From: Nitrospirota bacterium
GTDB lineage: Bacteria; Nitrospirota; Nitrospiria; JACQBW01
Length of the DNA stretch: 64,000 bases
Direction: 5' to 3'
NCBI GenBank assembly: GCA_016194305.1
Contig: JACQBW010000003.1
Coordinates: 39,224-103,223, forward strand
In this document: positions 1 through 64,000 of the stretch, piece by piece
Layout: each line of letters begins with the position of its first letter
Position numbering within the stretch: the first letter of the stretch is position 1
Program-made: the position numbers and the translations under genes
The notes under the pieces: model-generated
The model's input: the letters and a program-made list of their open reading frames with translations, nothing else
What the model was told of the DNA's origin: nothing
Database searches by the model: none

Positions 1-1
1 A

Positions 2-1009
2 ATTTCATTCTTACTGGTCGGATCTTATTCAATTCTGGAATTATTTTATTTGGCGGGAAACGAACAGGCGTCTATCGTTCTGGAGAAATTAAATATGTTC
101 ATTCACGCTTCAAAAAATATCGAAAACTATAGTTACTTGTATCCCAATAGGGTTCGATCTGTCTCGTCGGAGTCTTCTTGGTTTTCGATGTATAGCGGAT
201 TTGCTTTCCCTTGGATAGTAAGTTATATGTTTACCAGACCAAAGAACTATATTATCTATCTCTTTCTAACTTCGTATTTCCTAATATTAATTATGTTTAC
301 ATTTTCACGTACAGCTCTTGTCATTACGTTTTGTCAATTATCACTTATTATCTATGCCTTAATTAGAGAGAAAGTCAGAAAACTCAAACTTTTGTTTTAC
401 ATGGCAATCTCCATTCTTATTCTAATCGGATTTGCATATACTTCTAACATAGGAAATCTTGCATTTACAGTAAATGATTTAGTCACAAGAATCATATCTC
501 TGGACGCACCTTCAAATCTAGCCCGATTCGGCTCCCAGGTCGCAGCCTTGGAAATGGGAATGGAGAATCCTCTATTTGGTGTTGGATTGGGACAATATGG
601 TTTTCACATGAGCGAGTTTGTTCCTGAATGGGCAAAAGCAAGCTCTGAAATCAGACTCTGGACAAATCCTGCAGTTGGTACTGCATGGCCTCCAATCCAC
701 AGCATCTATGTTCGACTTATCTGTGAAGTTGGTTTAATTGGTTTTCTAATTTGGTGTCTTGCCTGGTTCAATTTAATATATTCCTGTTATAAAACATTAA
801 AATTATCTTCGATTTATATGATAGATGACAGGGAGCTGCATTTCCTCAGCATTTCACTTCTTGTGAGCATGGTCGGAGTGTTTCTGGCCGGTTTCAACTC
901 GGATTCTTTTAGGTTTTTGGGATATTGGTATGTAATGGGAATTGGGTGGTCTTACAATTATTTAACTCAAGTCGATATCAAGAGAACTCTGGAACTAAAG
1001 CTATCTTAA
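2..1009 (+). CDS. O-antigen ligase/polymerase (Wzy/WaaL-like) family polytopic membrane protein. It is partial: the frame is open to the window start, so the N-terminus lies upstream.
   Basis: The frame is open from nt 2 with no start codon. Several hydrophobic helices are present, plus a large loop with G-rich motifs typical of O-antigen ligase-like proteins. The gene sits at the head of a glycosyltransferase cluster. Confidence 0.5.
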   Translation: MSFLLVGSYSILELFYLAGNEQASIVLEKLNMFIHASKNIENYSYLYPNRVRSVSSESSWFSMYSGFAFPWIVSYMFTRPKNYIIYLFLTSYFLILIMFTFSRTALVITFCQLSLIIYALIREKVRKLKLLFYMAISILILIGFAYTSNIGNLAFTVNDLVTRIISLDAPSNLARFGSQVAALEMGMENPLFGVGLGQYGFHMSEFVPEWAKASSEIRLWTNPAVGTAWPPIHSIYVRLICEVGLIGFLIWCLAWFNLIYSCYKTLKLSSIYMIDDRELHFLSISLLVSMVGVFLAGFNSDSFRFLGYWYVMGIGWSYNYLTQVDIKRTLELKLS

Positions 1010-1077
1010 CCTAACTTCCTCAGATATTACTTAAGTTAAGAACATCCGATTGCTAAGCAATCGAAAGGAGAAATAAT

Positions 1078-1791
1078 TTGGGAATGGAAGTACTAAAGAA
1101 AAAAGAAGAAATTGCCGCTGCTAGGATGAAACTGAGAGAAAGAGGACTATCCTTTATGAGCTCAGGTTTAAAGCGCTTCATTGATGCACTGGGACTATAT
1201 AACAGTATCGTTATCGGAGACTTCATTAAAAGTTGGGATGTATTGAAGACTGCAAATTTTATTGAATCCAATGTGAAAAAAGAGATGGCGGTGCTAGATA
1301 TTGGCGCATATGCCTCCGAGATATTATTTGTCCTGCGTGGTCTCAAATATACGAATTTAACAGGTATTGATCTGAATCCAAGAATAAAATCAATGCCATT
1401 TTCCGATACAATTCACTATGAGATATCTAATTTTATGAACACAAAGTTTAAAGACGACTCATTCGACGTAATCACTGCCATTTCGGTCATTGAGCATGGA
1501 TTCAACTCTAGAGACCTCTTATCGGAAGTCTCTCGTCTGCTCAAGTCCGGTGGATATTTTGTTGCCTCTTTTGACTACTGGCCAAATAAATTAGACACCA
1601 ATGGCATTAAAATGTTTGATATGGATTGGAAGATATTCTCTGAGGAAGAAGTTAAAGATATTATAGATGTTGGAAACCGGTTTAAATTAATTCCTTATGG
1701 AAATCTAGATTTTAGAGCGATAGATCAACCCATCAGTTGCGAAAATATGAATTACACGTTTGGTTGGTTGGTTCTGAGAAAAGTTCTTTAA
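1078..1791 (+). CDS. Class I SAM-dependent methyltransferase (Methyltransf_11-like).
   Basis: It has a motif I-like 'VLDIGAYAS' and a post-I acidic residue. 'VITAISVIEHGFNSRDLL...LLKSGGYFVASF' is typical of SAM MTases. AGGAG precedes the ATG at 1084. Confidence 0.7.
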   Translation: MGMEVLKKKEEIAAARMKLRERGLSFMSSGLKRFIDALGLYNSIVIGDFIKSWDVLKTANFIESNVKKEMAVLDIGAYASEILFVLRGLKYTNLTGIDLNPRIKSMPFSDTIHYEISNFMNTKFKDDSFDVITAISVIEHGFNSRDLLSEVSRLLKSGGYFVASFDYWPNKLDTNGIKMFDMDWKIFSEEEVKDIIDVGNRFKLIPYGNLDFRAIDQPISCENMNYTFGWLVLRKVL

Positions 1792-1824
1792 AAGAAATAA
1801 AATTGGATTGCAGACGGAGTTGGT

Positions 1825-2925
1825 GTGAGAATCTTGCTTGTATCAGGATCCTTTCCTCCAATGAAATGCGGAGTGGGTCATTATACCTTCCATCTTGCCA
1901 ATGCATTAGCTAAGAGCGGAAAAGTCACTGTTGGAATATTGACAGGTCAGGCGGCAGGTTCTAGCACACGCGATGTTGATTTTGAAATCATTCCGATTGT
2001 TGAAACATGGAAATTGACAGAAGCTAGAAAAATATTAAAGAAAATTCAATCGTGGCATCCAGATGTTGTTCATGTTCAATTTCCGACTCAAGGTTATGGA
2101 AACAGGGTATTGCCTTGGATCTTGACCATTTTTTTGCAAATTAAAAAGTTTCCTATGGTCCAGACTTGGCATGAATACTATTTAAAGGGAGGGAAACGAA
2201 ATATTCTCAATGCTTTTACTTCCGGTGGTTTGATCGTAGTGAGACCAAAATATAAGGAGATGATGCCACGGTGGTACCGCAATCTTATAAAGCATAAGAT
2301 CTACAAATTTATTCCAAACGCATCTGCCATTCCGGCCGTTCAATTGATCGATGTGGAGAAGGAGGCCATACAAATGAGCTACGCTAGAAAAGGAAAATCC
2401 ATGATTGTCTACTTTGGTTTCGTTTTTCCTCATAAAGGAGTAGATACTTTATTTAAAGTGGCCAATCCCGAGAAACATCATCTTGTCTTCATTTGTGACC
2501 TAAAAGTTGGAGACTCTTATCAGGAGCGGCTTTTGGATACGATAAATAGTCCTCCATGGAAGGGGGCCGTCACTGTGACAGGATATTTATCAGATTCAGA
2601 GGTTGCTCGGATTTTAGCAGCGGCGGATGCCGTTGTACTCCCATTTCGCGAAGGTGCCGGAATATGGAATACTACAGTTCATGCGGCTGAAGCACAGGGC
2701 ACCTTTATTTTGACAACTTCTTGCGATAAGACCCGAGGTTACAATGAAACAGAAAATATCTACTATGCGTTGCCTAATGATATAACAGATATGCAAAAAG
2801 CCTTGGATCTATATAGTGGCAGAAAGCGACAAACATCAAAATCAACAAAAACAATAGATTGGAACTATATTAGTAATGAACATTATAATTTTTATCAGGC
2901 ATTATTAGATAGTAGTCATCCCTAG
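1825..2925 (+). CDS. GT4-family glycosyltransferase.
   Basis: The N-terminus 'MRILLVSGSFPPMKCGVGHYTFHLANAL' is a GT4 N-domain signature. A C-terminal EX7E-like region is present. Confidence 0.8.
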   Translation: MRILLVSGSFPPMKCGVGHYTFHLANALAKSGKVTVGILTGQAAGSSTRDVDFEIIPIVETWKLTEARKILKKIQSWHPDVVHVQFPTQGYGNRVLPWILTIFLQIKKFPMVQTWHEYYLKGGKRNILNAFTSGGLIVVRPKYKEMMPRWYRNLIKHKIYKFIPNASAIPAVQLIDVEKEAIQMSYARKGKSMIVYFGFVFPHKGVDTLFKVANPEKHHLVFICDLKVGDSYQERLLDTINSPPWKGAVTVTGYLSDSEVARILAAADAVVLPFREGAGIWNTTVHAAEAQGTFILTTSCDKTRGYNETENIYYALPNDITDMQKALDLYSGRKRQTSKSTKTIDWNYISNEHYNFYQALLDSSHP

Positions 2926-2932
2926 GCTAAAT

Positions 2933-3955
2933 ATGACGCAAATAAAACTTTCGATTTGCATACCTACCTATAATTTTGGAAATTTTATAGGCGAAACGCT
3001 TTCCTCTATTTTAGGACAAGTCAGTCAATATGTTGAGATTGTTGTTTTAGATGGAGGATCTACAGATAATACTCAAGAAGTAATTCAAGAATTTAAAAAT
3101 CAATACCCTGAAATTCACTACATTCGATTCGATAAAAAGGGAGGCATAGATAAAGATCTATCTTTGTGCGTTGAGAATGCGAGAGGAGAATATTGCTGGT
3201 TAGTGTCAAGTGACGACATAGTCGAAACCGGAGCGATTTTAAGAATGCTCAATGAAATTGAGAGCGGACATGATGTCTATTTATGCAATAGATTGGAATG
3301 TGACATTAATCTCGTTCCCTATAGAAAGCGTCCTTGGTTATCCAATGGGATCGAAGACAGAATATTTGATTTTTCAAACGATACGGAATTAGCTAGTTAT
3401 TTGGATGGATCCCAATCATTAGGAGCGCTTTTTAGTTATATGAGTTCAATCGTGGTAAATCGAAATAAATGGACAAGAGTGGGTTATAACGAGTTGTTTA
3501 CGGGGAGTAATTACGCCCATGTCTTCAGGCTTTTTGAAATATTAAGAACTGGCGGCATTTTAAAATATATCAAAGATTCGCTCGTTAAATGCAGAACCGG
3601 AAACGATAGCTTTTTGGATCGTGGGATAATTCATCGATTTTTGATCGACTTAAAAGGGTATCAACTTTTGGCAGATGAATTATTTAATGCCAATCCTGTT
3701 TTGAAAAAGCAATTCATGTCAGTCATGCAACGTCAACATGCCTGGTACGGATTAATTCGCTTAAGGAGCGAGAATTCGAAAGCGGATCTATGGGGAGATT
3801 TAGAGAGAAGATTTCTTATTTTTGGTTATTCTAAGAAAAAACTGTCCATAATTAGAATTTTGGGATCCTATAGAATCGTTACTTTTTTTCTTCCTGTTAT
3901 AAAGAAAATAGTTAATATTAAAAGAAAACTGATTTTTGATATTAGTGGGGGATAA
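2933..3955 (+). CDS. GT2-family glycosyltransferase.
   Basis: 'LSICIPTYNFGNFIGETLSSILGQ...VEIVVLDGGSTDNT' is a GT-A fold with a DxD-type motif. Confidence 0.8.
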   Translation: MTQIKLSICIPTYNFGNFIGETLSSILGQVSQYVEIVVLDGGSTDNTQEVIQEFKNQYPEIHYIRFDKKGGIDKDLSLCVENARGEYCWLVSSDDIVETGAILRMLNEIESGHDVYLCNRLECDINLVPYRKRPWLSNGIEDRIFDFSNDTELASYLDGSQSLGALFSYMSSIVVNRNKWTRVGYNELFTGSNYAHVFRLFEILRTGGILKYIKDSLVKCRTGNDSFLDRGIIHRFLIDLKGYQLLADELFNANPVLKKQFMSVMQRQHAWYGLIRLRSENSKADLWGDLERRFLIFGYSKKKLSIIRILGSYRIVTFFLPVIKKIVNIKRKLIFDISGG

Positions 3956-3967
3956 GGAGAATACGCG

Positions 3968-5227
3968 ATGCATCTAATACACAGGAATACCTGTAGGGTT
4001 TGCGGAATGCCAACATTGACGAAAGTAATAGATTTGGGTGAACAGCACTTGCAGGGTTCTTTTATTAAATTAGGAAAAGAAACTCCTCCTAACAGAAAAA
4101 TACCGCTTGTTTTACTGCGTTGTGATCCGACGAAAAACGAAGGTGCGTGTGGACTACTTCAGCTGCAACATTCTGTCCCCCCCAAGATTCTTTATTCATC
4201 TTATTGGTACCGTTCAGGTACAAATCAAACGATGAGAGATCACTTGAAAGACATTTCCTACGAAGCGGCAACCCTGATCAATAAAAAGGACGCTCTGGTA
4301 CTCGATATCGGATGTAATGACGGTACACTATTAAAGTTTTATCCGAAAACATATAAGAAATATGGCATCGATCCGTCTGATGTCGCTCAGGAAATTAGGG
4401 ACGATATCAATGTGATCCAGGATACATTTCCTTCTGATGAGCTGAATAAGGAATGTGAGGGGAAACATTTCGACATTATTACCTCAATTGCAATGTTTTA
4501 TGACCTGGAGGATCCGGTTTCATTTGTGAGAAATATTAAATCTTGTTTATCTAATGACGGTATATGGATTTTTGAAATGTCGTACATGCCCTCTATGTTA
4601 AAAATGAATTCGTATGACACGATTTGTCATGAACATTTGGAATATTACAGTCTGGCGGTTATCGAGAATATTTTAAAACGGGCTGAAATGAAAATGATAA
4701 AAGTGGATCTGAATGACATCAATGGCGGAAGTATTCGCTGTTACGCGACGCCAATAGGTAATTTCAAGTTTAAGAAAAATGAATATTTGCTAACTTTGGA
4801 AAGACTGCGCCAAGAGGAATTTGACCTGGAACTGGATACCGACAAACCCTACAAACATTTTCAAGAGAGGATAAACGTTCATCGGGAAGCACTTACTTTT
4901 CAGCTCAGAAAATTAAAGAGTGAGGGAAAAAAGATTCATGTTTACGGTGCATCAACCAAAGGAAACACTATATTACAGTGGTGTGGGATAAATAATGCGA
5001 TAATTGATTTTGCGGCAGATAGGAATCCAGATAAATATGGTGCAAAAACACTTGGAACCGAGATTCCTATAGTCAGTGAAGCTGATTCAAGAGCTTTGAA
5101 TCCAGACTATTATCTTGTATTGCCATGGCATTTTAAAAAGGAATTCTTGGAAAGGGAGAAAGAGAGCTTAGATAAGGGAATCGGAATGATTTTTCCATTA
5201 CCTGCTATTGAAATTGTGAAAAAATAA
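3968..5227 (+). CDS. SAM-dependent sugar C-methyltransferase-like protein, with a Zn-ribbon N-terminus, an MTase core and a C-methyltransferase C-terminal domain (TylCIII/NovU-like architecture).
   Basis: The N-terminus has 'CRVCGMPTLTKVIDLGEQHLQGSF' (Cys pair). The MTase motif 'LVLDIGCNDGTLL' is present. The long C-terminal domain is typical of NDP-hexose C-methyltransferases. Confidence 0.65.
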   Translation: MHLIHRNTCRVCGMPTLTKVIDLGEQHLQGSFIKLGKETPPNRKIPLVLLRCDPTKNEGACGLLQLQHSVPPKILYSSYWYRSGTNQTMRDHLKDISYEAATLINKKDALVLDIGCNDGTLLKFYPKTYKKYGIDPSDVAQEIRDDINVIQDTFPSDELNKECEGKHFDIITSIAMFYDLEDPVSFVRNIKSCLSNDGIWIFEMSYMPSMLKMNSYDTICHEHLEYYSLAVIENILKRAEMKMIKVDLNDINGGSIRCYATPIGNFKFKKNEYLLTLERLRQEEFDLELDTDKPYKHFQERINVHREALTFQLRKLKSEGKKIHVYGASTKGNTILQWCGINNAIIDFAADRNPDKYGAKTLGTEIPIVSEADSRALNPDYYLVLPWHFKKEFLEREKESLDKGIGMIFPLPAIEIVKK

Positions 5228-5378
5228 TGCTTTTCAAAATTTAGCGTTTTATTTTCGTAATCCGATATCTTTGCAGATACAGGGAATAAATTGGAATGTA
5301 TATTATCCGTTTTTTAAAGACTGAAATCATTCTTTTGATTTCCTTTTTGTTTCGATCTTCGCTCTTAGAATATAAAAG

Positions 5379-6467
5379 ATGAAAGAGTGTTTTATTAATG
5401 GTCGTTTTCTATCCAAACCGATAACTGGTGTTGAGCGATATGCTTATGAATTAGTCATTGCTTTGGATAAGCTATTGCAATCTGAAAAAATTGATCGAAA
5501 TGAGTATACCCTTACTATACTTACACCTAACGTTCCCAGCAGTGGCATAAAATTAAAATATATAAAAATAAGACAGGTTGGAAATTTTTCCGGGAATTTA
5601 TGGGAGCAAATTGAGCTGCCTTACTATTGTAAGGGCCAAGTATTATTTAATTTGTGTAATGCTGCTCCGCTATTTAAGAAAAAACAAGTGGTAACTATAC
5701 ATGACGCATCCGTTTTTGCCAATCAGGACACTTATTCTTTGAAGTTTAGGATATGGTATCAATTTCTTCTTAGGTCAATTGTTAAATGGTCTGCAGCTGT
5801 CATCACGGATTCGTTGTTTTCAAAAGATGAATTGATGAAATATTGTGGTGTCCCCAGAGAGAAAGTCCATGATATTTCACTGGGCGTCGATCACATTCTT
5901 TCTTTTAAATCGGATCACAGCATTCTTAGAAAATGGAATCTCGTAGAAAGCAGGTATATTTTGGCAGTTGGAAGTTCAAGCCCTAATAAAAATTTTGAAT
6001 CGTTAGTAAAGGCCGCAAAGCTGCTAAATCTAAACGATATACCTATAGTTATAGCGGGAGGAACAAATGATAAGATATTTAATAATCAAAAAACAGATTA
6101 TGCAATGAGTTGTATTCATGTTGGCTATGTAACGGATGGTGAGTTGAGATCTCTTTATGAACATGCCCTTTGTTTTGTATTTCCATCGCTTTACGAAGGG
6201 TTCGGATTGCCTCCATTGGAAGCAATGATGTGTGGATGTCCCGTAATCACCTCCAACGTCTCATCACTACCTGAAGTATGTCAAAATGGTGTTTTATATT
6301 GTGATCCGAACGATCTTAAGGATATTTCTGAGAAAATTTCGTCTGTTATTAAAGATGACGAATTAAGATCAAACCTAGTGGAACTCGGATTAATTCAATC
6401 AAAACAATATACCTGGGAATTATGTGGATTGAAGACGTTCGAAATATTAAGAGAAGTGATTAATTGA
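5379..6467 (+). CDS. GT4-family glycosyltransferase.
   Basis: The C-terminus has 'EGFGLPPLEAMMCGCPVITSNVSSLPEV' (EX7E motif). Confidence 0.8.
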   Translation: MKECFINGRFLSKPITGVERYAYELVIALDKLLQSEKIDRNEYTLTILTPNVPSSGIKLKYIKIRQVGNFSGNLWEQIELPYYCKGQVLFNLCNAAPLFKKKQVVTIHDASVFANQDTYSLKFRIWYQFLLRSIVKWSAAVITDSLFSKDELMKYCGVPREKVHDISLGVDHILSFKSDHSILRKWNLVESRYILAVGSSSPNKNFESLVKAAKLLNLNDIPIVIAGGTNDKIFNNQKTDYAMSCIHVGYVTDGELRSLYEHALCFVFPSLYEGFGLPPLEAMMCGCPVITSNVSSLPEVCQNGVLYCDPNDLKDISEKISSVIKDDELRSNLVELGLIQSKQYTWELCGLKTFEILREVIN

Positions 6468-7582
6468 AAGTAGCGCTTGTCCATGACTATTTAAATCAGT
6501 TCGGCGGAGCTGAACGGGTTGTTGAGATTCTTCACGAAATGTTTCCAGATGCACCTATATTTACCTCTTTTTTTATTCCGGAAGATTTGCCTTCCGTATT
6601 TACCAAGCTGGATATTCGGGAATCGCTTATGCGGTATTTACCTTTCCTGAAACGGCATTTTAAGAAATATCTTTTGTTATACCCTAAAGCATTTGAAAGT
6701 TTCGACTTGGAGGGGTATGATCTTATTTTGAGCAGTAGCAGCGCATTTGCCAAGGGGATTATTATACCGAAAAATGCCCTGCATATCTGCTATTGCTACA
6801 CCCCAATGAGATTTGTCTGGGACTATCATTCTTATATTGAAAAAGAAAAAATTGGTTCAACAATAAAAATGTTCTTGCCCTTCGCTATTCGCTATTTAAA
6901 GAAATGGGATCTTGCTTCCGTGAGAAATGTTCACCATTTCATTGCCATATCGGACCATATAAGAAAAAGAATAAGGAGATGCTATCAAATTGAATCAGAG
7001 ATAATTTATCCGCCAGTAAATACTTCTAGTTTTGAGCTGGGAGACGATCAAGAAAGCTATTTTCTGATCGTTTCGAGATTAAATGCTTATAAGAGTATTG
7101 ACATCGTAATCGAGGCATTCAACCAATTGGGACTCCCCCTGGTTATTGCAGGAGGCGGTCCTCAGAAAGAGGCATTAGAATCTATATCCAAACCGAACAT
7201 CACTTTTCTCGGAAAGGTGTCAGAAGAAAGGTTGAAAGATCTTTATCGTAAATCCAAGGCCTTTATATTTCCCGGTGAGGAGGACTTCGGAATGGCTCCT
7301 GTCGAGTCCATGGCATCTGGCCGTCCCGTCATTGCTTTCGGAAAAGGGGGAGCACTTGAAACTATCATAGATGGAAAGACAGGAATTTTTTTTCAGGAAC
7401 AAAATTCGGAATCAGTGATTGACGCAGTAAAACGATTTCATAAGATTTCATTTAACTCAATTGACATCAGAAAACATGCCAAGGCATTTGATAGCGCCCA
7501 ATTTAGAGAGAGGATGAAGCAATTTATTAAAAACAAATACGATGCCTTTCAATCGGAATTAAAAAGCTCCTCTTCCCCATAA
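6464..7582 (+). CDS. GT4-family glycosyltransferase.
   Basis: 'FPGEEDFGMAPVESMASGRPVIAFGKGGALETI' is present. Its start overlaps the stop of the upstream GT by 4 nt. Confidence 0.8.
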   Translation: MKVALVHDYLNQFGGAERVVEILHEMFPDAPIFTSFFIPEDLPSVFTKLDIRESLMRYLPFLKRHFKKYLLLYPKAFESFDLEGYDLILSSSSAFAKGIIIPKNALHICYCYTPMRFVWDYHSYIEKEKIGSTIKMFLPFAIRYLKKWDLASVRNVHHFIAISDHIRKRIRRCYQIESEIIYPPVNTSSFELGDDQESYFLIVSRLNAYKSIDIVIEAFNQLGLPLVIAGGGPQKEALESISKPNITFLGKVSEERLKDLYRKSKAFIFPGEEDFGMAPVESMASGRPVIAFGKGGALETIIDGKTGIFFQEQNSESVIDAVKRFHKISFNSIDIRKHAKAFDSAQFRERMKQFIKNKYDAFQSELKSSSSP

Positions 7583-8980
7583 CACAACAGGAATCGTTTT
7601 CAAAAATATCTCCATATCCAGTTTTAACGACCAGTTATCTATATATTTTAGATCTAGATTCATCCATTCTTCAAAATTGATGTTTCTATTTCTGCCGCTG
7701 ATTTGCCAGAGGCAGGTGATTCCCGGTTTCATTGAAAGCTTTCTTTTCTGCCATCTTTTGTAATGAGCCACTTCCTCCGGTAGGGGAGGACGAGGTCCCA
7801 CCAGGCTCATTTCACCCACAAGGACATTCCAAAATTGGGGAATTTCGTCCAGACTCGTTTTTCTTAACCATTTTCCCATCGAAGTAATTCGGGGATCATT
7901 TTTAATTTTAAAAACAGGGCCGTCCATTTCATTTAACACTGCGAGATCTCTCTTCTGTTCTTCTGCGTTGATGACCATTGACCTGAACTTATAAAGCCCG
8001 AAGTGGCGCCCGTTTCTTCCTACTCTTATTTGTTTGAAAAATACTGGACCGGGCGACGAGATCTTTATTAAAAAAACAATGATTCCATATATTGGAATCA
8101 GCGCAACAATTAGGAAAGTGGATACTATCACATCCATGATACGTTTAATGAGTAACAGAAATTCGTTATAAGGTACCGTTGAAAAAGTGAGGAGAGGAAT
8201 GCCATGGAGATCCTCGAGATGCACTTTTGCGATCATGTGGGGAAAGAAATTAACCGCGACTCTGGCGTTAATTCCTTCTTCCTCGCAAATTAGAAACGAC
8301 TCTTCCAGGTTCTCGAGCCTTTTCCTTGACACAGCAAATACCACTTCATCAATGACATGTTGATCAATAATCTTAGTCAGATCCTCAACAAGTCCAAGAA
8401 CAGGAAGTCCCATTATCTTTGTAAAGCGAGCTGATGGAATATCTGAAACGAAGCCAATAAATTTCAATCCCCAGTGTCCATTTCTTTCTATGCTTTTAGC
8501 AATTTCTCGAGCTCTTTTTCCGGTACCAACAATAACGATCGCTCTAAAATTAAAACCCTTCTTGCGAACAATTCTAGCGATTTCACGTATTAGGATACGA
8601 GCCATAGATAATAATAGAAACGAAAAAAATCCGAATGTTAAGATGAGAAAGCGACTTGCTGAATGGGCTCTAATGGCAAATACGAGAAACCCAATAAATA
8701 GAGTTCCTATCGCTGAAGTAATAAAAATTAACCTAATTTCATGCAATAGAGTGCGGGTTCGCTGAGACTCGTAAAGGCGGGAAAAATAAAAGAGTAAAGA
8801 CCATACCGGTAAAATAATAAGCAACAACCACGTTTGATTATAAAAAGGATCTGTAATGCCAATTGTTTTTATGAACGAAGAATTTCTAAAGAGGTAAGAT
8901 AGATAGAAACTCAGAAGAAGAATGGTTTGATCCAAAAAATAAAGCAAGAAAGATACAAGGCGAGTTTTTTGTCGCAGCAT
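7559..8980 (-). CDS. Polyprenyl-phosphate sugar phosphotransferase (WbaP/WcaJ-type priming glycosyltransferase).
   Basis: The N-terminus has four to five TM helices. The conserved C-terminal domain is 'PGPVFFKQIRVGRNGRHFGLYKFRSMV...DEIPQFWNVLVGEMSLVGPRP'. Confidence 0.85.
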   Translation of the reverse strand: MLRQKTRLVSFLLYFLDQTILLLSFYLSYLFRNSSFIKTIGITDPFYNQTWLLLIILPVWSLLFYFSRLYESQRTRTLLHEIRLIFITSAIGTLFIGFLVFAIRAHSASRFLILTFGFFSFLLLSMARILIREIARIVRKKGFNFRAIVIVGTGKRAREIAKSIERNGHWGLKFIGFVSDIPSARFTKIMGLPVLGLVEDLTKIIDQHVIDEVVFAVSRKRLENLEESFLICEEEGINARVAVNFFPHMIAKVHLEDLHGIPLLTFSTVPYNEFLLLIKRIMDVIVSTFLIVALIPIYGIIVFLIKISSPGPVFFKQIRVGRNGRHFGLYKFRSMVINAEEQKRDLAVLNEMDGPVFKIKNDPRITSMGKWLRKTSLDEIPQFWNVLVGEMSLVGPRPPLPEEVAHYKRWQKRKLSMKPGITCLWQISGRNRNINFEEWMNLDLKYIDNWSLKLDMEIFLKTIPVVLWGRGAF

Positions 8981-9173
8981 TTATGTCCAAGCGAAACAAG
9001 TTAGGAAATTTAGGGATAGATGAGTTAGATTAAACCGTTCGTCTGAGTTTGGCCGAATGATTTTATGAGTTCTCAGTTTTAGCAAATTCAATGACTTATG
9101 GATAGCTATTCTTAAGGTTTTAACCGTGGCACATTCGCATAAATGTTACGACAAAGTATGACCTGTCTATTTA

Positions 9174-9221
9174 TTGACAGTTTACCATAAATATATTTTA
9201 TGTTAGTGACAAAAATTGTCA
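9174..9221 (+). promoter_or_regulatory. Upstream control region of the tad locus. It holds a TTGACA -35-like hexamer (9174-9179) and a perfect palindrome TGACAA-AAA-TTGTCA (9207-9221), a candidate operator.
   Basis: Read directly from the sequence. The region lies in an AT-rich 480-nt gap upstream of flp. No clean -10 hexamer sits at 17-nt spacing, so the promoter call is weak. Confidence 0.3.
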
Positions 9222-9373
9222 ATTGAAATTATTATTTCTCTTCTTTAAAATAACTTCCAGTCACTCTTCGTTCATGATCTATCAATAAAATTTAACCTTC
9301 ACGCGTTACGGAAGGGCCTTCTTTGTTCCGGATGTATTACAGAGGCGTCTTGAGAGATACACGAGGACAGGCC

Positions 9374-9502
9374 ATGTTCGAGTACCTTCTCCTTACTTTA
9401 TTTACTCTGGTTGCGATATATGGTTTGGAAATTTCATTTAAAGATATTTTGGCACCGGCATTCAAAAGGTTTACAGCCGTAGTCCGATGGCCAATACCTT
9501 AA
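9374..9502 (+). CDS. Small 42-aa hydrophobic ORF (MFEYLLLTLFTLVAIYGLEISFKDILAPAFKRFTAVVRWPIP). It may be a leaderless Flp-like peptide or a spurious ORF.
   Basis: GAGGA lies 6 nt upstream of the ATG. The N-terminus has EY at positions 3-4 followed by a hydrophobic helix, resembling a mature Flp N-terminus without a leader. The ORF was too short for the six-frame track. Confidence 0.2.
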   Translation: MFEYLLLTLFTLVAIYGLEISFKDILAPAFKRFTAVVRWPIP

Positions 9503-9519
9503 AATTAAAGGAGTACTTT

Positions 9520-9753
9520 ATGTTTAGAAAATTGGGTCAAAGAGGGCAGGGAATGACCGAATACATTATTATTCTGGCGATGGTCGCCGTCGGAGCAATT
9601 GTAGTTTTTAAACTGTTAGGCGCCGTCATTCGGGAAAAAGTTTCACAGGTGGGTACATCCATTTCAACCGGCAAACCTTCGGTCAAAGAAGGGAAGGAGA
9701 AAATGGACAATCCTGATAAGGGGCTGGACAATAAATTCTACGGCCGCGATTAA
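9520..9753 (+). CDS. flp: Flp-family type IVb pilin.
   Basis: The motif 'RGQG/MTEYIIILAMVAVGAIVVF' matches the Flp G/XXXXEY processing site followed by a hydrophobic stretch. AAGGAG lies 7 nt upstream of the ATG at 9520. The track ORF 9487 is an in-frame N-terminal extension. Confidence 0.8.
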   Translation: MFRKLGQRGQGMTEYIIILAMVAVGAIVVFKLLGAVIREKVSQVGTSISTGKPSVKEGKEKMDNPDKGLDNKFYGRD

Positions 9754-9819
9754 AGACCGACTGATGATAAAAGGCTAATTGCTGCGTTCTCGTCCCTCAG
9801 CCTCTTCAACGTACTTAAG

Positions 9820-10455
9820 ATGTACGCCTCAGTCGCCTTCGGAACTGTGGCCTTGCACTTAACCGTTTCTCATCAGTCAGATACGGGAATATCGATGTTT
9901 TTATCAGTGCAGAACAGAAAAGGTGCAGTTTTAGCAGAGTGGATCATTGTATTTCCCCTTCTTTTATTCCTTTTCCTCGGAATAGCTCAGCTTGGGTTTA
10001 TCATGAACGCCAAGAATACAGTTACTTACGCGGCCTATTCCACCGCCCGCGTTCTTCTTACAAGAGGCAATCCAGCCCATTTTGGACAGAATCTCGAAGA
10101 GGAAGGGAGAAAATCAGCAGCGCTTGTCTGTATCGGGATTACCGGTATGGAAAACGTCACTCCCTATCTGCCGTCATCCGATCCCGATATTATCCATATT
10201 GCCAGCCGATATGACCAGGACGAAAGGTCTCATGCCGATTTCTTACAGAGATACTCTGCGGCACTTGATAAAACGCGTCTTAATATCCTTGAAATTAGGG
10301 AAGTTAACGACTTAATTAAAGTAAAAGTTGAAGTATTATATGACTATGAGCTCGATTTTCCGATTGTAAACCAGTTCATTGCAAGAGTATTTTCTGAGTT
10401 TTCCAGGTATGGCTATCCTCACATTACCCTCCGATCGACCGTTTCCCTGGGATAA
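9820..10455 (+). CDS. TadE-like pseudopilin. The true start is possibly the ATG at 9895.
   Basis: 'KGAVLAEWIIVFPLLLFLFLGIAQLGFI' matches the TadE/G-like N-terminal motif. Confidence 0.65.
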   Translation: MYASVAFGTVALHLTVSHQSDTGISMFLSVQNRKGAVLAEWIIVFPLLLFLFLGIAQLGFIMNAKNTVTYAAYSTARVLLTRGNPAHFGQNLEEEGRKSAALVCIGITGMENVTPYLPSSDPDIIHIASRYDQDERSHADFLQRYSAALDKTRLNILEIREVNDLIKVKVEVLYDYELDFPIVNQFIARVFSEFSRYGYPHITLRSTVSLG

Positions 10456-10457
10456 TC

Positions 10458-11447
10458 ATGGAATGTGGCAATCAAAAAGGCTCCATCTTCATTTTTTCAC
10501 TTTTTACCATTTTGGTATTAACGGGATTTTTGGCGATCGTGGCAAATGGCGGATATCTCATCACCAACAAAATACAGATACAAAATGCAGTTGACTCCGC
10601 TGCCTACTCAGGTGCTGTTGTTCAGGCAAGAGGATTAAACACGCTTTCGGCTTTAAATCAAACACTCGCAAATGTGGATTCGGTTTATCAGAAAGCTCTT
10701 TTCGCCTGGACGTCGGCTGTCCTGGCAGACGAAGGAGAGCCTGAAGGTCCAGCTCAAACCTTTTGGCGATCGATCTACGAGAAACCCTTGAGGGCCATCT
10801 GTTCCCCTGAATATCTTCGAAAAATTTATTGTATCGAGTCGAGAATTGTCTCCCGATTTAATGATCGTGTTAGAAGTGAAAAATGCCATTCAGGTAATTT
10901 ATCTTCAGATCATAGAAGTGTCGTAGCAGGGGAGTCCGAATCAATGGGAATAGCAAATCTGGGTCCCCTTGAGGTGCAAAATCTCCCATTTGCTGATTTC
11001 AGTGCCTGGTCGATGAATTTTGATCAAGGGAGCAAAAAACCAGGACTTTCTGTAGAGATTAATTCCGAAAGTGCAAAACATTTGACTGGAGCCGGTGCGA
11101 ATGAGGTTTCAATCGGAATTGTCTGTGACATTCCGGCGCGGTGGGGTCTGAAACCGGACTTTAATAAGAGTCAATATGTATTGAGCAGCGCAACCACGCC
11201 GGAAAAACAGGGACTTTATTTTTCGTATTATTTCGGAAGCGGAAATAAGTCTTATGCGATAGCCAAGGCCAAGCCATTCAGGAAGAACATGACTAGTCTT
11301 GAACTTCTGACCAGCGATTGGAACGCGCGACTGGTACCAATCAATGCCTCGCGTGAAGATGAAGAAACCTTTCAAAGATTCAGACGATCCACGGAAGGAA
11401 AAGAGTTAGGGTTTCAACAAGTGCCGACCGGTCCTCTATTGCACTGA
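10458..11447 (+). CDS. TadG-like Flp pilus assembly protein.
   Basis: 'IFIFSLFTILVLTGFLAIVANGGYLITNKIQIQNAVDSAAYSGAV' matches the TadG N-terminal domain signature. Confidence 0.65.
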   Translation: MECGNQKGSIFIFSLFTILVLTGFLAIVANGGYLITNKIQIQNAVDSAAYSGAVVQARGLNTLSALNQTLANVDSVYQKALFAWTSAVLADEGEPEGPAQTFWRSIYEKPLRAICSPEYLRKIYCIESRIVSRFNDRVRSEKCHSGNLSSDHRSVVAGESESMGIANLGPLEVQNLPFADFSAWSMNFDQGSKKPGLSVEINSESAKHLTGAGANEVSIGIVCDIPARWGLKPDFNKSQYVLSSATTPEKQGLYFSYYFGSGNKSYAIAKAKPFRKNMTSLELLTSDWNARLVPINASREDEETFQRFRRSTEGKELGFQQVPTGPLLH

Positions 11448-11467
11448 TGTGATCGGTAAGAGGTGAG

Positions 11468-11917
11468 GTGTCTGGTGTGAGAATTAAAAGAGATTTTTGT
11501 AATGAGCGGGGAATTGCGACAACGGAGTTCATCATAGTGAATCTGGTCTTTGTCATCTTTCTTGCCGGTTTTATGTTAATCGGGAACACCATATTAGCTA
11601 AAATGAAATCTTTGATCCTGGTCCGGAACATTGCTTTTAACCAGAATGATGGACTTGAAGAGATGAATTCGATTCACCATTCGGACGTGATTCAAGCAAG
11701 TAAGACGCCGTCCATCCTGCTAGATCGATGTCTTCGGCCTTATTTTGGGGTAAAAAAATCTAGAATTATTTCAGAGGCTCAAACTGAAGTGTCTACTCCG
11801 TTCAATGACTGGATTCCCCACAGAATTATATCGGATCAATATCACCTGGCTACCGATACCTGGAAAGCCCAATCATCACTGGCGATCGGCGTCCTGGTGG
11901 CAAGTTGTTCTGATTAA
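11468..11917 (+). CDS. TadE-like pseudopilin.
   Basis: 'RGIATTEFIIVNLVFVIFLAGFMLIGNT' matches the TadE-like motif. Confidence 0.65.
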   Translation: MSGVRIKRDFCNERGIATTEFIIVNLVFVIFLAGFMLIGNTILAKMKSLILVRNIAFNQNDGLEEMNSIHHSDVIQASKTPSILLDRCLRPYFGVKKSRIISEAQTEVSTPFNDWIPHRIISDQYHLATDTWKAQSSLAIGVLVASCSD

Positions 11918-11945
11918 ATTAACAGTGAGTCCCTAGAATAAAACA

Positions 11946-12779
11946 ATGACGAATCCAACATTAAAAAGGCTGTTTCCTCTTATTGTTTCGATTGGTGCAG
12001 GACTCCTGGCCGTGGCACTCCTTCAGATTTATTTGAAAAAGGAACGAAACAAGATGGATGAAGCGGAAAAACTGTTCGCAGTAGCCATGATAAATACCGA
12101 CCTGCCGGCCGGGACCACAATTGAAGAATCGTTTTTTGAAAAAAAAGAAATCCCAAAGAAATATTTCCATGAAAAAGAGGTACTTTTTTCGGATCTTTCT
12201 CAAGTTATGGGACAGCCGCTTAGGTATCCGGTAAAAAATGGCGAGACGCTTCTCTGGACCGGTATTAGCGGAAAACGGGACAATGCACTATCAACCCTTC
12301 TGGAGAAAGGAAAACGAGCTCTGACGCTGGGAGTAGATGAAATTACTTCGGTCTCAGGGCTCATTCAGCCAGGTGATCACGTCGATATTTTAGGAACATT
12401 TTTTGTCGGGAGCCTTCAAAAAGAAGGTTTTTCTCTAAATCAGGGAGAGGCAACAGTCATGCTTCAGCAAAACGTTCTTGTTTTGGCGGTTGGAACGGAA
12501 CTTCATCTTCGAAAGAATGGAAATGGGGATGAAAACAACGGATACAGCGGGTTGACAGTGGCCGTGACTCCTGAAGAGGCCGGTCACTTGATTCTCGCTC
12601 AAAATCGAGGAAAACTGATGCTGATACTGCGCCATTTCGGGGACACTGAGGTAATTTCCGACATTCCCAGGGTGACCTACGATGAAATTCGATTGGGAAA
12701 GGAAGTTCGTTATCTCTCGAAGGAGCGGAATCAAAAAATTATTGAAATCCCGCTAGAGAATTCCAAGAAGAGAAAGTAG
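11946..12779 (+). CDS. cpaB: Flp pilus assembly protein CpaB/RcpC.
   Basis: There is an N-terminal TM helix, then a SAF-like domain and a C-terminal beta domain. Its position immediately before the secretin fits CpaB. Confidence 0.75.
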   Translation: MTNPTLKRLFPLIVSIGAGLLAVALLQIYLKKERNKMDEAEKLFAVAMINTDLPAGTTIEESFFEKKEIPKKYFHEKEVLFSDLSQVMGQPLRYPVKNGETLLWTGISGKRDNALSTLLEKGKRALTLGVDEITSVSGLIQPGDHVDILGTFFVGSLQKEGFSLNQGEATVMLQQNVLVLAVGTELHLRKNGNGDENNGYSGLTVAVTPEEAGHLILAQNRGKLMLILRHFGDTEVISDIPRVTYDEIRLGKEVRYLSKERNQKIIEIPLENSKKRK

Positions 12780-12788
12780 CGTTGCAAT

Positions 12789-13784
12789 ATGGGATATTTG
12801 ATCTCAGCGTTGGGCCTGACATTGTCCTGCATTCTGCTTCTCCTACATACAGGATTTGCGAAAGAGATTATTGAAATAGATCAGACTGCTCCGACATTGT
12901 CCTATATCCCAAAATCGGAATCGATCGAATCCGGAAAAGCGCTTGAGATATCGATTCAGGCAACTGACAATCAGAATGTAAAAAGGGTGACCCTCTTTTA
13001 TCGATTGATCAGCAACGGAGAATATCATTCCGCTGAAATGATCAGAACTGACCAAGATCATTATGCCTACGTTATTCCGGGCGATGAAATTTACGGAGAA
13101 AGACTTGAGTACTATTTTACTGCAGAAGATAACGCCGGGAATAGAACCATGAAAGGATTTTCTGCAACTCCTCTTTTATTGTACCTGGTTCCGGTTGGAA
13201 AAAATTCAAATAAGAAGATAGTCCCTGTCCAATCAGCTCGTCATTCCCTGGTTACTGCGTCGTATTCAAACAATGCGCTTGTATTCACATTTGGAGAGTC
13301 CTTGATTCGATTAGCCGATCAGGGCAATCAATTAAATGTACCGTCCTATTATTACGGTGCAGAAGGCCAATTTCCCTACAAATCGGGATTTGAATTCGAC
13401 ATTGGTTTAAACGGAACTCACTCTGACTCAATCAAAATGAATTGGGTGGTTTACCAGAACCAAAGCGGGACATTGTACGAATCTCTTGACACCTTTTCCG
13501 TTTACGCTGGTCAAAGATTTTGCCAAAAGGAAACATCATTTCTGATAGGGGTCAACTATCTGACCGCTCGAATCAACGATAGAAATCTCTTAAATTCCAG
13601 CGGATTTCGTATTACCCGATTTGCCGATGAAAATTATAATCAAACTGGAGCAATCCTTGGAATTGGTTGGCATTACCCGGTCTCCAGTCATTTCTATGTA
13701 GGCATTGATCCGAAACTTAATATCTATTTCACAGGTCAATTGAATAGTCTGAGTTTTCCTATCGAGATTCGCTATGAATTCTAG
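12789..13784 (+). CDS. Outer-membrane protein with a signal peptide, an N-terminal Ig-like domain and a C-terminal beta-barrel ending ...IRYEF.
   Basis: The signal peptide is 'MGYLISALGLTLSCILLLLHTGFA'. The N-domain has a 'YYFTAEDNAGN' Ig-like signature. The C-terminal half has alternating aromatic/hydrophobic residues and a terminal Phe (OMP sorting signal). It is embedded in the tad locus. Confidence 0.45.
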   Translation: MGYLISALGLTLSCILLLLHTGFAKEIIEIDQTAPTLSYIPKSESIESGKALEISIQATDNQNVKRVTLFYRLISNGEYHSAEMIRTDQDHYAYVIPGDEIYGERLEYYFTAEDNAGNRTMKGFSATPLLLYLVPVGKNSNKKIVPVQSARHSLVTASYSNNALVFTFGESLIRLADQGNQLNVPSYYYGAEGQFPYKSGFEFDIGLNGTHSDSIKMNWVVYQNQSGTLYESLDTFSVYAGQRFCQKETSFLIGVNYLTARINDRNLLNSSGFRITRFADENYNQTGAILGIGWHYPVSSHFYVGIDPKLNIYFTGQLNSLSFPIEIRYEF

Positions 13785-15024
13785 AAAGAAACCCCTTTTG
13801 TTCCTTACATTGTTATTGCTGGGAATATCCAGTTCTGCTTTCGGCGCGGATGTCACTCTCAGCCAGGGTGAAAAAGTTAAGATTCCTTTTGATAATCTCC
13901 AAAGAATTATTGTGGCCGACGAAAAGGTGATCCAAGTAACGGTTCAATATTCGGAAAAAAAGATTGAAATAACAGGATTGGAGGAGGGAGAAAGCGAGCT
14001 TTCGTTTTTGGCTCCAAGTGGAGGTAAGAAGACTCTATTGGTTGAAGTGTTGAAAAAGACAAAATCTTTTAGAAAAAAGGCTCAAAGAAAAGAGATAAAT
14101 CGGGAACCCAAATTTAGAGAAATCGAGACAGAAATTCGAAACCAGGCAAGAACGATCCCTTTTTCGGTTCAGGTTACGGAGGAAAACATTACTCTTAAAG
14201 GGGAAGTTTATGACAATGCTTCCAGATCTAATCTGGAGCACATTGCCTCCACATATGGGAAGAAAGTAGTAAATCTGGTCAATGTGGTTCGTCCTATGGT
14301 CGAAATGGATGTAAAAATCGTACAGGTTGATCAGGTCGAAGGAGACTCGTTCGGAGGTAATCTTTTAAAAAATCTCGGATTAACTACGGATATGGGTTTC
14401 GCAACCGACATTAAGCCGCATCTTTCACTTGCCACGCAAGTACAATCTTCCCTTAACCTGCTGGTTAATCATGGCAAGGCAAAAGTCCTTTCAGAGCCCC
14501 ACCTCTCTTGCAGAACCGGAGATCATGCCACCTTTCACTCGGGAGGTGAGATCGGATTCAGGGTTTCAGGAGTTGGACATTCGAGTGTTAAATTTAAGGA
14601 GTACGGTCTGATTCTTCAAATTGAACCTAATATAGTTGAACAGGGGAAGATAGAAAGCCACATCACTATTGAGATTAGTGCACCTACCAGTTCACCGACC
14701 TCATCTCAGGATATCGGGTTTACGAAATTTAACGCAGATTCCCATATCGTCAGCAGGCCGAATGAGACGATCATCATTGCAGGCCTTGCGGAGAATATTC
14801 AACATCATTTTCAGGAACAAACTCCTCTTCTAGGAAATATCCCGGTTTTAAGTCTCTTTTTCAGCGAAAAACAGGATCAACATTCACGGCGGGATCTTCT
14901 TATGATCGTCACTCCGACTTTTACGAAAGTCGAAAGAATTGAAGATTACGAACCTGCTTCTGTTATACAGAAAGAAGGTCTCGAAAAAGAAATAAATGGA
15001 GATATTTCGGAGATTGAACCCTGA
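13774..15024 (+). CDS. cpaC: Tad secretin CpaC/RcpA.
   Basis: There is a signal peptide. The N-terminal pilus-formation domain 'VTLSQGEKVKIPFDNLQRIIVADEKVIQVTV' is present. The C-terminal secretin domain has 'IIIAGLAEN...TPLLGNIPVLSLFFSEK...RRDLLMIVTP'. Confidence 0.85.
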   Translation: MNSRKKPLLFLTLLLLGISSSAFGADVTLSQGEKVKIPFDNLQRIIVADEKVIQVTVQYSEKKIEITGLEEGESELSFLAPSGGKKTLLVEVLKKTKSFRKKAQRKEINREPKFREIETEIRNQARTIPFSVQVTEENITLKGEVYDNASRSNLEHIASTYGKKVVNLVNVVRPMVEMDVKIVQVDQVEGDSFGGNLLKNLGLTTDMGFATDIKPHLSLATQVQSSLNLLVNHGKAKVLSEPHLSCRTGDHATFHSGGEIGFRVSGVGHSSVKFKEYGLILQIEPNIVEQGKIESHITIEISAPTSSPTSSQDIGFTKFNADSHIVSRPNETIIIAGLAENIQHHFQEQTPLLGNIPVLSLFFSEKQDQHSRRDLLMIVTPTFTKVERIEDYEPASVIQKEGLEKEINGDISEIEP

Positions 15025-16589
15025 TGCCCTATGTTCGAGTATTAAACCGTAGCGTCGAAATTCATAAAGACCCTTTTTTGATAGGAAGATCTCCTGACGG
15101 CGATTTGGTTCTGCCGGAAGCGTCTGTCTCCAGGAAACATGCCCAGATTATTGTCTTCAATGGAAAGTATTTTCTTGAAGATCTAAAAAGCAGATCAGGG
15201 ATAAAGATAAATGACCTTGTTGTTGCCAAGGGTGAATTGAGAGACGATGATCAAATTACGATCGGACCATTTAACCTCATTTTCTCCTTGCATTCTGAAA
15301 GCAGTTCCCCCAGACACGCGGAAGATGAAATTTATGCTTTAAAAAAAGAATTTCACAGGGAGTTGTTTAATCAGATTGATGTTAAAAAAATATCGCTGGA
15401 GTTCCATTCTGACGATGATATCAGAAAAATGACCAAATCGGCACTGGAAGTAATTATTCAAAATAATCAAGAGAGGATCCCAAAAAGTGTTGACGTTGAT
15501 CATTTTGTGAAAGAACTTATGGATGAAATACTGGGACTCGGACCCATAGAGCCCTTTCTGTCAGATCCCGAAATAACTGAGGTGATGGTCAATGGTTCAA
15601 ATCAGATTTATATCGAAAAAAAAGGGAAATTGATCCTGACAGGAAAGAGATTTATGGGAGACGAACAGGTTCGAACCGTCATTGAACGGATCGTTCATCC
15701 GATTGGCAGAAGAATCGATGAGAGCTCTCCAATGGTTGATGCGCGTTTAAGAGACGGCAGCAGAGTGAATGCCATTATCCCTCCGCTTTCCTTAAATGGT
15801 CCCATAATAACGATTCGAAAGTTTCCTCCCACTCAAATGGGGGAGGAACAATTAACCAAAAACGAATCGCTCACCAAGAAAATGTTAGAGTTTCTTAAGT
15901 TTTGCGTTTCCAACCGAATGAATATCTTGATTTCCGGTGGAACCGGATCAGGAAAGACGACACTATTAAATGTTTTGTCCGGATTCATTCCGTCCGGAGA
16001 ACGGATCGTCACGATTGAAGATTCTGCGGAGTTGAGGCTAGCTCAACCCCATGTGATATCTCTTGAGACCCGTCCAGCGAATATGGAAGGGAGGGGATTA
16101 ATAACGATCCGGGACCTTGTTCGAAACTCTCTTCGAATGCGTCCCGACAGAATCGTAATTGGTGAGTGTCGTGGCGGAGAAGCGTTTGATCTGCTTTCGG
16201 CAATGAATACCGGCCATGATGGATCCCTCTCCACCATTCACGCAAATTCCCCCCGCGATGCCCTTTCACGGTTTGAAACTCTAGTTTTAATGGCGGGCAT
16301 GGATCTTCCCTCTAGAGCAATTCGTCAGCAAATTGCCTCTGCGGTTCAAATTATTATTCAGCAATCCAGATTCTCAGACGGCTCAAGGAAAATAACCCAT
16401 ATTGTTGAAGTGACGGGAATGGAAGGAGAGACTTTTACACTGCAGGAAATATATCGCTATAAGCGGGAAGGGTGGCACGAAGATGGAAAGCTGAAAGGTC
16501 GATTTGAATCATCTTCATTAATGCCATTGCTTTGTACTCGCCTTCGAAATGAAGGACATCACATTCCGACTGAATGGTTTGAAAATTAA
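15024..16589 (+). CDS. cpaF: CpaF/TadA secretion ATPase with an N-terminal FHA domain.
   Basis: The FHA domain is 'FLIGRSPDGDLVLPEASVSRKHAQIIVFNGKYFLEDLKSRSGIKIND'. Walker A is 'ISGGTGSGKTTLLN'. Walker B, Asp and His boxes typical of the VirB11/CpaF family are present. Confidence 0.85.
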   Translation: MPYVRVLNRSVEIHKDPFLIGRSPDGDLVLPEASVSRKHAQIIVFNGKYFLEDLKSRSGIKINDLVVAKGELRDDDQITIGPFNLIFSLHSESSSPRHAEDEIYALKKEFHRELFNQIDVKKISLEFHSDDDIRKMTKSALEVIIQNNQERIPKSVDVDHFVKELMDEILGLGPIEPFLSDPEITEVMVNGSNQIYIEKKGKLILTGKRFMGDEQVRTVIERIVHPIGRRIDESSPMVDARLRDGSRVNAIIPPLSLNGPIITIRKFPPTQMGEEQLTKNESLTKKMLEFLKFCVSNRMNILISGGTGSGKTTLLNVLSGFIPSGERIVTIEDSAELRLAQPHVISLETRPANMEGRGLITIRDLVRNSLRMRPDRIVIGECRGGEAFDLLSAMNTGHDGSLSTIHANSPRDALSRFETLVLMAGMDLPSRAIRQQIASAVQIIIQQSRFSDGSRKITHIVEVTGMEGETFTLQEIYRYKREGWHEDGKLKGRFESSSLMPLLCTRLRNEGHHIPTEWFEN

Positions 16590-16597
16590 GTTCACTA

Positions 16598-17470
16598 TTA
16601 TCGAAATAAATAATCGAGTGCAATTCCAATAAATATAAAAGTTCCGAAGAGTCCATGGTTTTTAAAGAGTTTAAACGCAATTTCGGGAGCTGTATTTCTT
16701 TTTAGTTGGTAGACCTGAACAGAAATAAAGATTCCCGTGATCAACAGACTGATAAAATACAGCGTGTGCAAGTGAGCAAGAATGCCCGTCCACAAGAGAA
16801 ATAAGAGGAAAGAAATACAAGAAAGTCCGAACGCAAGCCAAACATATTGGCCAAACAAGATAGCCGTTGATTTCACACCGATCCTCATATCATCTTCCCT
16901 GTCCATTAAAGCGTATATCGTGTCATAGGCAAGAGACCAAAAAATGTTTGCGGTAAAGATCAATAGGGGAGTGAATTCGATCTTGTCCTTAACCGCCACC
17001 CACGCCATGATGACGCCCCAACCAAAACTGATTCCGAGTACCAGTTGGGGAGTTGAAATAATTCTCTTGGTAAAGGGGTAAACGATGGCAAGGAAAATTC
17101 CGATCACACTTAATAGAATCGTAAATGGGTTGAGCATCATGACCAGAAGAAAAGCGAGAACGGAGAGGATGGCAAACAGGATGACGCCTTCTTTTACAGT
17201 AACCTCGCCGCTTGCGATGGGTCTGGCCTTCGTTCTCTGAACCTGGGGATCAATTTTCCGGTCCGCAATATCATTGATCACACAACCTGCGCTTCGCATG
17301 AGAAAAGAGCCTATGGTAAAGATGGCAAGCAATTTGATGGAAGGCTTTCCGTCACTTGCAATCCAGAGCGACCAAAGCGTTGGCATTAATACGAGAACGG
17401 TGCCTACCGGCCGATCGAACCGAATGAGCCTCAGATACACGTTAAACTTGTGACGTGTGAGCCAGATCAA
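16598..17470 (-). CDS. ubiA: 4-hydroxybenzoate polyprenyltransferase.
   Basis: It carries the UbiA motifs 'NDIADRKID' and 'YDTIYALMDREDD'. It is polytopic. Confidence 0.85.
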   Translation of the reverse strand: MIWLTRHKFNVYLRLIRFDRPVGTVLVLMPTLWSLWIASDGKPSIKLLAIFTIGSFLMRSAGCVINDIADRKIDPQVQRTKARPIASGEVTVKEGVILFAILSVLAFLLVMMLNPFTILLSVIGIFLAIVYPFTKRIISTPQLVLGISFGWGVIMAWVAVKDKIEFTPLLIFTANIFWSLAYDTIYALMDREDDMRIGVKSTAILFGQYVWLAFGLSCISFLLFLLWTGILAHLHTLYFISLLITGIFISVQVYQLKRNTAPEIAFKLFKNHGLFGTFIFIGIALDYLFR

Positions 17471-17477
17471 ATTTAAA

Positions 17478-18122
17478 CTACAGGTTTAGGAGGCGAGGTG
17501 AAAACACCTCGTAAATCGAAGCGAGGAATTGTTGTGGAGAAGAAAGTCTGTAATGACGATACCATAGTGTCGTATCCACGGACACTTTGAATTCTCGCGA
17601 TAGGTCTCTGGATTGGATCGTGCCGAATCCAAGTTTATCTTTGACGGAAGGGATTTTCATTTTTTCAATTAATTCGCCGATGGAAAATATTTGCGATAGT
17701 AACGCTTCATGCACAGAAGGATTCAGGCTTTGTAGAGGGAGGAAAGAGCATGCATAGACCAGCTTTTCCCCTTCCTGACTGAGAATCCAGATCTCCCTTT
17801 GCAATCCCTTTTCAGGATCTTTAAGGTCAAGAAACCGAACGAGTTGAGGGTCGGCTTCATAGAGTCCCTGTCGGATCACGTCAATGTGGACTGGAGCGGT
17901 CAAAAGTGCTTGAAGTGTGGAGGTGAGGGTTCCGCCTCCCGTCAGAAAAATTCGGTGAAATGAGCTAATCGGTAAATGTTTTGAACCGTCTGCGAAAGAA
18001 GCGATACTCTCCCATTTTTCAGAATGGGGGAATTGAACAATTTGTTCCATTTTGATAGAATACAAAACGAGATATGGCATGTCAATGACTGATTGGTCGA
18101 CGAATTGAATCGGGGCTTTCAT
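17478..18122 (-). CDS. Chorismate lyase-like (UbiC/DUF98-type) protein.
   Basis: It sits immediately upstream of ubiA in the same orientation. Size and composition fit the chorismate-lyase fold. The call rests on family resemblance only. Confidence 0.45.
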   Translation of the reverse strand: MKAPIQFVDQSVIDMPYLVLYSIKMEQIVQFPHSEKWESIASFADGSKHLPISSFHRIFLTGGGTLTSTLQALLTAPVHIDVIRQGLYEADPQLVRFLDLKDPEKGLQREIWILSQEGEKLVYACSFLPLQSLNPSVHEALLSQIFSIGELIEKMKIPSVKDKLGFGTIQSRDLSREFKVSVDTTLWYRHYRLSSPQQFLASIYEVFSPRLLNL

Positions 18123-18137
18123 GAAAAATGATAGCCC

Positions 18138-18166
18138 TTGACATTATTTATAACCTATTGTATTTT
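18138..18166 (+). promoter_or_regulatory. Sigma70-type promoter: TTGACA, 17 nt, TATTTT. It serves the ihfA-like gene.
   Basis: Read directly from the sequence, about 40 nt upstream of the 18205 start. Confidence 0.45.
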
Positions 18167-18204
18167 ATATTCAATTTTAAATCTGGGCCGAGCAGGATTG
18201 TTAA

Positions 18205-18552
18205 ATGAGAAAAGCGGACATTACGACAGAACTATTTGAAAAGATAGGCGTCTCTAAAAAGGAGGGTGCCGAAATTCTTGAAATCATACTTTCGACCGTC
18301 AAGGATGTCCTGAAAAAAGGTGAAGTTGTTAAAATAGCCGGATTTGGAAATTTTGTCGTGAGGCAAAAAAAGGAAAGAAAAGGACGAAATCCGAAGACGG
18401 GACAAGAGATTGGCATTACGCCACGAAAAGTCGTTACTTTTAGACCGAGTCAGGTTTTCAAAAAATATGTTAACGACCCCGCCAATATCACCAAGAATGA
18501 AGAATCCGATACGATCTTAAAAGGGGAGCAGGATAATAATATCACTTTGTAA
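18205..18552 (+). CDS. ihfA: Integration host factor alpha-like / HU-family DNA-binding protein.
   Basis: The HU/IHF fold signature 'GFGNFVVRQKKERKGRNPKTGQEIGITPRKVVTFRPSQVFK' is present. Confidence 0.75.
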   Translation: MRKADITTELFEKIGVSKKEGAEILEIILSTVKDVLKKGEVVKIAGFGNFVVRQKKERKGRNPKTGQEIGITPRKVVTFRPSQVFKKYVNDPANITKNEESDTILKGEQDNNITL

Positions 18553-18561
18553 AAAGTCGGT

Positions 18562-18942
18562 ATGAAAAAAGAGCCCAGCAAGATTCAGATAAGGAAATCC
18601 GATTCCAAAAAAGTCGTAGGCCGGAAAATGACGGGCCATGCCAAAATGTTTTATAAAATTGGTGAGGTAAGCAAATTAACCGGACTCGAATCGTATGTGC
18701 TTCGATTTTGGGAAAATGAATTTACTCTCCTCCATCCAAGAAAGAATGATGGAGGTCAAAGAGTCTATCTTCAGAAGGATATTGAGTTGATTTTGAAAAT
18801 AAAGAAAATGCTCTATGAAGAAGGGTATACCATAGCGGGAGCAAAGAAGGTCCTAAAGCAGTTTCCCGGTCAAATCACTTCTGATTTGCCTTTAGGCCGC
18901 ATTCAGAAGGAACTTAGAGGTATTCTTGAACTCTTACATTAG
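18562..18942 (+). CDS. MerR-family transcriptional regulator.
   Basis: The HTH is 'YKIGEVSKLTGLESYVLRFWENEF'. It follows the IHF-like gene immediately. Confidence 0.75.
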   Translation: MKKEPSKIQIRKSDSKKVVGRKMTGHAKMFYKIGEVSKLTGLESYVLRFWENEFTLLHPRKNDGGQRVYLQKDIELILKIKKMLYEEGYTIAGAKKVLKQFPGQITSDLPLGRIQKELRGILELLH

Positions 18943-19165
18943 AGAGCTGAAAAAGTATTAGTAATTCCGGTTTGTCAAAAAATCCCATCTGCAAGGCCGC
19001 AGTTTTGACGGTGCACGTTGGCACGAAAAAGTGTCAACAAGATCGTGCACGGGCGCGAGGAGGTGAGCGCCCTGGATCAGCTAAGGCGTACTTTTAATGT
19101 ACGTTGAAGATGACCGAGAAACGAGAACGAAGCAGATGGACTTTTTTACAGACCTGCCCGAAAAT

Positions 19166-19239
19166 CGGGGCGTGGCGCAGCCCGGTAGCGCACTCGCTTG
19201 GGGTGCGAGGGGTCGAAGGTTCAAATCCTTTCGCCCCGA
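19166..19239 (+). tRNA. tRNA-Pro (anticodon GGG).
   Basis: A manual cloverleaf gives a 7-bp acceptor CGGGGCG/CGCCCCG and an anticodon stem CTCGC/GCGAG. The loop is TTGGGGT and the T-loop is TTCAAAT. The discriminator is A and no CCA is encoded. Confidence 0.85.
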
Positions 19240-19318
19240 TCAAATAGGTGAAGCATCAGGGGTAACCTGTTGTTAAAGCCTAGTTTCAGCTTTTAGTTTG
19301 CCCCAACTGAAACAGAGG

Positions 19319-19347
19319 GTCCCGCTCTTAAGGCGGGACTTTTTTTT
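19319..19347 (+). terminator. Rho-independent terminator: GTCCCGC, TCTTAAG, GCGGGAC, then T8. It is preceded by a second hairpin at 19282-19313.
   Basis: Read directly from the sequence downstream of tRNA-Pro. Confidence 0.6.
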
Positions 19348-19359
19348 GGGATCTTCAAT

Positions 19360-20118
19360 ATGGATATACTAGTCTCAAACGACGACGGGATTCACTCGCC
19401 GGGAATTCACATGCTTGCCACGGCACTGCAGGAACTGGGAAATGTCTATGTCGTTTCGCCTGATCGGGAACGAAACGCTGTAGGCCACGCTCTCACACTT
19501 CATAAGCCGCTCAGAGTCGAAGAGATAAAAAAAAATTATTTCAGCGTTAACGGAACTCCTACCGATTGTGTCAACTGGGGTGTTCTCCATCTTTTGAAGA
19601 CTCCTCCGGCCCTCCTTGTTTCAGGCATCAATAAAGGGGCAAATCTGGGGGACGATGTCACCTATTCCGGTACCGTTTCCGCCGCATTTGAAGGGACGCT
19701 TCTCAAAATTCCCTCTATGGCGATTTCCCAAATGGGTCCTCCTCCCTATGAATTCAAGACAGCCGCCCATTTTGCAGTTAAAATTGCGAAAATGGTCCTG
19801 TCTCAGGGCCTTCCTCCCGATATTTTATTGAATGTCAATGTTCCCAATCTTCCGATCGAAAAGATGGGTAAGATAAAATGTGTTGGCCTGGGAAGAAGAG
19901 TTTTCGAAGATAATGCCATTATCGAAAAGGAAGATCCACGGGGACGTAAATATTTCTGGATTGGCGGAACTCAAATTCTCTGGGAAAAGAAGCGGGGCAC
20001 GGATAACGAAGCAATTTCAAATCATCAAATCTCCGTGACGCCTCTCCACCTAGATCTGACCCACTATGAATTCTTAAAGAAAATGGAAAGCTGGGAAACA
20101 CGCCTGAATTCAGAATGA
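19360..20118 (+). CDS. surE: 5'/3'-nucleotidase SurE.
   Basis: The N-terminal signature is 'ILVSNDDGIHSPGIHMLA'. Confidence 0.85.
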   Translation: MDILVSNDDGIHSPGIHMLATALQELGNVYVVSPDRERNAVGHALTLHKPLRVEEIKKNYFSVNGTPTDCVNWGVLHLLKTPPALLVSGINKGANLGDDVTYSGTVSAAFEGTLLKIPSMAISQMGPPPYEFKTAAHFAVKIAKMVLSQGLPPDILLNVNVPNLPIEKMGKIKCVGLGRRVFEDNAIIEKEDPRGRKYFWIGGTQILWEKKRGTDNEAISNHQISVTPLHLDLTHYEFLKKMESWETRLNSE

Positions 20119-20127
20119 GAAAACGTT

Positions 20128-20763
20128 TTGCATTTCATTGATAACCTCCTCAGTTTTTTAAGCCAGATAATCCTCTGGATGATTAACAGTTATGGCTATG
20201 CGGGAATTCTCCTGGCGATGGTTATTGAAAGCGCCTGCATTCCTCTCCCCAGCGAAATCATCATGACCTTTGCCGGATTTTTGGTCTCGGAAGGGACTTT
20301 TTCGCTGGCCGGCGTCACGTTGGCAGGTGCGGCTGGAAATCTGATCGGCTCGTGGATTGCCTATTTTCTGGGCCGTTTTGGGGGAAGAGGGTTTTTGGAA
20401 CGATATGGAAAATACTTTTTCATTTCCGAAGCAGAATTGAAGAAGGCCGACAGATGGTTTTTAAAGTATGGAGAAGCGACCGTTTTTGTCACACGGATGC
20501 TTCCCCTGGTTAGAACTTTTATCTCTCTTCCTGCCGGCATTTCCAAAATGAATTTCTTCAGATTTTCGATTTACTCTTTTGTGGGGTCGATCCCCTGGTG
20601 CCTCGGTCTTGCCTATGTCGGTAAAGTGTTGGGAAACCATTGGAGACAATTGGGTCCCTACTTTCATCAATTTGATTTTATCGTCGTGATCGGCCTGGTT
20701 CTCTTTATTTTCTGGTTTAAGAAAATGTATAACATGAAAGATACCAATGAACTCCACGATTAG
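20128..20763 (+). CDS. DedA/SNARE-associated family membrane protein.
   Basis: It is polytopic. The conserved 'GFLERYGKYFFIS...RMLPLVRTFISLPAGISKM' is present. Confidence 0.8.
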   Translation: MHFIDNLLSFLSQIILWMINSYGYAGILLAMVIESACIPLPSEIIMTFAGFLVSEGTFSLAGVTLAGAAGNLIGSWIAYFLGRFGGRGFLERYGKYFFISEAELKKADRWFLKYGEATVFVTRMLPLVRTFISLPAGISKMNFFRFSIYSFVGSIPWCLGLAYVGKVLGNHWRQLGPYFHQFDFIVVIGLVLFIFWFKKMYNMKDTNELHD

Positions 20764-22291
20764 ACTTTTTAATTCTTTCAGCCGTCAAAAAGAAATCTTC
20801 AATCCCATCGTATCGGGTCGGGTGCGGATGTACGTCTGTGGCGTGACGGTCTACGATCATTCTCACATGGGTCATGCGCGAAGCGCCGTGGTGTTTGATA
20901 TGATCAGACGATATTTTAAATTCAGAGAGTATACCGTTGAATTCGTCAAGAATTTTACGGATATTGACGACAAGATTATCAAGCGGTCTCAGGAAGAGAA
21001 GATTCCCTGGGTAGAGCTGACCCAAAAATACATTACCGAATACCATCTTGATATGAAGCGCTTAAACGTTGAGACTCCTACCGAGGAACCGAGAGCCACG
21101 GAATATATTCAGGAGATGATTGGATTGATTCAACGCCTGATTGAAAAGGGATTTGCCTATCTTTCGGAGGGAGACGTCTATTACCGGGTGGTTTCATTTA
21201 AGCCGTACGGACGACTTTCAAAAAGAGATCTTTCACTGGAATCGGCCGGCACGCGCGTTGAAATCAGCGAATTAAAGGAAAATCCCCTTGATTTTGTCCT
21301 TTGGAAATCTTCCAAACCTGGTGAACCCTGGTGGGACTCCCCCTGGGGAAAGGGGAGGCCGGGATGGCATATTGAGTGTTCGGCGATGGCGATGAAACTT
21401 TTGGGCGAAACGATCGATATTCATGGAGGGGGTGAAGACCTGCTTTTTCCGCATCATGAAAATGAGGTCGCCCAGAGTGAAGGCTCAACCGGCAAGAAAT
21501 TCGTGAATTACTGGATTCATAACGGATTTGTAACGGTGAACCAGGAAAAAATGTCGAAATCTCTGGGGAATTTTTTCACGATTAAAGAGGTTTTTGATTC
21601 TTATCTTCAGAAGCAATATGATCCTGAGGTAATCGGAGAATTCATCCGATATTTTCTTTTATCGACGCACTATCGCCAGCCTGTCCAGTTTTCTGATCAA
21701 GCAATTGAAGAAGCAAAAAACGCTCTTGATCGATTTTATGACTTATTGAAAAGGTGTAAAGAACCTTCGGATAAGGAGAGTAGTGAGAAAGTTAATCTTG
21801 ATAAAATCATTTCTATGGCGCGAGAACAATTTATAGAATCCATGAATGATGATTTTAATACTCCTGAGGCTTTAGCAACGTTACATACCTTTCGAAATGA
21901 AATTAATAAGCTATACAAATCGTCAATCGCCAATGACGATTCCGGTTATATCTTCAGATATTTTAATGAATTAGGAACGGTTCTTGGTTTGTTTTCCGTT
22001 TCTCCAAAGAACTGGCAGTTTGGTCTCAGACCCATTCCAGTTCCAGTCGTTTCACAAGATTTGCCGATCTCTGCAAATAAAGGTTCAAATGATCAAGTCC
22101 TTTATCAATCTGGAATGCAGCCTGTTTTTTTCCCTTTTAGTGATCAGGAAATTGAAAGATTGATCAAGGAAAGGTTAGATGCAAAAAATAAAAAAGATTT
22201 TAAAACTGCGGACAAAATTCGTGATGATCTAAAAAATAAAGGAATATCTCTTGAAGATACTCCAAATGGAAAAACGACTTGGAAAAGATAA
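20747..22291 (+). CDS. cysS: Cysteine--tRNA ligase.
   Basis: 'MYVCGVTVYDHSHMGHAR' is the HIGH region and KMSKS is present. The C-terminal DALR/'ADKIRDDLKNKGISLEDTPNGKTTW' module is present. Confidence 0.9.
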   Translation: MNSTIRLFNSFSRQKEIFNPIVSGRVRMYVCGVTVYDHSHMGHARSAVVFDMIRRYFKFREYTVEFVKNFTDIDDKIIKRSQEEKIPWVELTQKYITEYHLDMKRLNVETPTEEPRATEYIQEMIGLIQRLIEKGFAYLSEGDVYYRVVSFKPYGRLSKRDLSLESAGTRVEISELKENPLDFVLWKSSKPGEPWWDSPWGKGRPGWHIECSAMAMKLLGETIDIHGGGEDLLFPHHENEVAQSEGSTGKKFVNYWIHNGFVTVNQEKMSKSLGNFFTIKEVFDSYLQKQYDPEVIGEFIRYFLLSTHYRQPVQFSDQAIEEAKNALDRFYDLLKRCKEPSDKESSEKVNLDKIISMAREQFIESMNDDFNTPEALATLHTFRNEINKLYKSSIANDDSGYIFRYFNELGTVLGLFSVSPKNWQFGLRPIPVPVVSQDLPISANKGSNDQVLYQSGMQPVFFPFSDQEIERLIKERLDAKNKKDFKTADKIRDDLKNKGISLEDTPNGKTTWKR

Positions 22292-23049
22292 AAGGAAAAG
22301 AGAATGTCGTCATCGGAGTCCATCCGATGCTAGAAGCGCTCAAGGCGAAGGGGAGATCCTTCACCCTGATTTATATTCAAAAGGGAAAAAATGAAAGCGC
22401 GATTCACGATATGGTTCAGTTGGCAAAAGAACAGAATATCCGCCTGACTTACGCTTCGAAAGAAATTCTCGATCAAGTTTCCGGCACATTGAAACATCAG
22501 GGAGTGGTTGGTCTTGGCGGGTCAAAGCGTTATCATACGATCGATCAGCTTCTGGAATATTCGAAAGAGACCGGAGAGGAACCATTCTTTTTTATTCTGG
22601 ACGAACTTGAAGATCCGAGAAATCTGGGTGCGATTATTCGTACCGCGGAAGGTGCGGGGGTTCATGGCATTATCATCCCCATTCGACGATCAGCAGGAAT
22701 TACTGAAACAGTTGCAAAAACCTCCGCGGGAGCCATAGAATATGTCCGGGTCGCCCAGGTTGTCAATATAGTCCAAACGATTGAATTTCTAAAAAGCCGG
22801 GGTATCTGGATCTACGGACTGGAAGGTGAAGCAAAGACTTCCTACGATCGACTCGATTACAGGACGCCGGTTGCATTTGTGTTAGGGGGAGAGGGAAAGG
22901 GTTTGCGCCAGCTTGTTCGGCAGAACTGTGACATGACCGTTTCATTGCCAATGAGGGGTAAAATTCAATCTTTAAATGTTTCAACCACTGCGGGGATTAT
23001 CGCCTATGAAGCCCTCCGCCAGAGAATGAAAGCGACGAAACATGCTTAA
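22279..23049 (+). CDS. rlmB: TrmH-family 23S rRNA 2'-O-methyltransferase (RlmB-like).
   Basis: There is a SpoU/TrmH C-terminal domain with 'GAIIRTAEGAGVHGIII' and 'VAFVLGGEGKGL'. Confidence 0.8.
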   Translation: MEKIKGKENVVIGVHPMLEALKAKGRSFTLIYIQKGKNESAIHDMVQLAKEQNIRLTYASKEILDQVSGTLKHQGVVGLGGSKRYHTIDQLLEYSKETGEEPFFFILDELEDPRNLGAIIRTAEGAGVHGIIIPIRRSAGITETVAKTSAGAIEYVRVAQVVNIVQTIEFLKSRGIWIYGLEGEAKTSYDRLDYRTPVAFVLGGEGKGLRQLVRQNCDMTVSLPMRGKIQSLNVSTTAGIIAYEALRQRMKATKHA

Positions 23050-24379
23050 TGAACTCAGCGATAAGTTAAACGCGATCTTCAAGAAAATCCGGGGAGTGGG
23101 TGTTTTAAGAGAAGAGAACATCACCGAAGCGCTCAGAGAAGTCCGACTGGCCCTTCTTGAAGCCGATGTTCATTTTAAGGTGGTGAAAGGTTTTGTCGAT
23201 TCAGTCAAAGAGAAGGCCATAGGCCAAAAGGTCATGGAAAGTCTGACTCCGGGTCAGCAGATGATCAAAATTGTCTATGATGAGCTGGCTCAATTGTTGG
23301 GTGGACAACAGGCAAAAATTCCGATGTCTTCCCGTCCTCCCACCCGATTCATGCTGGTCGGTTTGCAGGGAGCGGGGAAGACGACGACTGCCGGAAAGCT
23401 GGCCTTATTCTACAAGAAAGAGGGAAAACGAGTCCTCTTGGTTCCGGCAGACCCCTATCGTCCCGCCGCGAAATCCCAGCTGGAGTTTCTTGGAAAACAG
23501 ATCGACGTTACGGTTGATTCGTCGGACCTGAACGAACCCGTCCTGATCGTGGCCAATGCCATAAAAAGAGCGGAAAGAGAGGGTTTTGAACTCGTCATTA
23601 TCGATACGGCGGGCCGGCTCCAGATGGATGAAGCCCTGATGATGGAGCTTCAGGAAATAAAAAAACTTGCCCAACCTGATGAAATTCTGATGGTGGCTGA
23701 CGGAATGATCGGCCAGGAAGCGGTCAAAGTCGTGGAAGGTTTTCATCAAAGGTTAGGGGTGACCGGAATTATTTTAACTAAAATGGAAGGGGATGCAAGA
23801 GGCGGTGCGCTCCTTTCGATGAAACAGGTCACCGGAATGCCAGTACGATTTATGGGGACTGGCGAAAAGCTGGAAATGCTGGAATTTTTTTATCCTGACC
23901 GGATGGCTTCACGAATTCTTGGGATGGGCGATGTGCTTTCACTTATTGAACTGGCCCAGGAGAATTTTGACAAGAGCGAGGCTGAAAACGTCGCCAGGAA
24001 ACTTCAGACCAATCAGTTCACTCTGTCCGATTTTAAAGAGCAGATCAAACAGTTTAAGAAACTCGGTTCGATTGAAAAAGTCCTTTCCATGATTCCCGGA
24101 GCCGGACAATTGAAACTCAAAGGGGATATGGCGATGCCTGAAAAGGAATTTGTAAGAATTGAAGCGATAATTGATTCAATGACCCTGAAGGAGCGTGACA
24201 ATCCCGGAGTGATCAACGGCTCAAGGCGGAAGCGTATTGCGAAAGGAAGCGGAACTTCCGTTCAGGAGATCAACAAGCTTCTCAAGCAGTTTATGGAAGC
24301 AAAGAAAATGATGAAAACCTTAAGCGGCAAGGGCGGAGCGAGAAATCTATGGCGTTCAATATCTTCAATGAAAGGTTAA
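23042..24379 (+). CDS. ffh: Signal recognition particle protein Ffh.
   Basis: The N domain and a G domain with 'LVGLQGAGKTTT' and 'IDTAGRL' are present. The Met-rich M domain has 'GRRKRIAKGSG'. Confidence 0.9.
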   Translation: MLNELSDKLNAIFKKIRGVGVLREENITEALREVRLALLEADVHFKVVKGFVDSVKEKAIGQKVMESLTPGQQMIKIVYDELAQLLGGQQAKIPMSSRPPTRFMLVGLQGAGKTTTAGKLALFYKKEGKRVLLVPADPYRPAAKSQLEFLGKQIDVTVDSSDLNEPVLIVANAIKRAEREGFELVIIDTAGRLQMDEALMMELQEIKKLAQPDEILMVADGMIGQEAVKVVEGFHQRLGVTGIILTKMEGDARGGALLSMKQVTGMPVRFMGTGEKLEMLEFFYPDRMASRILGMGDVLSLIELAQENFDKSEAENVARKLQTNQFTLSDFKEQIKQFKKLGSIEKVLSMIPGAGQLKLKGDMAMPEKEFVRIEAIIDSMTLKERDNPGVINGSRRKRIAKGSGTSVQEINKLLKQFMEAKKMMKTLSGKGGARNLWRSISSMKG

Positions 24380-25194
24380 AGTCTTTATTTGACTTTACTT
24401 CAGACGGAGTGATTATTCTCGATCATGCGATGAAAATCGTCGAGATTAATCCCGCGGCCGAAGCCATGACCGGTTGGAAGGCATCTGAAAGAAGAGGGTC
24501 TCCATTTCCGTATGAAAAACTGATTTCCCTGGATCCCGCCCAAAAAAAAGAAACAGGCGTTGACCTCTTTAATACGGCCGAGAGCCGCCATGACCTGGAA
24601 ATGGAAGTGACCCTTCTTCATGGCAATAAACTTCATCTTCCCGCGACCAGCTTTCCGATTTCCGGTGAAGGAGGGGAGCAATTTTTTGGTTTGATCCTTG
24701 AAAATATCTTAATGAAAGAGGGGGTTGTTGAGAATTTAATCCGACAGGAACGATTGGACGAGATGACCGGCCTCCTCCATAAGGACTATTTTCAACAGGT
24801 CTCAGGGGATGAAATAAGAAGAATGAACAAGAACGGTGGAACCCTCGGAGCAATTCTGATTCAAATCAAGAATCTGGACAAGATCCGGGAGAAGTTTGGC
24901 TCCGTCAAAGGAAGCGAAACGATCAAAAAGGTGGGAAGCCTGGTTAAGGGCAATTCCAGAGATATCGACCTGGTCTGCCGTTATGACGAAAACGAGTTTC
25001 TGGTCCTGCTCATTAATTCGGATACTGCCAAAATGAGTATCATTCTAAGGCGGCTCAAAGAAAAACTGGTTCATTCGAATAAAAGCGCCCATTTTCCTGC
25101 TCCGGTTCGGATCCGGTTGGGAAACGTGCTCGTGAATGACCACTATGAGGAAATCTTTAAAGCGGTTAAACTCTCGCTTGATAAATTTGTATAA
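24349..25194 (+). CDS. PAS-domain protein with a degenerate GGDEF domain. The active site is Y-D-E-N-E-F in place of GG(D/E)EF.
   Basis: The PAS-like N-terminus is 'DGVIILDHAMKIVEINPAAEAMTGW'. The GGDEF-fold C-terminus has 'LDEMTGLLHKDYF' and 'RYDENEFLVLL'. Its start overlaps the ffh stop by 31 nt. Confidence 0.65.
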   Translation: MAFNIFNERLKSLFDFTSDGVIILDHAMKIVEINPAAEAMTGWKASERRGSPFPYEKLISLDPAQKKETGVDLFNTAESRHDLEMEVTLLHGNKLHLPATSFPISGEGGEQFFGLILENILMKEGVVENLIRQERLDEMTGLLHKDYFQQVSGDEIRRMNKNGGTLGAILIQIKNLDKIREKFGSVKGSETIKKVGSLVKGNSRDIDLVCRYDENEFLVLLINSDTAKMSIILRRLKEKLVHSNKSAHFPAPVRIRLGNVLVNDHYEEIFKAVKLSLDKFV

Positions 25195-25303
25195 CAAGGT
25201 TATAATCATTGTTTTTGAAAATAAGGGAATAATCTTTTTCAAAGAAATCGGGAAAAGCAAACGAGACGGCGCCGGAAGGCAGTCCTAGACGGGGGGTAAA
25301 AGA

Positions 25304-25555
25304 GTGGCAGTAACGGTTAGATTATCAAGGGCGGGAAGGCACAAGAGGCCTTTTTTTAGAATTGTGGCAACAGATTCCAGATCTCCGAGAGAAGGAAGAT
25401 TTCTTGAGGTGTTAGGGACTTACGATCCTTCGAAAAAAGAAGAAAATTGCCTGGTTAATGCTGAGAAAGTCCAATATTGGTTGGGTCAAGGGGCTACCAT
25501 TTCCGACACCGTCAAGAGCCTTTTGCAAAAGAAAGGTTTATTTAAAAAAGCATAA
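25304..25555 (+). CDS. rpsP: 30S ribosomal protein S16.
   Basis: 'MAVTVRLSRAGRHKRPFFRIVATDSRSPREGRFLE' is present. Confidence 0.9.
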   Translation: MAVTVRLSRAGRHKRPFFRIVATDSRSPREGRFLEVLGTYDPSKKEENCLVNAEKVQYWLGQGATISDTVKSLLQKKGLFKKA

Positions 25556-25594
25556 CGTTTCAGTTGAATGCCAACATCATCCGGGGAGGCAAAC

Positions 25595-25840
25595 ATGGAA
25601 GCGGAATTAATGAGGCACCTGATTGAGCATATCGCTAAATCCCTTGTCGATAAACCTGGAGATGTTGTTGTGAGAGAGACGGATGGAGAAAAGACCACCA
25701 TTATTGAATTGAAAGTACATCAGGAAGATTTGGGGAAAGTCATCGGAAAACAAGGTCGAACTGCCCGTTCGATGAGGACCATTCTTAATGCCGCCGGGAT
25801 CAAACTCGGAAAAAGATGCGTTCTTGAGATCTTGGAATAA
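25595..25840 (+). CDS. KH-domain RNA-binding protein (YlqC/UPF0109 type).
   Basis: 'VHQEDLGKVIGKQGRTARSMRTIL' has the KH GXXG loop. GGGGAGG precedes the ATG at 25595. Confidence 0.75.
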   Translation: MEAELMRHLIEHIAKSLVDKPGDVVVRETDGEKTTIIELKVHQEDLGKVIGKQGRTARSMRTILNAAGIKLGKRCVLEILE

Positions 25841-25843
25841 AGG

Positions 25844-26358
25844 ATGTTAGAAGATTCCGGAGATTGGATTCTGATAGGAAAGGTTCTGAAAGCTCAGGGA
25901 TTGCATGGAGAAATAAAAGTTCATCTTCTGACCGATTATCCTGAGCGATTTAATGCCGGGGAGCGCGTCCACTTAAAAAAAAAGCGTTAACCTCTTTTTT
26001 AATTCTCTCGTCTCGAATCGAAGGTGAGTTCGCTTATTTAAAACTTGAAGGAATTGAGAATAAGGAGAGTACTGCGGATCTTCTTGGAAAAGAATTTCTG
26101 ATTCCCGTCGATCAGTTGAAACCTCCGGGAGAAGGTACCTATTATCCGTTTCAGATTCTGGGGTTTGATGTTTGGAGCGAAGAAAACGAACTGATTGGAA
26201 AATTGACAGAAATTTATTTGAATCCGAACCAGTCACTTTATGAAATCAAATCTGGAAAAAAGGAATATCTGGTCCCGGCGACGAAGAATTTTATAAAGAA
26301 AATTGATCTGGTTGAGAAGAAAATAGTCATTCATCTCATCGAGGGGATGCTTGATTGA
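25844..26358 (+). pseudogene. rimM: 16S rRNA processing protein RimM, interrupted by a frameshift inside an A9 homopolymer at 25975-25983. One extra A would restore a continuous reading frame.
   Basis: The N-terminal 48 codons 'MLEDSGDWILIGKVLKAQGLHGEIKVHLLTDYPERFNAGERVHLKKKR*' lie in one frame. The remainder '(A)LTSFLILSSRIEGEFAYLKLEGIE...PRC-barrel...GMLD' lies in the +2 frame. The downstream frame has no plausible start before the TTG at 26116. Confidence 0.6.
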
Positions 26359-26383
26359 TGAGCCAGAGAGATCATCGAGTGAC

Positions 26384-27136
26384 ATGAAAGCGAAAATCGT
26401 AACCCTGTTTCCAGAGATGATCAGGCCAGTGCTTCGGCAGAGCATCTTGAAACGGGCGATCGAAGGGAAATTTTTAGAAGTAGAGGTTCTGGATCTCCGG
26501 GATTTTAGCCGGAATAAGCATTGCCAGGTGGATGATGCCCCCTACGGCGGAGGGGCGGGAATGGTTATTTCTTCTGAACCGGTTTTCGAACTTTTCGAGT
26601 CGATAAAGTCAGAAGCTCCTTTTAGAACGATCTTACTTTCACCAGGAGGGAGGCCCTTTAATCAAAATATGGCCGAAGCGCTAAGCCGGGAGACAAAATG
26701 TCTCCTTTTCCTTTGTGGCCATTATGAAGGAATCGATGAAAGAGTCCGTGTTGCGCTTCAACCTGAAGAAATTTCTGTGGGCGACTATATCCTGACGGGA
26801 GGAGAACTCCCGGCATTGATTCTACTGGATGCAATCACGAGGCTGATCCCGGGCGTCCTGGGCGATCAAGAGTCACTTAAAGAAGAATCATTTAATGCAG
26901 ATCTTCTGGAATATCCACATTATACCCGGCCTTTCGAGAGCGGGGGCATTAAGGTGCCTGCCGTCCTTTTATCCGGTAACCATGAGGAGATCCGAAGATG
27001 GCGATTAAAAGAGTCTTTGAGGAAAACACTTGAGCAAAGGCCTGAACTTCTGGAACAGAAAGAACTCACACCGGAAGAAAAGAGCTTTTTAGACGAGCTA
27101 AAATTAGAAAAAACGAGTGATTTGAAAAGAGTTTAG
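26384..27136 (+). CDS. trmD: tRNA (guanine37-N1)-methyltransferase.
   Basis: 'KIVTLFPEM...[13 protein letters not shown]...LLSPGG' and '[13 protein letters not shown]' are present. Confidence 0.85.
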
Positions 27137-27161
27137 ATCACATATTGGAAGGAGTCATCAT

Positions 27162-27584
27162 ATGAATCAAAAAGAACGCATTGAAAAGGGGCTGATCACC
27201 AAAGAGAACGCCTCATTTAAGATTGGGGATACCGTCAATATTCATGTCAAGGTGATCGAGGGTGAGAAGGAAAGAATTCAGATATTCAAAGGGGTTGTGA
27301 TAGCCCGCAGATGGACGCTTAACCGGGAAACGTTTACAGTCAGAAAAGTCTCCTATGGTGTGGGTGTCGAGCGTATTTTCCCGCTCCACTCTCCTTTTGT
27401 TGAAAAAATTGAAGTCCTGAGAGAAGGTAGAGTCCGGCGAGCCAAACTCTATTACCTCAGAGGGAAAAAAGGCAAAGCCGCACGTATCGCCGAAAAGGCG
27501 AGTTTTGGGGCCGAAGAATCCATTGTCGTGGCTTCGCCGGTGGCTTCCGAAAAAGTGGAACCACTCGAAAAGGTTCCTTCCTAG
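27162..27584 (+). CDS. rplS: 50S ribosomal protein L19, with a roughly 25-aa C-terminal extension.
   Basis: '[32 protein letters not shown]' is present. Confidence 0.9.
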
Positions 27585-27603
27585 CCATTTGTCATTCGCT
27601 CAA

Positions 27604-28212
27604 ATGTGGGAAAAACTGACCCATTTTGAGAAAGGTTGCGAAGCATCGGGATTCCGATTGGTCGCGGGTATTGACGAAGCCGGAAGAGGTCCCTTAGCCG
27701 GTCCTGTTGTTGCCGCTACCGTCATCTTTCCTCCCGGCTTTAAACTCCCAGGATTGAATGATTCAAAGCAGCTCAGTCCGTCTCAACGCGAATTTTATTA
27801 TCAGGAAATAGTAAATCATGCCCTGGCAATCGGAGTCGGCGTAGTCGAATCCGGGGTGATTGATCAAATTAACATTCTCCAGGCCACTCTTCTCGCCGCA
27901 AAAATGGCGGTGTCCCAATTGACTCCGCAGCCAGACTATTTATTGATTGATGCCTTAAACCTTTCCTTTATTTCCATTCCGCAGAAATCCATTATCAAGG
28001 GAGATACGCTCTCCTATTCTATTGCGGGTGCCTCCGTTGTGGCCAAGGTAACCCGCGACAGGATCATGCGGATGTATCATCATCAGCACCCAGAATACCA
28101 ATTTGATCATCACAAGGGTTACGGCACGAAAGAACACCTTCATCGTATTCAGATTCACGGACCATCTCCGCTTCACCGTTTGAGTTTTCGGGGTGTATTG
28201 CCAGCACGTTGA
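27604..28212 (+). CDS. rnhB: Ribonuclease HII.
   Basis: 'VAGIDEAGRGPLAGPVVAATVI' and 'DSKQLS' are present. The ATG at 27604 was chosen over the track's overlapping upstream start. Confidence 0.85.
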   Translation: MWEKLTHFEKGCEASGFRLVAGIDEAGRGPLAGPVVAATVIFPPGFKLPGLNDSKQLSPSQREFYYQEIVNHALAIGVGVVESGVIDQINILQATLLAAKMAVSQLTPQPDYLLIDALNLSFISIPQKSIIKGDTLSYSIAGASVVAKVTRDRIMRMYHHQHPEYQFDHHKGYGTKEHLHRIQIHGPSPLHRLSFRGVLPAR

Positions 28213-28281
28213 ATTCCCGGTCTTTGGAAAAGTGGCCAAAAATTCAGGACCAGGTTGTGAGAAAAGAGGAATTCGTATAAT

Positions 28282-28644
28282 ATGTCAGTGGACGGACTCG
28301 CATACGGAAAAGAGGGAGAGGCTTTCGCCACAAAATATCTCATCCAGCAGGGATATCAGATTCTGGAAAGAAATTTTAAAACTCGAATGGGTGAAATCGA
28401 TATTATTGCAAGGAATAAAGGCTATCTCGTTTTTGTGGAGGTCAAAGCAAGACAGAGCAACGATTTTGGCGGACCCGCGGGAGCGATAACCTCTTCAAAA
28501 CAGCGTAAAATAGTTCAAATCGCTAAAGCCTATATGGCCTTTAAAAAAGTTGAATCGGACGCCCGATTTGATGTGGTTCTGATTCATGGTTCCGGTAGTC
28601 TATCGTCGGTCGAACTGATTCAGAACGCCTTTGAGATTAGGTGA
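28282..28644 (+). CDS. yraN: YraN/UPF0102-family endonuclease-like protein.
   Basis: 'GEAFATKYLIQQGYQILERNFKTRMGEIDIIARNKGYLVFVEVKAR' is present. Confidence 0.75.
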   Translation: MSVDGLAYGKEGEAFATKYLIQQGYQILERNFKTRMGEIDIIARNKGYLVFVEVKARQSNDFGGPAGAITSSKQRKIVQIAKAYMAFKKVESDARFDVVLIHGSGSLSSVELIQNAFEIR

Positions 28645-28647
28645 AAT

Positions 28648-28971
28648 ATGGAAACGGGATTTAATACCGACATCGAATATCAAAAAAGGATATTCCACGT
28701 TCAGACCGAAGAGAGTGGCCCGCAAAACCCGGTCATTATTACCCATCTTTTTTACAAAGGGGCAATATTATCCTCTAAAAAGACAAATTATAGTTCTCTT
28801 CTTGATCCTAAAACCGAAATAGAAAAACTGAAAGAGTTAATGAAGAAGCAGCATGAAGAGATGATTACCACCCTATTAAACGGTCAGTGTAATCATCTGC
28901 TTGGGGAGGGCGTAGCCAAAGATAAGAGTCTCGATGATTACATAGATGACTATATTAGAAACAGGCAATGA
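28648..28971 (+). CDS. Hypothetical 107-aa protein, translationally coupled to ftsE by an ATGA overlap.
   Basis: The ORF has no recognisable motif. It is tightly packed between yraN (3-nt gap) and ftsE (4-nt overlap). Confidence 0.5.
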   Translation: METGFNTDIEYQKRIFHVQTEESGPQNPVIITHLFYKGAILSSKKTNYSSLLDPKTEIEKLKELMKKQHEEMITTLLNGQCNHLLGEGVAKDKSLDDYIDDYIRNRQ

Positions 28972-29624
28972 TTCAGTTTTCTAATGTTTTTAAAGGGTAT
29001 CACCCCAGACAATTTATATTGAAAGATGTCAGTTTTTCGATCGATAAGGGGGAATTTGTTTTCATAATGGGGCCGAGTGGTGCCGGAAAAACGACCCTCC
29101 TTAAGCTCCTGTTTTGCGAAGAGAAAATCGATCAAGGTTCCATCCTGGTTCAGGGCCAGAACATTGCCAGAATTCAATCCTCCGCGATTCCCTTTTATCG
29201 AAGGAAAATCGGCTTCATTTTTCAAGACTTCAGACTCATTCAAAAAAAAACCGTCTTTGAAAACGTTGCCCTTGCCCTCAAAATTATGCATGTTCCGACC
29301 AAAGAAACTGAGAAAAAAGTGATGGAAGCGCTTGCCCTGGTCGGACTTGAATATAAAAAAGAAGTTGTCGCGATCGATCTTTCGGGAGGAGAACAGCAGA
29401 GGGTCTGTATTGCCAGGGCATTTGTCAATCGTCCTCCCATTATTCTGGCTGACGAACCGACCGGTAATCTTGATTTTGACCTTTCACTCCACTTTTTACA
29501 ACTCCTGAAAGGTATTCAGGCGAGAGGGACGACCATCGTTGTTGCCACACACAATAAGGAACTGGTCAACATGTCAAAAAAAAGGATCATTACGATTAAA
29601 GAGGGGAGAGTTTCTTCTGAATAA
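28968..29624 (+). CDS. ftsE: Cell-division ABC ATPase FtsE.
   Basis: Walker A is '[14 protein letters not shown]'. The '[14 protein letters not shown]' signature and Walker B '[11 protein letters not shown]' are present. Confidence 0.85.
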
Positions 29625-29647
29625 AAGGTCGCGGGGTTAAGCTGACG

Positions 29648-30547
29648 ATGTCGAGCTTGTACTATTTTTTAAAGGAATTTTTGTATCATTTGAACCATCA
29701 TCGGCTCCTGACCCTGGGTGCCATTTTAACCTCGGCGTTTATCTGGGTCATCCTCGGTTTTTTTGTCATTGTCTACTTCAATCTCTTTCAGCTCTATTCG
29801 GGATTGAGGGAAGATCTCAAAGTCCTCGTTTACCTTAAGGATGGTTTGTCCCAGATGGACGTCAAGAATCTGGAAGAAAGGCTTTTTTCGGAAAGAGAGG
29901 TTTTGACGGTCCGGTTCATTCCGAAAGAAAAAGCACTCGCCGATTTTAAAAGGGAGATGACAACAAAGGGTGATCTTTTCAAAAATCTTGATGGAAATCC
30001 GCTTCCATCCTTTTTTGAAATTAAATTAAAGGAATCATACCAATCCTCAGAGGATTTCTCGAGGTTTGTCAACAAGATTAAGGGGAATCCGGGTGTTGAA
30101 GAGATCTTCTATGGCAAGGAGTGGATCGACGTTTTAAACCGGTATGTCGAATTTATTCAGATCATGGGGATCGCTGTCGGATTTATTCTGATCGTAGGCG
30201 TGATTTCCATGGTCGGAATAATTGTCCGACTGACTGTCTATTCCAAAAGGGAAGAAATTCTGGTCCTCAAATACATCGGTGCAACGCATCTCTTCATTAA
30301 AATTCCGCTTCTGATGGAGGGCGCTTTTCTCGGTTTTATGAGCGCAGCCCTCTCCCTGATTGCCTTATATGGGATCTTCTATTTTCTCACGCATTTTCCA
30401 CCTTTCTTCGATTTGCTCATGGGAGCACCCACAAAATCGACTTTTCTCCCTCTCGAGATGATTCTTTTATTTCTCCTTTCCGGACCGATATTGGGTGTGA
30501 TTGGGAGTTTTTTCCCGCTCCAGAAATATCTGAAATCATTTAACTAA
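29648..30547 (+). CDS. ftsX: Cell-division permease-like FtsX.
   Basis: There is an N-terminal TM helix, a large periplasmic loop and three C-terminal TM helices. It lies immediately downstream of ftsE. Confidence 0.8.
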   Translation: MSSLYYFLKEFLYHLNHHRLLTLGAILTSAFIWVILGFFVIVYFNLFQLYSGLREDLKVLVYLKDGLSQMDVKNLEERLFSEREVLTVRFIPKEKALADFKREMTTKGDLFKNLDGNPLPSFFEIKLKESYQSSEDFSRFVNKIKGNPGVEEIFYGKEWIDVLNRYVEFIQIMGIAVGFILIVGVISMVGIIVRLTVYSKREEILVLKYIGATHLFIKIPLLMEGAFLGFMSAALSLIALYGIFYFLTHFPPFFDLLMGAPTKSTFLPLEMILLFLLSGPILGVIGSFFPLQKYLKSFN

Positions 30548-30549
30548 AT

Positions 30550-31731
30550 TTGGATAATTCTATGCCACAAGGGAAAATGGTTCCACAATATCGATATCTC
30601 ACGGTCGCCGTCATGGTATTTTTTCTGGCCGCTCTTCTTCCCGGGGTATCCCGTTCTGAAGCACTTTCTCAAAAGAAAGAGGAATTGGACAAGCTCAAGA
30701 GGGAGATTAAAGAAAAGAAGAAATTGGAAAAAGAAAGTAAAAAGGCTGAACATTCCATACTCAATGAGTTCGAATCGCTCGATAAGAAATGGACGCTTGA
30801 AAAAAGGGAGTTGCGCCGGTATGAAGGCAATATCAAATCGATTGATCAGGAGATTCACCAGTTAAGTCAGGAACTTGAAGCCCTGGAAAAGAAAGTCGCC
30901 GCGGGAAAGGGAGTTCTCGATGCGAGAATTCGGAGAATTTATAAAGAAGGAAAATTGGGTGATTTCATGATTCTGGCAGGTGGATCGGACTATCAGGATT
31001 TGATTACGCGCGTTCATGCGATGATTGAAATTTCAAAAAGAGATCAGCTTGCTCTAAAGGAATATCAGGACGGGATGTTGAATCTGAAGGAGAAAGAAAC
31101 CCAACTGGAAGAAAAGCGAAGGGACTTGATCGGAAACAAGAAGGGTGCCTCCGAAAGAATGGAGTCAATTCAAAGCGAAAAAATGAATAAAAAATTACTC
31201 CTTTCGAAAGTTCGAACTGAAAAGGAACTTACAGCTCAGGCGATTCGGGAACTGGAAGAATCTACTTTAAAAGTGCAGGAACTTATGAGACAATTGGACC
31301 AGCATAGCTCGGATCGATCCGGATTTATGGCCGAAAAGGGGAAACTTCCCTGGCCAAACAAAGGGGAGGTCGTCGGATCTTTCGGAAGGAACAAACACCC
31401 TAAATTTGATTTTTTCGTGTTCAAAAAAGGGTTGGAAATCAAGCCCGCTCAAGACGATTATATCCGGTCGATCTACGACGGAACAGTCGTCTACGCGGAT
31501 TGGTTTAAGGGATACGGCCTACTCGTTATCATTGATCATGGAGAAAGTTATTATTCGCTTTATGCCCATGCTTCCAAGCTGATGGTGGACGTCGGAGAAA
31601 AGATCAAACAGAACCAGATTATTGGAGAAGTGGGGGAAACGGGCTATTCGGCCGACCAAAGCCTTTATTTTGAAATCCGGCACGGCGGAAAGGCTGTCGA
31701 TCCGGCACTCTGGCTAAGCAAGAAGAGGTAA
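30550..31731 (+). CDS. M23/LytM-domain murein hydrolase activator (EnvC-like).
   Basis: A long coiled-coil N-terminus is present. The C-terminal LytM domain has 'GLEIKPAQDDYIRSIYDGTVVYADWFKGYGLLVIIDHGESYYSLYAH'. Confidence 0.8.
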   Translation: MDNSMPQGKMVPQYRYLTVAVMVFFLAALLPGVSRSEALSQKKEELDKLKREIKEKKKLEKESKKAEHSILNEFESLDKKWTLEKRELRRYEGNIKSIDQEIHQLSQELEALEKKVAAGKGVLDARIRRIYKEGKLGDFMILAGGSDYQDLITRVHAMIEISKRDQLALKEYQDGMLNLKEKETQLEEKRRDLIGNKKGASERMESIQSEKMNKKLLLSKVRTEKELTAQAIRELEESTLKVQELMRQLDQHSSDRSGFMAEKGKLPWPNKGEVVGSFGRNKHPKFDFFVFKKGLEIKPAQDDYIRSIYDGTVVYADWFKGYGLLVIIDHGESYYSLYAHASKLMVDVGEKIKQNQIIGEVGETGYSADQSLYFEIRHGGKAVDPALWLSKKR

Positions 31732-31762
31732 CATTGGAATTATATTCAGAAAGGAAAAGAGC

Positions 31763-33154
31763 ATGAGTTGGAGAAATAGGAAACAGGCTACCGTCACCTT
31801 TACCGCGCTGGTTCTCATGCTGGTGCTCGGAATCGTTGTGGGAAGAGGATTTGATCGTGTATTTGCCCAACCGGACACTTACGACGAACTAAAGACTTTC
31901 TCCGAAGTATTGTCGACCGTTCAGAAGAATTATGTTGAGGAGGTCAAGTCGAAAGATCTGGTCTATGGCGCGATCAAAGGCATGCTCAATACCCTGGATA
32001 GCCATTCTTCATTCATGCCCCCTGAAGCGTATAAGGAAATGCAGGTGGATACCAAAGGAGAATTTGGAGGCTTGGGAATCCAAATAGGCATTAAGGAAAA
32101 CAAACTGACTGTGATATCTCCTATTGAAGGGACCCCTGCGGATCTTGCGGGAATCAAAGCGGGAGATGTCATTTTGAAAGTGGATGGCCAATCTTCAGTG
32201 AATTTGAGTTTGCAGGAAGCCGTGGAGAAAATGAGGGGACCCAAGGGAAGCAAGGTTGTTTTAACGATTCTTCGGGAAAATACGCCGGACCCTCTCACGT
32301 TCACACTGGTCAGAGATATCATTAAAATTCAGAGCGTTAAGAGTAAGATGCTGGATAAAGGAATTGGTTATATCCGTGTAACCCAGTTTCAGGAACATAC
32401 GTCAAGAGATCTGGACAAAGCGCTCAAGAAATTAAAAGAAGATAAAATGCAATCATTGATTCTTGATTTAAGAAATAACCCCGGAGGTCTTTTGACTTCG
32501 GCAATTGAAATTAGTGAGGCTTTTCTCGAACCGGGCAAGCTGGTTGTTTTTATCAAGGGGCGGGATGGTAAGAAAGAGGAATATAGTTCGAATGGTCCTG
32601 CGAACCAGGAAAATTTCCCGATGATCGTTCTGGTCAATGAAGGGAGCGCTTCCGCTTCCGAGATTGTGTCGGGTGCTCTGCAAGATTGGGGAAGAGCGGT
32701 TGTGGTCGGCGTGCAGACTTTTGGGAAGGGATCTGTTCAGACGATACTTCCCTTGTCGGACGGAGCAGGTCTTCGACTCACGACGGCTAAATACTATACC
32801 CCAAAGGGAAGGTCCATCCAGAATGTCGGGATTGAACCGGATATTACTGTTAAACCGCTGCCTCTCAAGGATGCGAAAGGAACTGTCATGAACCGTCCTA
32901 TTCTTCGCGAGAAGGATCTGGAACGGCACTTGAAAAATGAAACAACCAAAGAGTTGGAAAAGGAGGATTCCTCGACGCCTCCGCAGAGCGAAGAGAGCCT
33001 GCCTATCCTTGAAGAAAAGAAAGACCAGGAAGATATCCAACTTCAAAAAGCAATTGATTTGCTAAAAAGCTGGAAGATTTTCAAGCAATTGATGCCTGGA
33101 GCGGTAACAACCCGCGGGGAAGGGACACAAAAGGAGGCTCTGGTAGGAAAATAA
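31763..33154 (+). CDS. ctpA: Carboxyl-terminal processing protease (S41 family, PDZ domain).
   Basis: The PDZ domain has 'GDVILKVDG'. The S41 catalytic region has 'IVLVNEGSASASEIVSGALQDWGRAVVVGVQTFGKGSVQ'. Confidence 0.85.
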   Translation: MSWRNRKQATVTFTALVLMLVLGIVVGRGFDRVFAQPDTYDELKTFSEVLSTVQKNYVEEVKSKDLVYGAIKGMLNTLDSHSSFMPPEAYKEMQVDTKGEFGGLGIQIGIKENKLTVISPIEGTPADLAGIKAGDVILKVDGQSSVNLSLQEAVEKMRGPKGSKVVLTILRENTPDPLTFTLVRDIIKIQSVKSKMLDKGIGYIRVTQFQEHTSRDLDKALKKLKEDKMQSLILDLRNNPGGLLTSAIEISEAFLEPGKLVVFIKGRDGKKEEYSSNGPANQENFPMIVLVNEGSASASEIVSGALQDWGRAVVVGVQTFGKGSVQTILPLSDGAGLRLTTAKYYTPKGRSIQNVGIEPDITVKPLPLKDAKGTVMNRPILREKDLERHLKNETTKELEKEDSSTPPQSEESLPILEEKKDQEDIQLQKAIDLLKSWKIFKQLMPGAVTTRGEGTQKEALVGK

Positions 33155-33181
33155 TCGGTTTTTGTTTTATGAGTCATCGAA

Positions 33182-33221
33182 TTTAGGGACATATTCAATA
33201 CGTGTCCCTAAATTTTTTTTT
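33182..33221 (+). terminator. Rho-independent terminator: a perfect 10-bp stem TTTAGGGACA/TGTCCCTAAA with an 11-nt loop, followed by T9.
   Basis: Read directly from the sequence downstream of ctpA. Confidence 0.7.
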
Positions 33222-33269
33222 GAAAAAAGTTATTTTTTACTTGAAATCAAATTTGTTTTGATGTATTTA

Positions 33270-33296
33270 TTAGCACTCTAGTAAGGTGAGTGCTAA
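33270..33296 (+). promoter_or_regulatory. CIRCE operator (HrcA binding site): TTAGCACTC-N9-GAGTGCTAA.
   Basis: It matches the CIRCE consensus perfectly and lies about 70 nt upstream of the groES start. Confidence 0.85.
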
Positions 33297-33367
33297 TTCT
33301 GCTCGCTCTAGAAAACGTCATTATTAACAGATTCGCCAGGAAATTCACGGCGGGAAATGGAGGAAAA

Positions 33368-33658
33368 ATGGCAACAGCAGCCAAAAAAAGCGCATTGGCC
33401 TTTAAACCTTTGAAAGACAGAGTCTTTGTGGGCTATTCTGCGGAACTTGAAAAAACTGCGGGGGGAATCTATATTCCTGAAGCGGCCAAGGAAAAACCAC
33501 AAAAAGGAAAGATTGAGGCGATTGGAGCGGAAGTCAAGTCAGTGAAAGTGGGCGATCAGATCCTTTTTGATAAATATTCCGGTTCAAAAATTAATATTGA
33601 CAATGTTGAGTATCTGATTTTAAAAGAAGAAGATATTTTGGGGATTTTTGAGGATTAA
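33368..33658 (+). CDS. groES: Co-chaperonin GroES.
   Basis: 'LKPLKDRVFV...KTAGGIYIPEAAKEKPQKGKIEAIG' is present. GGAGG lies 8 nt upstream of the ATG at 33368. The track ORF from 33290 would run through the CIRCE site. Confidence 0.9.
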   Translation: MATAAKKSALAFKPLKDRVFVGYSAELEKTAGGIYIPEAAKEKPQKGKIEAIGAEVKSVKVGDQILFDKYSGSKINIDNVEYLILKEEDILGIFED

Positions 33659-33740
33659 TCATACAGCTTAAAGAAGGCTTCCCTGAAGCCGAGTGGACCT
33701 TCAGGATACGACTTTGAGCGTAAAAAATAGAGGAGAATAA

Positions 33741-35378
<1,638 letters not shown>

Positions 35379-35558
35379 ACTGATCAAGTTTGCTGAAAAA
35401 GGTCATCTACTTCGTTCTCAACTCTCGGCTGTCTCGACGTACGGGTTAGTACGCCTGCGTTGCCTCGAGTCTGCGGCCTCGTAGATGAACCTTTTTGAGT
35501 AACTTGAATAGGAACGCTGATAAAATTTGGGCAAATAAATCACGATGCACCTGTGATT

Positions 35559-35588
35559 AGCCTCTTTGAAAAAGGAGGCTTTTTTTTT
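35559..35588 (+). terminator. Rho-independent terminator: AGCCTCTTT-GAAA-AAGGAGGCT followed by T8.
   Basis: Read directly from the sequence downstream of groEL and upstream of trxA. Confidence 0.6.
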
Positions 35589-35663
35589 AAAATTGACTAA
35601 CAAAATGAGATCAGATAAGATTTTATTTAATCTCAATTTCTAAAAATGTGGGGGTAAAACAAT

Positions 35664-35990
35664 ATGTCAGAGGTTCAAAAAGTAGCGTCGGGAAGCTGGG
35701 ATCAAGAGGTGCTGAAGGCAGATGGCCTGGTCATGATTGACTTTTGGGCCCCCTGGTGCGGACCTTGTAAAATGATTGCTCCGATTATCGACGAACTTTC
35801 CAAAGAATATGCAGGAAAAGTGAAAGTGATGAAACTAAATACCGACGAAAATCCCGATATTTCCGGAAAGTACCAGATCATGGGAATCCCTTCACTCGTT
35901 TTCTTCAAGGGTGGAAAGGTGATCGAAAAACTGGTCGGTGCCATGTCAAAAAAGCAGTTTAAAGACGCGATAGATCGGTTGTTGGTTTAG
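35664..35990 (+). CDS. trxA: Thioredoxin.
   Basis: The WCGPCK active site is present in 'FWAPWCGPCKMIAP'. Confidence 0.9.
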   Translation: MSEVQKVASGSWDQEVLKADGLVMIDFWAPWCGPCKMIAPIIDELSKEYAGKVKVMKLNTDENPDISGKYQIMGIPSLVFFKGGKVIEKLVGAMSKKQFKDAIDRLLV

Positions 35991-36024
35991 AAAGTTCTTT
36001 TAAATCCGAGTAGAAGAATCCTTT

Positions 36025-37725
36025 ATGTTGCAAGAGCTTTTGATTAAAGATTTCGCGATTATAGAGGATTTACGCCTTGAATTTGGCCCCGGTCTAAATC
36101 TTATCACAGGTGAAACCGGAGCTGGAAAATCGATCATTATCGATGCACTTCAAACCCTTCTGGGCGCCAAGAGTTCGCCTGAAAATGTCCGGGACGGATC
36201 CAAGGAATCCGTCCTTGAAGGAACCTTTCTAATCCCGCCTGCTTTTCCTTTAAGAGAAAAATATCTTGCCCTCCACTATATAAATGAAAATGATCAGGAG
36301 ATCATCGTCCGTCGAATCATTTCCGCAACGGGGAAAAGCAAATCGTACCTGAATGGAAATATGATTAATCAGGCGGCGCTTGCCGAACTTTCTGATTTAC
36401 TTCTGGAAATCCACGGTCAGAATCAACAGATTTCACTTTTTAAAAAATCAGTCCAGCTTTCACTGCTCGATTCCTATGCGGGACTGGAAGAAACCGTTTT
36501 TGAATTTGAAAGACTCTTTTATGACTGGACTCGCACTGCCAGTTCCCTTCGTAAACTAAAAGAAAGTGAAGAAAAAGAAAAGGAGAGACGTTCCTTTCTG
36601 AAATTTCAGGTCGAGGAATTGGAATCCGCCGTACTCGATCCCGATGAAGAAATCCGATTGGAAGAAGAACGGAGACTCCTTGTCAAATCCGAATTTCTAA
36701 AGGCAAAATCTGAAAATGCTTACTACCTCTTGTCCGAAAATGAAGAGAACTCTGTCTTATCTTCTCTTCAGACGATTCAGAAAGAAATCTCTGAGATTTC
36801 AGTAATCGATTCGAGGGGAATGCCAATATTGCAATTGGTTTCATCCGCGTTAATCCAGCTTAAGGAAACGGCTGTACTTATGAGAGATTACCGGGAAACC
36901 ATTGAAAGCCGAAGAGACTCTCTGGAGAATATTGAAAAACGACTTTTTTCCCTCTCTCAGTTAAAGAAAAAATATGGCGCATCAATTCCCGAATTGATCG
37001 AAAAGCTCATAACGCTCGGGGAGGAACTTGACGGCCTGAATCATCTTGAAAGTGACATGAATTCTCTCAATTTCGAGATGCAGGAAATTGAAAAGAAACT
37101 GGAAGTCCTGGCAGAAGGTTTATCGGAAGGAAGAAAGAGCGCGATTGTCACTCTGGAAAAAGAGGTGGTTAAGGACTTAAAAACATTGAAAATTAAGGAT
37201 CCTGAATTTAAGGTACGTTTTCTAAACCTCCCTTCTGAAATCCGGTTTACAAGGCATGGACAAGAAGAGGTTGTCTTTCTCATATCGATGAACCCTGGTT
37301 TTCCACCTATTGAAATTGAAAAAGCCGCTTCAGGAGGCGAGCTATCCCGCCTGATGCTCGTATTAAAGTCAATTCTTTCCCAGGCGGAGTCCGTGCCGCT
37401 TCTCATCTTTGATGAAATCGACACGGGTGTAGGAGGCGAAGTTGCAGAACTGATCGGAAAGAAATTATGGAATCTGGCCAGAACGAAGCAGGTGTTTTGC
37501 ATTACCCATCTTCCGCAGATTGCATGTTTTGGCGAATTTCATTTTAATATTTCCAAAAGAGTGAAGCGTGGAAAGACGGACGTTGTCGTGAAACGATTAA
37601 ATGATCGGGAGCGCATTCAGGAGATTGGGAGAATGCTGGGGGGGAGTATCATGACATCCAATACCATAAAATTTGCGGAAGAGATGATGGCAAACAGGTT
37701 AACCTCGCCTCGTTCTTCAAGTTAA
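36025..37725 (+). CDS. recN: DNA repair protein RecN.
   Basis: The N-terminal Walker A is 'ITGETGAGKSIIIDAL'. A long coiled coil is present. The C-terminal signature/Walker B region has 'ASGGELSRLMLVLK...LLIFDEIDTGVGG'. Confidence 0.9.
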   Translation: MLQELLIKDFAIIEDLRLEFGPGLNLITGETGAGKSIIIDALQTLLGAKSSPENVRDGSKESVLEGTFLIPPAFPLREKYLALHYINENDQEIIVRRIISATGKSKSYLNGNMINQAALAELSDLLLEIHGQNQQISLFKKSVQLSLLDSYAGLEETVFEFERLFYDWTRTASSLRKLKESEEKEKERRSFLKFQVEELESAVLDPDEEIRLEEERRLLVKSEFLKAKSENAYYLLSENEENSVLSSLQTIQKEISEISVIDSRGMPILQLVSSALIQLKETAVLMRDYRETIESRRDSLENIEKRLFSLSQLKKKYGASIPELIEKLITLGEELDGLNHLESDMNSLNFEMQEIEKKLEVLAEGLSEGRKSAIVTLEKEVVKDLKTLKIKDPEFKVRFLNLPSEIRFTRHGQEEVVFLISMNPGFPPIEIEKAASGGELSRLMLVLKSILSQAESVPLLIFDEIDTGVGGEVAELIGKKLWNLARTKQVFCITHLPQIACFGEFHFNISKRVKRGKTDVVVKRLNDRERIQEIGRMLGGSIMTSNTIKFAEEMMANRLTSPRSSS

Positions 37726-37749
37726 AGCTAGATTTGAAATGGGGGAGGA

Positions 37750-38271
37750 TTAGACTCTCTTTCCGGAAAACAGCGTTTCCATTTTTTTTAAGATATAGGT
37801 TCTCGAGGACCCAAGATTGCTGAGGTCCTTTTGAGGAACCTGTATCCCCATTGCCTCGACGATATCCGATATGAAATGGGTGACTTCCGTCTTTTTCCTT
37901 TTCTTCTCGAGGTTCTTTTTGACAATATCGATGATTTCACTCACCTCAAATGGCTTAACAAGATAATCGGATGCCCCATAGCGGATTCCTTCTACAGCGC
38001 TTTTCATCGTGCCGAATCCCGTGATCATAATCACAGCCATCTCTTCATTAAATTTACGAATTTCCCTTAAAAGTTCCGTTCCGGTCATGCCCGGCATTTT
38101 GTAATCCAATGTGGCAATATCAATCTCATTTTCATGGATAATCTTAAGAGCTTCTTCGCCGTTTTCGGCGGTAAAAATCGTATAGAAAGGCTTTAAAATC
38201 ATTTTGAGGGATTCGCGAGGTCCCAACTCGTCGTCAACGATCAGCAGATTAACCGGCCCGCTCCTATTCAT
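37750..38271 (-). CDS. Single-domain CheY-like response regulator with a short C-terminal tail.
   Basis: 'LLIVDDE...DIATLDYKMPGMTG...ITGFGT...SDYLVKPF' carries the receiver Asp/Lys signature. The ATG at 38271 is preceded by GGAGG. The track start at 38292 is a TTG. Confidence 0.8.
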   Translation of the reverse strand: MNRSGPVNLLIVDDELGPRESLKMILKPFYTIFTAENGEEALKIIHENEIDIATLDYKMPGMTGTELLREIRKFNEEMAVIMITGFGTMKSAVEGIRYGASDYLVKPFEVSEIIDIVKKNLEKKRKKTEVTHFISDIVEAMGIQVPQKDLSNLGSSRTYILKKMETLFSGKRV

Positions 38272-38660
38272 GCAAAAATCCTCCGAATTCAATTTGAAAT
38301 TTATGGGTGCAATTGTCAGGCCATCATATTGTCTTGAAAGATGATTCAGAAGATATTGATTTATAAGAGTTAATTTTTAAACGTTTTGGACCGAGACAAG
38401 ACTTTTCGTACGGTCGCACCAGAGTTAAAGTTCAAAAATGAACAAGTCAAATGCGGTACGAAAGCAAGGATGTCTTAATTAGATTGTTTCAAAAGAAAAA
38501 GTCCATTATACTCGGTTGAAAAAGAGTCTATTTCAATCCAGTCATCATTCGTATTTAACATAATATACCTTATCAGACGTTATGGGAATGGGATTTTTTA
38601 TTGAAAAGGTCTAAACGACCCATCTCGCTCCATCACATTAAAACATCTGTTTGAATTGCC

Positions 38661-39254
38661 ATGATCCAGCTTGCCAGAACTGAAATTCTCTCCTTTTTTG
38701 TCGGAATACGAGAGCTCATTTATTCGATCGCTGAGAAGGTCGACTATCGCATGAAGTCGTTTAAGCTTAATTTGCGTGGAAATCTTATTGAAAAGGAACT
38801 GGACCGCGCGTTTATCGAATTGGGAAAAAATGCCGTTGCAAAAATGTCATCCGATTCAGATCCTGAGAGCTTTAATTCGGAAGAATTTGTTCATAAAATT
38901 CATGAGATCCGGAATTTAAAAGATCAATATTCCCTCTCGCTGCAGGAGCTTTCTGATCTTCAGCGAAAAGCATTAAAAGAATCCCTGTCGCATTGTACTG
39001 AACAATTTCAACGGTCTGGCTGGGAGTTGGCACAAATCGAAGTTCCATCCGATTGTGTATTGAATAGAATCAGGATTAAAGATATTCCGATCAAAAAAGA
39101 TTTTCTTGTTCTGATGATTAAGAAAGATCAACAGATGGCACTGGTTACCGGAGAAACCTTTCTTGAACCGGAGGATACGCTCATTTGCATTGGTACAGCA
39201 GAAAGTCTACAGCTTTTTAAAGGCTATCTTCTTAAAGGAGAACTGCCAGGATAA
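38661..39254 (+). CDS. Hypothetical protein with a coiled-coil N-terminus and a C-terminal RCK_C (TrkA-C)-like domain.
   Basis: The C-terminus 'LNRIRIKDIPIKKDFLVLMIKKDQQMALVTGETFLEPEDTLICIGTAESLQ' resembles a TrkA-C ligand-binding domain. The domain call is tentative. Confidence 0.45.
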   Translation: MIQLARTEILSFFVGIRELIYSIAEKVDYRMKSFKLNLRGNLIEKELDRAFIELGKNAVAKMSSDSDPESFNSEEFVHKIHEIRNLKDQYSLSLQELSDLQRKALKESLSHCTEQFQRSGWELAQIEVPSDCVLNRIRIKDIPIKKDFLVLMIKKDQQMALVTGETFLEPEDTLICIGTAESLQLFKGYLLKGELPG

Positions 39255-39382
39255 GTTCATTCCACATTTCTTGTTGATATCCTGTTATTTCATCAGTGAA
39301 TTGGATTTAAAACGTTGACTGGAGTTCTTTTTGAGCGCTTTGCCTAGTTTTGAGGCAGACGATGAGATCCAAAATCATGATT

Positions 39383-40696
39383 TCAGACCGATATTTTTCT
39401 TCCTAACAAGTGGTCATTCTGAATGGCATACGGCACGACATTCACAAAATTGTTTGGCATAATTGACCTCCCATTTTCGATGATAATTTTGAGATAGTTG
39501 TCAGTCAATCCCCGTACGGTTCCTTCCGATTCTGCAAAATGATATCCTTCGACCAGGACATGCAGTACTTTGCCGATAAATTTTAAACGGAATTGGTCCT
39601 CTTTTTGCTTTCCCAAAATTCGCATTTCACGGGCCCTTCTCTTTATTGCCGAGGAAGAAACGTGATCAAAATAGGAAAAAGCATTTGTCCCCTCCCGGGC
39701 TGAATAAGGGAAGACATGGAGATAGGAGAGCGGAAGGTCTGAAATGAGTGCACAGCTATTCCTGAACGCTGCGTCCGTTTCACCGGGAAAACCGACCATC
39801 ACATCAGCTCCGATCGAGGCTTCCGGTATCTGCTGATGGATTCGCTCGATTATTCTCCGATATTCGCTGGGAGTATATTTCCTGTTCATTTTTTTTAAAA
39901 TGTGATCATCCCCGCTCTGGAGCGGTATATGAAAATGCCTGCAAACCCTGGATGAGCTGGTTAGCGTATCAATCAGTGCATCGGACAAGTGCTCGGGTTC
40001 AATGGAACTAAATCGAAAACGAATGGACGTCGTTTCTTTTTCAATCGTCTTGAAAAGTTCTAATAAAGAGGATTTTGGGTAAAAATCAAGGCCGTATGTT
40101 CCCAGGTTTATTCCGGATAGCACGACCTCATGGTACCCTATTGATTCAAAATGGCGAACCTGATTGATTACTTCTTCCAATGAGAAGCTTCTGCTTCTCC
40201 CTCGCGCTTTAGGGATGATGCAGAAAGAACACCAGGAATTGCATCCATCCTGAACTTTTAAAAACGCCCTGGTTTTATCAAAAAAAGTCTCCAAAAGAGG
40301 TTGTTGAAACTGTTTTTCTCTCGAAATTTCACCCACACAAGTGATCGGCTCCGGGTTTGAACTGACGAGGGTGATCAAGTTTGAAAGATTTTGTTTTTCG
40401 CCGTTTCCAAGAACAAGATGTATTCCCGGTATCTTTTTTACTTCAGCCGGGTTGGTCTGTGCATAGCATCCGGTTACGACAATCTTGGCGGAAGGATTCA
40501 ATTCAAGGGCTTTTTTAACCCACTGACGAGATGCCTGATCTGCGTTATCCGTCACAGTACATGTATTGATGACATAAAGATCCGCTCGATCTTCATAGGA
40601 AACGACCTCATGTTCTCCATGAGCAACGGATTCAGACATAATAGCGGTATCAAACTGATTTACCTTGCAACCCAGGGTAGCGAAAGCGATTTTCAA
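39383..40696 (-). CDS. Radical-SAM methylthiotransferase, MtaB-like.
   Basis: The N-terminus 'KIAFATLGCKVNQFDT' is MTTase N-domain. The radical SAM motif is 'CNSWCSFCIIP'. A TRAM-like C-terminus is present. Confidence 0.8.
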   Translation of the reverse strand: MKIAFATLGCKVNQFDTAIMSESVAHGEHEVVSYEDRADLYVINTCTVTDNADQASRQWVKKALELNPSAKIVVTGCYAQTNPAEVKKIPGIHLVLGNGEKQNLSNLITLVSSNPEPITCVGEISREKQFQQPLLETFFDKTRAFLKVQDGCNSWCSFCIIPKARGRSRSFSLEEVINQVRHFESIGYHEVVLSGINLGTYGLDFYPKSSLLELFKTIEKETTSIRFRFSSIEPEHLSDALIDTLTSSSRVCRHFHIPLQSGDDHILKKMNRKYTPSEYRRIIERIHQQIPEASIGADVMVGFPGETDAAFRNSCALISDLPLSYLHVFPYSAREGTNAFSYFDHVSSSAIKRRAREMRILGKQKEDQFRLKFIGKVLHVLVEGYHFAESEGTVRGLTDNYLKIIIENGRSIMPNNFVNVVPYAIQNDHLLGRKISV

Positions 40697-41997
40697 ACCA
40701 ATTCTCCTTCTAAAGAAGAATTTCTCGCTTCGATCATTCTTAATTTGACTAAATTTCCTTTCAAACTTAAGGAGCTGTTAAAATGGACCATTCGATTGCA
40801 ACCGGTTCTTCCTGACCACCGTTCCGGATTGTTTTTGCTTGCTCCTTCAACCAGGACCTCCTGGATCGATCCAAGGAGACGCTGGTTCTTATTAAACGAA
40901 ATTCTCTGTTGAAACGCTAGTATTTCCGCCAGCCTTTCTGATTTGATCTCCTCCGGGACCTGATCCTGAAGCATGGGGGCTGAAGTATTGGGACGGTTCG
41001 AATATTTAAATGCAAAGATGGCATCGAACTCAACCTCTCCTAAGAGCCCTAGCGTTTCTTTAAATTCAAATTCAGATTCACCTGGAAAACCGGTAATAAT
41101 ATCTGAAGTAATACTCAAATCGGGCATTTCGGATCGTAAAGCCTGAACTTTCTGAAGATACCCCTTTGCGCTGTATCCCCGCTTCATTAATGAGAGGATC
41201 TTGTCCGATCCGGATTGTACCGGAAGATGGATATGTTTACACAATTTTGGGTATCGACGAAGGGTTTGAATCAATTTCGGCGTTAAATCGTTGGGATGGG
41301 ATGTCATAAAACGAATTCTTTCAATCCCATCAATACTCTGCAAGATTTTTAAAAGATCTGAGAAGTCGATGATCTCCGGGAGATTTCTTCCATATGAATT
41401 AACCGTCTGACCGAGAAGGGTAATTTCCTTAAATCCTTGCATGGCCAACGCTTCGACTTCATGAAATATCTCACGACTCGGTCGGCTCCGTTCGGAACCT
41501 CTCGTTGTGGGTACAACGCAATAGGTACAGCCATAGTCACACCCTTCCATAATCGTAATCCAGGCCTTAAATTCTTCTTTTCGATGGGAGGGACGGCTTG
41601 GTGCTATCGGGGATTCATCCTGAATTTCAACGACCTTCTTTCGATTATGGACTTGAGTTATAATTTCAGGAAGATGGCTGATATTCCGAGGACCCATGAC
41701 AAAATCGACATTTGATATCCTTTTGAGGATCTTTGCCCCTTCCTGCTGGGCGACGCAGCCGGCAAAGCCAATAATCAGGTCTGGTTTTAATTTCTTGAGG
41801 CTGTCGAGTTTTCCAAATTCGCTGTAGGCTTTTTGTTCCGCTTTATCACGAATGCTGCACGTATTCATAATAATCATATCGGCGTCATCCTGCCGCTCTG
41901 TCAGTAAATAACCTTCCTTTTTAAGGATTCCTACCATCTGTTCGGCGTCATGATCATTCATTTGACAGCCAAATGATTTAATATAAAGTTTTTTCAA
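40693..41997 (-). CDS. miaB: tRNA-i6A37 methylthiotransferase MiaB.
   Basis: 'KLYIKSFGCQMNDHDAE' and the radical SAM motif 'GCDYGCTYCVVP' are present. The TRAM C-terminus has 'GRTGCNRMVHF'. Confidence 0.8.
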   Translation of the reverse strand: MKKLYIKSFGCQMNDHDAEQMVGILKKEGYLLTERQDDADMIIMNTCSIRDKAEQKAYSEFGKLDSLKKLKPDLIIGFAGCVAQQEGAKILKRISNVDFVMGPRNISHLPEIITQVHNRKKVVEIQDESPIAPSRPSHRKEEFKAWITIMEGCDYGCTYCVVPTTRGSERSRPSREIFHEVEALAMQGFKEITLLGQTVNSYGRNLPEIIDFSDLLKILQSIDGIERIRFMTSHPNDLTPKLIQTLRRYPKLCKHIHLPVQSGSDKILSLMKRGYSAKGYLQKVQALRSEMPDLSITSDIITGFPGESEFEFKETLGLLGEVEFDAIFAFKYSNRPNTSAPMLQDQVPEEIKSERLAEILAFQQRISFNKNQRLLGSIQEVLVEGASKNNPERWSGRTGCNRMVHFNSSLSLKGNLVKLRMIEARNSSLEGELV

Positions 41998-42159
41998 AAG
42001 GAGTTCCTTCTTTTCAGGATTCTGAATGCGTATAATCGAGAATTCGTTTGAAATCTTAGCAACTTACCTGATTCCAGTCAAAGTAAATATACGATTGTGG
42101 AGAAGTGATAGATTAAAGATGGTATTGAAAGGAGTGAGAAATATTGCAGCGGATGCTGG

Positions 42160-44112
42160 CTAAAACTCGATGATGATTCCCCCCATGTAAGTCCGGGGAA
42201 CAGCCAGTCCGTCAGCGTATTCGAGATGATCCCCAGTCAGAAGGTTTTGTCCTGCAAGATAGAATTGAGTCCCTTTATATTGTGACGGCCGATAGCTCAG
42301 TTTGGCGTCCAACCGCCAGTAAACGGGAATTGAGAGCGAATCGGCAAAATTTGTGACAAAGTATCCCTCCTTGTAACCCAAATTGAAGCTTCCAGAAAAG
42401 CCTCGATCAAATTCCTTCATTCCACCAAAATTCAGGGTCTGAGGGGGAATATTTTCCGTAATTTCACCCTGGTTACCGCTGGTGTCAACGAGCCGTTCGT
42501 AGGTGTAGTTCAGATAAACAGAATCTTTCGGAGAAACATGATATCTAAATTGTAACTCCACTCCTCTGGCGATGACGCTATTACTATTGAAAAAGCCTAA
42601 TGCTTCAACCGCCGGATTTCGAACCCAGGGACCCAGATCGACATCGTCGTCCATTCCATCTACATTCGTGTAAAAAAGATTAGATTCCGCGTCGAAGTGA
42701 CGATCCAGCCAGCTTGAACGGTAACCGACCTCATAGGAAGTTATTTTAAATGGTTCTAACTGAGGATTTCCGATTCTAGCAACACCTGGGACAAGTTCCG
42801 CCTCGGTGAATCGCTGTCGAAGATTCGGAATGGTATGTGCCACTGAATAGGAGGCTCGAAAAAACTGGTTCTCATACGGGCTCCACAATGAGGTCGCTTG
42901 ATAGTTAAGGTGTGGTTTCCCTGTCGAATAAGATTCCCAGGCCACTGCGCCAACGAGCGTGATACGTTCTTTAAACTGCAGTGTTTGATTAAGAAACCCG
43001 CTCCAGATACTCTCTTCGATCATCGGTTGGTCCATAAATGTGAATTCGGAAGCGACTTGGCTGGTATGATAAGCAAACCCGTAGGCCGAATAATCCCCTG
43101 CTCCCCATTCTATTCGGTGAAGAATTTCTTCGTCATATTGGAAGTACTGGAGTTCGTCAACGGAGCCAGTTAAAGTTGGAGAAATATTGAACCAGTAGTC
43201 GTTTCGCGAACTTAAAATCTCCAAATCTGAACGTTCCGAAGATTTAAGGTGGAATTTGAGCATTTGAAAATTACTTTTAAATTTATCCTGAGCGGTTGGA
43301 TCATTTGAAATTCCGGAATCGCTCATTCCGCCTCCAGCGAAAATTTCCAGGTCTGAATCCTTTGTCGGATTTACGTTCATTCGCAAGTTAAAATTGTGGC
43401 CTCGGAAGAAATCGTTCGCAGTTGTCCCGTCTGCCACGCTATCAAAACCTCCCTGACCCTGAAAGGTGTGACTGACTCGAAAATTAACATTGCGGAAAGC
43501 ACCTTCAACCGATTCGGAAGTCAATACAGTTTCTTGATTTCCTTCGGTCACTTGTAGAGAGCCTGCCGTAGAGCCATCTGGTTTTTTGGTAATGATATTG
43601 ATGACGCCGAGTCCCGCCCCTGTACCATAGAGTGCCGCATTGGGACCGCGAATGATTTCAATCCGTTCAATATCTTGAATGGAGTAGGGAAGTTGGGCCC
43701 AGTAGACCCCTCCCGACTCTGTTGAATAAACTCTTCTTCCGTCGACAAGAATCAAAATATTGCGTGCAAGGGATTCGGCGAATCCCCGTATCGAAACAAT
43801 CGCTCGATTTCCAAGAATGGTCTGGTGGCCATCCTCAACATTCATGCCGGGTCGAAAACGAAATAGGTCCCAAATATTCGTGGCACCAGAGGCCTTGATC
43901 TCTTCCGATGTAATGACTTCAACTGCAATCGGCGCCTCTTGAATCAATTGAGGCCGACGAGACGCGGTGGTGACCTTTGCTTCTTCTTCGTAAAACTGAA
44001 ACGCATCGTCACCGGACGCCCAAGCATCGAAGACATTCACGAAAGAGAACAGCATTCCGACTGAGAAGAGTGAAAAACAATACGGTTTCACGCTTTCAAG
44101 TATATCAAGCAA
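42160..44112 (-). CDS. TonB-dependent outer-membrane receptor.
   Basis: There is a signal peptide and a plug domain with 'IIRGPNAALYGTGAGLGVINII'. The long beta-barrel ends with Phe. Confidence 0.8.
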   Translation of the reverse strand: MLDILESVKPYCFSLFSVGMLFSFVNVFDAWASGDDAFQFYEEEAKVTTASRRPQLIQEAPIAVEVITSEEIKASGATNIWDLFRFRPGMNVEDGHQTILGNRAIVSIRGFAESLARNILILVDGRRVYSTESGGVYWAQLPYSIQDIERIEIIRGPNAALYGTGAGLGVINIITKKPDGSTAGSLQVTEGNQETVLTSESVEGAFRNVNFRVSHTFQGQGGFDSVADGTTANDFFRGHNFNLRMNVNPTKDSDLEIFAGGGMSDSGISNDPTAQDKFKSNFQMLKFHLKSSERSDLEILSSRNDYWFNISPTLTGSVDELQYFQYDEEILHRIEWGAGDYSAYGFAYHTSQVASEFTFMDQPMIEESIWSGFLNQTLQFKERITLVGAVAWESYSTGKPHLNYQATSLWSPYENQFFRASYSVAHTIPNLRQRFTEAELVPGVARIGNPQLEPFKITSYEVGYRSSWLDRHFDAESNLFYTNVDGMDDDVDLGPWVRNPAVEALGFFNSNSVIARGVELQFRYHVSPKDSVYLNYTYERLVDTSGNQGEITENIPPQTLNFGGMKEFDRGFSGSFNLGYKEGYFVTNFADSLSIPVYWRLDAKLSYRPSQYKGTQFYLAGQNLLTGDHLEYADGLAVPRTYMGGIIIEF

Positions 44113-44169
44113 AATCAGACTGTCAATGAAGTGCGAAATACAGGAAAGTTACTGGAGTTGAACGCAATG

Positions 44170-44958
44170 TTATCGGTTCGAATTGATTTTGACGATATCC
44201 AGAAGGGAACTTCTTAAAGTTAAAGCGGCGTTTCCTTTATTTTGGAAAATCTCGAGATACCCTGAACTATTGATCACGAACGATGATTCTCCTTCAGCCG
44301 CCTCTCCATAATAAGTCTTACCAGAAGTCAGGGTGGTGGAACCCAGCATGAGTTGAGAGGAATTGAGCTGAATTCCCGATAGATCAGCAGATTTTATATT
44401 GGTAACCAGATTTCCATAATGGTCGATATAAACGATTTGTCCGGTGACCTGGTTCTTTTCAATCATGGGTTTTTGAATGGGAAGTTTAACCGGATTTTCA
44501 ATGAGTTTACCAAAAGACCCGCTCTCCATTTCAGTCGAGAGCCAGGCAGCTACGGGAGCAAAAATATCTCTCCCATGAAACGTTTGTCCTACGGAGGGCA
44601 AGAAAAATTTCTTTTCAGTGATTTCATAAATCTGGCAGGGCCCATCTTCCTCAAAAATATAGCTCAGGATTCCATTGTCCGGTGCCAGGAAAAAGCCTGA
44701 TCGGCTGACCACCAGTAGCGGTTTTCGACTGCTCCCAACTCCAGGGTCAACGACCACGACGTGAATACTTCCTTTTGGAAAATAACGGAAGGCTGAAGCA
44801 ATGATAAAAGCTCCTTTGATAATTGAAAAGGGGGGAACATCATGGGAAATGTCCACAATCTTGATTTCCGGATTGATCTGTAATATCACTCCTTTAACGC
44901 TACCGACAAAGTGATCTTGATGCCCGAAATCGGTTGTCAGGGTGATAACCGGTTTCAT
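44170..44958 (-). CDS. SAM hydroxide adenosyltransferase (DUF62; fluorinase/chlorinase-like fold).
   Basis: 'ITLTTDFGHQDHFVGSVKGVI' and 'VVVDPGVGSSRKPL' are present. Confidence 0.75.
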   Translation of the reverse strand: MKPVITLTTDFGHQDHFVGSVKGVILQINPEIKIVDISHDVPPFSIIKGAFIIASAFRYFPKGSIHVVVVDPGVGSSRKPLLVVSRSGFFLAPDNGILSYIFEEDGPCQIYEITEKKFFLPSVGQTFHGRDIFAPVAAWLSTEMESGSFGKLIENPVKLPIQKPMIEKNQVTGQIVYIDHYGNLVTNIKSADLSGIQLNSSQLMLGSTTLTSGKTYYGEAAEGESSFVINSSGYLEIFQNKGNAALTLRSSLLDIVKINSNR

Positions 44959-45434
44959 ACAGCCCCGTTAAAATAGATTTTTACGATTTCATATTCCACC
45001 GTTTTACCAGGGGCATTTATTTTTACGGAAGCTCCGACTTTATGCCCAATCAGGGCTTTAGCGACCGGTGAATGAATGGAGATCGTGTTGTTCTTGAGGC
45101 TCGCTTCATCGACTCCGACAAGCGTGAAGGTTCTTTCTTCCTCCGTTTCGATGTCGATCAGGACAACGGTTGCGCCAAAAACTACTTTATCGGATGAAAG
45201 TTTTGAAATATCAATGACCTGGGAATCGGCTAACTTGCTCTCCAGCTCGCGTATTCTTCCTTCAATAAAGGATTGCCTCTCTTTGGCGGCAGAATACTCG
45301 GCATTTTCGGAGAGGTCCCCATGTGCGCGGGCTTCAGCAATATCTGCAATGTTTTTCGGTCTTTCGACCCTTTTTAGGGTTTCGAGTTCCTTTTGAAGTT
45401 TTTCATACCCTTTTTGAGTCATTGGTTCTTTCAC
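44955..45434 (-). CDS. greA: Transcription elongation factor GreA.
   Basis: 'MTQKGYEKLQKELETLKRVERPKNIADIAEARAHGDLSENAEY' is present. Confidence 0.9.
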   Translation of the reverse strand: MKEPMTQKGYEKLQKELETLKRVERPKNIADIAEARAHGDLSENAEYSAAKERQSFIEGRIRELESKLADSQVIDISKLSSDKVVFGATVVLIDIETEEERTFTLVGVDEASLKNNTISIHSPVAKALIGHKVGASVKINAPGKTVEYEIVKIYFNGAV

Positions 45435-45528
45435 TACGATCTCTCCCTATCCTGATCTGTTGTCAAAATGATCAGTCTTTATCTTATCGCAATTATATCT
45501 CTAGATTTGTCTTTTAAAAACTAAAAAG

Positions 45529-48500
45529 TTAAAGTTTTTTATGGAACCGTTGAAGAGATTGAACCTGGACTCGATTATTGATCATCGAACTGATGGCTCT
45601 GACGGCCGCTCTTGCACCGGCGATTGTGGTGAAATAGGGAATCTTTTGCTGAAGGGTTGTTTGACGAATGGGATAGGAGTCTGTCTGAGAGATCTTGTCC
45701 CCGACGGTATTGATTGAGAATTGAATTTCCATATTTTTCATGTGATCGACAATATGGGGGCGGCCCTCCACTATTTTATTGACCTTTTTGATTTTAATCT
45801 GATGGCGGGTCAAAAATTCAACCGTACCTCCCGTTCCAACCAGACTGAATCCCAATTTGGAGAGATCCTGCGCGATGGGGAGCAACGATGGCTTGTCTTT
45901 ATCCTTAACGGATAAGAAAACAGTGCCGCTCATAGGCAAGGGACTACCTGCAGCAGCCTGGGATTTTGCAAATGCCTTTCCAAAATCCGAATCGATCCCC
46001 ATGACTTCACCCGTGGATTTCATTTCCGGACCGAGAATAGGATCGACTCCCGGAAACTTATTAAAAGGAAATACGGCCTCCTTGACTGCGATATGAGAAT
46101 AGGCCGGAGATTCCTTAATTCCTAATTGATTCAGTGAATGCCCCATCATGAGTTTAATCGCAATTTTGGCCAGGGGAAGTCCGGTCGTTTTGCTGACAAA
46201 GGGGACTGTACGGGAAGCTCTCGGGTTGACTTCGAGGATATAGACCCGGTTCATTTTCACCGCAAATTGTATATTGATCAATCCGATGACCTGGAGTTCC
46301 TTCGCCAGAAGAATAGTCTGTCGTTTCACTTCATTGACCAAAGTCTCTTCAAGGGAAAATGGAGGAAGAGAGCAGGCACTGTCTCCTGAATGGATTCCCG
46401 CCTCTTCAATGTGCTCCATGATTCCCCCAACGATAACAGTCTCTCCGTCCGAAAGGGCGTCGACGTCTATTTCAATCGCATCTTCAAGATATTTATCGAT
46501 GAGTACCGGATGAGATTTTGAAGTCATCCCCGCGTTATTCATGTAATGTTCCAGACTCCCGTCATCATAAACAATCATCATTGATTTTCCGCCAAGGACA
46601 TAGGACGGACGAACCATGACCGGGAAACCGATTTTTCGGGCAATGGATTTTGCTTCTCCCACTGAGCGCGCCGTTCCGCTTTCAGGTTGAAATAAATTCA
46701 GTTTTTCAACCAGAGCCTTAAACCGTTCCCGGTCTTCAGCAAGATCTATCGAATCAGGAGAAGTTCCTAATATTTTTATCCCGTATTTCTCCAGCGGCAG
46801 AGCCAGTTTCAAGGGTGTTTGACCTCCAAACTGAACCACTACGCCTTCCGGTTTTTCCAGATCCACTATTCTTAATACACTCTCAATCGTCAGCGGTTCG
46901 AAATAAAGGCGGTCCGCTGTATCATAATCCGTACTAACGGTTTCCGGATTGCAGTTGACCATGATGGTTTCATAACCGAGTTCTTTGAGGCCCATGACGC
47001 CGTGAACGCAGCAGTAATCAAATTCGATACCCTGCCCGATCCGGTTTGGGCCGCCTCCCAAAATAATCACTTTCTTCCTGGAGGTCGGTTCTGCTTCACA
47101 TCCTTTTTCATAGGTTGAATAGAGATAAGGAGTTTTGGCCTCGAATTCGGCTGCACAGGTATCAACCCGTTTAAAAACAGGGTAAATAGCATTTTGTTTT
47201 CGGATCTGAAAGACGTGTTCTTCGGATTGACCGATCAGTTCTCCAATTTTTTGATCCGTAAATCCGGCTTTCTTTGATGCGAGCATGAGTTCCGTTGTGA
47301 TGGATTCCGTCGATGCATCCACGAGTTCGTTTTCGAGAAGGACAATCTCTTCTATCTGGCGAAGAAACCAGGGATCAATTTGCGAATCGTGTGCAATTTC
47401 CGCCAGGGTTAAACCGCGGCGGAATGCTTCTGCGATATAGAAGATCCTCTCTGGATTCGGGGTCAGAAGATTTCGTTTAATCTCATCTCTCTCCTGTCCG
47501 GGAATAAAGGAACCCCCCTTTTTCAAATCGAGGCCGTATCGATCAATTTCAAGCGAGGCAATCGCCTTCTGCAGACTTTCCTGGAAATTCCTTCCAATGG
47601 CCATGACTTCACCCACCGATTTCATTTGAGGAGTTAGTGTTTTTTCAGCTTGTGGAAATTTCTCAAAATCAAATCGGGGAATTTTGACAACAACATAGTC
47701 CAGGACAGGTTCAAATGATGCCGGAGTCGTACGGGTAATATCGTTTGGAATTTCATCGAGGGTGTACCCTACGGCAAGCTTGGCCGCAACTTTGGCGATT
47801 GGATACCCCGTCGCTTTGGACGAAAGAGCCGAACTTCTGGAAACCCGGGGGTTCATTTCAATGACAAACATCTCTCCGTTTGCGGGATTTACAGCAAATT
47901 GAATATTGGAACCTCCCGATTCAACGCCTATTTCCCGAATGACCCGAATGGCGGTGTCTCTCATGAATTGGTACTGCTTGTCACTCAATGTCTGAATAGG
48001 AGCAACGGTAATGCTGTCTCCCGTATGGACTCCCATCGGATCAATATTTTCAATGGAACAAATGATCGAAACATTGTCAGATTTGTCTCTCATCAGTTCG
48101 AGCTCGAACTCCTTCCATCCAATAAGAGACTGTTCAATTAAGATTTCATGCGTTGGGCTGGCCGCCAATCCATGTTCAATCAGTTTTTCAAATTCTTCAC
48201 GGTTATAGGCGATGCTCCCGCCGGCTCCTCCCAGAGTATAGGAAGCCCGGATGATTGCGGGAAATCCGACCTCTTCAATAATGCCTAAGGCCTCTTCCTT
48301 GCTCTGTGCATAACCGCTTTTTGGAACGGCCACACCCGCTTTCTCCATCGCCTTCTTAAAGAGCTGGCGGTTTTCTGCCTTTTCTATCGATTCGTAGCTG
48401 GCTCCGATCAGCTTAACCTGATATTTTTCAAGAATGCCACTTTCGACAAGACGGACCGCCGTATTCAGGGCGGTCTGGCCTCCCATGGTCGGCAACAGGG

Positions 48501-48753
48501 CATCCGGTCGTTCGATCTCTATAATCTTTTCAACATATTCCGGCAAGATGGGTTCAATGTAAGTGGAGTCGGCCAATTCAGGATCTGTCATGATCGTAGC
48601 CGGATTACTATTAATTAAGATGACCTGAAAGCCCTCTTCTTTGAGTACTTTGCAGGCTTGGGTGCCGGAATAATCAAATTCACATCCCTGGCCGATGGTG
48701 ATCGGCCCAGAACCAATGATGAGGATTTTTCGGATATCGTTTCTTTTTGGCAT
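45529..48753 (-). CDS. carB: Carbamoyl-phosphate synthase large subunit.
   Basis: At 1074 aa it has duplicated ATP-grasp halves: '[25 protein letters not shown]' and '[24 protein letters not shown]'. The MGS-like C-terminus is present. Confidence 0.95.
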
Positions 48754-48756
48754 GGT

Positions 48757-49854
48757 TTAGACTTTATTTACCATATACTCGGCAAATTGATCGAATAGGT
48801 AGCTGGAATCATGCGGACCGGGAGAAGCTTCCGGATGATATTGAACGGAAAAAATCGGCAATGTTTTGTGACGCATCCCTTCGACAGTCTGATCGTTCAA
48901 ATTAATATGGGTCAATACCATCTCTTTTGAAATCGAGGCGACGTCAACGGCATATCCATGATTTTGGGCGGTAATTTCAACTTTTCGCGTTCTTAAATCC
49001 ATCACGGGCTGGTTTCCGCCGTGGTGACCGAATTTGAGTTTGTAAGTTTTGCCTCCCATCGCCAAACCAAGGATCTGGTGCCCGAGACAGATTCCAAAAA
49101 TGGGTCGTTTGCAGATCAATTTTTCAACATTCCTGATGGCATAGGATACCGCCTCGGGGTCGCCGGGACCATTTGAAAGGAGAATACCGTCGGGAGCAAA
49201 CGAGAGGGCTTTCTCCGCCGTTGTATCAGCGGGCACGACGATTGATTCGCATCCTCGGACCGACAACATCTTCAGGATATTGGATTTCACACCAAAATCA
49301 TAGACGACGACCGTAAATCTTTTCCGGCCTTCAGGACTCTGGTTTCTTATCTGATCCGTGGTGACTTTCTTCGCAAGATCCTGTCCTGCAATACCTTGAA
49401 TTTTACATAGTTTGGAATAGAGCACATTTCGATTGAACTCGACGGTTGAAATAAAACCCATTCGGGACCCATGATCCCGCAGGTGACGCGTCAGCATTCT
49501 TGTTTCAATTCCAAAAATACCAATAATATTATTATCTTTTAGATAGCGATCTAAAGTTTTACTTAAATAATAGTTCTGGGGTGTAAAACAGACCTCTTTA
49601 ACAATGAGCCCTCCGAGAAACGGTTTCCTCGATTCATGGTCTGAATCGTTAATTCCGTAATTCCCGATATGGGGATAGGTCATCGTGACCAGCTGACTCT
49701 GGTAGGAGGGATCGGTAATGATCTCCTGATAACCGGTCATACTGGTATTAAAGACCACTTCTCCCGAAGTTTCTCCTTCTGCACCAAAAGAGTACCCTTC
49801 GAAAGTATTTCCGTCGTCTAGGATTAAAAGCGCCTTTTTATGATTTATTCTCAC
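48757..49854 (-). CDS. carA: Carbamoyl-phosphate synthase small subunit.
   Basis: The GATase domain has '[12 protein letters not shown]' and 'HGGNQPV'. Confidence 0.9.
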
Positions 49855-49863
49855 TGTTTTACA

Positions 49864-51138
49864 CTATCCCCTGTAAACGACTTTTCCTGAAACGATCGTA
49901 AATTTAACTCTTCCCTTCATCTTCCACCCGTTAAATGGCGAATTTCTGCTTTTTGATTTGAATCGAGTGGCATCAACCACCCATTCCTCGTTGGGATCAA
50001 AAATCGTGAGATCCGCAATCGACCCTGCTTCCAATGAGCCCTTTTTTATTTTGAGAATTTTTGCAGGGTTCACCGTCAAAAGCGTTATCATTTGAGAGAG
50101 GGTTATCATTCCTTCCTGGACCAAAGCCAATGCAAGGGGTAAAACGGTCTCCAGACCAATAATTCCAAAAGGAGCCTTATCAAATTCCTGTTCCTTTTCA
50201 TCGGGACTATGCGGAGCATGATCCGTTGAAATGGCGTCGAGAGTTCCGTCTTTTAACCCTTGTTTGACCGCCTCACGATCTTTAATCGAACGGAGCGGAG
50301 GATTCATCTTGGCATTCGTGTTATATCCAAGGGTTGCTTCGTCGGTCAGTGTAAAATAGTGTGGACAGGTTTCGGCTGTAACTGAAATACCTCTCTTTTT
50401 GGCGTCGCGGATGAGCCGGACTCCTCCTTCACTGCTGATATGAGCAAAATGGATTCGACTTTCCGTTAGCTGGGCAAGCAGAATGTCTCTTGAAATCATC
50501 ACTTCTTCCGCCTGGCAGGGAATTCCCCGAAGCCCCATTTCAGTGGAGGTTCGGCCTTCATTCATCACCCCTCCCTCTGAAAGATGTCTGTCTTCGCAAT
50601 GCGGCATCACCACGAGGTCAAAAGTTTTGGCATATTCAAGCGACCTGCGCATCATTTCACTATTCATGACAGGCCAGCCGTCATCGGTTAAAGCAACGCA
50701 ACCCGCTTCTTTCAGTTTGCCAATCTCGGCCAGTTCTTCCCCCCTGGAACCTTTCGTAATCGCTCCGGCGGGCAAAACATTTACCAAACCTTCTTTTCGT
50801 GCTTTTTCAAGTATGTAATGTGTTACGGCTTCATTGTCATTGACCGGTTTCGTATTCGGCATACAACAGACCGATGTAAAGCCACCGGCAGCGGCAGCTT
50901 CAGTTCCTGACCGGATATCTTCTTTATATTCCTGTCCGGGATCTCTCAGGTGAACATGAAGATCAATAAATCCGGGAGAAATGATCATTCCCGATACATC
51001 AAGGACTTCGATCCCGTTTGAAGAAATAGACTCCGTTGAAATTTTGGTGATCTTGTCCGATTCGATGACGAGCTGTGCAATCTGATCGATATTGTTTTTG
51101 GGATCGATCAGCCGTCCCCCTTTTAGGATCATCTTCAT
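49864..51138 (-). CDS. pyrC: Dihydroorotase (amidohydrolase fold).
   Basis: 'PGFIDLHVHLRDPG' carries the HxH metal-binding motif. Its position in the pyr operon fits. Confidence 0.85.
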   Translation of the reverse strand: MKMILKGGRLIDPKNNIDQIAQLVIESDKITKISTESISSNGIEVLDVSGMIISPGFIDLHVHLRDPGQEYKEDIRSGTEAAAAGGFTSVCCMPNTKPVNDNEAVTHYILEKARKEGLVNVLPAGAITKGSRGEELAEIGKLKEAGCVALTDDGWPVMNSEMMRRSLEYAKTFDLVVMPHCEDRHLSEGGVMNEGRTSTEMGLRGIPCQAEEVMISRDILLAQLTESRIHFAHISSEGGVRLIRDAKKRGISVTAETCPHYFTLTDEATLGYNTNAKMNPPLRSIKDREAVKQGLKDGTLDAISTDHAPHSPDEKEQEFDKAPFGIIGLETVLPLALALVQEGMITLSQMITLLTVNPAKILKIKKGSLEAGSIADLTIFDPNEEWVVDATRFKSKSRNSPFNGWKMKGRVKFTIVSGKVVYRG

Positions 51139-51155
51139 TGGTCGTTTAACTCCAT

Positions 51156-52079
51156 TTAAGTCGAAGCGCCAGACAGCAAGAACAATACGGCCATTCGAAC
51201 TGCCACACCATTTGTAACCTGATCCAGGATGACCGATGACAGGCCATCCGCGATTTCCGGTGATATTTCCACTCCCCGGTTCACTGGACCGGGATGCATG
51301 ACCAGAACACTCTTATTCGCCCATTTGAGGTTTTCTTTATTTAATCCAAATAATTCACTATATTCTCTAATGGACGGAAAGAGGCCCTTTCCTTGTCGTT
51401 CGAGCTGAAGGCGGAGCATGAGAATAACATCCACGTCCCGGATCCCCTCTCTGAGCTCATGAAATACTGTGACGCCACTTTTTTCAATCTCCGCAGGAAT
51501 CATCGTGGGAGGTCCGACAACCCGAACCGACGCGCCCATTTTTGACAAACCGGCAATATTCGATCGGGCTACGCGACTATGGGTGATATCCCCGACAATG
51601 GCAACTTTTAATCCGGCGATTCTCCCCAGTTTTTCGCGAATCGTATAGAGGTCAAGCAGACCCTGAGTCGGATGTTCATGGGCTCCATCCCCGGCGTTGA
51701 TTATCGAACTCTTTAAGTGACGGGAAAGGAGGTAAGGAGAACCTGAGCAAGGATGCCTCAAAACGATCAGATCGGCATTCATGGCTTCAAGATTTTTTGC
51801 GGTATCCAGTAAGGATTCCCCTTTAACCGCACTGCTGCTGGAATGACTGATATTGATCACATCGGCGCTCAATCTTTTACCTGCCAATTCAAACGAAGTC
51901 CTGGTCCGGGTGCTGGGTTCAAAAAACAAATTAATCAAAGTTTTACCCCGTAAAGCAGGCACTTTTTTAATGTCGCGTGTTGCCACCTCTTTAAACGAAA
52001 CGGCTGTGTCTAACAGGAGTTCAATTTCCTCCTTTTGAAGTTCTTTTAGCGCAATCAGATCTTTTCTTTTAAGTATCAT
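51156..52079 (-). CDS. pyrB: Aspartate carbamoyltransferase catalytic subunit.
   Basis: 'STRTRTSFE' and the 'HPTQGLLD' motif are present. Confidence 0.9.
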
Positions 52080-52220
52080 AATTATTTATCGAATAAACAA
52101 AAAGCGTCAAGTTTGTTCAAAAACCTTCAAATGCCAGGCCGCAGGAACGAGGCAAACGGAGCGTACAAATTCTGTACGTGAGTTTTGCCGAGCGACGAGA
52201 ACGCTGCAGATGAAGATTTT

Positions 52221-52787
52221 TCAACAAACAGTGGAGTCTTCGCGACGAGAGTGGAGGATGACCACCCGGTCCTCCTCCCCCTCTTCTTCCAGGAGAACTT
52301 TTACTTTCTCGTCTTTCCCTGTTGGAAGATTCTTCCCGACAAAATCAGCCCGAATGGGTAGTTCTCGATGACCCCGGTCAATCAGGACGGCCAGCTGAAT
52401 CGTTTCCGGGCGTCCCAGATCCATTAATCCATCCAACGCAGCTCGAATGGTTCTACCGGTAAACAAGACGTCATCGATGAGTACCACTCTCTTTTTTGTA
52501 ATATCGTACGGAATATCGGTCGTCTTCAAAATCGGTCGGTCCTTTTTGGTCATAAGATCGTCTCGATAGAGTGTAATGTCCAGAACGCCGGTCGGCAGCT
52601 CAACCTTCTCAATTTCGGCGACTTTCTTTTTTAATCGATTGGCAAGGTGGACGCCGCAGGTTCGAATGCCAATTAAAATCAGATCGTTTGTTCCCTTGTT
52701 CTTTTCGATAATTTCATGTGCAATTCTACTGAGGGACCTTGCAATTCCTATCCGATCCAGAATCAGTTTTTCGTGAAATGGTTTCAT
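52221..52787 (-). CDS. pyrR: Pyr operon regulator PyrR (bifunctional UPRTase / RNA-binding attenuation protein).
   Basis: '[23 protein letters not shown]...[17 protein letters not shown]...[10 protein letters not shown]...[17 protein letters not shown]' is present. The ATG at 52787 was chosen over the track's TTG at 52796. Confidence 0.85.
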
Positions 52788-52794
52788 AAGAAAC

Positions 52795-52830
52795 AAAAAA
52801 AAGCCCTCTTCCCTGGGAGGAAAGAAGGCT
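52795..52830 (-). promoter_or_regulatory. Putative pyr attenuator. It is a 12-bp hairpin whose loop and 3' arm read UCCCAGGGAAGAGGGCU (PyrR-box-like), followed by U8, ending 8 nt before the pyrR ATG.
   Basis: Read on the minus strand: AGCCUUCUUUCC-UCCCA-GGGAAGAGGGCU-UUUUUUUU. Canonical PyrR binding loops carry a UCCAGAGAGGCU-like motif. Confidence 0.5.
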
Positions 52831-52936
52831 TTTTATCCTTGATAGCAGTTCCCTTTATTTCAATCGCATATATAAAAGAGTCCGACACAAAAAGTTCCTT
52901 TCTAGTTTCACTGAACTAGGTTTAAAGGTTGAGTTT

Positions 52937-52965
52937 ATTCTACCGGACTAAACTAAAGAAGTCAA
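52937..52965 (-). promoter_or_regulatory. Sigma70 promoter for the pyrR operon: TTGACT, 17 nt, TAGAAT on the minus strand.
   Basis: Read directly from the sequence. It lies about 140 nt upstream of pyrR, giving a leader that contains the hairpins. Confidence 0.6.
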
Positions 52966-52971
52966 GAAAAC

Positions 52972-53592
52972 TCAAGACTTAAATGTCGGAATACTTCCTG
53001 TTTCACTTTGAAAATAAGGTTTGGTTCCGGAGTGATGATCCGTCACGTCGATTAATTCAGTTATTTGAGGAAATTTCTCTGACAGTATTTTCATGACGCC
53101 GTGTCTAAGTGTTTTCCCGGCCATACTGCAACCCTGGCATCCTCCCGACATCTCGACGTAGGCGATATGTTCCTTCAAGCCTACCAATTTGATATGTCCG
53201 CCATGTTCGGCCACACCTGGATTAATTTGTTCATCAAATATTTTCGCGATCTCAATGGATATTTCACTGTCCCATGCGGGATTGGGATTATCAATAACCC
53301 ACGCCTGGGTCAATCCTGTAAGAAGGTAATCAATTTGTGCTCCCCGGATGAGGGGAACAGAGTCATGATCAATAATGAATAAACAGTTTTCGAAATGAAA
53401 CAGGACATCGTTCGGATTCACTTTTTCTCTTTCGACATAGCTGAATTGGTAGACAAACTCTCCCCCTTGTCGCAAAACCGTCAGGCGAATTCCCGATTTG
53501 TCTTTTCCGAGAAGCGAATCGCGAATTTTATCAATCGCTCCCTTTGTGAATGTGACGATTGGAATCTCGATATGGTTCTCTTGACCGGACAT
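52972..53592 (-). CDS. NfuA-like Fe-S cluster carrier, with a degenerate A-type N-domain and a C-terminal NifU domain.
   Basis: The C-terminus has 'GGHIKLVGLKEHIAYVEMSGGCQGCSMAGKTLRHGV' (CxxC). The N-terminal roughly 100 aa are HesB/IscA-like. Confidence 0.7.
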   Translation of the reverse strand: MSGQENHIEIPIVTFTKGAIDKIRDSLLGKDKSGIRLTVLRQGGEFVYQFSYVEREKVNPNDVLFHFENCLFIIDHDSVPLIRGAQIDYLLTGLTQAWVIDNPNPAWDSEISIEIAKIFDEQINPGVAEHGGHIKLVGLKEHIAYVEMSGGCQGCSMAGKTLRHGVMKILSEKFPQITELIDVTDHHSGTKPYFQSETGSIPTFKS

Positions 53593-53597
53593 ATGTC

Positions 53598-53834
53598 CTA
53601 ATTATTCTCCGGAGACGGGAGTGAGATATCAAAGCCGTTCATTTCCAATACCGCCGGTTGCATTTTCAGCCAAAGTTCCAGTTCGTACTCCGCTTTTTCA
53701 GGCACTTTGCTATCGGTGGCCTCCTTGATTCTTTCGGCCAGCATCGTATAGATAAACAAGATATCTCTTTTGGTAAGATACCCGTCTTCAGCCTCAACCC
53801 ATTTCAACATGATCTCGCTCTCTTTCTTTTCCAA
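53598..53834 (-). CDS. Hypothetical 78-aa acidic protein, 6 nt upstream of nfuA.
   Basis: Support is the ORF alone, with no recognisable motif. Confidence 0.35.
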   Translation of the reverse strand: MEKKESEIMLKWVEAEDGYLTKRDILFIYTMLAERIKEATDSKVPEKAEYELELWLKMQPAVLEMNGFDISLPSPENN

Positions 53835-53967
53835 TCCATCATTTCCTTTCTGTCCATTTTAGATTGAAGAACGAGCCGATGTATACAATAAAAATCAATT
53901 CTTGACTCAATCTCCCATAAAATGCTACAAGAAATGACTCAATTTTTGTGTCATTCCTTCCTTTTAC

Positions 53968-54040
<73 letters not shown>

Positions 54041-54205
54041 TCATTGATCTTCACTTAGGATTTCTTGGGTTAAATTGACTAAAATTCAGATTTTAGTAAT
54101 GCTTTGTTAACAAAAACAAGCGTTACTCTTAATGGTTTGACTTCCCAGCCAGAGCGTGACTATAATTTAATTCTTATTAACCCGATATGTGATAAGGAGA
54201 TGGAT

Positions 54206-54874
54206 ATGACGGAAGCAACGGGTTTACCCAAAATTGGAGATGCAGCACCTGATTTCAAAGCAGTTACAACTCAATCCGGCGATATGGTTTTCAGCGAATG
54301 GCAGGGAAAAGAGTGGGTCGTACTGTTTTCTCATCCGGCCGATTTCACTCCGGTTTGCAGTACCGAACTGATGGAGTTCGCGAAACGAAGCGACGATTTC
54401 AGGAAAATTAATACGAAACTTATTGGTGTCAGTGTCGATAGCATACATTCCCACCTGGCATGGCTTCAGAACTTAAAGGAAAAAATGGGAGTCGAAATCC
54501 CCTACCCCCTGATTGCCGATATCGACACCCGGGTCTCACAAGCCTATGGGATGATCCACCCCGGTGCGAGTGCGACGGCCACCGTTCGGGCTGTTTTTGT
54601 GATCGACCCGAAAAGGACCATTCGGGCGCTGGTCTATTATCCCATGAATGTGGGAAGAAATGTCGAAGAGATATTTAGACTGGTCAATGCTCTTCAAACT
54701 GCTGATCAATTTGCGATTGCAACACCGGTTAACTGGACGCCTGGAAATCGAGTGGTGGTCCCGCCTCCTAAAAAGATGGAAGAAGTGAGAGAACGCGAAA
54801 GTCATAAAGGTAAGGATTATCTCTATCAGGATTTCTACCTCTGTCTGAAAGAGCTTCCCAAAGTCGATCGGTAA
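54206..54874 (+). CDS. Peroxiredoxin (1-Cys/Prx6-like).
   Basis: 'WVVLFSHPADFTPVCSTEL' holds the peroxidatic Cys. AGGAG lies 6 nt upstream of the ATG at 54206. Confidence 0.85.
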   Translation: MTEATGLPKIGDAAPDFKAVTTQSGDMVFSEWQGKEWVVLFSHPADFTPVCSTELMEFAKRSDDFRKINTKLIGVSVDSIHSHLAWLQNLKEKMGVEIPYPLIADIDTRVSQAYGMIHPGASATATVRAVFVIDPKRTIRALVYYPMNVGRNVEEIFRLVNALQTADQFAIATPVNWTPGNRVVVPPPKKMEEVRERESHKGKDYLYQDFYLCLKELPKVDR

Positions 54875-54885
54875 AATCCTTTCCC

Positions 54886-54913
54886 GGGCGAGCTGCTGCT
54901 CGCCCTTTCTTTA
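54886..54913 (+). terminator. Hairpin GGGCGAGC-TGCT-GCTCGCCC followed by a T-rich tract.
   Basis: Read directly from the sequence downstream of the peroxiredoxin gene. Confidence 0.5.
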
Positions 54914-54944
54914 TCTAAAAAATGAAGGCGATGATCATTTCTGA

Positions 54945-55772
54945 ATGAAAGCTCGTTTACCCGAGCGCATTATCTGTTTGTCAGGCGAAACGGTTGACGT
55001 CCTCTATCAGCTTGGCGAAGAAAACCGTATTGTGGGCGTTTCTTGTTTCACGGATAGGCCACCCCGGGCACGTAAAGAAAAACCAGTGGTTTCCTCATTT
55101 ACCTCGGCAGACATCAAAAACATTATTCAGTTGAATCCGGATTTGGTCCTGGGTTTTTCCGATCTTCAGGGAGATCTATTCAGAGAGCTCGTAAAATCAG
55201 GTCTTCAGGTACATCTCTTTAATCAGCGGACAATTCAAGGGATTCTCGACATGATACTCATGCTTGGTGGCATGGTGGGTGCTCAAGCCGGAGCAAGACG
55301 ACTGATGTCCCGGATCATTGGCAAGATCGAGAAAATCCGCAAGAAGAGTGCGTTGTTAACTCGTAATCCCGTTGTCTATTTTGAAGAATGGGACGAACCT
55401 CTCATTTGCGGGATTGGATGGGTCTCAGAATTAATCACCGTTGCCGGAGGAACGGATTGTTTCGCGGAGCTTGCGACTCGATCGATTGCGGCGGAGCGGA
55501 TTTTACGGGATTCGTCTGAAATAATGCAACAAATGCCAGACATTATCATTGGATCCTGGTGTGGAAAACCTTTTAATATCTCAGACGTTAGAAACCGGGA
55601 CGGGTGGAATATCATTCCCGCAATTCGAAACGGAAATATTTTTGAAATTCGCGCATCAGATATTCTCCAGCCGGGCCCTGCCGCCCTGACAATTGGACTG
55701 GAACAACTCTCAACGATCATTTTAAACTGGGAGGCAAAACGGAAGCATGGATTCAACCCGAAGTTAAAATGA
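54945..55772 (+). CDS. Periplasmic-binding-protein type 8 (BtuF/FecB-like) domain protein with no recognisable signal peptide.
   Basis: 'RIICLSGETVDVLYQLGEENRIVGVS' and 'NPDLVLGFSD' are typical of cobalamin/siderophore SBPs. The N-terminus MKARLPERII lacks a hydrophobic signal. Confidence 0.55.
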   Translation: MKARLPERIICLSGETVDVLYQLGEENRIVGVSCFTDRPPRARKEKPVVSSFTSADIKNIIQLNPDLVLGFSDLQGDLFRELVKSGLQVHLFNQRTIQGILDMILMLGGMVGAQAGARRLMSRIIGKIEKIRKKSALLTRNPVVYFEEWDEPLICGIGWVSELITVAGGTDCFAELATRSIAAERILRDSSEIMQQMPDIIIGSWCGKPFNISDVRNRDGWNIIPAIRNGNIFEIRASDILQPGPAALTIGLEQLSTIILNWEAKRKHGFNPKLK

Positions 55773-55774
55773 AT

Positions 55775-56134
55775 CTAAATCTGTTTATTCTTGATAAGAA
55801 AATCGATATTCAGGAGAGAGACCTGCAAGACGGGTTCGAATTTCACCCCTATTTGGTAGCCGGAAGGTTCTTTGACTCCCGGTGCGGCGGCCCATACAAC
55901 ACGAGAGTTAACCGTGATAATATTTCTCTGATGGTAAAATCGCATCTGCAGAGGAGTCCCGACCAGAATGGGATCGAATGAAATAATCAAAACTCCCCCT
56001 CTTCCGAGATTTCGAATTGTGCTGAGACTTCGGACTTTGTTTTGATAGGGCTCGAGGATTCGATAGTCCCCGCCTAAATCCAGTATGACCCGGTCATCCT
56101 TTCGCTTCCAAATGAGTTCTGAATTGGAAACCAT
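55775..56134 (-). CDS. PilZ-domain protein.
   Basis: At 119 aa, it has R-rich N-terminal and 'D.S.GG'-like 'RNLGRGGVLII' elements. Confidence 0.6.
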   Translation of the reverse strand: MVSNSELIWKRKDDRVILDLGGDYRILEPYQNKVRSLSTIRNLGRGGVLIISFDPILVGTPLQMRFYHQRNIITVNSRVVWAAAPGVKEPSGYQIGVKFEPVLQVSLLNIDFLIKNKQI

Positions 56135-56192
56135 GTGCCTATTATACTTAAAACCAGTTTAAAAGACAAAAGAGTTTACACCTTTAATTAAG

Positions 56193-56219
56193 TTGAATCC
56201 GGAAGGAGAATGGTATAAT
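56193..56219 (+). promoter_or_regulatory. Promoter with an extended -10: TTGAAT, 15 nt, TGGTATAAT.
   Basis: Read directly from the sequence. It lies about 40 nt upstream of the hybrid kinase start, and AAGGAG precedes the TTG at 56257. Confidence 0.55.
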
Positions 56220-56256
56220 TTAAATTTGATTCTTAACGGAAATAAGGAGAATCTTA

Positions 56257-58875
56257 TTGCCATTAGATGCGGAAAGGAGAAAATCAACCCACCGAACAAT
56301 CAATAGAAATTCGCTCATTATCTGGCTCTTTTTTATCACATTTACCGTCAATCTCACCGTTTTTCTGTTCGCCTTTGAAATCAATAATGTTTTACGGCTG
56401 TTTATTCTTGCTGAAAGCCGTTTCAAGGGACATTATTATAATGCGGTTATTTCATTAAAGACCTATCTCGATTCTCGTTCAGAGAGCGATTTTCAGGATT
56501 ATAAAGCTCATCTGGTTCCCCTCTATCTTTATAAGAGTGCTCAAGATGAATTGGACAAACAGAATCTGGATTTCAGGCTGTTTTCAACCCAGATGAAGGA
56601 ATTGAAATTTGGCGATGGAGATATTTTTCGAATAGCAATTTTCTTCAGAACGCTACGAAATTCGGAGTTCTTTAAGGTCAGTAAAAATATTATTCAGGAA
56701 GGTTCTAAAAAGGTTCAATCACTGGATCTGATTGGAGAATATTATCATCAAAATCTGAAACAAAATCCGGTAAATCAGATTACCGTCAAGGAAAGTATTG
56801 AGCAATTGAGAGATCTTGATAGACGAATGGAATATCTCTTTTCAGAATTTTCCGATAAGATAAATTATTTATACTTTAAAATGACATTGATTTCAGAAGT
56901 GGCGACTTCATCCATTGGAATTTGTCTCCTCTTCTTCGGAATTTATGCTTCACGAAAGATCATTGAAAAATCGGAAATTGACCGGAAGGCACTCGAAAGC
57001 AGCGAAGCCCGGCTCCGCCTTTCCATGGAGCAGATGCCGGCATCTATTTGGACCACGGATCCATTTCTGCGAATTACGACTTCGACCGGTGCGGTAATGA
57101 TTGAACCCAGTCCTGGAGGGGAACCGATACTTGGCAGATCAATTTCCACTTTGCTTGAAAAGAGTCCATTGAAAGAATTAATAGTTCAAAAACATCAGGA
57201 TGCTCTAAAAGGAGAATCTGGTCATTATGAATTTCTTTTTGGTGCCCGTTTCTGGACTGCCCATGTCGAACCGTTTCGCGATCGAAATGGCTTGATCACA
57301 GGCGTTTTAGGAATTGCTTACGACATTACCGAAAAAAAGAGCCAGGAAAGCAAACTCATTGCTGAAAAGGAACGTTTACTGGTCACACTCGGTTCTATTG
57401 GCGATGCAGTCATTACAACGGATAAAGAGGGAAGAGTGACATTAATGAATCCTGTTGCCCAGGATCTATCCGGATGGAGCCAGGCAGAGGCGGAAGGGAA
57501 ATTTCTTCCTGAAGTATTTCAAATTTACAACGAATTGACCGGGTCCGCTTTAGAAAATCCTGTCTCCAAAGTCATCTCAACCGGTCGAACTGTTGCCATT
57601 GCCAATCATACGATTTTAAAGTCAAGGGATGGGACAGTACGTGCAATTGCTGACAGCGGTGCTCCAATCCAGGATTCGCAAGGAAACATATTGGGAGTCG
57701 TTCTGGTTTTTCGAGATGTCACCCAGCAAATGAAGATTCAAAATGAACTTTTAAAAAAAATGAAACTGGATTCATTGGGACTTCTGGCGGGCGGAATCGC
57801 TCATGATTTTAACAATATTCTTACCGCAATATTGGGAAACATTTCACTCGCCAAAACAGAACTCGATCCTGGATTAACGGCGATTCGGTACCTCAACGAA
57901 ACAGAAACGGCCACCCTTAAAGCGAGAGACCTTTCCTCGCAGTTACTGGCGTTTACGAAAGGGGGCGCCCCTCAAAAAAAGGTGACTTCTATCGCCCGCC
58001 TGGTCGAAGAATCAACCCGTTTTGTTTTGAGGGGGTCTAATATCAAGTCAGTCTTCTATTTTCCGGACAATCTCTGGTTGGGAGAGTTCGATCCGGGACA
58101 GATCGCCCAAGTGGTACATAACCTGGTAATCAATTCGAAGCAGGCCATGTCGGATGGAGGAGAGATCATTATCAGTGCGGCAAATACAAATATTGAGGAA
58201 CCTCGTGCGACGGCGCTCATCCTGGATGTAGGCCCCTATGTTGCAATTACGTTTAAAGATAACGGAAAGGGAATTCCATCGGATCAGATTAACAGGGTTT
58301 TTGATCCCTTTTTCACCACGAAGGAAAAGGGGTCCGGACTTGGACTTTTTTCCGCCTATTCAGTGGTCAAAAATCATAACGGAACAATCGGGATTGATTC
58401 GAAAGTGGGTTTAGGTACCTCGATAACAGTTTATCTTCCTGCCATCATGAAAAATTTTCCTGCCGAGGAGAACCAAAGTGAGAAGATATTTAAGGGCTCT
58501 GGAAGAATTCTACTGATGGATGATGAAGAGTTTGTCAGAAGTATGGCTTCAGAAATGTTAAAAAAACTGGGGTACGATGTCGAATTGGCCACACATGGGG
58601 AAGAAGCACTTAATATCTATCGGAAGGAAAAGGAAACTGGCCGCGGTTTTAATGCAGTCATTATGGATCTCACGGTCCCAGGAGGGAAAGGAGGAAGAGA
58701 AACGATCCAGGAAATGATGGCGTTCGATCCTGCAGTCAGAGGAATTGTATCGAGCGGGTATTCCAATGACCCCATCATGGCTAACTTCAGACAATACGGC
58801 TTCCGGGGGTGTGTTGCCAAACCGTACCGAATCCAGGATATCAGTAAGGTTCTGAACCAGGTCCTGCAATCTTAA
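56257..58875 (+). CDS. Hybrid sensor histidine kinase (TM-anchored, PAS repeats, HisKA, HATPase, C-terminal receiver).
   Basis: The H-box is 'GIAHDFNNILTAILGN'. The ATPase has 'DNGKGIP', 'GSGLGL' and similar. The receiver is 'ILLMDDEEFVRSM...VIMDLTVPGG'. Confidence 0.85.
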   Translation: MPLDAERRKSTHRTINRNSLIIWLFFITFTVNLTVFLFAFEINNVLRLFILAESRFKGHYYNAVISLKTYLDSRSESDFQDYKAHLVPLYLYKSAQDELDKQNLDFRLFSTQMKELKFGDGDIFRIAIFFRTLRNSEFFKVSKNIIQEGSKKVQSLDLIGEYYHQNLKQNPVNQITVKESIEQLRDLDRRMEYLFSEFSDKINYLYFKMTLISEVATSSIGICLLFFGIYASRKIIEKSEIDRKALESSEARLRLSMEQMPASIWTTDPFLRITTSTGAVMIEPSPGGEPILGRSISTLLEKSPLKELIVQKHQDALKGESGHYEFLFGARFWTAHVEPFRDRNGLITGVLGIAYDITEKKSQESKLIAEKERLLVTLGSIGDAVITTDKEGRVTLMNPVAQDLSGWSQAEAEGKFLPEVFQIYNELTGSALENPVSKVISTGRTVAIANHTILKSRDGTVRAIADSGAPIQDSQGNILGVVLVFRDVTQQMKIQNELLKKMKLDSLGLLAGGIAHDFNNILTAILGNISLAKTELDPGLTAIRYLNETETATLKARDLSSQLLAFTKGGAPQKKVTSIARLVEESTRFVLRGSNIKSVFYFPDNLWLGEFDPGQIAQVVHNLVINSKQAMSDGGEIIISAANTNIEEPRATALILDVGPYVAITFKDNGKGIPSDQINRVFDPFFTTKEKGSGLGLFSAYSVVKNHNGTIGIDSKVGLGTSITVYLPAIMKNFPAEENQSEKIFKGSGRILLMDDEEFVRSMASEMLKKLGYDVELATHGEEALNIYRKEKETGRGFNAVIMDLTVPGGKGGRETIQEMMAFDPAVRGIVSSGYSNDPIMANFRQYGFRGCVAKPYRIQDISKVLNQVLQS

Positions 58876-58888
58876 CCACGAAGTTGTT

Positions 58889-60184
58889 CTATTTCGTTCC
58901 AAATTTTGTTTCAATCTCTACGCCAAGGCTCTTGAGGAAATCAGTTGGGAGAATTCCTCCTGCGCAAACGATGACTGTGTCGTTTTTGAGATCGGAGATT
59001 TTTCCTCCCGATTCTATACTGACGCTGTCTTTTTTGATTTCCTTTACATTTGAATTGAGAATAACTTTGACTTTTCCGGAGGAATTGAGCTCATTTAATT
59101 TCTGACGATTTTTTTCTTTTACCCGTGAGAAGGCCTCTCCCCGATAGGATAAGGTAACTGTCGAACGTGGTTCCATTGCGATTGAAACGGCTGCCTCAAG
59201 AGCCGCATCCCCTCCCCCGACGACGAGAATATGCTGATTTTTGTATTGTTCTGGATCGATTAACCGATAAACCACTTTCGGGAGTTCTTCACCGGGTACG
59301 CCCAGTTTCCGTGGCGTTCCACCTCTTCCCAGTGTGAGGAGGACCGCACGGGTTTCATAGGAAGCTTGCGAGGTCTTGACAATAAATCCGCGATCGATCT
59401 TTTCAACAGAGTCCATTCTCTCATTGTATTGGATCTTGATTCCGGTTTTAGCTTCTGTTTCTTTCATAAATACCAGAAGCTTCTCCTTCCCGATTTCACC
59501 AAATCTTATTTCTCCCACCAGGGGAAGTTTGGCGGGCTGGGTCATGACGATTTTCCCACGTGGAAAATGAGCCACTCTTCCTCCGAGAGCTTCCTGCTCC
59601 AGCGTGATCGAGCGAAGCTGGAATTGCTTGCTGGCAAGTGTGGCCGAAAATCCGGCCGGTCCCGCTCCTACAATAACCAGATCCAAAGGCGTTCCGGTTG
59701 ATTTCAGTTTTCGAATGGATTCAATTGCTTGCCGGCCCTGTTCGACCGCGTTACGAATGAGACCCATTCCTCCAAGTTCTCCAGCTATGAAAATGCCCGG
59801 CACATTGGTTTCGAAATCAGGCTTGACATGCGGAATATCCACACCTCTTTTCTTGGTGCCAAAAACAAGCGTTATGGCCTCGACCGGACAGGCGGCAAAA
59901 CAGGCTCCATGTCCGATGCAGTGGGTTGGATTAATGATGGCTGCTTTTCCTTTTATCAACCCAAGAACATCCCCTTCCGGACAGGCCGATATGCAACTTC
60001 CAGAACCGATGCAAAGATCCGGATCGATTACCGGATGAAGAGAAGGAGGCTCCGTTAAACCTTCTTTCCGAGCTGTTTCAAGTTTCATTAGGTTATGGTT
60101 ATCCTTTTTCTTGCGCAAGATTGACTGGATGGTCCATATGAGCACTATTGAAATCGAGATGATAATGATAGGTTCAAAAGTCAT
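58889..60184 (-). CDS. Membrane-anchored oxidoreductase with two 4Fe-4S ferredoxin motifs and an FAD/NAD(P)-binding domain.
   Basis: 'CIGSGSCISACPEGD' and 'CIGHGACFAACP' are the ferredoxin motifs. 'IFIAGELGG', 'VIVGAGPAGFSA' and 'ILVVGGGDAALEAA' are Rossmann motifs. Confidence 0.7.
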   Translation of the reverse strand: MTFEPIIIISISIVLIWTIQSILRKKKDNHNLMKLETARKEGLTEPPSLHPVIDPDLCIGSGSCISACPEGDVLGLIKGKAAIINPTHCIGHGACFAACPVEAITLVFGTKKRGVDIPHVKPDFETNVPGIFIAGELGGMGLIRNAVEQGRQAIESIRKLKSTGTPLDLVIVGAGPAGFSATLASKQFQLRSITLEQEALGGRVAHFPRGKIVMTQPAKLPLVGEIRFGEIGKEKLLVFMKETEAKTGIKIQYNERMDSVEKIDRGFIVKTSQASYETRAVLLTLGRGGTPRKLGVPGEELPKVVYRLIDPEQYKNQHILVVGGGDAALEAAVSIAMEPRSTVTLSYRGEAFSRVKEKNRQKLNELNSSGKVKVILNSNVKEIKKDSVSIESGGKISDLKNDTVIVCAGGILPTDFLKSLGVEIETKFGTK

Positions 60185-60262
60185 GAAAAGAACTCCCCTT
60201 TTCCTTTTCTATCTAATTTTTGATTGCGAGCAGGCAGGTATTGCAACGGGGAAAGGTCACAT

Positions 60263-60643
60263 TTAACTGAAAAAAGACTTGTTTCCCGTGTGAATATTGA
60301 CGATGTGGTTGATCGTGTCCAAATTTTCATTTGAAATGTCTGTAAATATGGCGCCGCTCTTAAATATATAAGTGTCTCGTTTCTGGATTTTTTCTGTCCA
60401 GACACCTCGTGCGGTAAATTCGATCAGCTTTGAGTAGTAAAGCAGTCTCATCGGAAGTTCTTTTCCAACCGAAAGGGGAATCGAAGAAAGGAACATCAGT
60501 CCGCCTTTTCCAATTGTTTTGAGATAAAGAGGGACTTCTTTTTCGTAACTTCCGTTTATTGAAATTGGGTAGTAAGCCAACATGTCAATGTTGAGTCTTG
60601 GAAAATTGCGGTTGAATTCGGGTTTTTTTATCAAGGTGGACAT
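60263..60643 (-). CDS. PilZ-domain protein.
   Basis: 'NRNFPRLNIDM' and 'TIGKGGLMFLS' match the PilZ RxxxR / DxSxxG elements. Confidence 0.6.
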   Translation of the reverse strand: MSTLIKKPEFNRNFPRLNIDMLAYYPISINGSYEKEVPLYLKTIGKGGLMFLSSIPLSVGKELPMRLLYYSKLIEFTARGVWTEKIQKRDTYIFKSGAIFTDISNENLDTINHIVNIHTGNKSFFS

Positions 60644-60652
60644 CTTTTCAGA

Positions 60653-61018
60653 TTAGGAGAAGCGATTAAACTCTTTAATAAGTTCCTTTTCAAGACAGCC
60701 CAAATAATCATATAGACGGGGTTCATGATCGGGGCTAATTTCCTGGTCAAATTGCACACCGATCAAATTTTTCTCGCCCCATTCCGTAAAATTCTTTACC
60801 ACCCCGCTCAAGAGCACTCTTGAAGTACGTGAGCCCGTATGAATATCGGCTTCGAGAAATATGGGGGTTCCTTTTTGAATCACGACTTGAGTCGATATGC
60901 CGACACCACACCTGGAAAACATTTCAATTGAGCCAGGAAATTCCAGTTGACTATAGCCAGTCTTGACGACGGCTGAGCCCGTAATAGGAAAACGCGGATA
61001 TTTTCTTGGTGTATGCAT
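60653..61018 (-). CDS. PilZ-domain protein.
   Basis: 'RKYPRFPITG' and 'SRCGVGIST' match the PilZ elements. Confidence 0.55.
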   Translation of the reverse strand: MHTPRKYPRFPITGSAVVKTGYSQLEFPGSIEMFSRCGVGISTQVVIQKGTPIFLEADIHTGSRTSRVLLSGVVKNFTEWGEKNLIGVQFDQEISPDHEPRLYDYLGCLEKELIKEFNRFS

Positions 61019-61174
61019 CGCCGATTGGCCTGAAGAGTGAGTAAGAGGATCCCCTCATTAAAGGTACATGATTTAGGACATTTGTCAAGAAACGCCCTAA
61101 ATCCGGCAAAGCGGGAATAACACAAATGAATGATTCGGGACCATGAGCGGAAAGTGGCTTCATTTGTCGGAAGT

Positions 61175-63286
61175 TTAGTTGGGTGTGCCATTCACTTCAA
61201 TAGATGCAGGTCCTTCGCCCAAACCATTGACAGCTTTTACTATAAAATAAAATGTATTTCCTGTGGCAAGAGTCAGCTGCAAGTTGGGAATCGTCGTATT
61301 CGTCACGGAGGTATAATGTCCGGAAGTTGTTCCCATGTAAACGTTATAGGAGTCTGCTCCAGGAACATCATCCCAGGAAAGAGAGATTGTTCCGGTTCCC
61401 GCACTGGCAAGCAAATTAACCGGAGCTGACGGCAAACCGATTCCCGGGAGAGTGACCTGGACATTTGGGCCACCCGTACATGATATTGAAATAAGTCCTG
61501 CGTCCCCTACGGTCAGAAAGTCGCTTCCTGACCAGATGACACCTAGCAATCTCTGGAAAGTGCCGGCCGGCTGCAACGTCCAAGTGACTCCATCCGGTGA
61601 CGTCCGAATCGTTCCGGAATCTCCGACGATGACAAAGAGGCTGCCCGACCAGACGATACTGTTGAAGGTGCTGCTGTTACCGGGAAAGGAGTAAGTCCAG
61701 ATGATTCCGTCAGACGAAGTCAGAACGATTCCAAGGCTTCCAACCGCCACGTATAGGCTGTTAGATGTCGCAATACCATGCAGCGTATTATTGACATTTG
61801 AAGTCTGTTCGGACCAATGTACGCCATCGGTTGACGTGACAATTTTCCCGGAACCTCCCACGGCGATAAACTGGCTTCCTGACCAGGCGACGCTGTACAA
61901 GGGATCGGTAAAATTTGAATTCACAGATTGAAGAGTCCAGAGTGTTCCATCCGTTGAAGTCAGAATGGTGCCGCGATCGCCTACTGAAACCATAAGCGTA
62001 TTGCTGGCTGACCACGTCACGCTGTAAAGTGTAACCGCCGTGGGTGAATTTTGAACGGTGGTCCAGGAGGTCCCATTTTGCGAAGTCAATATCGTTCCGT
62101 TCTCGCCTACGGCCACGATATTGGGCCCGGCTTGAACAATACCATTCAGAGAGTTGGCGGTCTGGGTATTGCCTACGCTCCAATCAATTCCGTTCGGAGA
62201 AGTGAGAAGTGTCCCTAGATCTCCGACCACCAGGTATTGCGTTCCGGTCCAGATCGAACCGGAGAGTAACCGCGTGGTCCCTGACGTCTGAAGGACCCAG
62301 GCGATCCCGTCTCCGGAAGTCAGAATGGTCCGCGATTCACCGACTACAAGATAGTTTGAACCAGTCCAGATAATTCCAAAAAGGTGATTCGTTGTTCCCG
62401 ATGACTGAGTTGACCATGTCACTCCATCCGGCGAAGTCAGAATGGTTCCGTTATTTCCAACGGCCACAATTTTTGATCCGCTCCAGGCCAGGTTTGAGAG
62501 GGAATATCCCGAATGTTGATTCGTCCAGGAAATTCCATTCGGGGAAGTGAATATGGATCCCGCTTCGCCTACCGCAACAAACAGCGGCTGAGTGATTCCT
62601 CCTATCCATTTTACGTCATTAAATGCCGGTGGGGTATAACTGGCAGATGCTATTAAAGAATGATCCGTCCAGATTATTCCGTCAAGAGAAGTCAAAATGG
62701 TTCCCACATTTCCAACCGCGACATATTCCGTTCCGGACCAATCCACACTGTAAAGGGGCTGATTGGTCGAAGTCGTTAAACCGGACCAATGGATCCCGTC
62801 TCTTGAATCCAAAATTATTCCATTTCCACCCACAGCCAAAAACTGACCTCCTATCCAGTTCACCCGGTAGAGCAAATTGGTCGTGCCGGATGTTCGAGTG
62901 GTCCAGGTCATCCCGTCAGCCGAAGTGAGAATAAGACCAGGGCCGCCGACTGCCACAAAAAGTGAAAGAGACGGCGACCAAGTAATTCCGACCAGCGTAT
63001 TGGTTGTTCCGGAAGCGCTCTTATTCCAACTGACTCCATCAGGAGAAACCAGTATCGTCCCATTTTCCCCTACAGCCGCATAAAGGGCAAGAGACTGAGA
63101 CCAGGCCACACGATAAATCGGTTTGGCTGAGACAGATATCCAATCGGCGCAAGAGGGGTTATTGGATGAAGAACTGGAAGAGGATAAGACAGAGGAACTG
63201 TTAGATTGAGGCGCAGAACCACAATTTACAATGATACTTACAAATACTATTGAAAGTATTACTTTAATAAAAGTTGGATGCATCAC
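61175..63286 (-). CDS. Lipoprotein with 13 or more BNR/Asp-box-like repeats (S-x-D-G-x-x-W, beta-propeller type) and a C-terminal fibronectin type III domain.
   Basis: The lipobox signal is 'SIIVNCGS'. 'ILTSPDGVTW', 'TSADGMTW', 'TSTDGTLW' and similar recur about every 40-45 aa. The C-terminal FN3 has 'SWDDVPGADSYNVY'. Confidence 0.7.
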   Translation of the reverse strand: MMHPTFIKVILSIVFVSIIVNCGSAPQSNSSSVLSSSSSSSNNPSCADWISVSAKPIYRVAWSQSLALYAAVGENGTILVSPDGVSWNKSASGTTNTLVGITWSPSLSLFVAVGGPGLILTSADGMTWTTRTSGTTNLLYRVNWIGGQFLAVGGNGIILDSRDGIHWSGLTTSTNQPLYSVDWSGTEYVAVGNVGTILTSLDGIIWTDHSLIASASYTPPAFNDVKWIGGITQPLFVAVGEAGSIFTSPNGISWTNQHSGYSLSNLAWSGSKIVAVGNNGTILTSPDGVTWSTQSSGTTNHLFGIIWTGSNYLVVGESRTILTSGDGIAWVLQTSGTTRLLSGSIWTGTQYLVVGDLGTLLTSPNGIDWSVGNTQTANSLNGIVQAGPNIVAVGENGTILTSQNGTSWTTVQNSPTAVTLYSVTWSASNTLMVSVGDRGTILTSTDGTLWTLQSVNSNFTDPLYSVAWSGSQFIAVGGSGKIVTSTDGVHWSEQTSNVNNTLHGIATSNSLYVAVGSLGIVLTSSDGIIWTYSFPGNSSTFNSIVWSGSLFVIVGDSGTIRTSPDGVTWTLQPAGTFQRLLGVIWSGSDFLTVGDAGLISISCTGGPNVQVTLPGIGLPSAPVNLLASAGTGTISLSWDDVPGADSYNVYMGTTSGHYTSVTNTTIPNLQLTLATGNTFYFIVKAVNGLGEGPASIEVNGTPN

Positions 63287-63392
63287 GAGGACTCATTTAT
63301 TTTAGTTCCATTATACCGTTTTTCCTTTCAAATGATAAGGGAAAACCATCTCGTATGAGCAGATCCAAGACGGGAAAAGTATTGAATTTGAA

Positions 63393-64000
63393 TCACGTCA
63401 ATATCATTCTTCCGGCTATAAAATAGAGCAAGATCGCAAAATAACGTTTTAAGCGATCCACAGGGAGCTGGTGAGAACACTTCACCCCAATGGGAGCGGT
63501 CATCATACTTGTCAAAACAATCCCTATCAACGCAGGAACATATAGATATCCGCAGCTATAGGGGGGAAGATCTTTTACCCAAAAACCGTTAAGAATATAA
63601 CCCAATGTCCCTGAAACGGCGATCGGAAAACCGATCGCTGCCGAAGTCCCGATTGCTTCATGAATCTTGACGTTAGATCTCAGCATCAATGGGACTGACA
63701 AAGTTCCGCCTCCAATTCCGACCAAACTTGAAATTCCTCCGATCACGACTCCGGCTAAAAACATACCTGCCTTTCCAGGCAATTTCCAAAAGGTTCTTGT
63801 GGAAGAGTGGAATAATATTTGTGTAGCCGTATAAACCAAAAATAAAAAAAAGAATAACTTTAGGAGAGAGGTGTTTAAGTAGCCAGCAATGATCGTTCCC
63901 GTTCCAGTTCCGAACAGTACGCCGGGAACGATTGAGCGAAAAACGCTCCAGTTAACCGAGCCTCGGAGATGATGCGCCCTGAAACTGGATACCGATGTAA
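63393..64000 (-). CDS. TauE/SafE (DUF81) family anion exporter. It is partial: the reading frame continues past the window end, so the start lies outside.
   Basis: 'ISSLVGIGGGTLSVPLML' is present. The frame upstream of the track's Met at 63839 remains open through nt 64000. Confidence 0.7.
   Translation of the reverse strand, partial: TSVSSFRAHHLRGSVNWSVFRSIVPGVLFGTGTGTIIAGYLNTSLLKLFFFLFLVYTATQILFHSSTRTFWKLPGKAGMFLAGVVIGGISSLVGIGGGTLSVPLMLRSNVKIHEAIGTSAAIGFPIAVSGTLGYILNGFWVKDLPPYSCGYLYVPALIGIVLTSMMTAPIGVKCSHQLPVDRLKRYFAILLYFIAGRMILT

Follow-up and report, generated by a model that had tools for sequence, protein, structure and literature searches.

A conserved Tad/Flp adhesion pilus locus with a putatively phospho-sensing type of motor in an uncultured Nitrospirota bacterium

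The gene cluster described here, from an uncultured Nitrospirota bacterium, is a genuine and conserved Tad/Flp adhesion pilus locus. It belongs to a known subtype, in which the motor is of a putatively phospho-sensing kind. The locus probably supplies one half of a split Tad/Flp (type IVc) machine of the FHA-CpaF (Kil-like) class, namely the pilins, the periplasmic and outer-membrane parts and the motor, and the platform genes tadB and tadC most likely reside elsewhere in the genome. Most of the supposed oddities of the locus are normal traits of the FHA-CpaF class. The absence of tadB/tadC is its sole real anomaly, and here the evidence favours a split machine over a foreign platform.

Organization and boundaries of the locus

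The window, the 64 kb stretch of DNA that was analyzed, is part of a 154.6 kb contig. It contains a single, densely packed operon on the + strand (9.3-16.6 kb), within which genes overlap or are separated by 1-66 nt. Its products are a pair of Flp pilins, TadE, TadG, a further TadE-like pseudopilin, CpaB/RcpC, an outer-membrane protein, a secretin and an FHA-CpaF ATPase. The genes named in the initial annotation are all present on the + strand where it had placed them, as judged by Pfam/NCBIfam matches and motifs. Promoter-like sites in the operon are confined to the region upstream of flp1, where two overlapping sigma-70-like matches (9206..9251, + strand; 10/12 each) mark a putative operon promoter, by consensus match alone, within the 340-nt wbaP-flp intergenic region. 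The operon leader contains no match to an Rfam element.

The two flanking genes lie outside the pilus system. The 5' boundary is a wbaP-like sugar transferase gene (7559..8980, - strand; PF02397, E = 2e-69), and wbaP likewise adjoins the pilus locus L092. Further tad genes beyond wbaP, which the initial annotation had regarded as the finding that would count against its reading, are absent. The 3' boundary is a convergent ubiA (16598..17470, - strand; PF01040, E = 5e-67; TIGR01474 above cut-off). The operon does end at this gene, as had been described, although the gap is 8 nt rather than 9 nt; the cpaF and ubiA stop codons face each other across it with no repeat or IS element between them.

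As the source is a MAG, an assembly or binning artefact fusing half of a tad operon to ubiA has to be considered, but its probability is negligible. The cpaF-ubiA order is identical in two independent per-run Logan assemblies (SRR12113410 and SRR12113409). It is also retained in the relatives L086 and L087 (CpaF identity 70% and 67%), where cpaF is followed by convergent ubiA-ubiC, HU, MerR, SurE, CysS and Ffh, as in the window. These assemblies and the synteny comparison, which the initial annotation had proposed, rule out the mis-assembly at 16.59 kb that it had raised and refute an artefact at the cpaF-ubiA position. The junction is genuine, ancient and stable.

Pilins and pseudopilins

The first gene, flp1 (9323/9374..9502, + strand), encodes a short Flp-type prepilin whose leader ends in RG, with a mature start of QAMFEY and a C-terminus of RWPIP. 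It is 54-60% identical to its orthologues in L083 and L092, and comparable small ORFs with an LPIP end are present in L093 and L089. The second, flp2 (9520..9753, + strand; 77 aa), encodes the probable major Flp pilin. Both carry the class-III prepilin motif G/XXXXEY (RG/QAMFEY in Flp1 and RG/QGMTEY in Flp2). The Pfam Flp_Fap model does not match the Flp ORFs of the window; phmmer matches Flp2 to small ORFs that head tad loci at 32 other loci, and the representative of its cluster is labelled 'Flp pilin' by JGI.

Flp2 is 87-88% identical to its counterparts in L083 and L092, where Ffh is 80-81% and CysS 61-63% identical. Conservation above that of Ffh indicates that the filament subunit is under strong purifying selection and argues for a working pilus. 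It also bears on the reading of the locus as a decaying, non-functional remnant from which tadB/C were deleted. An essential class of component is indeed absent from the locus, as decay would predict, but its nine ORFs are intact in all lineages examined (CpaF identity 61-70%), and the cpaF-ubiA junction is old and stable. Together with the conservation of Flp2, these observations make decay highly improbable.

The tadE gene (9820/9895..10455, + strand; NCBI start 9895, 186 aa; PF07811, E = 4.3e-12) encodes a pseudopilin with a single, N-terminal hydrophobic segment. It is followed by a tadG-like gene (10458..11447, + strand; PF13400, E = 4.5e-8) for a minor pilin or tip protein, with orthologues in L083 and L090. 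Both Pfam matches exceed the model cut-offs. The next gene (11468/11477..11917, + strand; 146-149 aa) has no match in Pfam or NCBIfam and is assigned as a second TadE/TadF-like pseudopilin by motif and position alone; it has a prepilin N-terminus (G/IATTEF) with one transmembrane segment, and its place in the gene order corresponds to that of the second PF07811 gene of L093. A peptidase-dependent leader is kept by all pilins of the locus. The pseudopilin genes thus lie between flp and cpaB, as the initial annotation had noted; atypical of canonical Tad loci, this order is the one found in the nearest outgroup loci L093 and L094.

CpaB, outer-membrane protein and secretin

The periplasmic alignment protein CpaB/RcpC (11946..12779, + strand) is well supported by PF16976 (E = 1.5e-25) and TIGR03177 (139 bits versus a cut-off of 71). 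The following gene (12789..13784, + strand) encodes a secreted, lineage-specific outer-membrane protein of 331 aa. In its AF2 model, the signal peptide is followed by an Ig-like beta-sandwich, which a disordered linker joins to an 8-stranded OmpX/Ail/OmpA-like barrel (pLDDT 85-92 across the barrel) with a C-terminal YEF, and the best Foldseek matches of the model are Ail, OmpA, NspA and OmpX. Only six homologues were found in 5.8 billion proteins, and the three named ones are from Nitrospirota. The cpaC/rcpA secretin (13774..15024, + strand; 416 aa) matches PF00263 (E = 6e-28; 98 bits versus 27.5) and PF13629 (E = 4e-6), with a weak BON match.

Motor ATPase and the FHA-CpaF class

The last gene of the operon (15024..16589, + strand) encodes a CpaF/TadA motor ATPase (PF00437, E = 4.5e-62) fused to an FHA domain (PF00498, E = 4.8e-16; residues 19-81). 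It is named TadA by NCBI, and its best homologues are all called CpaF or TadA. A locus with one ATPase and without TadZ fits the FHA-CpaF/Kil-like class. In our comparison loci, an FHA domain on CpaF and TadZ are mutually exclusive: TadZ is absent from 18/18 FHA-CpaF loci and present in 40/40 non-FHA systems. TadV within 10 kb is missing from 13 of the same 18 FHA-class loci, and it is a permitted 'loner' gene in the published Tad model (PMC6668835). TadD is likewise reported absent from the Kil system (PMC8460266), so its absence is no anomaly. The initial annotation had treated the five absences as equally anomalous, which the class-wide lack of TadZ and the frequent lack of a TadV in the locus contradict; it was right that the lack of tadB/tadC is unusual.

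Components absent from the window

The listed tad genes are indeed missing from the window. Pfam scans of the window ORFs of at least 150 aa, except three, detected no T2SSF, Peptidase_A24 or ParA-type TadZ; the three (1074, 872 and 703 aa) were covered by custom HMM searches alone. These custom HMM and phmmer searches, run on all six-frame ORFs of at least 40-50 aa in the 64 kb window, found no TadB, TadC, TadV or TadZ. The lowest TadB/C E-value was 0.06, and the seeds of the TadB/C HMMs were checked to be genuine T2SSF proteins. For a prepilin peptidase, neither PF01478 nor the TadV HMM gave a match within the window. For the TPR pilotin TadD, the search consisted of the Pfam scans, which gave no TPR match for any ORF in or beside the locus. 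The lone match to the TadZ HMM (37750..38292) is a plain response regulator, a REC-domain protein. No protein of the locus has more than one hydrophobic segment, which excludes a cryptic platform or peptidase within it. The 64 kb window also contains no Ser/Thr kinase, PP2C or further FHA protein.

Beyond the locus, no tadB/tadC or A24 gene of the host or its close relatives was found in the sequence searched, and the best 120 matches to the TadB of L094 include no Nitrospirota-labelled protein. Since MAGs can be incomplete, even a negative from a whole-MAG search would be weak evidence.

Related loci and the missing platform

At least four other lineages of Nitrospirota (CpaF identity 61-70%) share the gene order. 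No T2SSF genes lie beside cpaF in L086, L087, L089, L091 or L093. The last three belong to the five nearest outgroup loci, and they stop at cpaF without tadB/tadC, like the window; one outgroup locus without adjacent T2SSF sits in a complete 3.4 Mb genome. L093 (Deltaproteobacteria MAG CP070770.1) and L089 resemble the window closely: flp, TadE, TadG, TadE, further genes, RcpC, secretin and FHA-CpaF are followed by unrelated genes, and the Flp1-like mini-pilin has a PIP end. They differ from it in an A24 peptidase directly upstream of rcpC, in lacking the 331-aa outer-membrane protein and in a CpaF identity of 54%. L094 represents a complete version (flp, A24, TadE, TadG, RcpC, secretin, FHA-CpaF, T2SSF, T2SSF) and further carries FHA proteins, Ser/Thr kinases and PP2C. 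In both L093 and L094, flp, pseudopilins, cpaB, secretin and cpaF follow each other as in the window. L096 retains TadB/C and has no secretin. Extra FHA-domain proteins or genes for Ser/Thr kinase signalling occur at L094, L095, L096 and L029.

The absence of adjacent T2SSF genes in three of these five outgroup loci, one in a complete genome, would suit a Tad-like machine that works without a T2SSF platform or on a non-homologous one, as would the gain of a new outer-membrane component by the clade. We give this very little probability. An inner-membrane platform is among the key parts that members of the type IV filament superfamily have in common, and it is inferred to be ancestral (PMC6668835). 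The locus has no polytopic membrane protein, and no protein of unknown function common to the window, L089 and L093 presents itself as a substitute. A broader form of the idea is improbable: a conserved clade, made up of the Nitrospirota lineage with L089, L091 and L093 as possible further members, would have dispensed with a dedicated TadB/TadC, its FHA-CpaF would act on a heterologous platform (e.g. T4aP PilC) or on none, and the Ig-plus-barrel protein would belong to a remodelled envelope conduit.

Alternatively, the locus could be an accessory module in a genome with another Tad or T4aP system that is complete, and borrow the platform (TadB/C or PilC) and peptidase of that system. No feature of the window contradicts this, prepilin peptidases are interchangeable among systems (PMC6668835), and Bdellovibrio has a duplicated rcpA-tadA module and a PilD common to its systems (bioRxiv 10.64898/2026.07.08.737194). 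However, the Bdellovibrio rcpA2-tadA2 duplicate is dispensable, while the pilins here are very strongly constrained, and, unlike that two-gene duplicate, the locus has its own complete pilin set, CpaB and secretin. We know of no documented case of platform sharing among distinct type IV filament systems, which also counts against borrowing. We consider it unlikely.

A split machine is thus our preferred reading. Denise et al. found Tad systems to be 'almost exclusively' single-locus (PMC6668835), so that a split is rare a priori; dispersed Tad genes have precedents in Myxococcus Kil (PMC8460266) and Bdellovibrio (bioRxiv 10.64898/2026.07.08.737194).

Proposed pilus assembly

In a split machine, the two Flp prepilins and three pseudopilins would be inserted into the inner membrane and cut after the Gly of G/XXXXE(Y/F) by a remotely encoded A24 peptidase, for which a loner TadV or T4aP PilD are candidates. 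The hexameric CpaF ATPase would then polymerize the pilins on a remotely encoded TadB/TadC platform. The filament would traverse the CpaB ring and then the secretin, which is probably aided or anchored by the lineage-specific OmpX-like outer-membrane protein with its Ig-like domain. The N-terminal FHA domain of CpaF may take over the part of TadZ in recruitment or regulation, where it would probably sense Ser/Thr phosphorylation.

Comparison with known Tad systems

The window shares with canonical Tad systems (Aggregatibacter tad, Caulobacter cpa and Pseudomonas aeruginosa tad/rcp) the G/XXXXEY Flp pilins, the TadE/F/G pseudopilins, RcpC/CpaB, the RcpA/CpaC secretin and the TadA/CpaF ATPase. 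It differs from them in the absence of TadZ/CpaE, TadB/C, TadV and TadD and in the FHA domain of its ATPase. Its pseudopilin genes lie upstream of cpaB, whereas those of canonical Tad lie downstream of tadC, and, unlike in canonical Tad, a gene for an OmpX-like protein is found between cpaB and the secretin gene. In Aggregatibacter, rcpB comes after rcpA.

In Bdellovibrio bacteriovorus, the tad genes are dispersed, with tadC apart from the main locus (bioRxiv 10.64898/2026.07.08.737194). Like the window, it has no dedicated TadV, and shares PilD instead. Unlike the window, Bdellovibrio keeps TadZ, fused to TadA, has tadB beside the ATPase and lacks FHA. A TadZ-TadA fusion of this type also occurs at L008, L009, L012, L024 and L049.

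The Kil system of Myxococcus xanthus, a Tad-like system (KilA-KilM) split into clusters 1 and 2 (Seef et al. 2021, PMC8460266), shares with the window an N-terminal FHA domain on a CpaF-type ATPase, the absence of TadZ and a secretin adjoining the ATPase. Besides TadD, it is reported to lack TadG and RcpB (PMC8460266); a TadG-like gene is present in the window. The two also divide their genes differently. Kil cluster 1 holds the peptidase, secretin, ATPase and FHA proteins, and cluster 2 CpaB, platform, pilin and pseudopilins, whereas in the window pilins, pseudopilins, CpaB, secretin and ATPase are together and the platform and peptidase alone are missing. Unlike Kil, which mediates contact-dependent prey killing, the window shows no sign of a predatory host; it has no additional FHA proteins or kinases nearby, and it encodes the extra Ig-plus-barrel outer-membrane protein. 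The ATPases of Kil fall outside the clade of the window in an NJ tree, which is weak. The CpaF of the window is 57% identical to a Citreicoccus protein (L029) that is the likely orthologue of KilF. L095 has the layout of Kil cluster 2, with a TadB 44% identical to that of L094, and the Archangium cluster-2 TadB is 44% identical to the platform of the 'complete' relatives of the window class. In Kil, the Tad genes are spread over more than one locus; of the split machine proposed here, the half without the platform is seen.

Gene content and organization of the Tad/Flp locus

The plus-strand cluster downstream of wbaP represents a genuine Tad/Flp module and belongs to the FHA-CpaF (Kil-like) class, i.e. 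Tad systems in which the motor ATPase CpaF/TadA carries an N-terminal FHA domain. It begins with two pilin genes, flp1 (9323 or 9374..9502; RG/QAMFEY) and flp2 (9520..9753; RG/QGMTEY), followed by TadE (9820..10455; PF07811), a TadG-like gene (10458..11447; PF13400) and a third pseudopilin of 149 aa (11468..11917; G/IATTEF) without a family match. The remaining genes encode CpaB (11946..12779; PF16976, and TIGR03177 above its cut-off), a secreted outer-membrane protein of 331 aa (12789..13784), a secretin (13774..15024; PF00263 and PF13629) and an FHA-T2SSE ATPase, CpaF (15024..16589; PF00498 and PF00437). This gene list, proposed in the initial annotation, is borne out by the ORF listing and by Pfam and NCBIfam scans. 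CpaF has the same sequence as GenBank MBI3593480.1, which comes from a MAG labelled Nitrospirae/Nitrospirota; there is a second, near-identical MAG (protein MBI1823067.1). Intergenic distances in the locus range from -11 to +66 nt, no convincing plus-strand terminator was found within it, and the best promoter-like matches fall in a 340-nt gap upstream of flp1. A search for a riboswitch or leader RNA 5' of flp returned no credible match. At the 3' end, the cpaF stop lies 8 nt from the convergent ubiA.

A search of 5.8 billion proteins yielded only five homologues of the 331-aa protein, and all three with names are from Nitrospirota. An AlphaFold model built from this homologue alignment (mean pLDDT 71.8) comprises a signal peptide, an Ig-like sandwich (residues 36–126), a disordered linker and a C-terminal β-barrel (residues 163–330; pLDDT 85–92) ending in YEF. 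The best Foldseek matches of the model are the 8-stranded Ail, OmpA, NspA and OmpX. The protein is therefore predicted to be an outer-membrane accessory protein and not a platform component.

Conservation among Nitrospirota relatives

The locus and its cpaF-ubiA junction are reproduced in two independent single-run assemblies. The same order (cpaF, convergent ubiA-ubiC, HU, MerR, SurE, VTT, CysS, SpoU, Ffh, GGDEF) is found in two Nitrospirota relatives, L086 and L087 (Nitrospiria, GCA_054638995.1), whose CpaF proteins are 70% and 67% identical to that of the window, respectively. Mis-assembly at the 3' end of the locus, a concern raised initially, is thus ruled out, and the junction is genuine. 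The internal gene order is also the same in L083–L085 (70% CpaF identity) and L090 (61%). Another contig of the L087 genome (L092) carries wbaP, an inserted IS element, two flp genes, TadE, TadG, a 147-aa pseudopilin, RcpC and a 337-aa outer-membrane protein. The IS element (5455–6458; DDE_3 transposase and HTH) lies between wbaP and flp, where the equivalent region of the window holds the putative promoter.

Flp2 is the most conserved protein of the region. Comparison of the window (9520..9753) with L083 (4430–4660) and L092 (6790–7020) gave 87–88% identity across genomes, versus 80–81% for Ffh, 67–70% for CpaF and 61–63% for CysS. Very strong constraint thus acts on the filament subunit, which argues for the pilus being made.

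Components absent from the window

Pfam scans of the window ORFs of at least 150 aa, other than three large ones, detected no T2SSF (the TadB/TadC inner-membrane platform), Peptidase_A24 (the TadV prepilin peptidase) or ParA-type TadZ. The three (1074, 872 and 703 aa) were covered by custom HMM searches only. TadB and TadC HMMs, built from ORFs 3' of cpaF in related loci (PF00482 was confirmed for two of the seeds), matched none of the six-frame ORFs of the window (best E-value 0.06). Neither phmmer nor an HMM found TadV in the window, and the sole match to a TadZ HMM was a response regulator, through its REC domain. The absence of TadB/C, the A24 peptidase and TadZ from the window, as first noted from the sequence, is therefore upheld. 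For the TPR pilotin TadD, the general Pfam scans gave no TPR match in or beside the locus. The far side of wbaP, where missing tad genes might have been sought, has only polysaccharide-type genes (glycosyltransferases, methyltransferases and a Wzy-like protein).

The idea that one of the unannotated proteins of the locus is a hidden platform or peptidase is rejected, as none of the locus proteins has more than a single hydrophobic segment, located N-terminally. The 331-aa protein is excluded as a platform by its modelled outer-membrane barrel, and the 149-aa protein, a pseudopilin, as a platform or peptidase.

FHA-CpaF and TadZ are mutually exclusive

GTDB genome contigs contain no exact-pattern match to the window, and a scan of this genome collection with the window CpaF gave 80 loci, none above about 57% full-length identity. 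FHA, TadZ, TadB/C and TadV were scored by HMM in those with adequate flanks, 18 with FHA-CpaF and 40 with non-FHA CpaF. TadZ is missing from all 18 FHA-CpaF loci and from none of the 40 others, so that not one of the 58 loci combines TadZ with an FHA-fused CpaF, and each has one or the other. TadB/C lie directly 3' of cpaF in 14/18 and 35/40 loci, and TadV is missing within 10 kb in 13/18 and 12/40, respectively. The Bdellovibrionales loci encode TadZ-CpaF fusions (716–754 aa), in agreement with a preprint (10.64898/2026.07.08.737194), which validates the HMM method.

The missing TadZ is therefore a property of the class, and the lack of TadV from a locus is nothing unusual. Among the absences initially regarded as anomalous, these two no longer qualify and that of tadB/tadC stands; it is the only real anomaly of the locus. 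The sequence comparisons suggest that FHA-CpaF systems constitute a class where FHA substitutes for TadZ, and that this class extends to non-predatory, uncultured phyla such as Nitrospirota.

The missing platform genes

The nearest outgroup loci (53–56% CpaF identity to the window) differ in completeness. L094 carries the full set of genes: flp, A24, TadE, TadG, two unknown genes, RcpC, secretin, FHA-CpaF and two T2SSF genes, with DUF192, FHA proteins, a Ser/Thr kinase, PP2C and a second kinase further 3'. L089, L091 and L093 (the last in a complete 3.4 Mb genome, CP070770.1) stop at cpaF, with unrelated genes beyond it. L096 (GCA_016189835.1, JACPRU010000033.1) has TadB/C and lacks an in-locus secretin; it also contains three FHA-T2SSE ATPase paralogues in tandem. 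The pseudopilins precede rcpC in both L093 and L094, so this order, at first considered atypical, is the class norm. A very short Flp1-like mini-pilin with a conserved C-terminal (W/L)PIP is shared by the window (9323..9502), L093 (6289–6441) and L089 (7082–7240). In every locus with this mini-pilin (the window clade, L093 and L089), cpaF is the last tad gene and tadB/C are missing; the mini-pilin was not detected in the complete L094.

Loci of the Nitrospirota clade consistently lack tadB/tadC, as do some related loci. The pilins, pseudopilins and motor remain intact and under constraint, and the locus contains no other membrane protein that could take the place of the platform. The simplest explanation is that tadB/tadC, along with an A24 peptidase or PilD, lie in a second locus at another site in the genome. 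A phmmer search with the L094 TadB returned no Nitrospirota label among its best 120 matches, of which ten NCBI ones were nameless. A single origin of all tadBC-less loci is not supported by a neighbor-joining tree of CpaF, which has weak deep nodes and in which Kil, Acidithiobacillus and the window clade do not form one group; repeated independent relocations of tadBC are plausible, and as likely as a single origin.

Other features of the window

The adjacent ubiA (TIGR01474 "ubiA_proteo" equivalog, 325 bits versus a cut-off of 275) and a chorismate-lyase-like gene (together 16598..18122, minus strand) form a pair conserved in L086 and L087. Their presence in a Nitrospirota MAG suggests 4-hydroxybenzoate prenylation, i.e. 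ubiquinone-type quinone synthesis, in this lineage. The polysaccharide (O-antigen/EPS) cluster at 50..8980 encodes a Wzy-like protein, several GT1/GT2/GT4 glycosyltransferases, a C-methyltransferase and a WbaP-like protein. It may have been acquired horizontally, given its lower G+C content (0.36–0.39 versus 0.41–0.47 in the remainder of the window). A PyrR-binding leader (RF00515; 52795..52932, minus strand; 55.5 bits versus a gathering score of 54) lies 5' of a pyrR-like gene (52221..52796), which is followed by pyrB, pyrC, carA and a 1074-aa ORF, presumably carB (45529..48753). Two adjoining paralogous radical-SAM methylthiotransferase-like genes (39383..41997, minus strand; UPF0004 and Radical_SAM) differ in that only one has a TRAM domain.

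Comparison with known systems

Tad pili are regarded as classic single-locus systems that spread horizontally (PMC6668835). The absence of adjacent tadB/C from three of the five outgroup loci and of the secretin from one, together with the split of the Myxococcus Kil system, suggests that gene dispersal is frequent in the FHA-CpaF class. The complete exclusivity of FHA and TadZ and this fluid gene organization are the most useful general result. They frame the question of how control by Ser/Thr phosphorylation may have taken over from polar landmarks in Tad machines, and are useful to annotation pipelines, as TXSScan-type models would score the window locus as incomplete.

In Bdellovibrio, tadC lies away from the main locus and PilD is used (10.64898/2026.07.08.737194). 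The Kil system described by Seef et al. has two clusters, termed "a unique situation" in 2021; its ATPase is fused to FHA, a second ATPase is absent, and so are TadG, RcpB and TadD (PMC8460266). Our comparison set includes a Citreicoccus locus (L029) that fits Kil cluster 1, with an ATPase 57% identical to that of the window and a multi-FHA protein downstream. An Archangium violaceum locus (L095) has the layout of Kil cluster 2, and its TadB shares 44% identity with the L094 protein. The window locus differs from Kil in where the system is split and in its novel outer-membrane accessory protein.

Follow-up and report, generated by a model that had tools for sequence, protein, structure and literature searches.

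The gene at positions 15024-16589 (+ strand) encodes CpaF/TadA, the motor ATPase of Tad pili, carrying an N-terminal FHA domain. It lies as a 521-aa open reading frame (ORF) with an ATG start in a 64-kb window (i.e., the whole stretch of DNA analysed here) of an uncultured Nitrospirae MAG. The reading that we favor, with slightly more confidence than doubt, is that the protein is a Tad-like motor of the FHA-fused CpaF lineage in which the FHA domain acts as a docking or recruitment module in the role of TadZ, its recognition of phosphothreonine (pThr) having become weakened, altered or phospho-independent. We infer the docking role, a platform encoded in trans and the state of pThr dependence.

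FHA-CpaF closes a Tad-like operon that spans 9.3-16.6 kb, where it is encoded alongside the Tad parts Flp-type pilin candidates, TadE/G, CpaB and CpaC. The genes of the operon and its downstream neighbor are as follows:

9323..9502, + strand: candidate Flp-type prepilin 1, 59 aa as listed; RG/QAMFEY then a hydrophobic stretch, read by eye; tentative
9487..9753, + strand: candidate Flp-type prepilin 2, 88 aa; RG/QGMTEY then a hydrophobic helix
9820..10455, + strand: TadE-like pseudopilin, 211 aa; Pfam TadE PF07811, E 4.3e-12
10458..11447, + strand: TadG-like protein, 329 aa; Pfam Tad PF13400, E 4.5e-08
11468..11917, + strand: 149-aa protein; TadE-like N-terminus G/IATTEF then a hydrophobic helix; no Pfam match
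11946..12779, + strand: CpaB/RcpC, 277 aa; Pfam RcpC, E 1.5e-25; NCBIfam TIGR03177 pilus_cpaB, 139 bits (cut-off 71 bits)
12789..13784, + strand: 331-aa secreted protein; signal peptide, C-terminal ...IEIRYEF, weak Pfam OMP_b-brl match (E 0.007)
13774..15024, + strand: CpaC/RcpA-type secretin, 416 aa; Pfam Secretin, E 6.1e-28, and T2SS-T3SS_pil_N, E 3.8e-06
15024..16589, + strand: FHA-CpaF motor ATPase, 521 aa; Pfam, homologs, AF2 model and structure matches
16598..17470, - strand: convergent UbiA prenyltransferase gene; Pfam UbiA, E 5.4e-67; marks the operon end and is outside the system

The first prepilin candidate has no Pfam match and its ORF was not called by the Logan gene caller. The second is a called gene in L001 and L002; since neither Pfam nor NCBIfam gives a match, its assignment is based on motif and position. 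Two short Logan contigs carry a copy of the same operon. The 149-aa protein is probably a minor pilin and the 331-aa protein probably resides in the outer membrane, as judged from their sequences; conservation of the former is limited to the Nitrospirae clade, and homologs of the latter occur in loci of that clade only. The cpaC stop codon and the start codon of FHA-CpaF overlap (TGATG at 15022-15026). Downstream of CpaF the window has no TadB/TadC gene and the convergent UbiA gene is found there instead. This junction recurs in loci L090 and L091, so that the shortened layout (CpaF last, followed by convergent UbiA) is kept in clade members at 67-70% identity. A scan for promoters and terminators returned sites no commoner than expected by chance.

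Within the FHA-CpaF gene we distinguish the following features:

15024..15293, + strand: FHA domain, residues 1-90
15084-15089, + strand: Gly21-Arg22, kept in the alignment to GarA, Rv1747 and Rv0020c
15129-15140, + strand: Ser36-Arg-Lys-His39, kept in the same alignment
15189-15212, + strand: FHA loop 4, SRSGIKIN; Ser58 (15195-15197) replaces the invariant Asn, Ile60 replaces Thr
15294..15308, + strand: linker SESSS from the FHA domain to the first helix of the three-helix bundle (AF2 model)
15936..15962, + strand: Walker A GGTGSGKTT, residues 305-313; columns invariant in the CpaF alignment

A first-pass annotation of this DNA had described a complete CpaF ATPase preceded, on the same polypeptide, by an FHA domain and had proposed a search with the Pfam FHA and T2SSE models. 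Both domains were found and the ATPase is indeed complete: T2SSE (PF00437) matches residues 171-447 (E 4.5e-62), and the Asp box TIEDSAEL, Walker B DRIVIGECR and His box TGHDGSLSTIHAN are intact together with Walker A. The best solved relative is CpaF of C. crescentus (E 2.5e-120 over residues 97-500; CpaF structures 9e24/8rkd, E about 1e-120), to which the CpaF core is about 45% identical. The AF2 model of the whole protein has a mean pLDDT of 84.6 and its best structural match in Foldseek is again CpaF (8rjf, TM 0.80). NCBIfam holds no model specific to the FHA-CpaF fusion, and the best match, the conjugation-type TadA model TIGR03819, falls under its cut-off. An identity as conjugation-type TadA or VirB11 was dropped because of the pilus gene neighborhood and the match to CpaF.

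The N-terminal domain is unambiguously of the FHA family (PF00498 scores 59 bits, E 4.8e-16, over residues 19-81, where 20.7 bits would suffice), and the AF2 model folds residues 1-90 into an all-beta sandwich with pLDDT 86-94. The first-pass annotation thus placed the domain correctly; 'classic', as it was called, overstates the case given Ser58 and Ile60. Canonical FHA domains conserve Gly, Arg, Ser, His and Asn (Rad53 G69, R70, S85, H88 and N107), with Arg, Ser and Asn being the contacts to the phosphopeptide (PMC4037201, PMC5549992). Four of these five residues are present in the window protein. The exception is the Asn, itself a contact residue: Ser58 aligns with N69 of Rv1747 and with the NG of GarA and Rv0020c. 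The Arg/Ser/Asn triad, on which the annotation had staked its reading, is therefore broken. The loss extends to the whole Nitrospirae clade, in which Asn58 is missing from nine of nine proteins, compared with retention in 99/108 of a wider set. Position 58 is occupied by S, V, T, A or L across the clade, indicating relaxed constraint there. Taken at the level of sequence, pThr dependence of the FHA domain in this Nitrospirota organism is doubtful, and so is the proposal that a phosphorylated partner gates pilus extension, as the loop-4 Asn has been lost throughout the clade.

The main alternative is that the domain is a canonical pThr reader, with a Hanks kinase from another locus switching on pilus assembly by phosphorylating a partner, for example the platform or an accessory protein. 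Arg22, Ser36, Arg37 and His39 are conserved in every clade member and, with the phosphate contacts Arg22, Ser36 and Arg37 retained, genuine pThr binding could still take place. Relatives also carry phospho-signalling genes in cis. Locus L087 encodes, on one strand, FHA-CpaF, TadB, TadC, DUF192, an FHA protein, a 2xFHA/TPR protein, Pkinase, PP2C and a second Pkinase, and the fused FHA domain of this close relative is fully canonical; locus L024 combines kinases and PP2C with three FHA domains, and loci L088 and L089 have accessory FHA proteins. The presence of FHA proteins, Pkinase and PP2C in the operons of some relatives supports, from gene content, an origin of the fusion in phospho-signalling. 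Against a canonical reader in the window protein itself stand the substitutions of the contact Asn and of Thr60, the lack of any kinase, PP2C or accessory FHA gene within the 64 kb, and the conservation of the kinase-free shortened layout in L090 and L091. We regard this alternative as unlikely overall, if well short of negligible.

Incomplete triads are common in this group, with the full set of R, S and N present in 7/28 fused FHA domains of our genome sample and incomplete in the other 21. This frequency raises the possibility that the domain is a decaying relic without function and the protein a plain CpaF. In line with decay, the FHA domain evolves faster than the ATPase (within-clade identity 47-70% vs 76-90%), residue 58 is free to vary, and the partner genes of relatives are missing here. 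Yet no clade member, even at 61% identity, has a shortened domain; there is little or no variation at G21, R22, S36, H39, D53, S56 and G59; and the predicted fold is confident. Furthermore, a neighbor-joining tree shows within the window's subclade no FHA-less CpaF other than a TadZ-fused one, and in the absence of TadZ the recruitment function must come from some other module. Clade identity, confident fold and universal retention in the clade show that the FHA domain remains under constraint, and we consider a functionless relic improbable.

In the AF2 model pLDDT drops below 50 at residues 92-95 only and helix begins at residue 96; the linker between FHA domain and three-helix bundle is thus about five residues long and forms no real disordered region. 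Relatives have longer linkers here, rich in Ala, Pro and Glu. No conserved Thr that might serve as an intramolecular pThr site was found in the linker: the SESSS segment of the window protein lacks Thr and is not conserved.

To place the locus among its relatives, we compiled a census of 84 non-redundant CpaF loci, of which 28 are FHA-fused (neighborhood defined as 10 kb) and 56 FHA-less. TadZ within 10 kb was found in none of the 28 FHA-fused loci, compared with 55 of the 56 FHA-less loci (51 adjacent or fused, 4 distant). In Bdellovibrio and Omnitrophota, TadZ is fused to CpaF at the same N-terminal position that the FHA domain occupies here. T2SSF genes lie downstream of CpaF in 39/47 FHA-less loci. 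We found no statement of this FHA/TadZ exclusivity in the literature searched. The FHA-fused CpaFs come close to forming one clade in the CpaF-core tree, a rough neighbor-joining tree that puts L003, L036 and L005/L006 together with the window CpaF, and this near-monophyly means that the number of loci overstates the statistical weight of the exclusivity. The exclusivity could go back to a single evolutionary event or a handful of them, and it is no proof of functional substitution.

The first-pass annotation had also reported that the window encodes no Ser/Thr kinase, phosphatase or TadZ. The Pfam scan of every substantial ORF, complemented with our own HMMs on all six-frame stop-to-stop ORFs of at least 50 aa, agrees: neither Pkinase nor PP2C nor TadZ was detected in the 64 kb. 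The detectors for TadZ, T2SSF, kinase and PP2C were home-built; for kinase and PP2C, whose seeds were entered by hand, the comparison with precomputed Pfam matches covered L087 only. A missing kinase is the norm for FHA-CpaF loci, since Pkinase occurs within 10 kb in just 4/28 of them, so its absence here says little. The same scans of the window (64 kb of a 154-kb contig) revealed no TadB/TadC (T2SSF) in any ORF or six-frame ORF and no prepilin peptidase (Peptidase_A24); the locus therefore represents only part of the machine. No second FHA domain, accessory FHA protein or toxin gene was found in the 64 kb either. The layout had further been described as free of c-di-GMP genes, which does not hold for the window: a PAS-GGDEF gene (24349-25194) and a pair of PilZ genes (60263-61018) are present, at a distance from the operon. 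As for the broader suggestion of phospho-signalling in place of TadZ/CpaE control, the lack of co-occurrence of FHA and TadZ and the Pkinase/PP2C genes in some relatives' operons speak for it, and the lost Asn speaks against it in this organism.

In canonical Tad/Cpa loci, CpaF directly follows TadZ and is itself directly followed by TadB/TadC. The window shares with the canonical systems of Aggregatibacter and Caulobacter the Flp-type pilins, TadE/TadG, CpaB, the CpaC secretin and CpaF, and differs from them in having no TadZ, TadB or TadC. The fusion itself is not unusual, being already described and widespread: nearly all of the best 120 database homologs have the FHA + T2SSE architecture. 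The published class III CpaF has the organization FHA-IDR-3HB-NTD-CAD (e.g., Achromobacter xylosoxidans CpaF, E3HIW0) and is mostly betaproteobacterial (PMC12019362). The window protein has the same N-terminal FHA domain on a complete CpaF core but belongs to Nitrospirae and is without the disordered linker of the class; our homolog list and genome sample place the fusion in many lineages beyond betaproteobacteria. Unlike the window protein, which keeps Arg and Ser, the sampled beta- and gammaproteobacterial fusions have lost both Ser36 and Asn58.

A comparison with deltaproteobacterial FHA-CpaF fusions, as suggested in the first-pass annotation, holds in part. KilF, the ATPase of the Tad-like Kil killing system of M. 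xanthus, is likewise an FHA-CpaF fusion, and Kil-like systems have been reported in predatory deltaproteobacteria only (PMC8460266). The two systems have in common the fusion, a single ATPase, the lack of TadZ and platform genes that are not beside the ATPase. This resemblance raises the question of whether the window encodes a contact-dependent killing or secretion apparatus of the Kil type known from Myxococcus, and not an adhesive pilus. In its favor, the Kil genes too are distributed over separate clusters, the platform lying apart (PMC8460266), T2SSF genes are likewise missing at the end of the Myxococcaceae loci L015 and L033, and in Acidithiobacillus a CpaF with degenerate FHA domain adjoins a pesticin/lysozyme-like toxin gene. 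However, Kil clusters encode several accessory FHA proteins right after kilF (two or three each in L015 and L033) and the KilF-type FHA domain keeps the full R/S/N triad; the window has neither these proteins nor toxin genes, and its FHA domain lacks the Asn. Genes are also divided differently between clusters, with pilins and CpaB beside the ATPase here, and at its N-terminus the secretin carries the domain usual for Tad. In the rough neighbor-joining tree of the CpaF core alone, the window CpaF falls within the FHA clade but is not sister to L015/L033 and does not group with KilF. A Kil-type apparatus is very improbable.

A further parallel is the Fha/PpkA/PppA switch of type VI secretion systems (T6SS), in which a membrane nanomachine is linked to Ser/Thr phospho-signalling through an FHA domain; the relative L087 carries the complete kinase/PP2C/FHA set in its operon. 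The A. tumefaciens T6SS has a separate Fha protein with a known pThr target, TssL (PMC3953482), a precedent for pThr reading by the fused domain. The FHA domain of the window, by contrast, forms part of the motor protein, has no known kinase or target and lacks the Asn contact.

Motor docking and recruitment in ordinary Tad systems is the job of TadZ/CpaE, and pilin insertion and extraction via the TadB/TadC platform by a hexameric motor is established for C. crescentus CpaF. On the favored docking model, the window protein would be the motor of a Tad (Flp) type IVc pilus-like machine of the FHA-fused CpaF lineage (class III CpaF, KilF-like). Its C-terminal 420 residues would form the hexameric motor that inserts and extracts pilins through the TadB/TadC platform, with platform and prepilin peptidase presumably supplied from elsewhere in the genome (the platform by analogy with Myxococcus and Bdellovibrio). 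The FHA domain, held about five residues from the three-helix bundle, would most likely couple the motor to the membrane platform or a scaffold. In relatives, whose operons contain further FHA genes as well as Hanks kinases and a PP2C, such docking is probably gated by Thr phosphorylation. In the Nitrospirae clade the in-cis partners are gone and the Asn that would bind the peptide backbone is lost, so recognition has probably been weakened, altered or made phospho-independent.

More tentatively, and with somewhat more doubt than confidence, FHA-CpaF may constitute a distinct, near-monophyletic Tad-like lineage across many phyla in which FHA took over from TadZ the recruitment or licensing of the motor. 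Ancestral control would have been by an in-operon Hanks kinase and PP2C. The later loss of the kinase genes from the locus and of one or more pThr-contact residues in many sublineages, the Nitrospirae clade included, would point to repeated drift from phospho-gated to phospho-independent docking.

For the window itself the finding matters little, adding a Nitrospirae example to a described class of pilus ATPases. New are the FHA/TadZ exclusivity, the clade-wide loss of the Asn, the phospho-signalling operons in relatives and the conserved shortened layout. Kil-like FHA-CpaF systems are spread far beyond the predatory deltaproteobacteria in which they were first described. Together, the exclusivity, the kinase/PP2C operons of some relatives and the triad eroded in most lineages provide a testable hypothesis for how the motor is recruited in Tad machines that have no TadZ.

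The FHA-CpaF gene (15024-16589, +) is an open reading frame that starts with ATG and encodes 521 aa. In Pfam, residues 19-81 match the FHA domain (E 4.8e-16; the region is also matched by the related model Yop-YscD_cpl, E 6.4e-12) and residues 171-447 the T2SSE ATPase domain (E 4.5e-62). Walker A is GGTGSGKTT (residues 305-313). The other ATPase motifs (Asp box, Walker B, His box) are likewise intact, and the motif columns are invariant in an alignment of 77 homologs. The nearest solved structures are those of Caulobacter crescentus CpaF (E ~1e-120, residues 97-500). An AlphaFold2 model built from 77 sequences (mean pLDDT 84.6) shows an all-beta domain at residues 1-90 (pLDDT 86-94), low confidence limited to residues 92-95 and a first helix from residue 96; Foldseek matches the model to CpaF with a TM of 0.80. 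Domain matches, motifs and model show that the fusion described in the first-pass annotation, an FHA domain joined to a complete CpaF ATPase with Walker A, is real and far beyond chance. From established family knowledge it follows that the ATPase part acts as a CpaF motor.

The window protein is 100% identical to one recorded at NCBI for a 154,642-bp contig of a Nitrospirae MAG, and nearly all of the best 120 protein-database matches (from MAGs labelled Nitrospirae, Deltaproteobacteria, Myxococcota, Verrucomicrobiae, Aureabacteria and others) carry PF00498 together with PF00437. The N-terminal FHA architecture was defined as 'class III' in a CpaF cryo-EM study (PMC12019362), and KilF, the central ATPase of Myxococcus Kil, is an N-terminal FHA fusion, with FHA proteins abundant in Kil clusters (PMC8460266). 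The window protein therefore belongs to a described class, and its gene is an ordinary addition to it.

We next consider the FHA signature residues. Five residues are conserved in FHA domains (Gly, Arg, Ser, His, Asn), three of which (Arg, Ser, Asn) make direct contact with the phosphopeptide (PMC4037201); the equivalents are G69/R70/S85/H88/N107 in Rad53 and G32/R33/S47/H50/N69 in Rv1747 (PMC5549992). Alignment to GarA, Rv1747 FHA-1 and Rv0020c shows that G21-R22 and S36-R-K-H39 are kept, while loop 4 reads S-R-S-G-I-K-I-N against the motif S-x-N-G-T-x-V-N, with Ser58 for Asn and Ile60 for Thr. Asn is present at position 58 in 99 of 108 FHA-CpaF homologs; the nine without it all belong to the Nitrospirae clade, the closest relatives including the window protein itself (61-100% identity to the query). 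Residues at the site in this clade are S, V, V, T, T, T, A or L, a variety that indicates relaxed constraint there. The first-pass annotation had proposed that the FHA domain gates pilus extension through phosphothreonine, and had named absence of the Arg/Ser/Asn triad as the evidence against it; since Arg22 and Ser36 are kept and Asn is absent, that evidence is half present. A fully canonical phosphothreonine switch is, in our view, doubtful. That the domain is a functionless relic is improbable: identity within the clade is lower in the FHA domain (47-70%) than in the ATPase domain (76-90%), but every clade member retains the domain and its fold is confident, so there is no wholesale decay.

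The gene is the last of a co-directional Tad-like operon, whose preceding members are:

9323-9502, +, small ORF with Flp-type G|xxxxEY motif (motif only)
9487-9753, +, small ORF with Flp-type G|xxxxEY motif (motif only)
9820-10455, +, TadE-like gene
10458-11447, +, TadG-like gene
11468-11917, +, 149-aa ORF with TadE-like N-terminus
11946-12779, +, CpaB/RcpC
12789-13784, +, 331-aa clade-specific protein, probably outer membrane
13774-15024, +, CpaC secretin

The secretin stop overlaps the cpaF start (TGATG, 15022-15026), an arrangement typical of translational coupling, and a convergent UbiA gene starts 8 bases past the cpaF stop. The 331-aa protein, encoded between cpaB and cpaC, has a signal peptide and a C-terminus (...IEIRYEF) whose terminal Phe is in the style of outer-membrane beta-barrels; it has no significant family match, its homologs are found solely in loci of the Nitrospirae clade, and the protein may serve the secretin as an RcpB- or TadD-like partner in the outer membrane. 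Immediately upstream of the operon lies a polysaccharide biosynthesis cluster (50-8980) with a Wzy-like gene, several GT2/GT4 glycosyltransferases, methyltransferases and, on the minus strand, a Bac_transf priming transferase.

Pfam was applied to each substantial ORF across the 64 kb, and six-frame stop-to-stop ORFs were scanned with home-built HMMs for T2SSF, TadZ, Hanks kinase, PP2C and FHA. No kinase, PP2C, TadZ or second FHA protein was found in the window, bearing out the reported absence of a Ser/Thr kinase, phosphatase and TadZ. TadB/TadC platform and prepilin peptidase genes are likewise absent from the window; the locus thus codes for part of a machine only. The claimed c-di-GMP-free layout holds for the operon but not for the window, which carries a PAS-GGDEF gene 7.8 kb downstream of cpaF (24349-25194, +; syntenic in L090, a clade locus with the same UbiA junction) and two tandem PilZ genes (60263-60643, - and 60653-61018, -) near a PAS hybrid histidine kinase (56257-58875, +).

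The truncated layout recurs. Two further genomes of the Nitrospirae clade (67-70% identity) likewise have cpaF as the final gene, followed by the same convergent UbiA, chorismate lyase, HU, MerR, SurE, VTT, CysS, SpoU, Ffh and PAS-GGDEF. Clusters also end with FHA-CpaF in L005, L006, L093 and Acidithiobacillus, as well as in the Myxococcaceae KilF loci L015 and L033; that the window locus encodes a Kil-type killing device is nevertheless very improbable. Tad or Kil genes are known to be split in Myxococcus (PMC8460266) and in Bdellovibrio too, and the most economical assumption is therefore that the platform would be coded elsewhere in the genome. In Acidithiobacillus ferrianus (L019, 9932-13798), the N-terminus of CpaF is FHA-like but strongly degenerate (no Pfam FHA match at E 1e-3), and the genes that come next, in place of TadB/TadC, encode a TadE-like protein and a Pesticin/phage-lysozyme-like toxin.

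Phospho-signalling genes do occur beside relatives. L087, whose FHA-CpaF is 53% identical to the window protein and has a fully canonical FHA domain, encodes on one strand with tight spacing Peptidase_A24, TadE, TadG, CpaB, CpaC, FHA-CpaF, TadB, TadC, DUF192, FHA, double-FHA/TPR, Pkinase, PP2C and Pkinase, as confirmed by home-built HMMs. Its module downstream of FHA-CpaF, TadB and TadC (10921-18668: FHA protein, double-FHA/TPR, Pkinase, large PP2C protein, second Pkinase) is complete within the operon, and L087 would be a good model for testing fusion function. L024 carries kinases, PP2C and three accessory FHA domains, and accessory FHA proteins lie past TadB/TadC in L088 and L089. These kinase, PP2C and FHA genes support an FHA-CpaF lineage rooted in Ser/Thr phospho-signalling. 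L088 also holds three FHA-T2SSE paralogs with accessory FHA/YscD-like proteins (10001-20113), adjoining a sigma-54 activator and a histidine kinase. In-locus phospho-signalling is not the general state of FHA loci: a kinase lies within 10 kb in only 4/28, and Arg, Ser and Asn are all kept in only 7/28 fused domains. Ser36 is also usually lost in beta- and gammaproteobacterial examples; accessory FHA proteins occur in 1/13 loci without Ser36 and often in loci keeping it.

For the comparison with TadZ, 80 CpaF loci, FHA-fused and FHA-less mixed, were taken from a scan of species-representative genomes, giving a census of 84 after near-duplicate removal and with the window and relatives counted in. 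A TadZ-like gene was found within 10 kb of none of the 28 FHA-fused loci; in the 56 FHA-less loci TadZ is adjacent or fused in 51, more distant in 4 and missing in 1. Seven further FHA-type loci agree with this exclusivity (precomputed Pfam matches). Two loci encode TadZ-like (ParA/CbiA) and CpaF in a single ORF (L053, Bdellovibrio sp., 9149-11371; L055, Omnitrophota MAG, 2362-4542), with the TadZ module in the same N-terminal position as FHA in the window protein. FHA-fused proteins fall nearly all in one clade of a rough neighbour-joining tree of the ATPase core, so the exclusivity goes back to one or a few evolutionary events rather than to 28 independent ones. L010, labelled a Streptomycetaceae MAG, has an FHA-CpaF locus with secretin and groups with betaproteobacteria in the tree; its label is doubtful and the contig may be mis-binned.

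The first-pass suggestion of phospho-signalling in place of TadZ/CpaE control is upheld in that TadZ is absent and relatives carry kinases, but not in that Asn is lost and partners are missing here. Most likely, the FHA part docks or licenses the motor at the platform, in the role that TadZ plays in other Tad systems. Where relatives have kinases, this step is probably gated by phosphothreonine; in the Nitrospirae clade, the partners missing from the locus and the lost Asn point to recognition that is weakened, altered or phospho-independent. We consider this combined reading somewhat likely. Our literature search found no paper stating the FHA/TadZ exclusivity, and two patterns at the level of the family, this exclusivity and the eroded triad, are the points worth pursuing.

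Follow-up and report, generated by a model that had tools for sequence, protein, structure and literature searches.

A frame break in a poly(A) tract of rimM, conserved between a Nitrospirota bacterium and its relatives and probably bridged by slippage

The DNA we analysed, called the window throughout, is a stretch of 64,000 nucleotides from a Nitrospirota bacterium (GCA_016194305.1 JACQBW010000003.1:39224-103223). Part of it holds a run of genes in the order ffh, a PAS/GGDEF gene, rpsP, a KH-domain protein gene, rimM, trmD, rplS, rnhB and yraN. Our subject is rimM, which encodes a 30S maturation factor and lies in the setting expected for it, rpsP-(KH)-rimM-trmD-rplS, with all five genes on the plus strand. 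The upstream operon gene, rpsP (25304-25555), encodes ribosomal protein S16 and is followed by the KhpA-like KH gene (25568-25840). Beyond rimM come trmD (26384-27136), which begins 25 nt past the rimM stop, and rplS (27162-27584), the downstream ribosomal-protein gene of the operon, encoding L19. The KH stop codon is only 3 nt 5' of the rimM ATG, which suggests that rimM is translationally coupled to the KH gene.

The peculiarity of rimM is that it does not stay in one frame. The gene occupies 25844-26358 on the plus strand, and its length of 515 nt is 2 mod 3, so that a RimM protein is encoded across two frames. The frame that begins at the ATG (25844-25990, the 0 frame) runs to codon 47, a lysine, and then through a single arginine codon to a TAA at 25988-25990, giving 48 amino acids. 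Close to its end lies a run of nine A's (25975-25983), phased TT-A AAA AAA AA-G, and the 0-frame context reads CAC TTA AAA AAA AAG CGT TAA. This A9 tract is the proposed site at which RNA polymerase would slip and add one A. It contains most of an A_AAA_AAG heptamer (25978-25984), in the correct phase of the 0 frame, which is a possible -1 site of the dnaX type. The remainder of the gene, GCG...TGA at 25984-26358, is in the -1 frame and supplies what remains of the RimM N-terminal domain, along with the PRC barrel. That frame is open from 25954 to its TGA at 26356-26358, and its first start codon is a TTG at 26116. Adding one A joins the two parts into a RimM of 171 amino acids, with the junction ...HLKKK-ALTSF... 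and the predicted junction peptide RVHLKKKALTSFLILSSRIE. The shift that rimM requires is exclusively -1, equal to one extra nucleotide in the mRNA. A sequence-only reading of the window had described rimM as split at this tract into a 48-codon N-terminal frame and a remainder with no usable start before the TTG, the two being restored to one frame by a single inserted A. Every coordinate of that description, the ATG at 25844 included, was reproduced, and the restored protein matches both of the Pfam domains of RimM.

The domain matches place the break precisely. In the fused protein, residues 11-90 align without interruption to positions 2-83 of the 84 in PF01782 (RimM_N; E = 1.7e-16), and residues 103-168 match PF24986 (PRC_RimM), so the two domains are contiguous and in their usual order. 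The fused sequence also aligns through the junction with the solved RimM structures PDB 2F1L and 3H9N. The frame break falls inside the N-terminal beta-barrel domain, at a place where other RimMs have a loop of variable length. The unshifted 48-residue product covers only positions 2-37 of the PF01782 profile, which is half of the N-terminal beta-barrel.

The frame break is not peculiar to the window. The fused RimM, used first as a protein query, brought up one intact relative (P0001, 70% identity) together with six of 68-74% identity whose matches spanned just the C-terminal 72-75% of the query. In the contigs of these six, a 48-residue ORF for the RimM N-terminus overlaps a C-terminal ORF that comes after it. 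Searching with the N-terminal fragments added one frameshifted lineage with A9-G (L176) and two known as protein fragments only (P0143 and P0148), also frameshifted. An exhaustive search of representatives added P0150, again protein only, the first 30 residues of which are a -1-frame reading of the RimM N-terminus. A metagenome scan added to the known lineages only L092, which is the same contig as L011, and L093, which has 53% RimM identity to the window, an A10-G tract and the same -1 relation. A search of genome contigs with the clade alignment returned distant RimMs only (37% identity or less) and no member of the clade, so the clade is either missing from that collection or hidden there by masking.

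Nine frameshifted lineages are represented by DNA: the window, L004/5, L006, L008, L009, L010, L011, L093 and L176. Several of the related contigs are short metagenome fragments, and tract lengths are those of the assemblies. RimM identity to the window ranges from 53 to 74% among the nine. In every one of them a tract of the form YTA-AAA-AAA-AAR begins at nucleotide 132 of the gene, the run is A9 or A10, rimM has a length of 2 mod 3, and a complete RimM results when exactly one A is added. The tract reads TTA AAA AAA AAG in the window, L004/5, L006 and L011, and CTA or TTA followed by AAA AAA AAA and then C or T in L008, L009 and L010. The sequence-only reading had proposed comparing the same site in related strains, and there the break recurs at the same position of the gene in diverged relatives. 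The ribosome-binding site and the coupling context of rimM, compared between frameshifted and intact lineages, revealed no compensating difference. What follows the tract in the 0 frame is much less constant. The stop comes two codons on in 7 of 11 lineages and farther downstream in L176, P0143, P0148 and L093, so that anything from 1 to about 40 residues follows KKK; given this variation, we see no sign of selection on the short product in the sequences compared.

Not every relative is out of frame. L172 and L173 have the same tract, as A10-G, and are in frame, and L007 has an intact rimM that has lost the tract. Counting lineages that bear the tract, 12 of 13 are out of frame and one is in frame. 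The opposite phase (1 mod 3) was seen in no lineage, which fits a rescue that supplies one additional nucleotide and nothing else. A neighbour-joining tree of RimM, built on about 170 residues and with weak-to-modest internal support, places the frameshifted L093 at the base of the tract-bearing clade. Next come the in-frame L172/L173, whose close relative P0150 is frameshifted, and then a clade with 100% support that holds all the other frameshifted lineages, with the intact L007 nested among them. The simplest reading of these sequences is that both the tract and the out-of-frame state are old, with two returns to frame, in L172 and in L007. The out-of-frame state is thus not obligatory, as L172/L173 and L007 make clear. 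Its persistence suggests that the out-of-frame allele is not disfavoured, since a change from A9 to A10 is a homopolymer mutation of high rate.

Is the protein encoded across this break still under selection? The deep lineages have reached saturation at synonymous sites (pS 0.6-0.85), and their nonsynonymous differences are far fewer (pN 0.15-0.33). Pairwise dN/dS, wherever it could be computed, is 0.04-0.26 in the 0-frame and -1-frame parts. Pairwise values of this kind could hide recent, independent inactivations, so we confined a further test to a subclade (L004, L006, L008, L009 and L010) in which every member is frameshifted, and the common ancestor of which was therefore, most simply, frameshifted too. 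Within it the N-terminal part has a dN/dS of 0.10, the 43 codons that separate the tract from the earliest possible restart have 0.19, and the remainder has 0.07. Second lesions, whether extra stops or indels, are found in none of the nine lineages, and the wrong frames carry 5-11 stops. Low dN/dS inside a subclade that is frameshifted throughout indicates, from sequence comparison, that a protein spanning both frames is selected while rimM is out of frame.

The A run is under constraint of its own. With the extra A in place, all 27 lysine codons at the tract, three per lineage, read AAA; in the rest of the gene 58% of lysine codons are AAA, and conserved lysine columns there mix AAA and AAG. 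(In genomes with A9-G, the third lysine codon of the tract reads AAG before the A is added.) The leucine codon that precedes the tract ends in A in all nine lineages, as against 22% of leucine codons elsewhere. It has switched between TTA and CTA with its final A kept, and CTA, the rarest leucine codon, is used twice. With AAA at 27 of 27 and leucine as NTA at nine of nine, what is selected is the length of the run and not the heptamer alone: the codon choices show selection for nine or more A's in unbroken succession, where A_AAA_AAG would need three fewer. Nor does the protein demand it. The tract-less intact relatives L007 and L174 have a single lysine at the site (LKDIEP and LKEDPP, respectively), and the run is conserved beyond this requirement. 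A separate observation is that reversion of rimM from A9 to A10 takes one step and is mutationally easy, yet the out-of-frame allele persists.

The most mundane explanation for all of this would be a sequencing or assembly error in a genome that really carries A10, and the sequence-only reading had offered it as one of three possibilities. Homopolymers are classic error sites, and the window derives from a metagenome-assembled genome. Against this, the same A9 and the identical 48-residue ORF were assembled by Logan from two SRA runs, SRR12113409 and SRR12113410; over 6.1 kb these show 5 SNPs relative to the window, at positions that are not identical between the two runs. A second metagenome-assembled genome of the window species encodes the same 48-residue fragment with one substitution (P0149), and all four assemblies of the species have A9. 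The break also recurs in assemblies of diverged relatives from JGI, ENA, NCBI and Logan. Other tracts of this kind are not called with a break: two further A9 tracts in the window, in surE and in an ABC ATPase gene, are in frame with Pfam matches running through them, and the A10 of L172 is in frame too. Among 49 long homopolymers scanned in the window, the rimM tract is the sole one on a coding strand at a frame break. (A second hit of the scan, at 37782-37789, falls within a gene encoded on the minus strand, on the strand that is not coding; a split yraN in L004, considered as a sign of homopolymer errors, is due to an internal deletion, with no homopolymer artefact involved.) Because A9 is shared by independent SRA assemblies and the break by nine diverged lineages, the comparison tells us that the frameshift is genuine, and an error is scarcely credible.

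If the frameshift is real, rimM might still be dead, off or divided. That it is a recent pseudogene or a decaying gene, the second of the three possibilities, would be tolerable if RimM were dispensable, and E. coli does not strictly require rimM; the reading frame is interrupted, and no restart codon follows in the window before 26116. Yet the identical lesion is found in lineages whose synonymous divergence is saturated, the frameshift has been kept through a whole subclade in which dN/dS is 0.07-0.19 across both frames, secondary lesions are absent, and codon bias at the tract favours the uninterrupted run. We regard decay as highly improbable. The same low probability attaches to a split gene, in which the 48-residue peptide and a separately initiated C-terminal protein would assemble non-covalently. 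Some relatives do have a GTG or TTG just past the tract, where ORFs of 123-124 residues have been called (P0003-P0005). But the window and L011 have no start for at least 43 codons past the tract, a stretch that is nevertheless constrained (dN/dS 0.19), the TTG at 26116 has no Shine-Dalgarno (SD) sequence before it, and the cut would fall in the middle of the N-terminal beta-barrel. Phase variation is somewhat less far-fetched, though still improbable. Here replication slippage would switch the tract back and forth, RimM being off at A9 and on at A10, and the assemblies would have caught the off state. Replication slippage is especially frequent at poly-A tracts (PMC3711429), and the in-frame tract of L172/L173 looks like an on state. 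The consensus, however, is off in nearly every tract-bearing lineage and in four assemblies of the window's own species, the one nucleotide that has to be added is the same throughout with the 1-mod-3 state never appearing, and RimM is a housekeeping factor of 30S assembly and not a surface or restriction function. In the subclade where all are off, dN/dS is about 0.1, which argues that rimM is in use while off.

There remains the third possibility, expression through the break, and the comparative data support it. We consider it very probable that rimM depends on a conserved slippage, by one machine or the other; the slippage itself we infer from the selection described above, and which machine performs it from how the site is built. 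In one respect the sequence-only reading needs correction. It had allowed ribosomal shifts of +1/-1, and the direction is restricted to -1, or one nucleotide added; it had also left transcriptional slippage and ribosomal frameshifting side by side, and of these we favour the former. Our preferred reading, and one to which we give a better than even chance, is that full-length RimM is made by slippage at A9, mainly during transcription, and at a low level relative to S16 and L19. Standard decoding of rimM would give the 48-residue fragment, and the 171-residue protein would come only from expression events that gain the frame of one nucleotide at the tract. A run of nine or more A's would span the RNA:DNA hybrid and allow the nascent RNA to slip back by one base; RNA polymerase would then insert a tenth A, and the A10 mRNA would be translated normally. 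A -1 ribosomal shift on A_AAA_AAG may be a minor or parallel route. RimM output would then be a fixed, low fraction of that of its operon neighbours, S16 and L19.

Several considerations turn us toward the polymerase. Runs of nine A's or nine T's support efficient slippage by bacterial RNA polymerase, the hybrid of which is 9-10 bp (Atkins et al. 2016, PMC5009743), and run length is precisely the feature conserved here: the A9/A10 tract meets the hybrid-length threshold of about 9 nt at the frame junction in all nine lineages. Transcriptional indels at A/T runs are mostly insertions of a single base and rise exponentially with run length (PMC5574713), which matches the single direction required in rimM. 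The window also encodes a tRNA-Lys(CUU) at 53968-54040 on the plus strand (found by ARAGORN; 69.8 bits against the Rfam tRNA model), so AAG is not left to tRNA-Lys(UUU) alone and is expected to be held tightly, which should leave A_AAA_AAG less liable to slippage by the ribosome. An AAG-reading tRNA-Lys(CUU) is the proposed reason why dnaX of Thermus uses the polymerase and dnaX of E. coli the ribosome (PMC5009743). Ribosome sliding on poly(A), which we considered and set aside, needs about 11 or more A's and is slight at A9 and A10, the lengths found here (Koutmou et al., PMC4363877).

The strongest competitor is programmed -1 frameshifting of the dnaX type as the main mechanism, with tRNA-Lys on AAA-AAG or AAA-AAA slipping back and the mRNA staying A9. 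It has much to recommend it. A heptamer of the form X_XXY_YYZ (A_AAA_AAG or A_AAA_AAA) stands in 0-frame phase in all nine lineages, A_AAA_AAG is the most shift-prone heptamer in bacteria (PMC4066793; PMC3711429), and in the majority of lineages, as noted above, the 0-frame stop follows within two codons. The stimulators of such a site are another matter. The folding of the window sequence downstream of the tract is unexceptional (z = -0.05), with no hairpin or pseudoknot 5-9 nt downstream, and an alifold search across the relatives for a stimulatory RNA gave a consensus of just -3.2 kcal/mol, about 24 nt past the tract, with almost no covariation. Upstream, an SD-like motif (GGGGAG, AGGGAG or GGGAG) is present at 14-15 nt in some lineages, the spacing expected of a stimulator being about 10-14 nt, and the site in others is CGGAAA or CCGGAC; the motif overlaps a conserved glycine codon. 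The missing downstream structure, the tRNA-Lys(CUU) and the three A's that are kept upstream of the heptamer, unneeded for a ribosomal shift, all speak against the ribosome, and the inconsistency of the upstream motif may do so too. A search for a nascent-RNA hairpin upstream of the tract, of a kind that might promote slippage by the polymerase, found just a weak GACC/GGTC pairing of 4 + 3 bp in conserved codons (-6.6 kcal/mol), which we judged uninformative. Ribosomal frameshifting might be the main route to RimM, but we think it unlikely, if a good deal less so than the explanations dismissed earlier. Frameshifting that dispenses with stimulators could contribute a few percent.

Slippage by the polymerase would put rimM in established company. 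The closest parallel is dnaX of Thermus thermophilus, where a 9-nt homopolymer undergoes transcriptional slippage (Larsen et al. 2000): both are chromosomal housekeeping genes with a run of near-hybrid length inside the coding region. The two-ORF dnaX genes of Chlorobi yield their longer product only by recoding at A7-A10 (Antonov et al. 2013, PMC3711429), and rimM would likewise need recoding for its full-length protein. In the dnaX families of Thermus and Chlorobi, as in rimM, the tract is conserved among orthologues, and relatives differ in being in or out of frame, as L172 differs from the others here. What sets rimM apart is the gene, a 30S maturation factor, and the phylum, Nitrospirota. 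Unlike the gamma subunit of dnaX, the half beta-barrel of 48 residues has no evidence of function, and the slippage of rimM, in contrast to that of Thermus dnaX, is a prediction from comparison of sequences. The -1 site of E. coli dnaX has the same A_AAA_AAG, in the same phase and direction. The differences are that rimM and its relatives lack the conserved downstream stem-loop and seem to lack a well-placed upstream SD-like stimulator, and that E. coli relies on a single tRNA-Lys(UUU) where the host of this rimM encodes tRNA-Lys(CUU).

The endosymbionts Buchnera and Blochmannia provide another comparison. As summarized in PMC5009743, Tamas et al. (2008) described poly(A) frameshifts in their housekeeping genes, with selected breaks conserved between species and restored by transcriptional slippage, which is what we propose for rimM. 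Those genomes are AT-rich, reduced and dominated by drift, with many lesions; the host of our rimM is a free-living environmental organism of 43% GC with one such lesion in 64 kb. The rimM lesion has also been kept over a far deeper divergence than in those cases, which points to selection and not to tolerated decay. In mxiE/spa of Shigella flexneri and in IS transposases (Penno et al. 2005/2006; Baranov et al. 2005, PMC1088944), one nucleotide inserted into the mRNA at an A/T run joins two overlapping ORFs, as proposed for rimM, and slippage sets a low, fixed ratio of the fused product, a further likeness. Those are virulence or mobile-element genes, whereas rimM is a core gene of ribosome biogenesis within a ribosomal-protein operon. 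The Atkins 2016 review, the GeneTack paper with its supplements, the Sharma 2014 survey of E. coli heptamers and targeted full-text searches contained no report of rimM recoding. To judge by these sources, recoding of rimM appears not to have been reported before; what would be new is the gene and the clade, the class of mechanism being established. Few non-mobile chromosomal genes of bacteria are known to need recoding, prfB, dnaX and copA among them.

What might a frame break do for rimM? The E. coli operon rpsP-rimM-trmD-rplS is the same operon with the same need, which is to make far less RimM than S16 or L19 from one transcript. According to PMC4378010, which cites Wikstrom & Bjork 1988 on this point, translation of rimM and trmD in E. 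coli is about ten-fold lower than that of rpsP and rplS. E. coli lowers RimM through poor translation initiation and mRNA folding; the attenuator proposed here is the required frame change. By analogy, a shift of low frequency that must take place for RimM to be made likely holds the protein below its ribosomal-protein neighbours. A bolder idea, which we offer as speculation and think rather doubtful, is that the A tract serves as a rheostat kept by selection. How often the polymerase slips depends on pausing and on the concentration of the incoming nucleotide, so the supply of RimM could be tied to the elongation state of transcription, replacing the translational attenuation of the E. coli trmD operon, and the persistence of the out-of-frame state would reflect selection against constitutive in-frame expression.

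There is a practical side to this. Annotation pipelines split such a rimM into a 48-residue 'hypothetical protein' and a truncated RimM, or would call it a pseudogene, and mis-annotation of this kind could wrongly cut completeness estimates for metagenome-assembled genomes or imply gene loss. If our reading is true, rimM would be a clean natural case of a required frame change in a ribosome-biogenesis gene of a free-living member of the Nitrospirota. It comes with evolutionary controls built in, a sister lineage with A10 in frame and another that has lost the tract. The case could test how the tRNA-Lys repertoire steers slippage toward the polymerase or the ribosome, and whether transcriptional slippage sets the ratios of proteins made from a single operon.

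The operon around rimM contains a gene for a PAS-GGDEF protein (diguanylate-cyclase-like; 24349-25194) lying between ffh and rpsP, an unusual neighbour for the ribosomal-protein operon of rimM. It overlaps the 3' end of ffh by 31 nt in the window, and the order ffh, PAS-GGDEF, rpsP recurs in two relatives, L004 (rimM frameshifted) and L174 (rimM intact). Downstream of rimM, an insert of about 200 nt separates the gene from trmD in the frameshifted relatives L009 (657-852) and L010 (1085-1282) and in the intact relative L007 (923-980). The inserts of L009 and L007 have the motif CAGCGAGCAATGCGAGCG in common, and what the three relatives carry here is possibly a mobile element or a small repeat; the spacer in the window is 25 nt and lacks it. 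The yraN (UPF0102) homologue of L004, at 5494-5786, is broken into two 44-aa ORFs with its central part deleted. We ruled out a homopolymer error as the cause of this split, the internal deletion being a real lesion.

A contig scan of the GTDB species representatives did not recover the RimM clade to which the window belongs, although the window itself contains the peptide patterns that were used. Either those contigs do not include the clade or it is masked among them.

Homopolymers also lie elsewhere in the window. Two intergenic T9 tracts, at 33213-33221 (within 33154-33290) and 35580-35588 (within 35378-35664), could be the tails of terminators or could serve as slippage sites close to promoters. 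An A8 run (52795-52802) is overlapped by a minus-strand PyrR-binding leader (Rfam RF00515, 52795-52932), which scores 55.5 bits against a gathering threshold of 54 and adjoins a minus-strand gene block that includes the large subunit of carbamoyl-phosphate synthase. There are tRNA genes for Pro(GGG) at 19165-19241 and Lys(CUU) at 53968-54040, the latter relevant to how shift-prone A_AAA_AAG, the candidate -1 frameshift heptamer of the rimM tract, is in this host.

The rimM tract also has an in-frame form. In L172/L173, a sister lineage whose RimM (protein match P0028) is 60% identical, it reads A10-G at 1075-1084 (gene nt 134-143), so that slippage would reduce RimM output rather than enable it, a natural 'reverse' configuration resembling one described for dnaX. 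Within the window, A9 tracts lie in frame inside surE (19527-19535; ORF 19360-20118) and an ABC-transporter ATPase gene (29242-29250; ORF 28968-29624), with Pfam domains continuing across both. If A9 favours polymerase slippage in the host, these two genes would be expected to leak truncated products.

Follow-up and report, generated by a model that had tools for sequence, protein, structure and literature searches.

Stand-alone PilZ proteins with a variant second c-di-GMP motif beside a hybrid histidine kinase and an Fe-S flavoprotein in a Nitrospirota genome

Results

Gene layout of the PilZ locus

The window analysed is a stretch of 64,000 nucleotides from a MAG of an uncultured Nitrospirota lineage. 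It encodes three stand-alone PilZ proteins, with the genes of a hybrid histidine kinase (HK) and of an Fe-S flavoprotein located between PilZ1 and PilZ2/PilZ3 (Table 1). The three ORFs lie exactly where the initial annotation had placed them, all on the minus strand, and both the ORFs and the domain matches agree with its description of a kinase and a TM-anchored ferredoxin-flavoprotein between the PilZ genes. The HK gene is divergent from PilZ1, with which it shares an intergenic region of 122 bp, and convergent with the flavoprotein gene. Gaps of 9 nt and 78 nt separate PilZ3 from PilZ2 and PilZ2 from the flavoprotein gene, respectively, and no terminator-like sites were found between these three genes, which look like one transcription unit. 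Co-transcription of the flavoprotein with PilZ2 is probably confined to this lineage. Redox genes are abundant in the region, including those for a 1-Cys peroxiredoxin and a NifU-like protein.

Table 1. Position of the PilZ genes and of the features lying between them
Feature	Position	Strand	Description
PilZ1	55775-56134	minus	119 aa, stand-alone PilZ ORF; PilZ2 paralogue
HK promoter and RBS region	56198-56256	plus	direct sequence reading
Hybrid histidine kinase (HK)	56257-58875	plus	872 aa
Fe-S flavoprotein	58889-60184	minus	431 aa
PilZ2	60263-60643	minus	126 aa, stand-alone PilZ ORF; start 9 nt past PilZ3 stop codon
PilZ3	60653-61018	minus	121 aa, stand-alone PilZ ORF; first gene of the conserved PilZ3-PilZ2 pair

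The divergent intergenic region holds promoter-like elements for both of its genes. On the PilZ1 side, TTGTCT-17-TATAAT ends at 56141, close to the ATG at 56134, and the PilZ1 transcript may be leaderless. On the HK side, the extended -10 promoter noticed initially can be read directly as TGgTATAAT at about 56210-56218, followed by AAGGAG-N7-TTG; a scan for consensus promoters missed it because the spacing to the -35 is only 15 nt. The earlier remark that no GGDEF or EAL gene occurs in the neighbourhood holds over a distance of about 30 kb. The window hosts one PAS-GGDEF gene (24349-25194), whose signature is degenerate (YDENEF), and a regex scan returned no GG[DE]EF, EAL-type or real HD-GYP motif.

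All three ORFs encode single-domain PilZ proteins

We compared the three proteins with the Pfam PilZ model PF07238, whose gathering threshold is 22.5 bits. PilZ2 (28.0 bits, aa 11-115) and PilZ3 (34.9 bits, aa 5-105) score above it, while PilZ1 has no PF07238 match at E<=1 and matches only TIGR02266, with 27.7 bits and hence below the cut-off of 68.7. We nonetheless assign PilZ1 to the PilZ domain because of its BLASTP match to PilZ2 (1e-8), the family profile, the AF2 model and the Foldseek results. PilZ1 and PilZ2 are paralogues. Their joint family profile matches the c-di-GMP-bound MrkH, MotI and Alg44 (E=7.6e-8 to 9e-5), with the RxxxR and second-motif columns in register; the alignment to MrkH and MotI locates the motifs of PilZ1. 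The AF2 model of PilZ1 (pLDDT 85) is a canonical PilZ barrel of six strands (15-26, 36-44, 47-52, 61-68, 71-83 and 93-99) with a C-terminal helix (104-118), and its best Foldseek matches are c-di-GMP-bound PilZ structures with TM 0.6-0.73, namely BcsA, Alg44, MotI, MapZ, PA0012, YcgR and VCA0042. PilZ3 aligns with the PilZ1/2 family at 96.8% hhalign probability; its AF2 model, with a pLDDT of 49, is too poor to show the fold. The PF07238 assignment proposed earlier thus holds directly for PilZ2 and PilZ3, and for PilZ1 by way of PilZ2, the profile and the AF2 fold. These data support three proteins of a single PilZ domain each, all with RxxxR intact, with a canonical fold in the PilZ1 model and probably in PilZ2 and PilZ3.

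Two specialised PilZ types were considered and rejected. The tetramer-forming tPilZ type (PF16823) does not fit proteins of 119-126 aa with no insert and no PF16823 match, and its structures 3RQA and 3PH1 stand far down the Foldseek list. The non-binding xPilZ type (PA2960/XAC1133), which has an incomplete barrel of five strands and has lost the N-terminal RxxxR loop, does not fit an invariant RxxxR and a six-stranded PilZ1 model. The xPilZ structures 3DSG and 4F48 match with E of about 1 (narrow profile) and 8e-4 (wide profile), as compared to 7.6e-8 for MrkH.

RxxxR is invariant and the second motif is variant

The initial annotation had pointed to the RxxxR...D/NxSxxG motifs as the features to look for, and the outcome is mixed. 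The first half is present in all three proteins, as R11-K-D-D-R15 in PilZ1, R12-N-F-P-R16 in PilZ2 and R5-K-Y-P-R9 in PilZ3, and is aligned to the RxxxR of MrkH and MotI. The second half is non-canonical throughout, and none of the three has [D/N]xSxxG. PilZ1 reads N42-L-G44-R-G-G47, with Ser replaced by Gly; PilZ2 reads T43-I-G45-K-G-G48, with Thr for D/N and Gly for Ser; PilZ3 reads M33-F-S35-R-C-G38, with Met for D/N, although M33 is placed at the D/N column by hhalign profile-profile alignment only. Overall, Ser is lost from PilZ1 and PilZ2 and D/N from PilZ2 and PilZ3. None of the three has lost the hydrophobic 'h' residue or the final Gly of this motif.

We then looked at the conservation of these residues. 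In an alignment of 60 diverse PilZ1/PilZ2 relatives, with a mean column identity of 28%, no column other than R11, R15 and G47 is invariant. PilZ3 orthologues (51-84% identical) share invariant RKYPRFP, S35 and G38, and PilZ2 orthologues (57-91% identical) share invariant KT[IL]GKGG. Most of the nearest ~40 family representatives combine x-L-G-x-G-G with an intact RxxxR, and therefore the Gly variant is a stable trait of the subfamily. As the two Arg and the motif Gly are the sole invariant columns, c-di-GMP binding is probably retained.

Characterised proteins offer partial parallels, and we found none in the literature with Gly at the Ser position. The S147A mutant of YcgR is reportedly still able to bind. 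It differs in binding ability from the non-binding R118D mutant (PMC12393566). PA2989 is without the D/N residue and yet binds c-di-GMP with a Kd of 2.88 uM (10.1101/814665; 10.1101/2020.02.11.943704). Its motif (xxSEGG) resembles that of PilZ3 in missing D/N and keeping Ser and Gly, but PA2989 belongs to the tetramer-forming tPilZ type, whose two-helix insert of about 60 aa is missing from PilZ3.

The kinase and the flavoprotein

The product of the HK gene bears out the description of a membrane-anchored PAS hybrid histidine kinase. Its two TM segments, at about aa 20-42 and 211-229, enclose a periplasmic stretch of roughly 165 residues, and the protein further carries two PAS domains along with HisKA (H516), HATPase_c and REC. 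Neither an Hpt protein nor a cognate response regulator was found to be encoded nearby. HK adjoins PilZ1 only in close relatives (loci L081, L082, L084 and L085) and is absent from locus L086. HK is a neighbour of the PilZ genes and at most a possible partner.

The flavoprotein starts with a TM helix and contains a Fer4 dicluster domain as well as a Pyr_redox_3/YpdA-like domain, the FAD/NAD(P) domain being YpdA/TrxR-like. It had been described as a TM-anchored 2x[4Fe-4S]-FAD oxidoreductase, and the TM helix, the dicluster domain and the FAD domain are indeed present. The second Cys is however missing from both ferredoxin motifs (CxxSxxCxxxCP and CxxHxxCxxxCP), so that 2x[4Fe-4S] is not assured. 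Homologues with 53-76% identity occur at 80 loci elsewhere, none of which has a PilZ gene or this HK beside it. Most of them adjoin genes for a multihaem cytochrome and ccm genes, and a membrane protein is also a conserved partner.

The PilZ3-PilZ2 pair is the conserved unit

To the initial proposal that the PilZ genes are organised as a module around the kinase and the redox enzyme, the gene neighbourhoods of relatives give a negative answer. Only L081, L082 and L089 (76-85% identity) have the arrangement of the window. At L086 PilZ3, PilZ2 and PilZ1 are contiguous (66%, 70% and 49% identical, respectively), IS21-like fragments lie near the trio, and HK, flavoprotein, PBP and Prx are all missing from the locus. 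Since PilZ1 and PilZ2 are paralogous and the trio of L086 is contiguous, the clustering is no chance event and goes back to a shared tandem array. PilZ2 adjoins a PilZ3 orthologue in L084 and in each locus from L086 to L092, and in five of these loci (L087, L088, L090, L091 and L092) the pair occurs without PilZ1. Judged by gene order in these relatives, it is the PilZ3-PilZ2 pair that is deeply conserved as a unit, and the context of HK and flavoprotein is limited to the closest relatives. The in-frame 9-nt spacing of the pair is not conserved in L086.

We regard the presence of a kinase and a redox enzyme between the PilZ genes as a recent, lineage-specific arrangement; either an insertion of HK and flavoprotein in this lineage or a deletion in L086 could have produced the difference. 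Other genes flank the pair elsewhere. In L087 these are small membrane proteins and a PhzF-like gene, and in L086, L090 and L092 an OYE-family flavin oxidoreductase is the divergent neighbour. PilZ3 identity among the latter three loci is only 64-70%, apart from L086-L090 at 85%.

Discussion

Overall, we consider it fairly probable that the three proteins are adaptors descended from a tandem array, which likely keep a variant c-di-GMP site and have HK and the flavoprotein as lineage-specific neighbours. An old array in the order PilZ3-PilZ2-PilZ1 would have given rise to three single-domain adaptor proteins. Each of these would bind c-di-GMP through the N-terminal RxxxR loop together with a second motif of variant form (h-G-x-G-G for PilZ1/PilZ2, x-h-S-x-x-G for PilZ3), and would pass on the signal by protein-protein contacts of the C-terminal helix, as other stand-alone PilZ proteins do. 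HK and the Fe-S flavoprotein would here be co-expressed neighbours and not parts of a conserved PilZ-redox module. If there is coupling, the likeliest routes are that PilZ1 would act on the REC domain of the adjacent HK, as HapZ does on SagS, or that the pair would modulate, or be co-regulated with, a flavin oxidoreductase.

The presence of a real redox-coupled c-di-GMP output module, in which the PilZ proteins would relay c-di-GMP to the PAS hybrid kinase and a flavin oxidoreductase, or from them, for example with PilZ1 gating REC phosphotransfer and PilZ3/PilZ2 regulating the membrane flavoprotein, seems to us unlikely. The operon-like PilZ3-PilZ2-flavoprotein order and the 122-bp region shared by PilZ1 and HK, an arrangement kept in L081, L082 and L089, speak for such a module, and peroxiredoxin and NifU-like genes are close by. 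That a PilZ protein can act on a hybrid kinase is known from HapZ (PA2799), which has one PilZ domain and binds to the REC domain of the hybrid histidine kinase SagS (10.1101/2020.02.11.943704). The parallel drawn here is one of gene adjacency, that of a small PilZ1 encoded beside a hybrid kinase with REC, and this adjacency is limited to close relatives and is not found in L086. A PilZ trio that does without both HK and the flavoprotein, a pair set amid small membrane proteins and a PhzF-like gene in L087, and flavoprotein homologues that never occur near PilZ or this HK (0 out of 80) and mostly lie beside cytochrome and ccm genes all argue against the module. The recurrence of OYE, a different flavoenzyme, in divergent orientation beside the pair could mean a real redox link, and in this respect counts against lineage-specific neighbours. 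OYE and the Fe-S flavoprotein are nevertheless unrelated, and 'redox' is a loose, post hoc category. The functional reading of a c-di-GMP output coupled to redox is weakly supported.

We also doubt that these are degenerate PilZ domains that have lost c-di-GMP binding and work as ligand-independent adaptors, like PilZ PA2960/XAC1133, or bind another ligand. The deviation of all three from [D/N]xSxxG and the failure of PilZ1 against the Pfam model speak for this loss and against a retained site; the narrow family profile weakly matches non-binding Xanthomonas PilZ (E about 1), the sole GGDEF gene in the window is degenerate, and large clusters of non-binding single-domain PilZ proteins exist (10.1101/2020.02.11.943704). 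Known non-binders, however, are without RxxxR and the N-terminal loop, whereas here both Arg are invariant in 60 relatives and the motif Gly and 'h' residue are retained. The PilZ1 model is a complete six-stranded barrel and not the truncated xPilZ form, and the wide profile favours ligand-bound PilZ (7.6e-8) over the Xanthomonas type (8e-4).

Retained adaptors from a tandem array are reminiscent of PilZ-PilZ di-domain and YcgR-like proteins, whose origin lies in the tandem duplication of pilZ genes (Galperin & Chou, 10.1101/814665). As in the di-domain proteins, a tandem array is found here and PilZ3-PilZ2 is conserved as a unit; in contrast to them, PilZ3 and PilZ2 are separate genes and both carry RxxxR. 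The family search retrieves many proteins of 210-250 aa with two PilZ stretches, but a search for a PilZ3-like::PilZ2-like fusion gave no specific one, only a single weak, non-specific match (P0071). We hold it to be very improbable that the pair forms a heterodimeric c-di-GMP receptor, in function a split PilZ-PilZ with a Gly-rich variant site, and controls flavin oxidoreductases dependent on NAD(P)H, namely OYE in certain Nitrospirota lineages and the Fe-S membrane flavoprotein in the present one. If true, it would tie c-di-GMP directly to redox/electrophile-stress enzymology and reveal an undescribed class of PilZ target.

Stand-alone PilZ proteins belong to the most common types of c-di-GMP receptor, mostly without a known target; over 13,000 had been catalogued by 2020 (10.1101/2020.02.11.943704). 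The proteins described here are three ordinary additions to this known receptor family, and the finding is a fairly ordinary one. They resemble MapZ/PA4608, PA0012 and DgrA in having about 120 aa, a disordered N-terminal RxxxR loop, the kept 'h' and Gly and, in the PilZ1 model, a six-strand beta-barrel with a C-terminal helix, and differ from them in their second motif, which is non-canonical in each case. Unlike canonical stand-alone PilZ receptors, they have no chemotaxis or flagellar context at the locus. The Gly-variant subfamily and the flavin oxidoreductase lead are of modest value and do not overturn current understanding. The recurrence of the PilZ3-PilZ2 pair beside flavin oxidoreductases is a testable lead to a target. 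The subfamily with a fixed Gly at the 'Ser' position and invariant RxxxR, which comprises about 36 cluster representatives (E<=1e-10), offers a cheap test case of how much of [D/N]xSxxG is needed for binding.

Gene organization of the PilZ region

All five open reading frames that the initial annotation had assigned to this region, three PilZ genes, a hybrid histidine kinase and an Fe-S flavoprotein, are present at the coordinates claimed for them, in sequence of about 43-47% GC. The minus strand carries, in order, a TauE-like gene, the gene of a lipoprotein that combines an fn3 domain with BNR/Ycf48-like repeats, PilZ3, PilZ2 and the flavoprotein gene. The kinase gene is convergent with the flavoprotein gene and divergent from PilZ1. 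PilZ1 is in turn convergent with a Peripla_BP_2 gene, itself located after a 1-Cys peroxiredoxin gene. Farther along the minus strand lie a 78-aa open reading frame, a NifU-like gene, pyrR, pyrB, pyrC, carA and carB.

Only 9 nt separate PilZ3 from PilZ2 and 78 nt separate PilZ2 from the flavoprotein gene in the clade of the window, and no terminator-like site was found between the latter two. Because of these short gaps and the lack of such a site, the PilZ3-PilZ2 pair and the flavoprotein gene are likely co-transcribed in this clade. Upstream of PilZ1, a promoter-like TTGTCT-17-TATAAT ends 7 nt before the ATG and a Shine-Dalgarno sequence is absent; the PilZ1 mRNA may be leaderless.

Coordinates of the features discussed in the window and in related loci
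Location	Feature	Position	Strand	Remarks
Window	Exopolysaccharide, then Tad/Flp pilus genes	50-16589		Wzy-like, GT2, two GT4, methyltransferases, sugar transferase; TadE, RcpC/CpaB, secretin, FHA-domain CpaF ATPase
Window	PAS-GGDEF gene	24349-25194	+	62.7 bits
Window	Peripla_BP_2 gene	54945-55772	+	BtuF/IsdE-like
Window	PilZ1	55775-56134	-	119 aa; R11xxxR15; N42-L-G44-R-G-G47 (Ser to Gly)
Window	Promoter-like sequence of PilZ1	56134-56169	-
Window	Hybrid histidine kinase	56257-58875	+	two TM, two PAS
Window	Fe-S flavoprotein	58889-60184	-	TM-anchored
Window	PilZ2	60263-60643	-	126 aa; R12xxxR16; T43-I-G45-K-G-G48 (D/N to Thr, Ser to Gly)
Window	PilZ3	60653-61018	-	121 aa; R5xxxR9; M33-F-S35-R-C-G38 (D/N to Met; Lys in one ortholog)
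Window	Lipoprotein	61175-63286	-	703 aa, predicted; lipobox IVNC; many BNR/Ycf48-like beta-propeller repeats; C-terminal fn3
L083	Kinase in two gene calls	979-3458		676 aa + 119-aa REC
L086	OYE gene	3-1046	-
L090	OYE gene	1-1110	-
L092	OYE gene	3-665	-
L086	IS21-like transposase fragments	3092-3781
L033	Flavoprotein module, example	7268-8827
L029	Flavoprotein module, example	2838-3746

Some of the neighboring genes have features of their own. The lipoprotein gene lies directly upstream of PilZ3, a position that is kept in two related loci (L084, L089) and not in four others (L086, L087, L090, L092). Unusually for a protein of the periplasmic binding type, the Peripla_BP_2 protein has neither a signal peptide nor a hydrophobic segment, and its gene is not adjoined by ABC transporter genes. 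The kinase gene, intact in the window, is split in an assembly of essentially the same organism (L083; GCA_016178565.1, contig JACOTB010000129.1), perhaps through a frameshift in that assembly or because the strains truly differ.

PilZ family membership and fold

PilZ2 and PilZ3 score above the Pfam threshold for PF07238 (28.0 and 34.9 bits, respectively; threshold 22.5). PilZ1 has no Pfam match at E<=1 and matches TIGR02266 only below threshold; it is a paralog of PilZ2 (BLASTP, 1e-8, 24% identity). Similarity of PilZ3 to PilZ1 or PilZ2 is undetectable by BLASTP. A word-indexed homolog search returned 3-7 relatives per protein, and a profile of PilZ1 and PilZ2 orthologs, run against 1.84 billion cluster representatives, retrieved 453 proteins at E<=1e-3 (36 at E<=1e-10).

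Against the PDB, a 12-sequence PilZ1/2 profile matched only Xanthomonas PilZ proteins, at E~1. Structures of ligand-bound PilZ domains were reached only once the profile had grown to 60 sequences drawn from the PilZ1/PilZ2 family (hereafter A4), with sequence matches to c-di-GMP-bound MrkH (7.6e-8), MotI (8.6e-6) and Alg44 (9e-5). For PilZ1, AlphaFold2 modeling on A4 (pLDDT 85, pTM 0.76) gave six strands and a C-terminal helix, preceded by a disordered loop at the N terminus; Galperin and Chou describe the same topology as canonical for PilZ (10.1101/814665). Its top Foldseek matches in the PDB are all PilZ domains (BcsA, Alg44, MotI, MapZ, PA0012, VCA0042, YcgR, MrkH and PP4397; TM 0.6-0.73). 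PilZ3 found no PDB match with phmmer or with its 7-sequence profile, and that profile aligned to A4 with 96.8% probability (hhalign, E=2.4e-10). All three are single-domain PilZ proteins with a conserved RxxxR. Their fold is canonical in the PilZ1 model and presumably also in PilZ2 and PilZ3 (PilZ3 model from only 7 sequences, pLDDT 49). They add three new proteins, each varying slightly, to a receptor family that is well known and already very large.

Scanning metagenomes with the PilZ3 profile yielded just one further close locus (L092), together with 12 distant lone PilZ genes, among which no common context was found. A Rosetta-stone search of 166 retrieved proteins for PilZ3-like::PilZ2-like fusions returned one candidate (P0071), weak and non-specific, which we did not count as evidence.

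Conservation of the c-di-GMP motifs

The HMMER alignment of A4 with MrkH pairs the profile's kRkfpR with RRRDPR and its knlGeGG with KDISDGG; the MotI stretch matching the second motif is YNISAGG. Motif columns were carried over to PilZ3 by hhalign. Of the two motifs that were to support the reading as c-di-GMP receptors, RxxxR is present in all three proteins; the other, [D/N]hSxxG, takes a non-canonical form in each, with the h residue and the final Gly retained. The columns of A4 have a mean identity of 28%, and R11, R15 and G47 alone among them are invariant. RKYPRFP, S35 and G38 never vary among PilZ3 orthologs. The combination of x-L-G-x-G-G with an intact RxxxR prevails in the nearest family representatives, farther members revert to N-I-S-x-G-G, and overall 104 sequences have S at the Ser position, compared with 74 that have G. 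Taken together, the invariant columns, the conservation of PilZ3 and the distribution of the variant motif argue for continued use of the ligand site.

The S147A mutant of YcgR reportedly still binds c-di-GMP. PA2989, which lacks the D/N residue, binds it with a Kd of 2.88 uM (10.1101/814665; 10.1101/2020.02.11.943704), and YcgR S147A differs in binding ability from the non-binding R118D mutant (PMC12393566). These precedents show that a PilZ protein can tolerate single motif deviations. We consider c-di-GMP binding by PilZ1, PilZ2 and PilZ3 probable rather than proven, since no characterized PilZ that we found in the literature has Gly in place of the Ser.

The PilZ3-PilZ2 pair is the deeply conserved unit

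We compared the neighborhood across relatives by exact-protein look-ups and tblastn. The arrangement of the window, from the BNR lipoprotein through PilZ3, PilZ2 and the flavoprotein to the kinase, recurs in L089 (PilZ3 84% and flavoprotein 85% identical). Two further loci (L081, L082) show the kinase, PilZ1 (~78% identical) and the Peripla_BP_2 gene, with or without the peroxiredoxin. In L086, PilZ3, PilZ2 and PilZ1 (66%, 70% and 49% identical) are contiguous and followed by IS21-like fragments, a small open reading frame, NifU, pyrR, pyrB, pyrC and carAB; this locus has no kinase, flavoprotein, Peripla_BP_2 or peroxiredoxin gene. Only the pair is found in L087 and L088 (51-57% identical), with genes for small membrane proteins on one side and a convergent PhzF-like gene on the other, and the pair was found again in L090, L091 and L092. 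These comparisons therefore identify the PilZ3-PilZ2 pair as the deeply conserved unit, and the best reading of the trio is that of an old tandem array.

It is only in the window's own clade that the PilZ array encloses the kinase and flavoprotein genes. With L087 as a more distant comparison, the simpler reading is that both genes were inserted in the clade of the window, although they may instead have been deleted in L086, where IS remnants are close by. The PilZ genes descend from a tandem array and occupy variable contexts.

The IS21-like fragments of L086 lie between the PilZ1 ortholog and the small-ORF and NifU genes, where the window has the Peripla_BP_2 and peroxiredoxin genes, which marks this position as a rearrangement hot spot.

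Conserved context of the flavoprotein in other genomes

Scanning a genome collection, we found flavoprotein homologs (53-76% identity) at 80 loci in Nitrospiria and many Proteobacteria. None of the 80 has a relative of PilZ1, PilZ2 or PilZ3 within 10 kb, and none has a kinase of the window type. Neighbor clustering returned a divergent multiheme c7/c3-type cytochrome at 49 loci, the closest Nitrospiria loci (L001, L003) included, and an unannotated membrane protein of ~300 aa at 45; ccm genes (CcmG-like, CcmH, CycH) also recur, often beside the flavoprotein homologs. Flavoprotein, cytochrome and membrane protein form a recurrent module, apparently undescribed so far. Neither partner was found within the window. 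Since its usual partners are absent, the flavoprotein gene of the window has been displaced from its usual context, and its place after PilZ2 is no evidence for an old functional tie.

At residues 58-69 and 89-100 of the flavoprotein, the ferredoxin motifs CIGSGSCISACP and CIGHGACFAACP lack the second Cys and have Ser and His instead, leaving six Cys in the domain; two homologs (L001, L002) share this pattern. Instead of two standard 4Fe-4S clusters, these substitutions suggest clusters of the 3Fe-4S type or with Ser/His ligands.

Possible redox link and candidate partners

A gene of the YqjM/OYE family (NADH:flavin oxidoreductase) is the divergent upstream neighbor of PilZ3 in L086, L090 and L092. 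These represent three related lineages, whose PilZ3 proteins share 64-70% mutual identity (85% for L086 and L090). No such gene was found anywhere in the window. The pair hence adjoins a flavoenzyme in two clades, and the two enzymes are unrelated; we regard this adjacency as a post hoc lead to a redox link and not as a demonstration. The initial annotation, accurate in its observations, had interpreted the cluster as a redox-coupled c-di-GMP output module. We find this interpretation only partly supported: the arrangement with kinase and flavoprotein is confined to the window's clade, and the flavoprotein elsewhere has a PilZ-free context.

In the mechanism that we propose, the PilZ proteins would bind c-di-GMP, perhaps with altered affinity, and their C-terminal helices would relay the signal to protein partners, as MapZ acts on CheR1 and HapZ on the REC domain of SagS (10.1101/814665; 10.1101/2020.02.11.943704). 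The obvious candidate partner of PilZ1 would be the adjacent kinase, and that of the pair would be the flavoprotein; the comparative evidence singles out neither.

On the sequenced side, the reported lack of GGDEF or EAL genes nearby is true over ~30 kb. The sole GGDEF-family gene in the window encodes a PAS-GGDEF protein that is probably catalytically inactive, as its signature is YDENEF and not GG[DE]EF. Typical c-di-GMP-controlled outputs are also encoded in the window, by a Tad pilus cluster (9.8-16.6 kb) and exopolysaccharide genes (0-9 kb); over 39 kb separate them from the PilZ genes.
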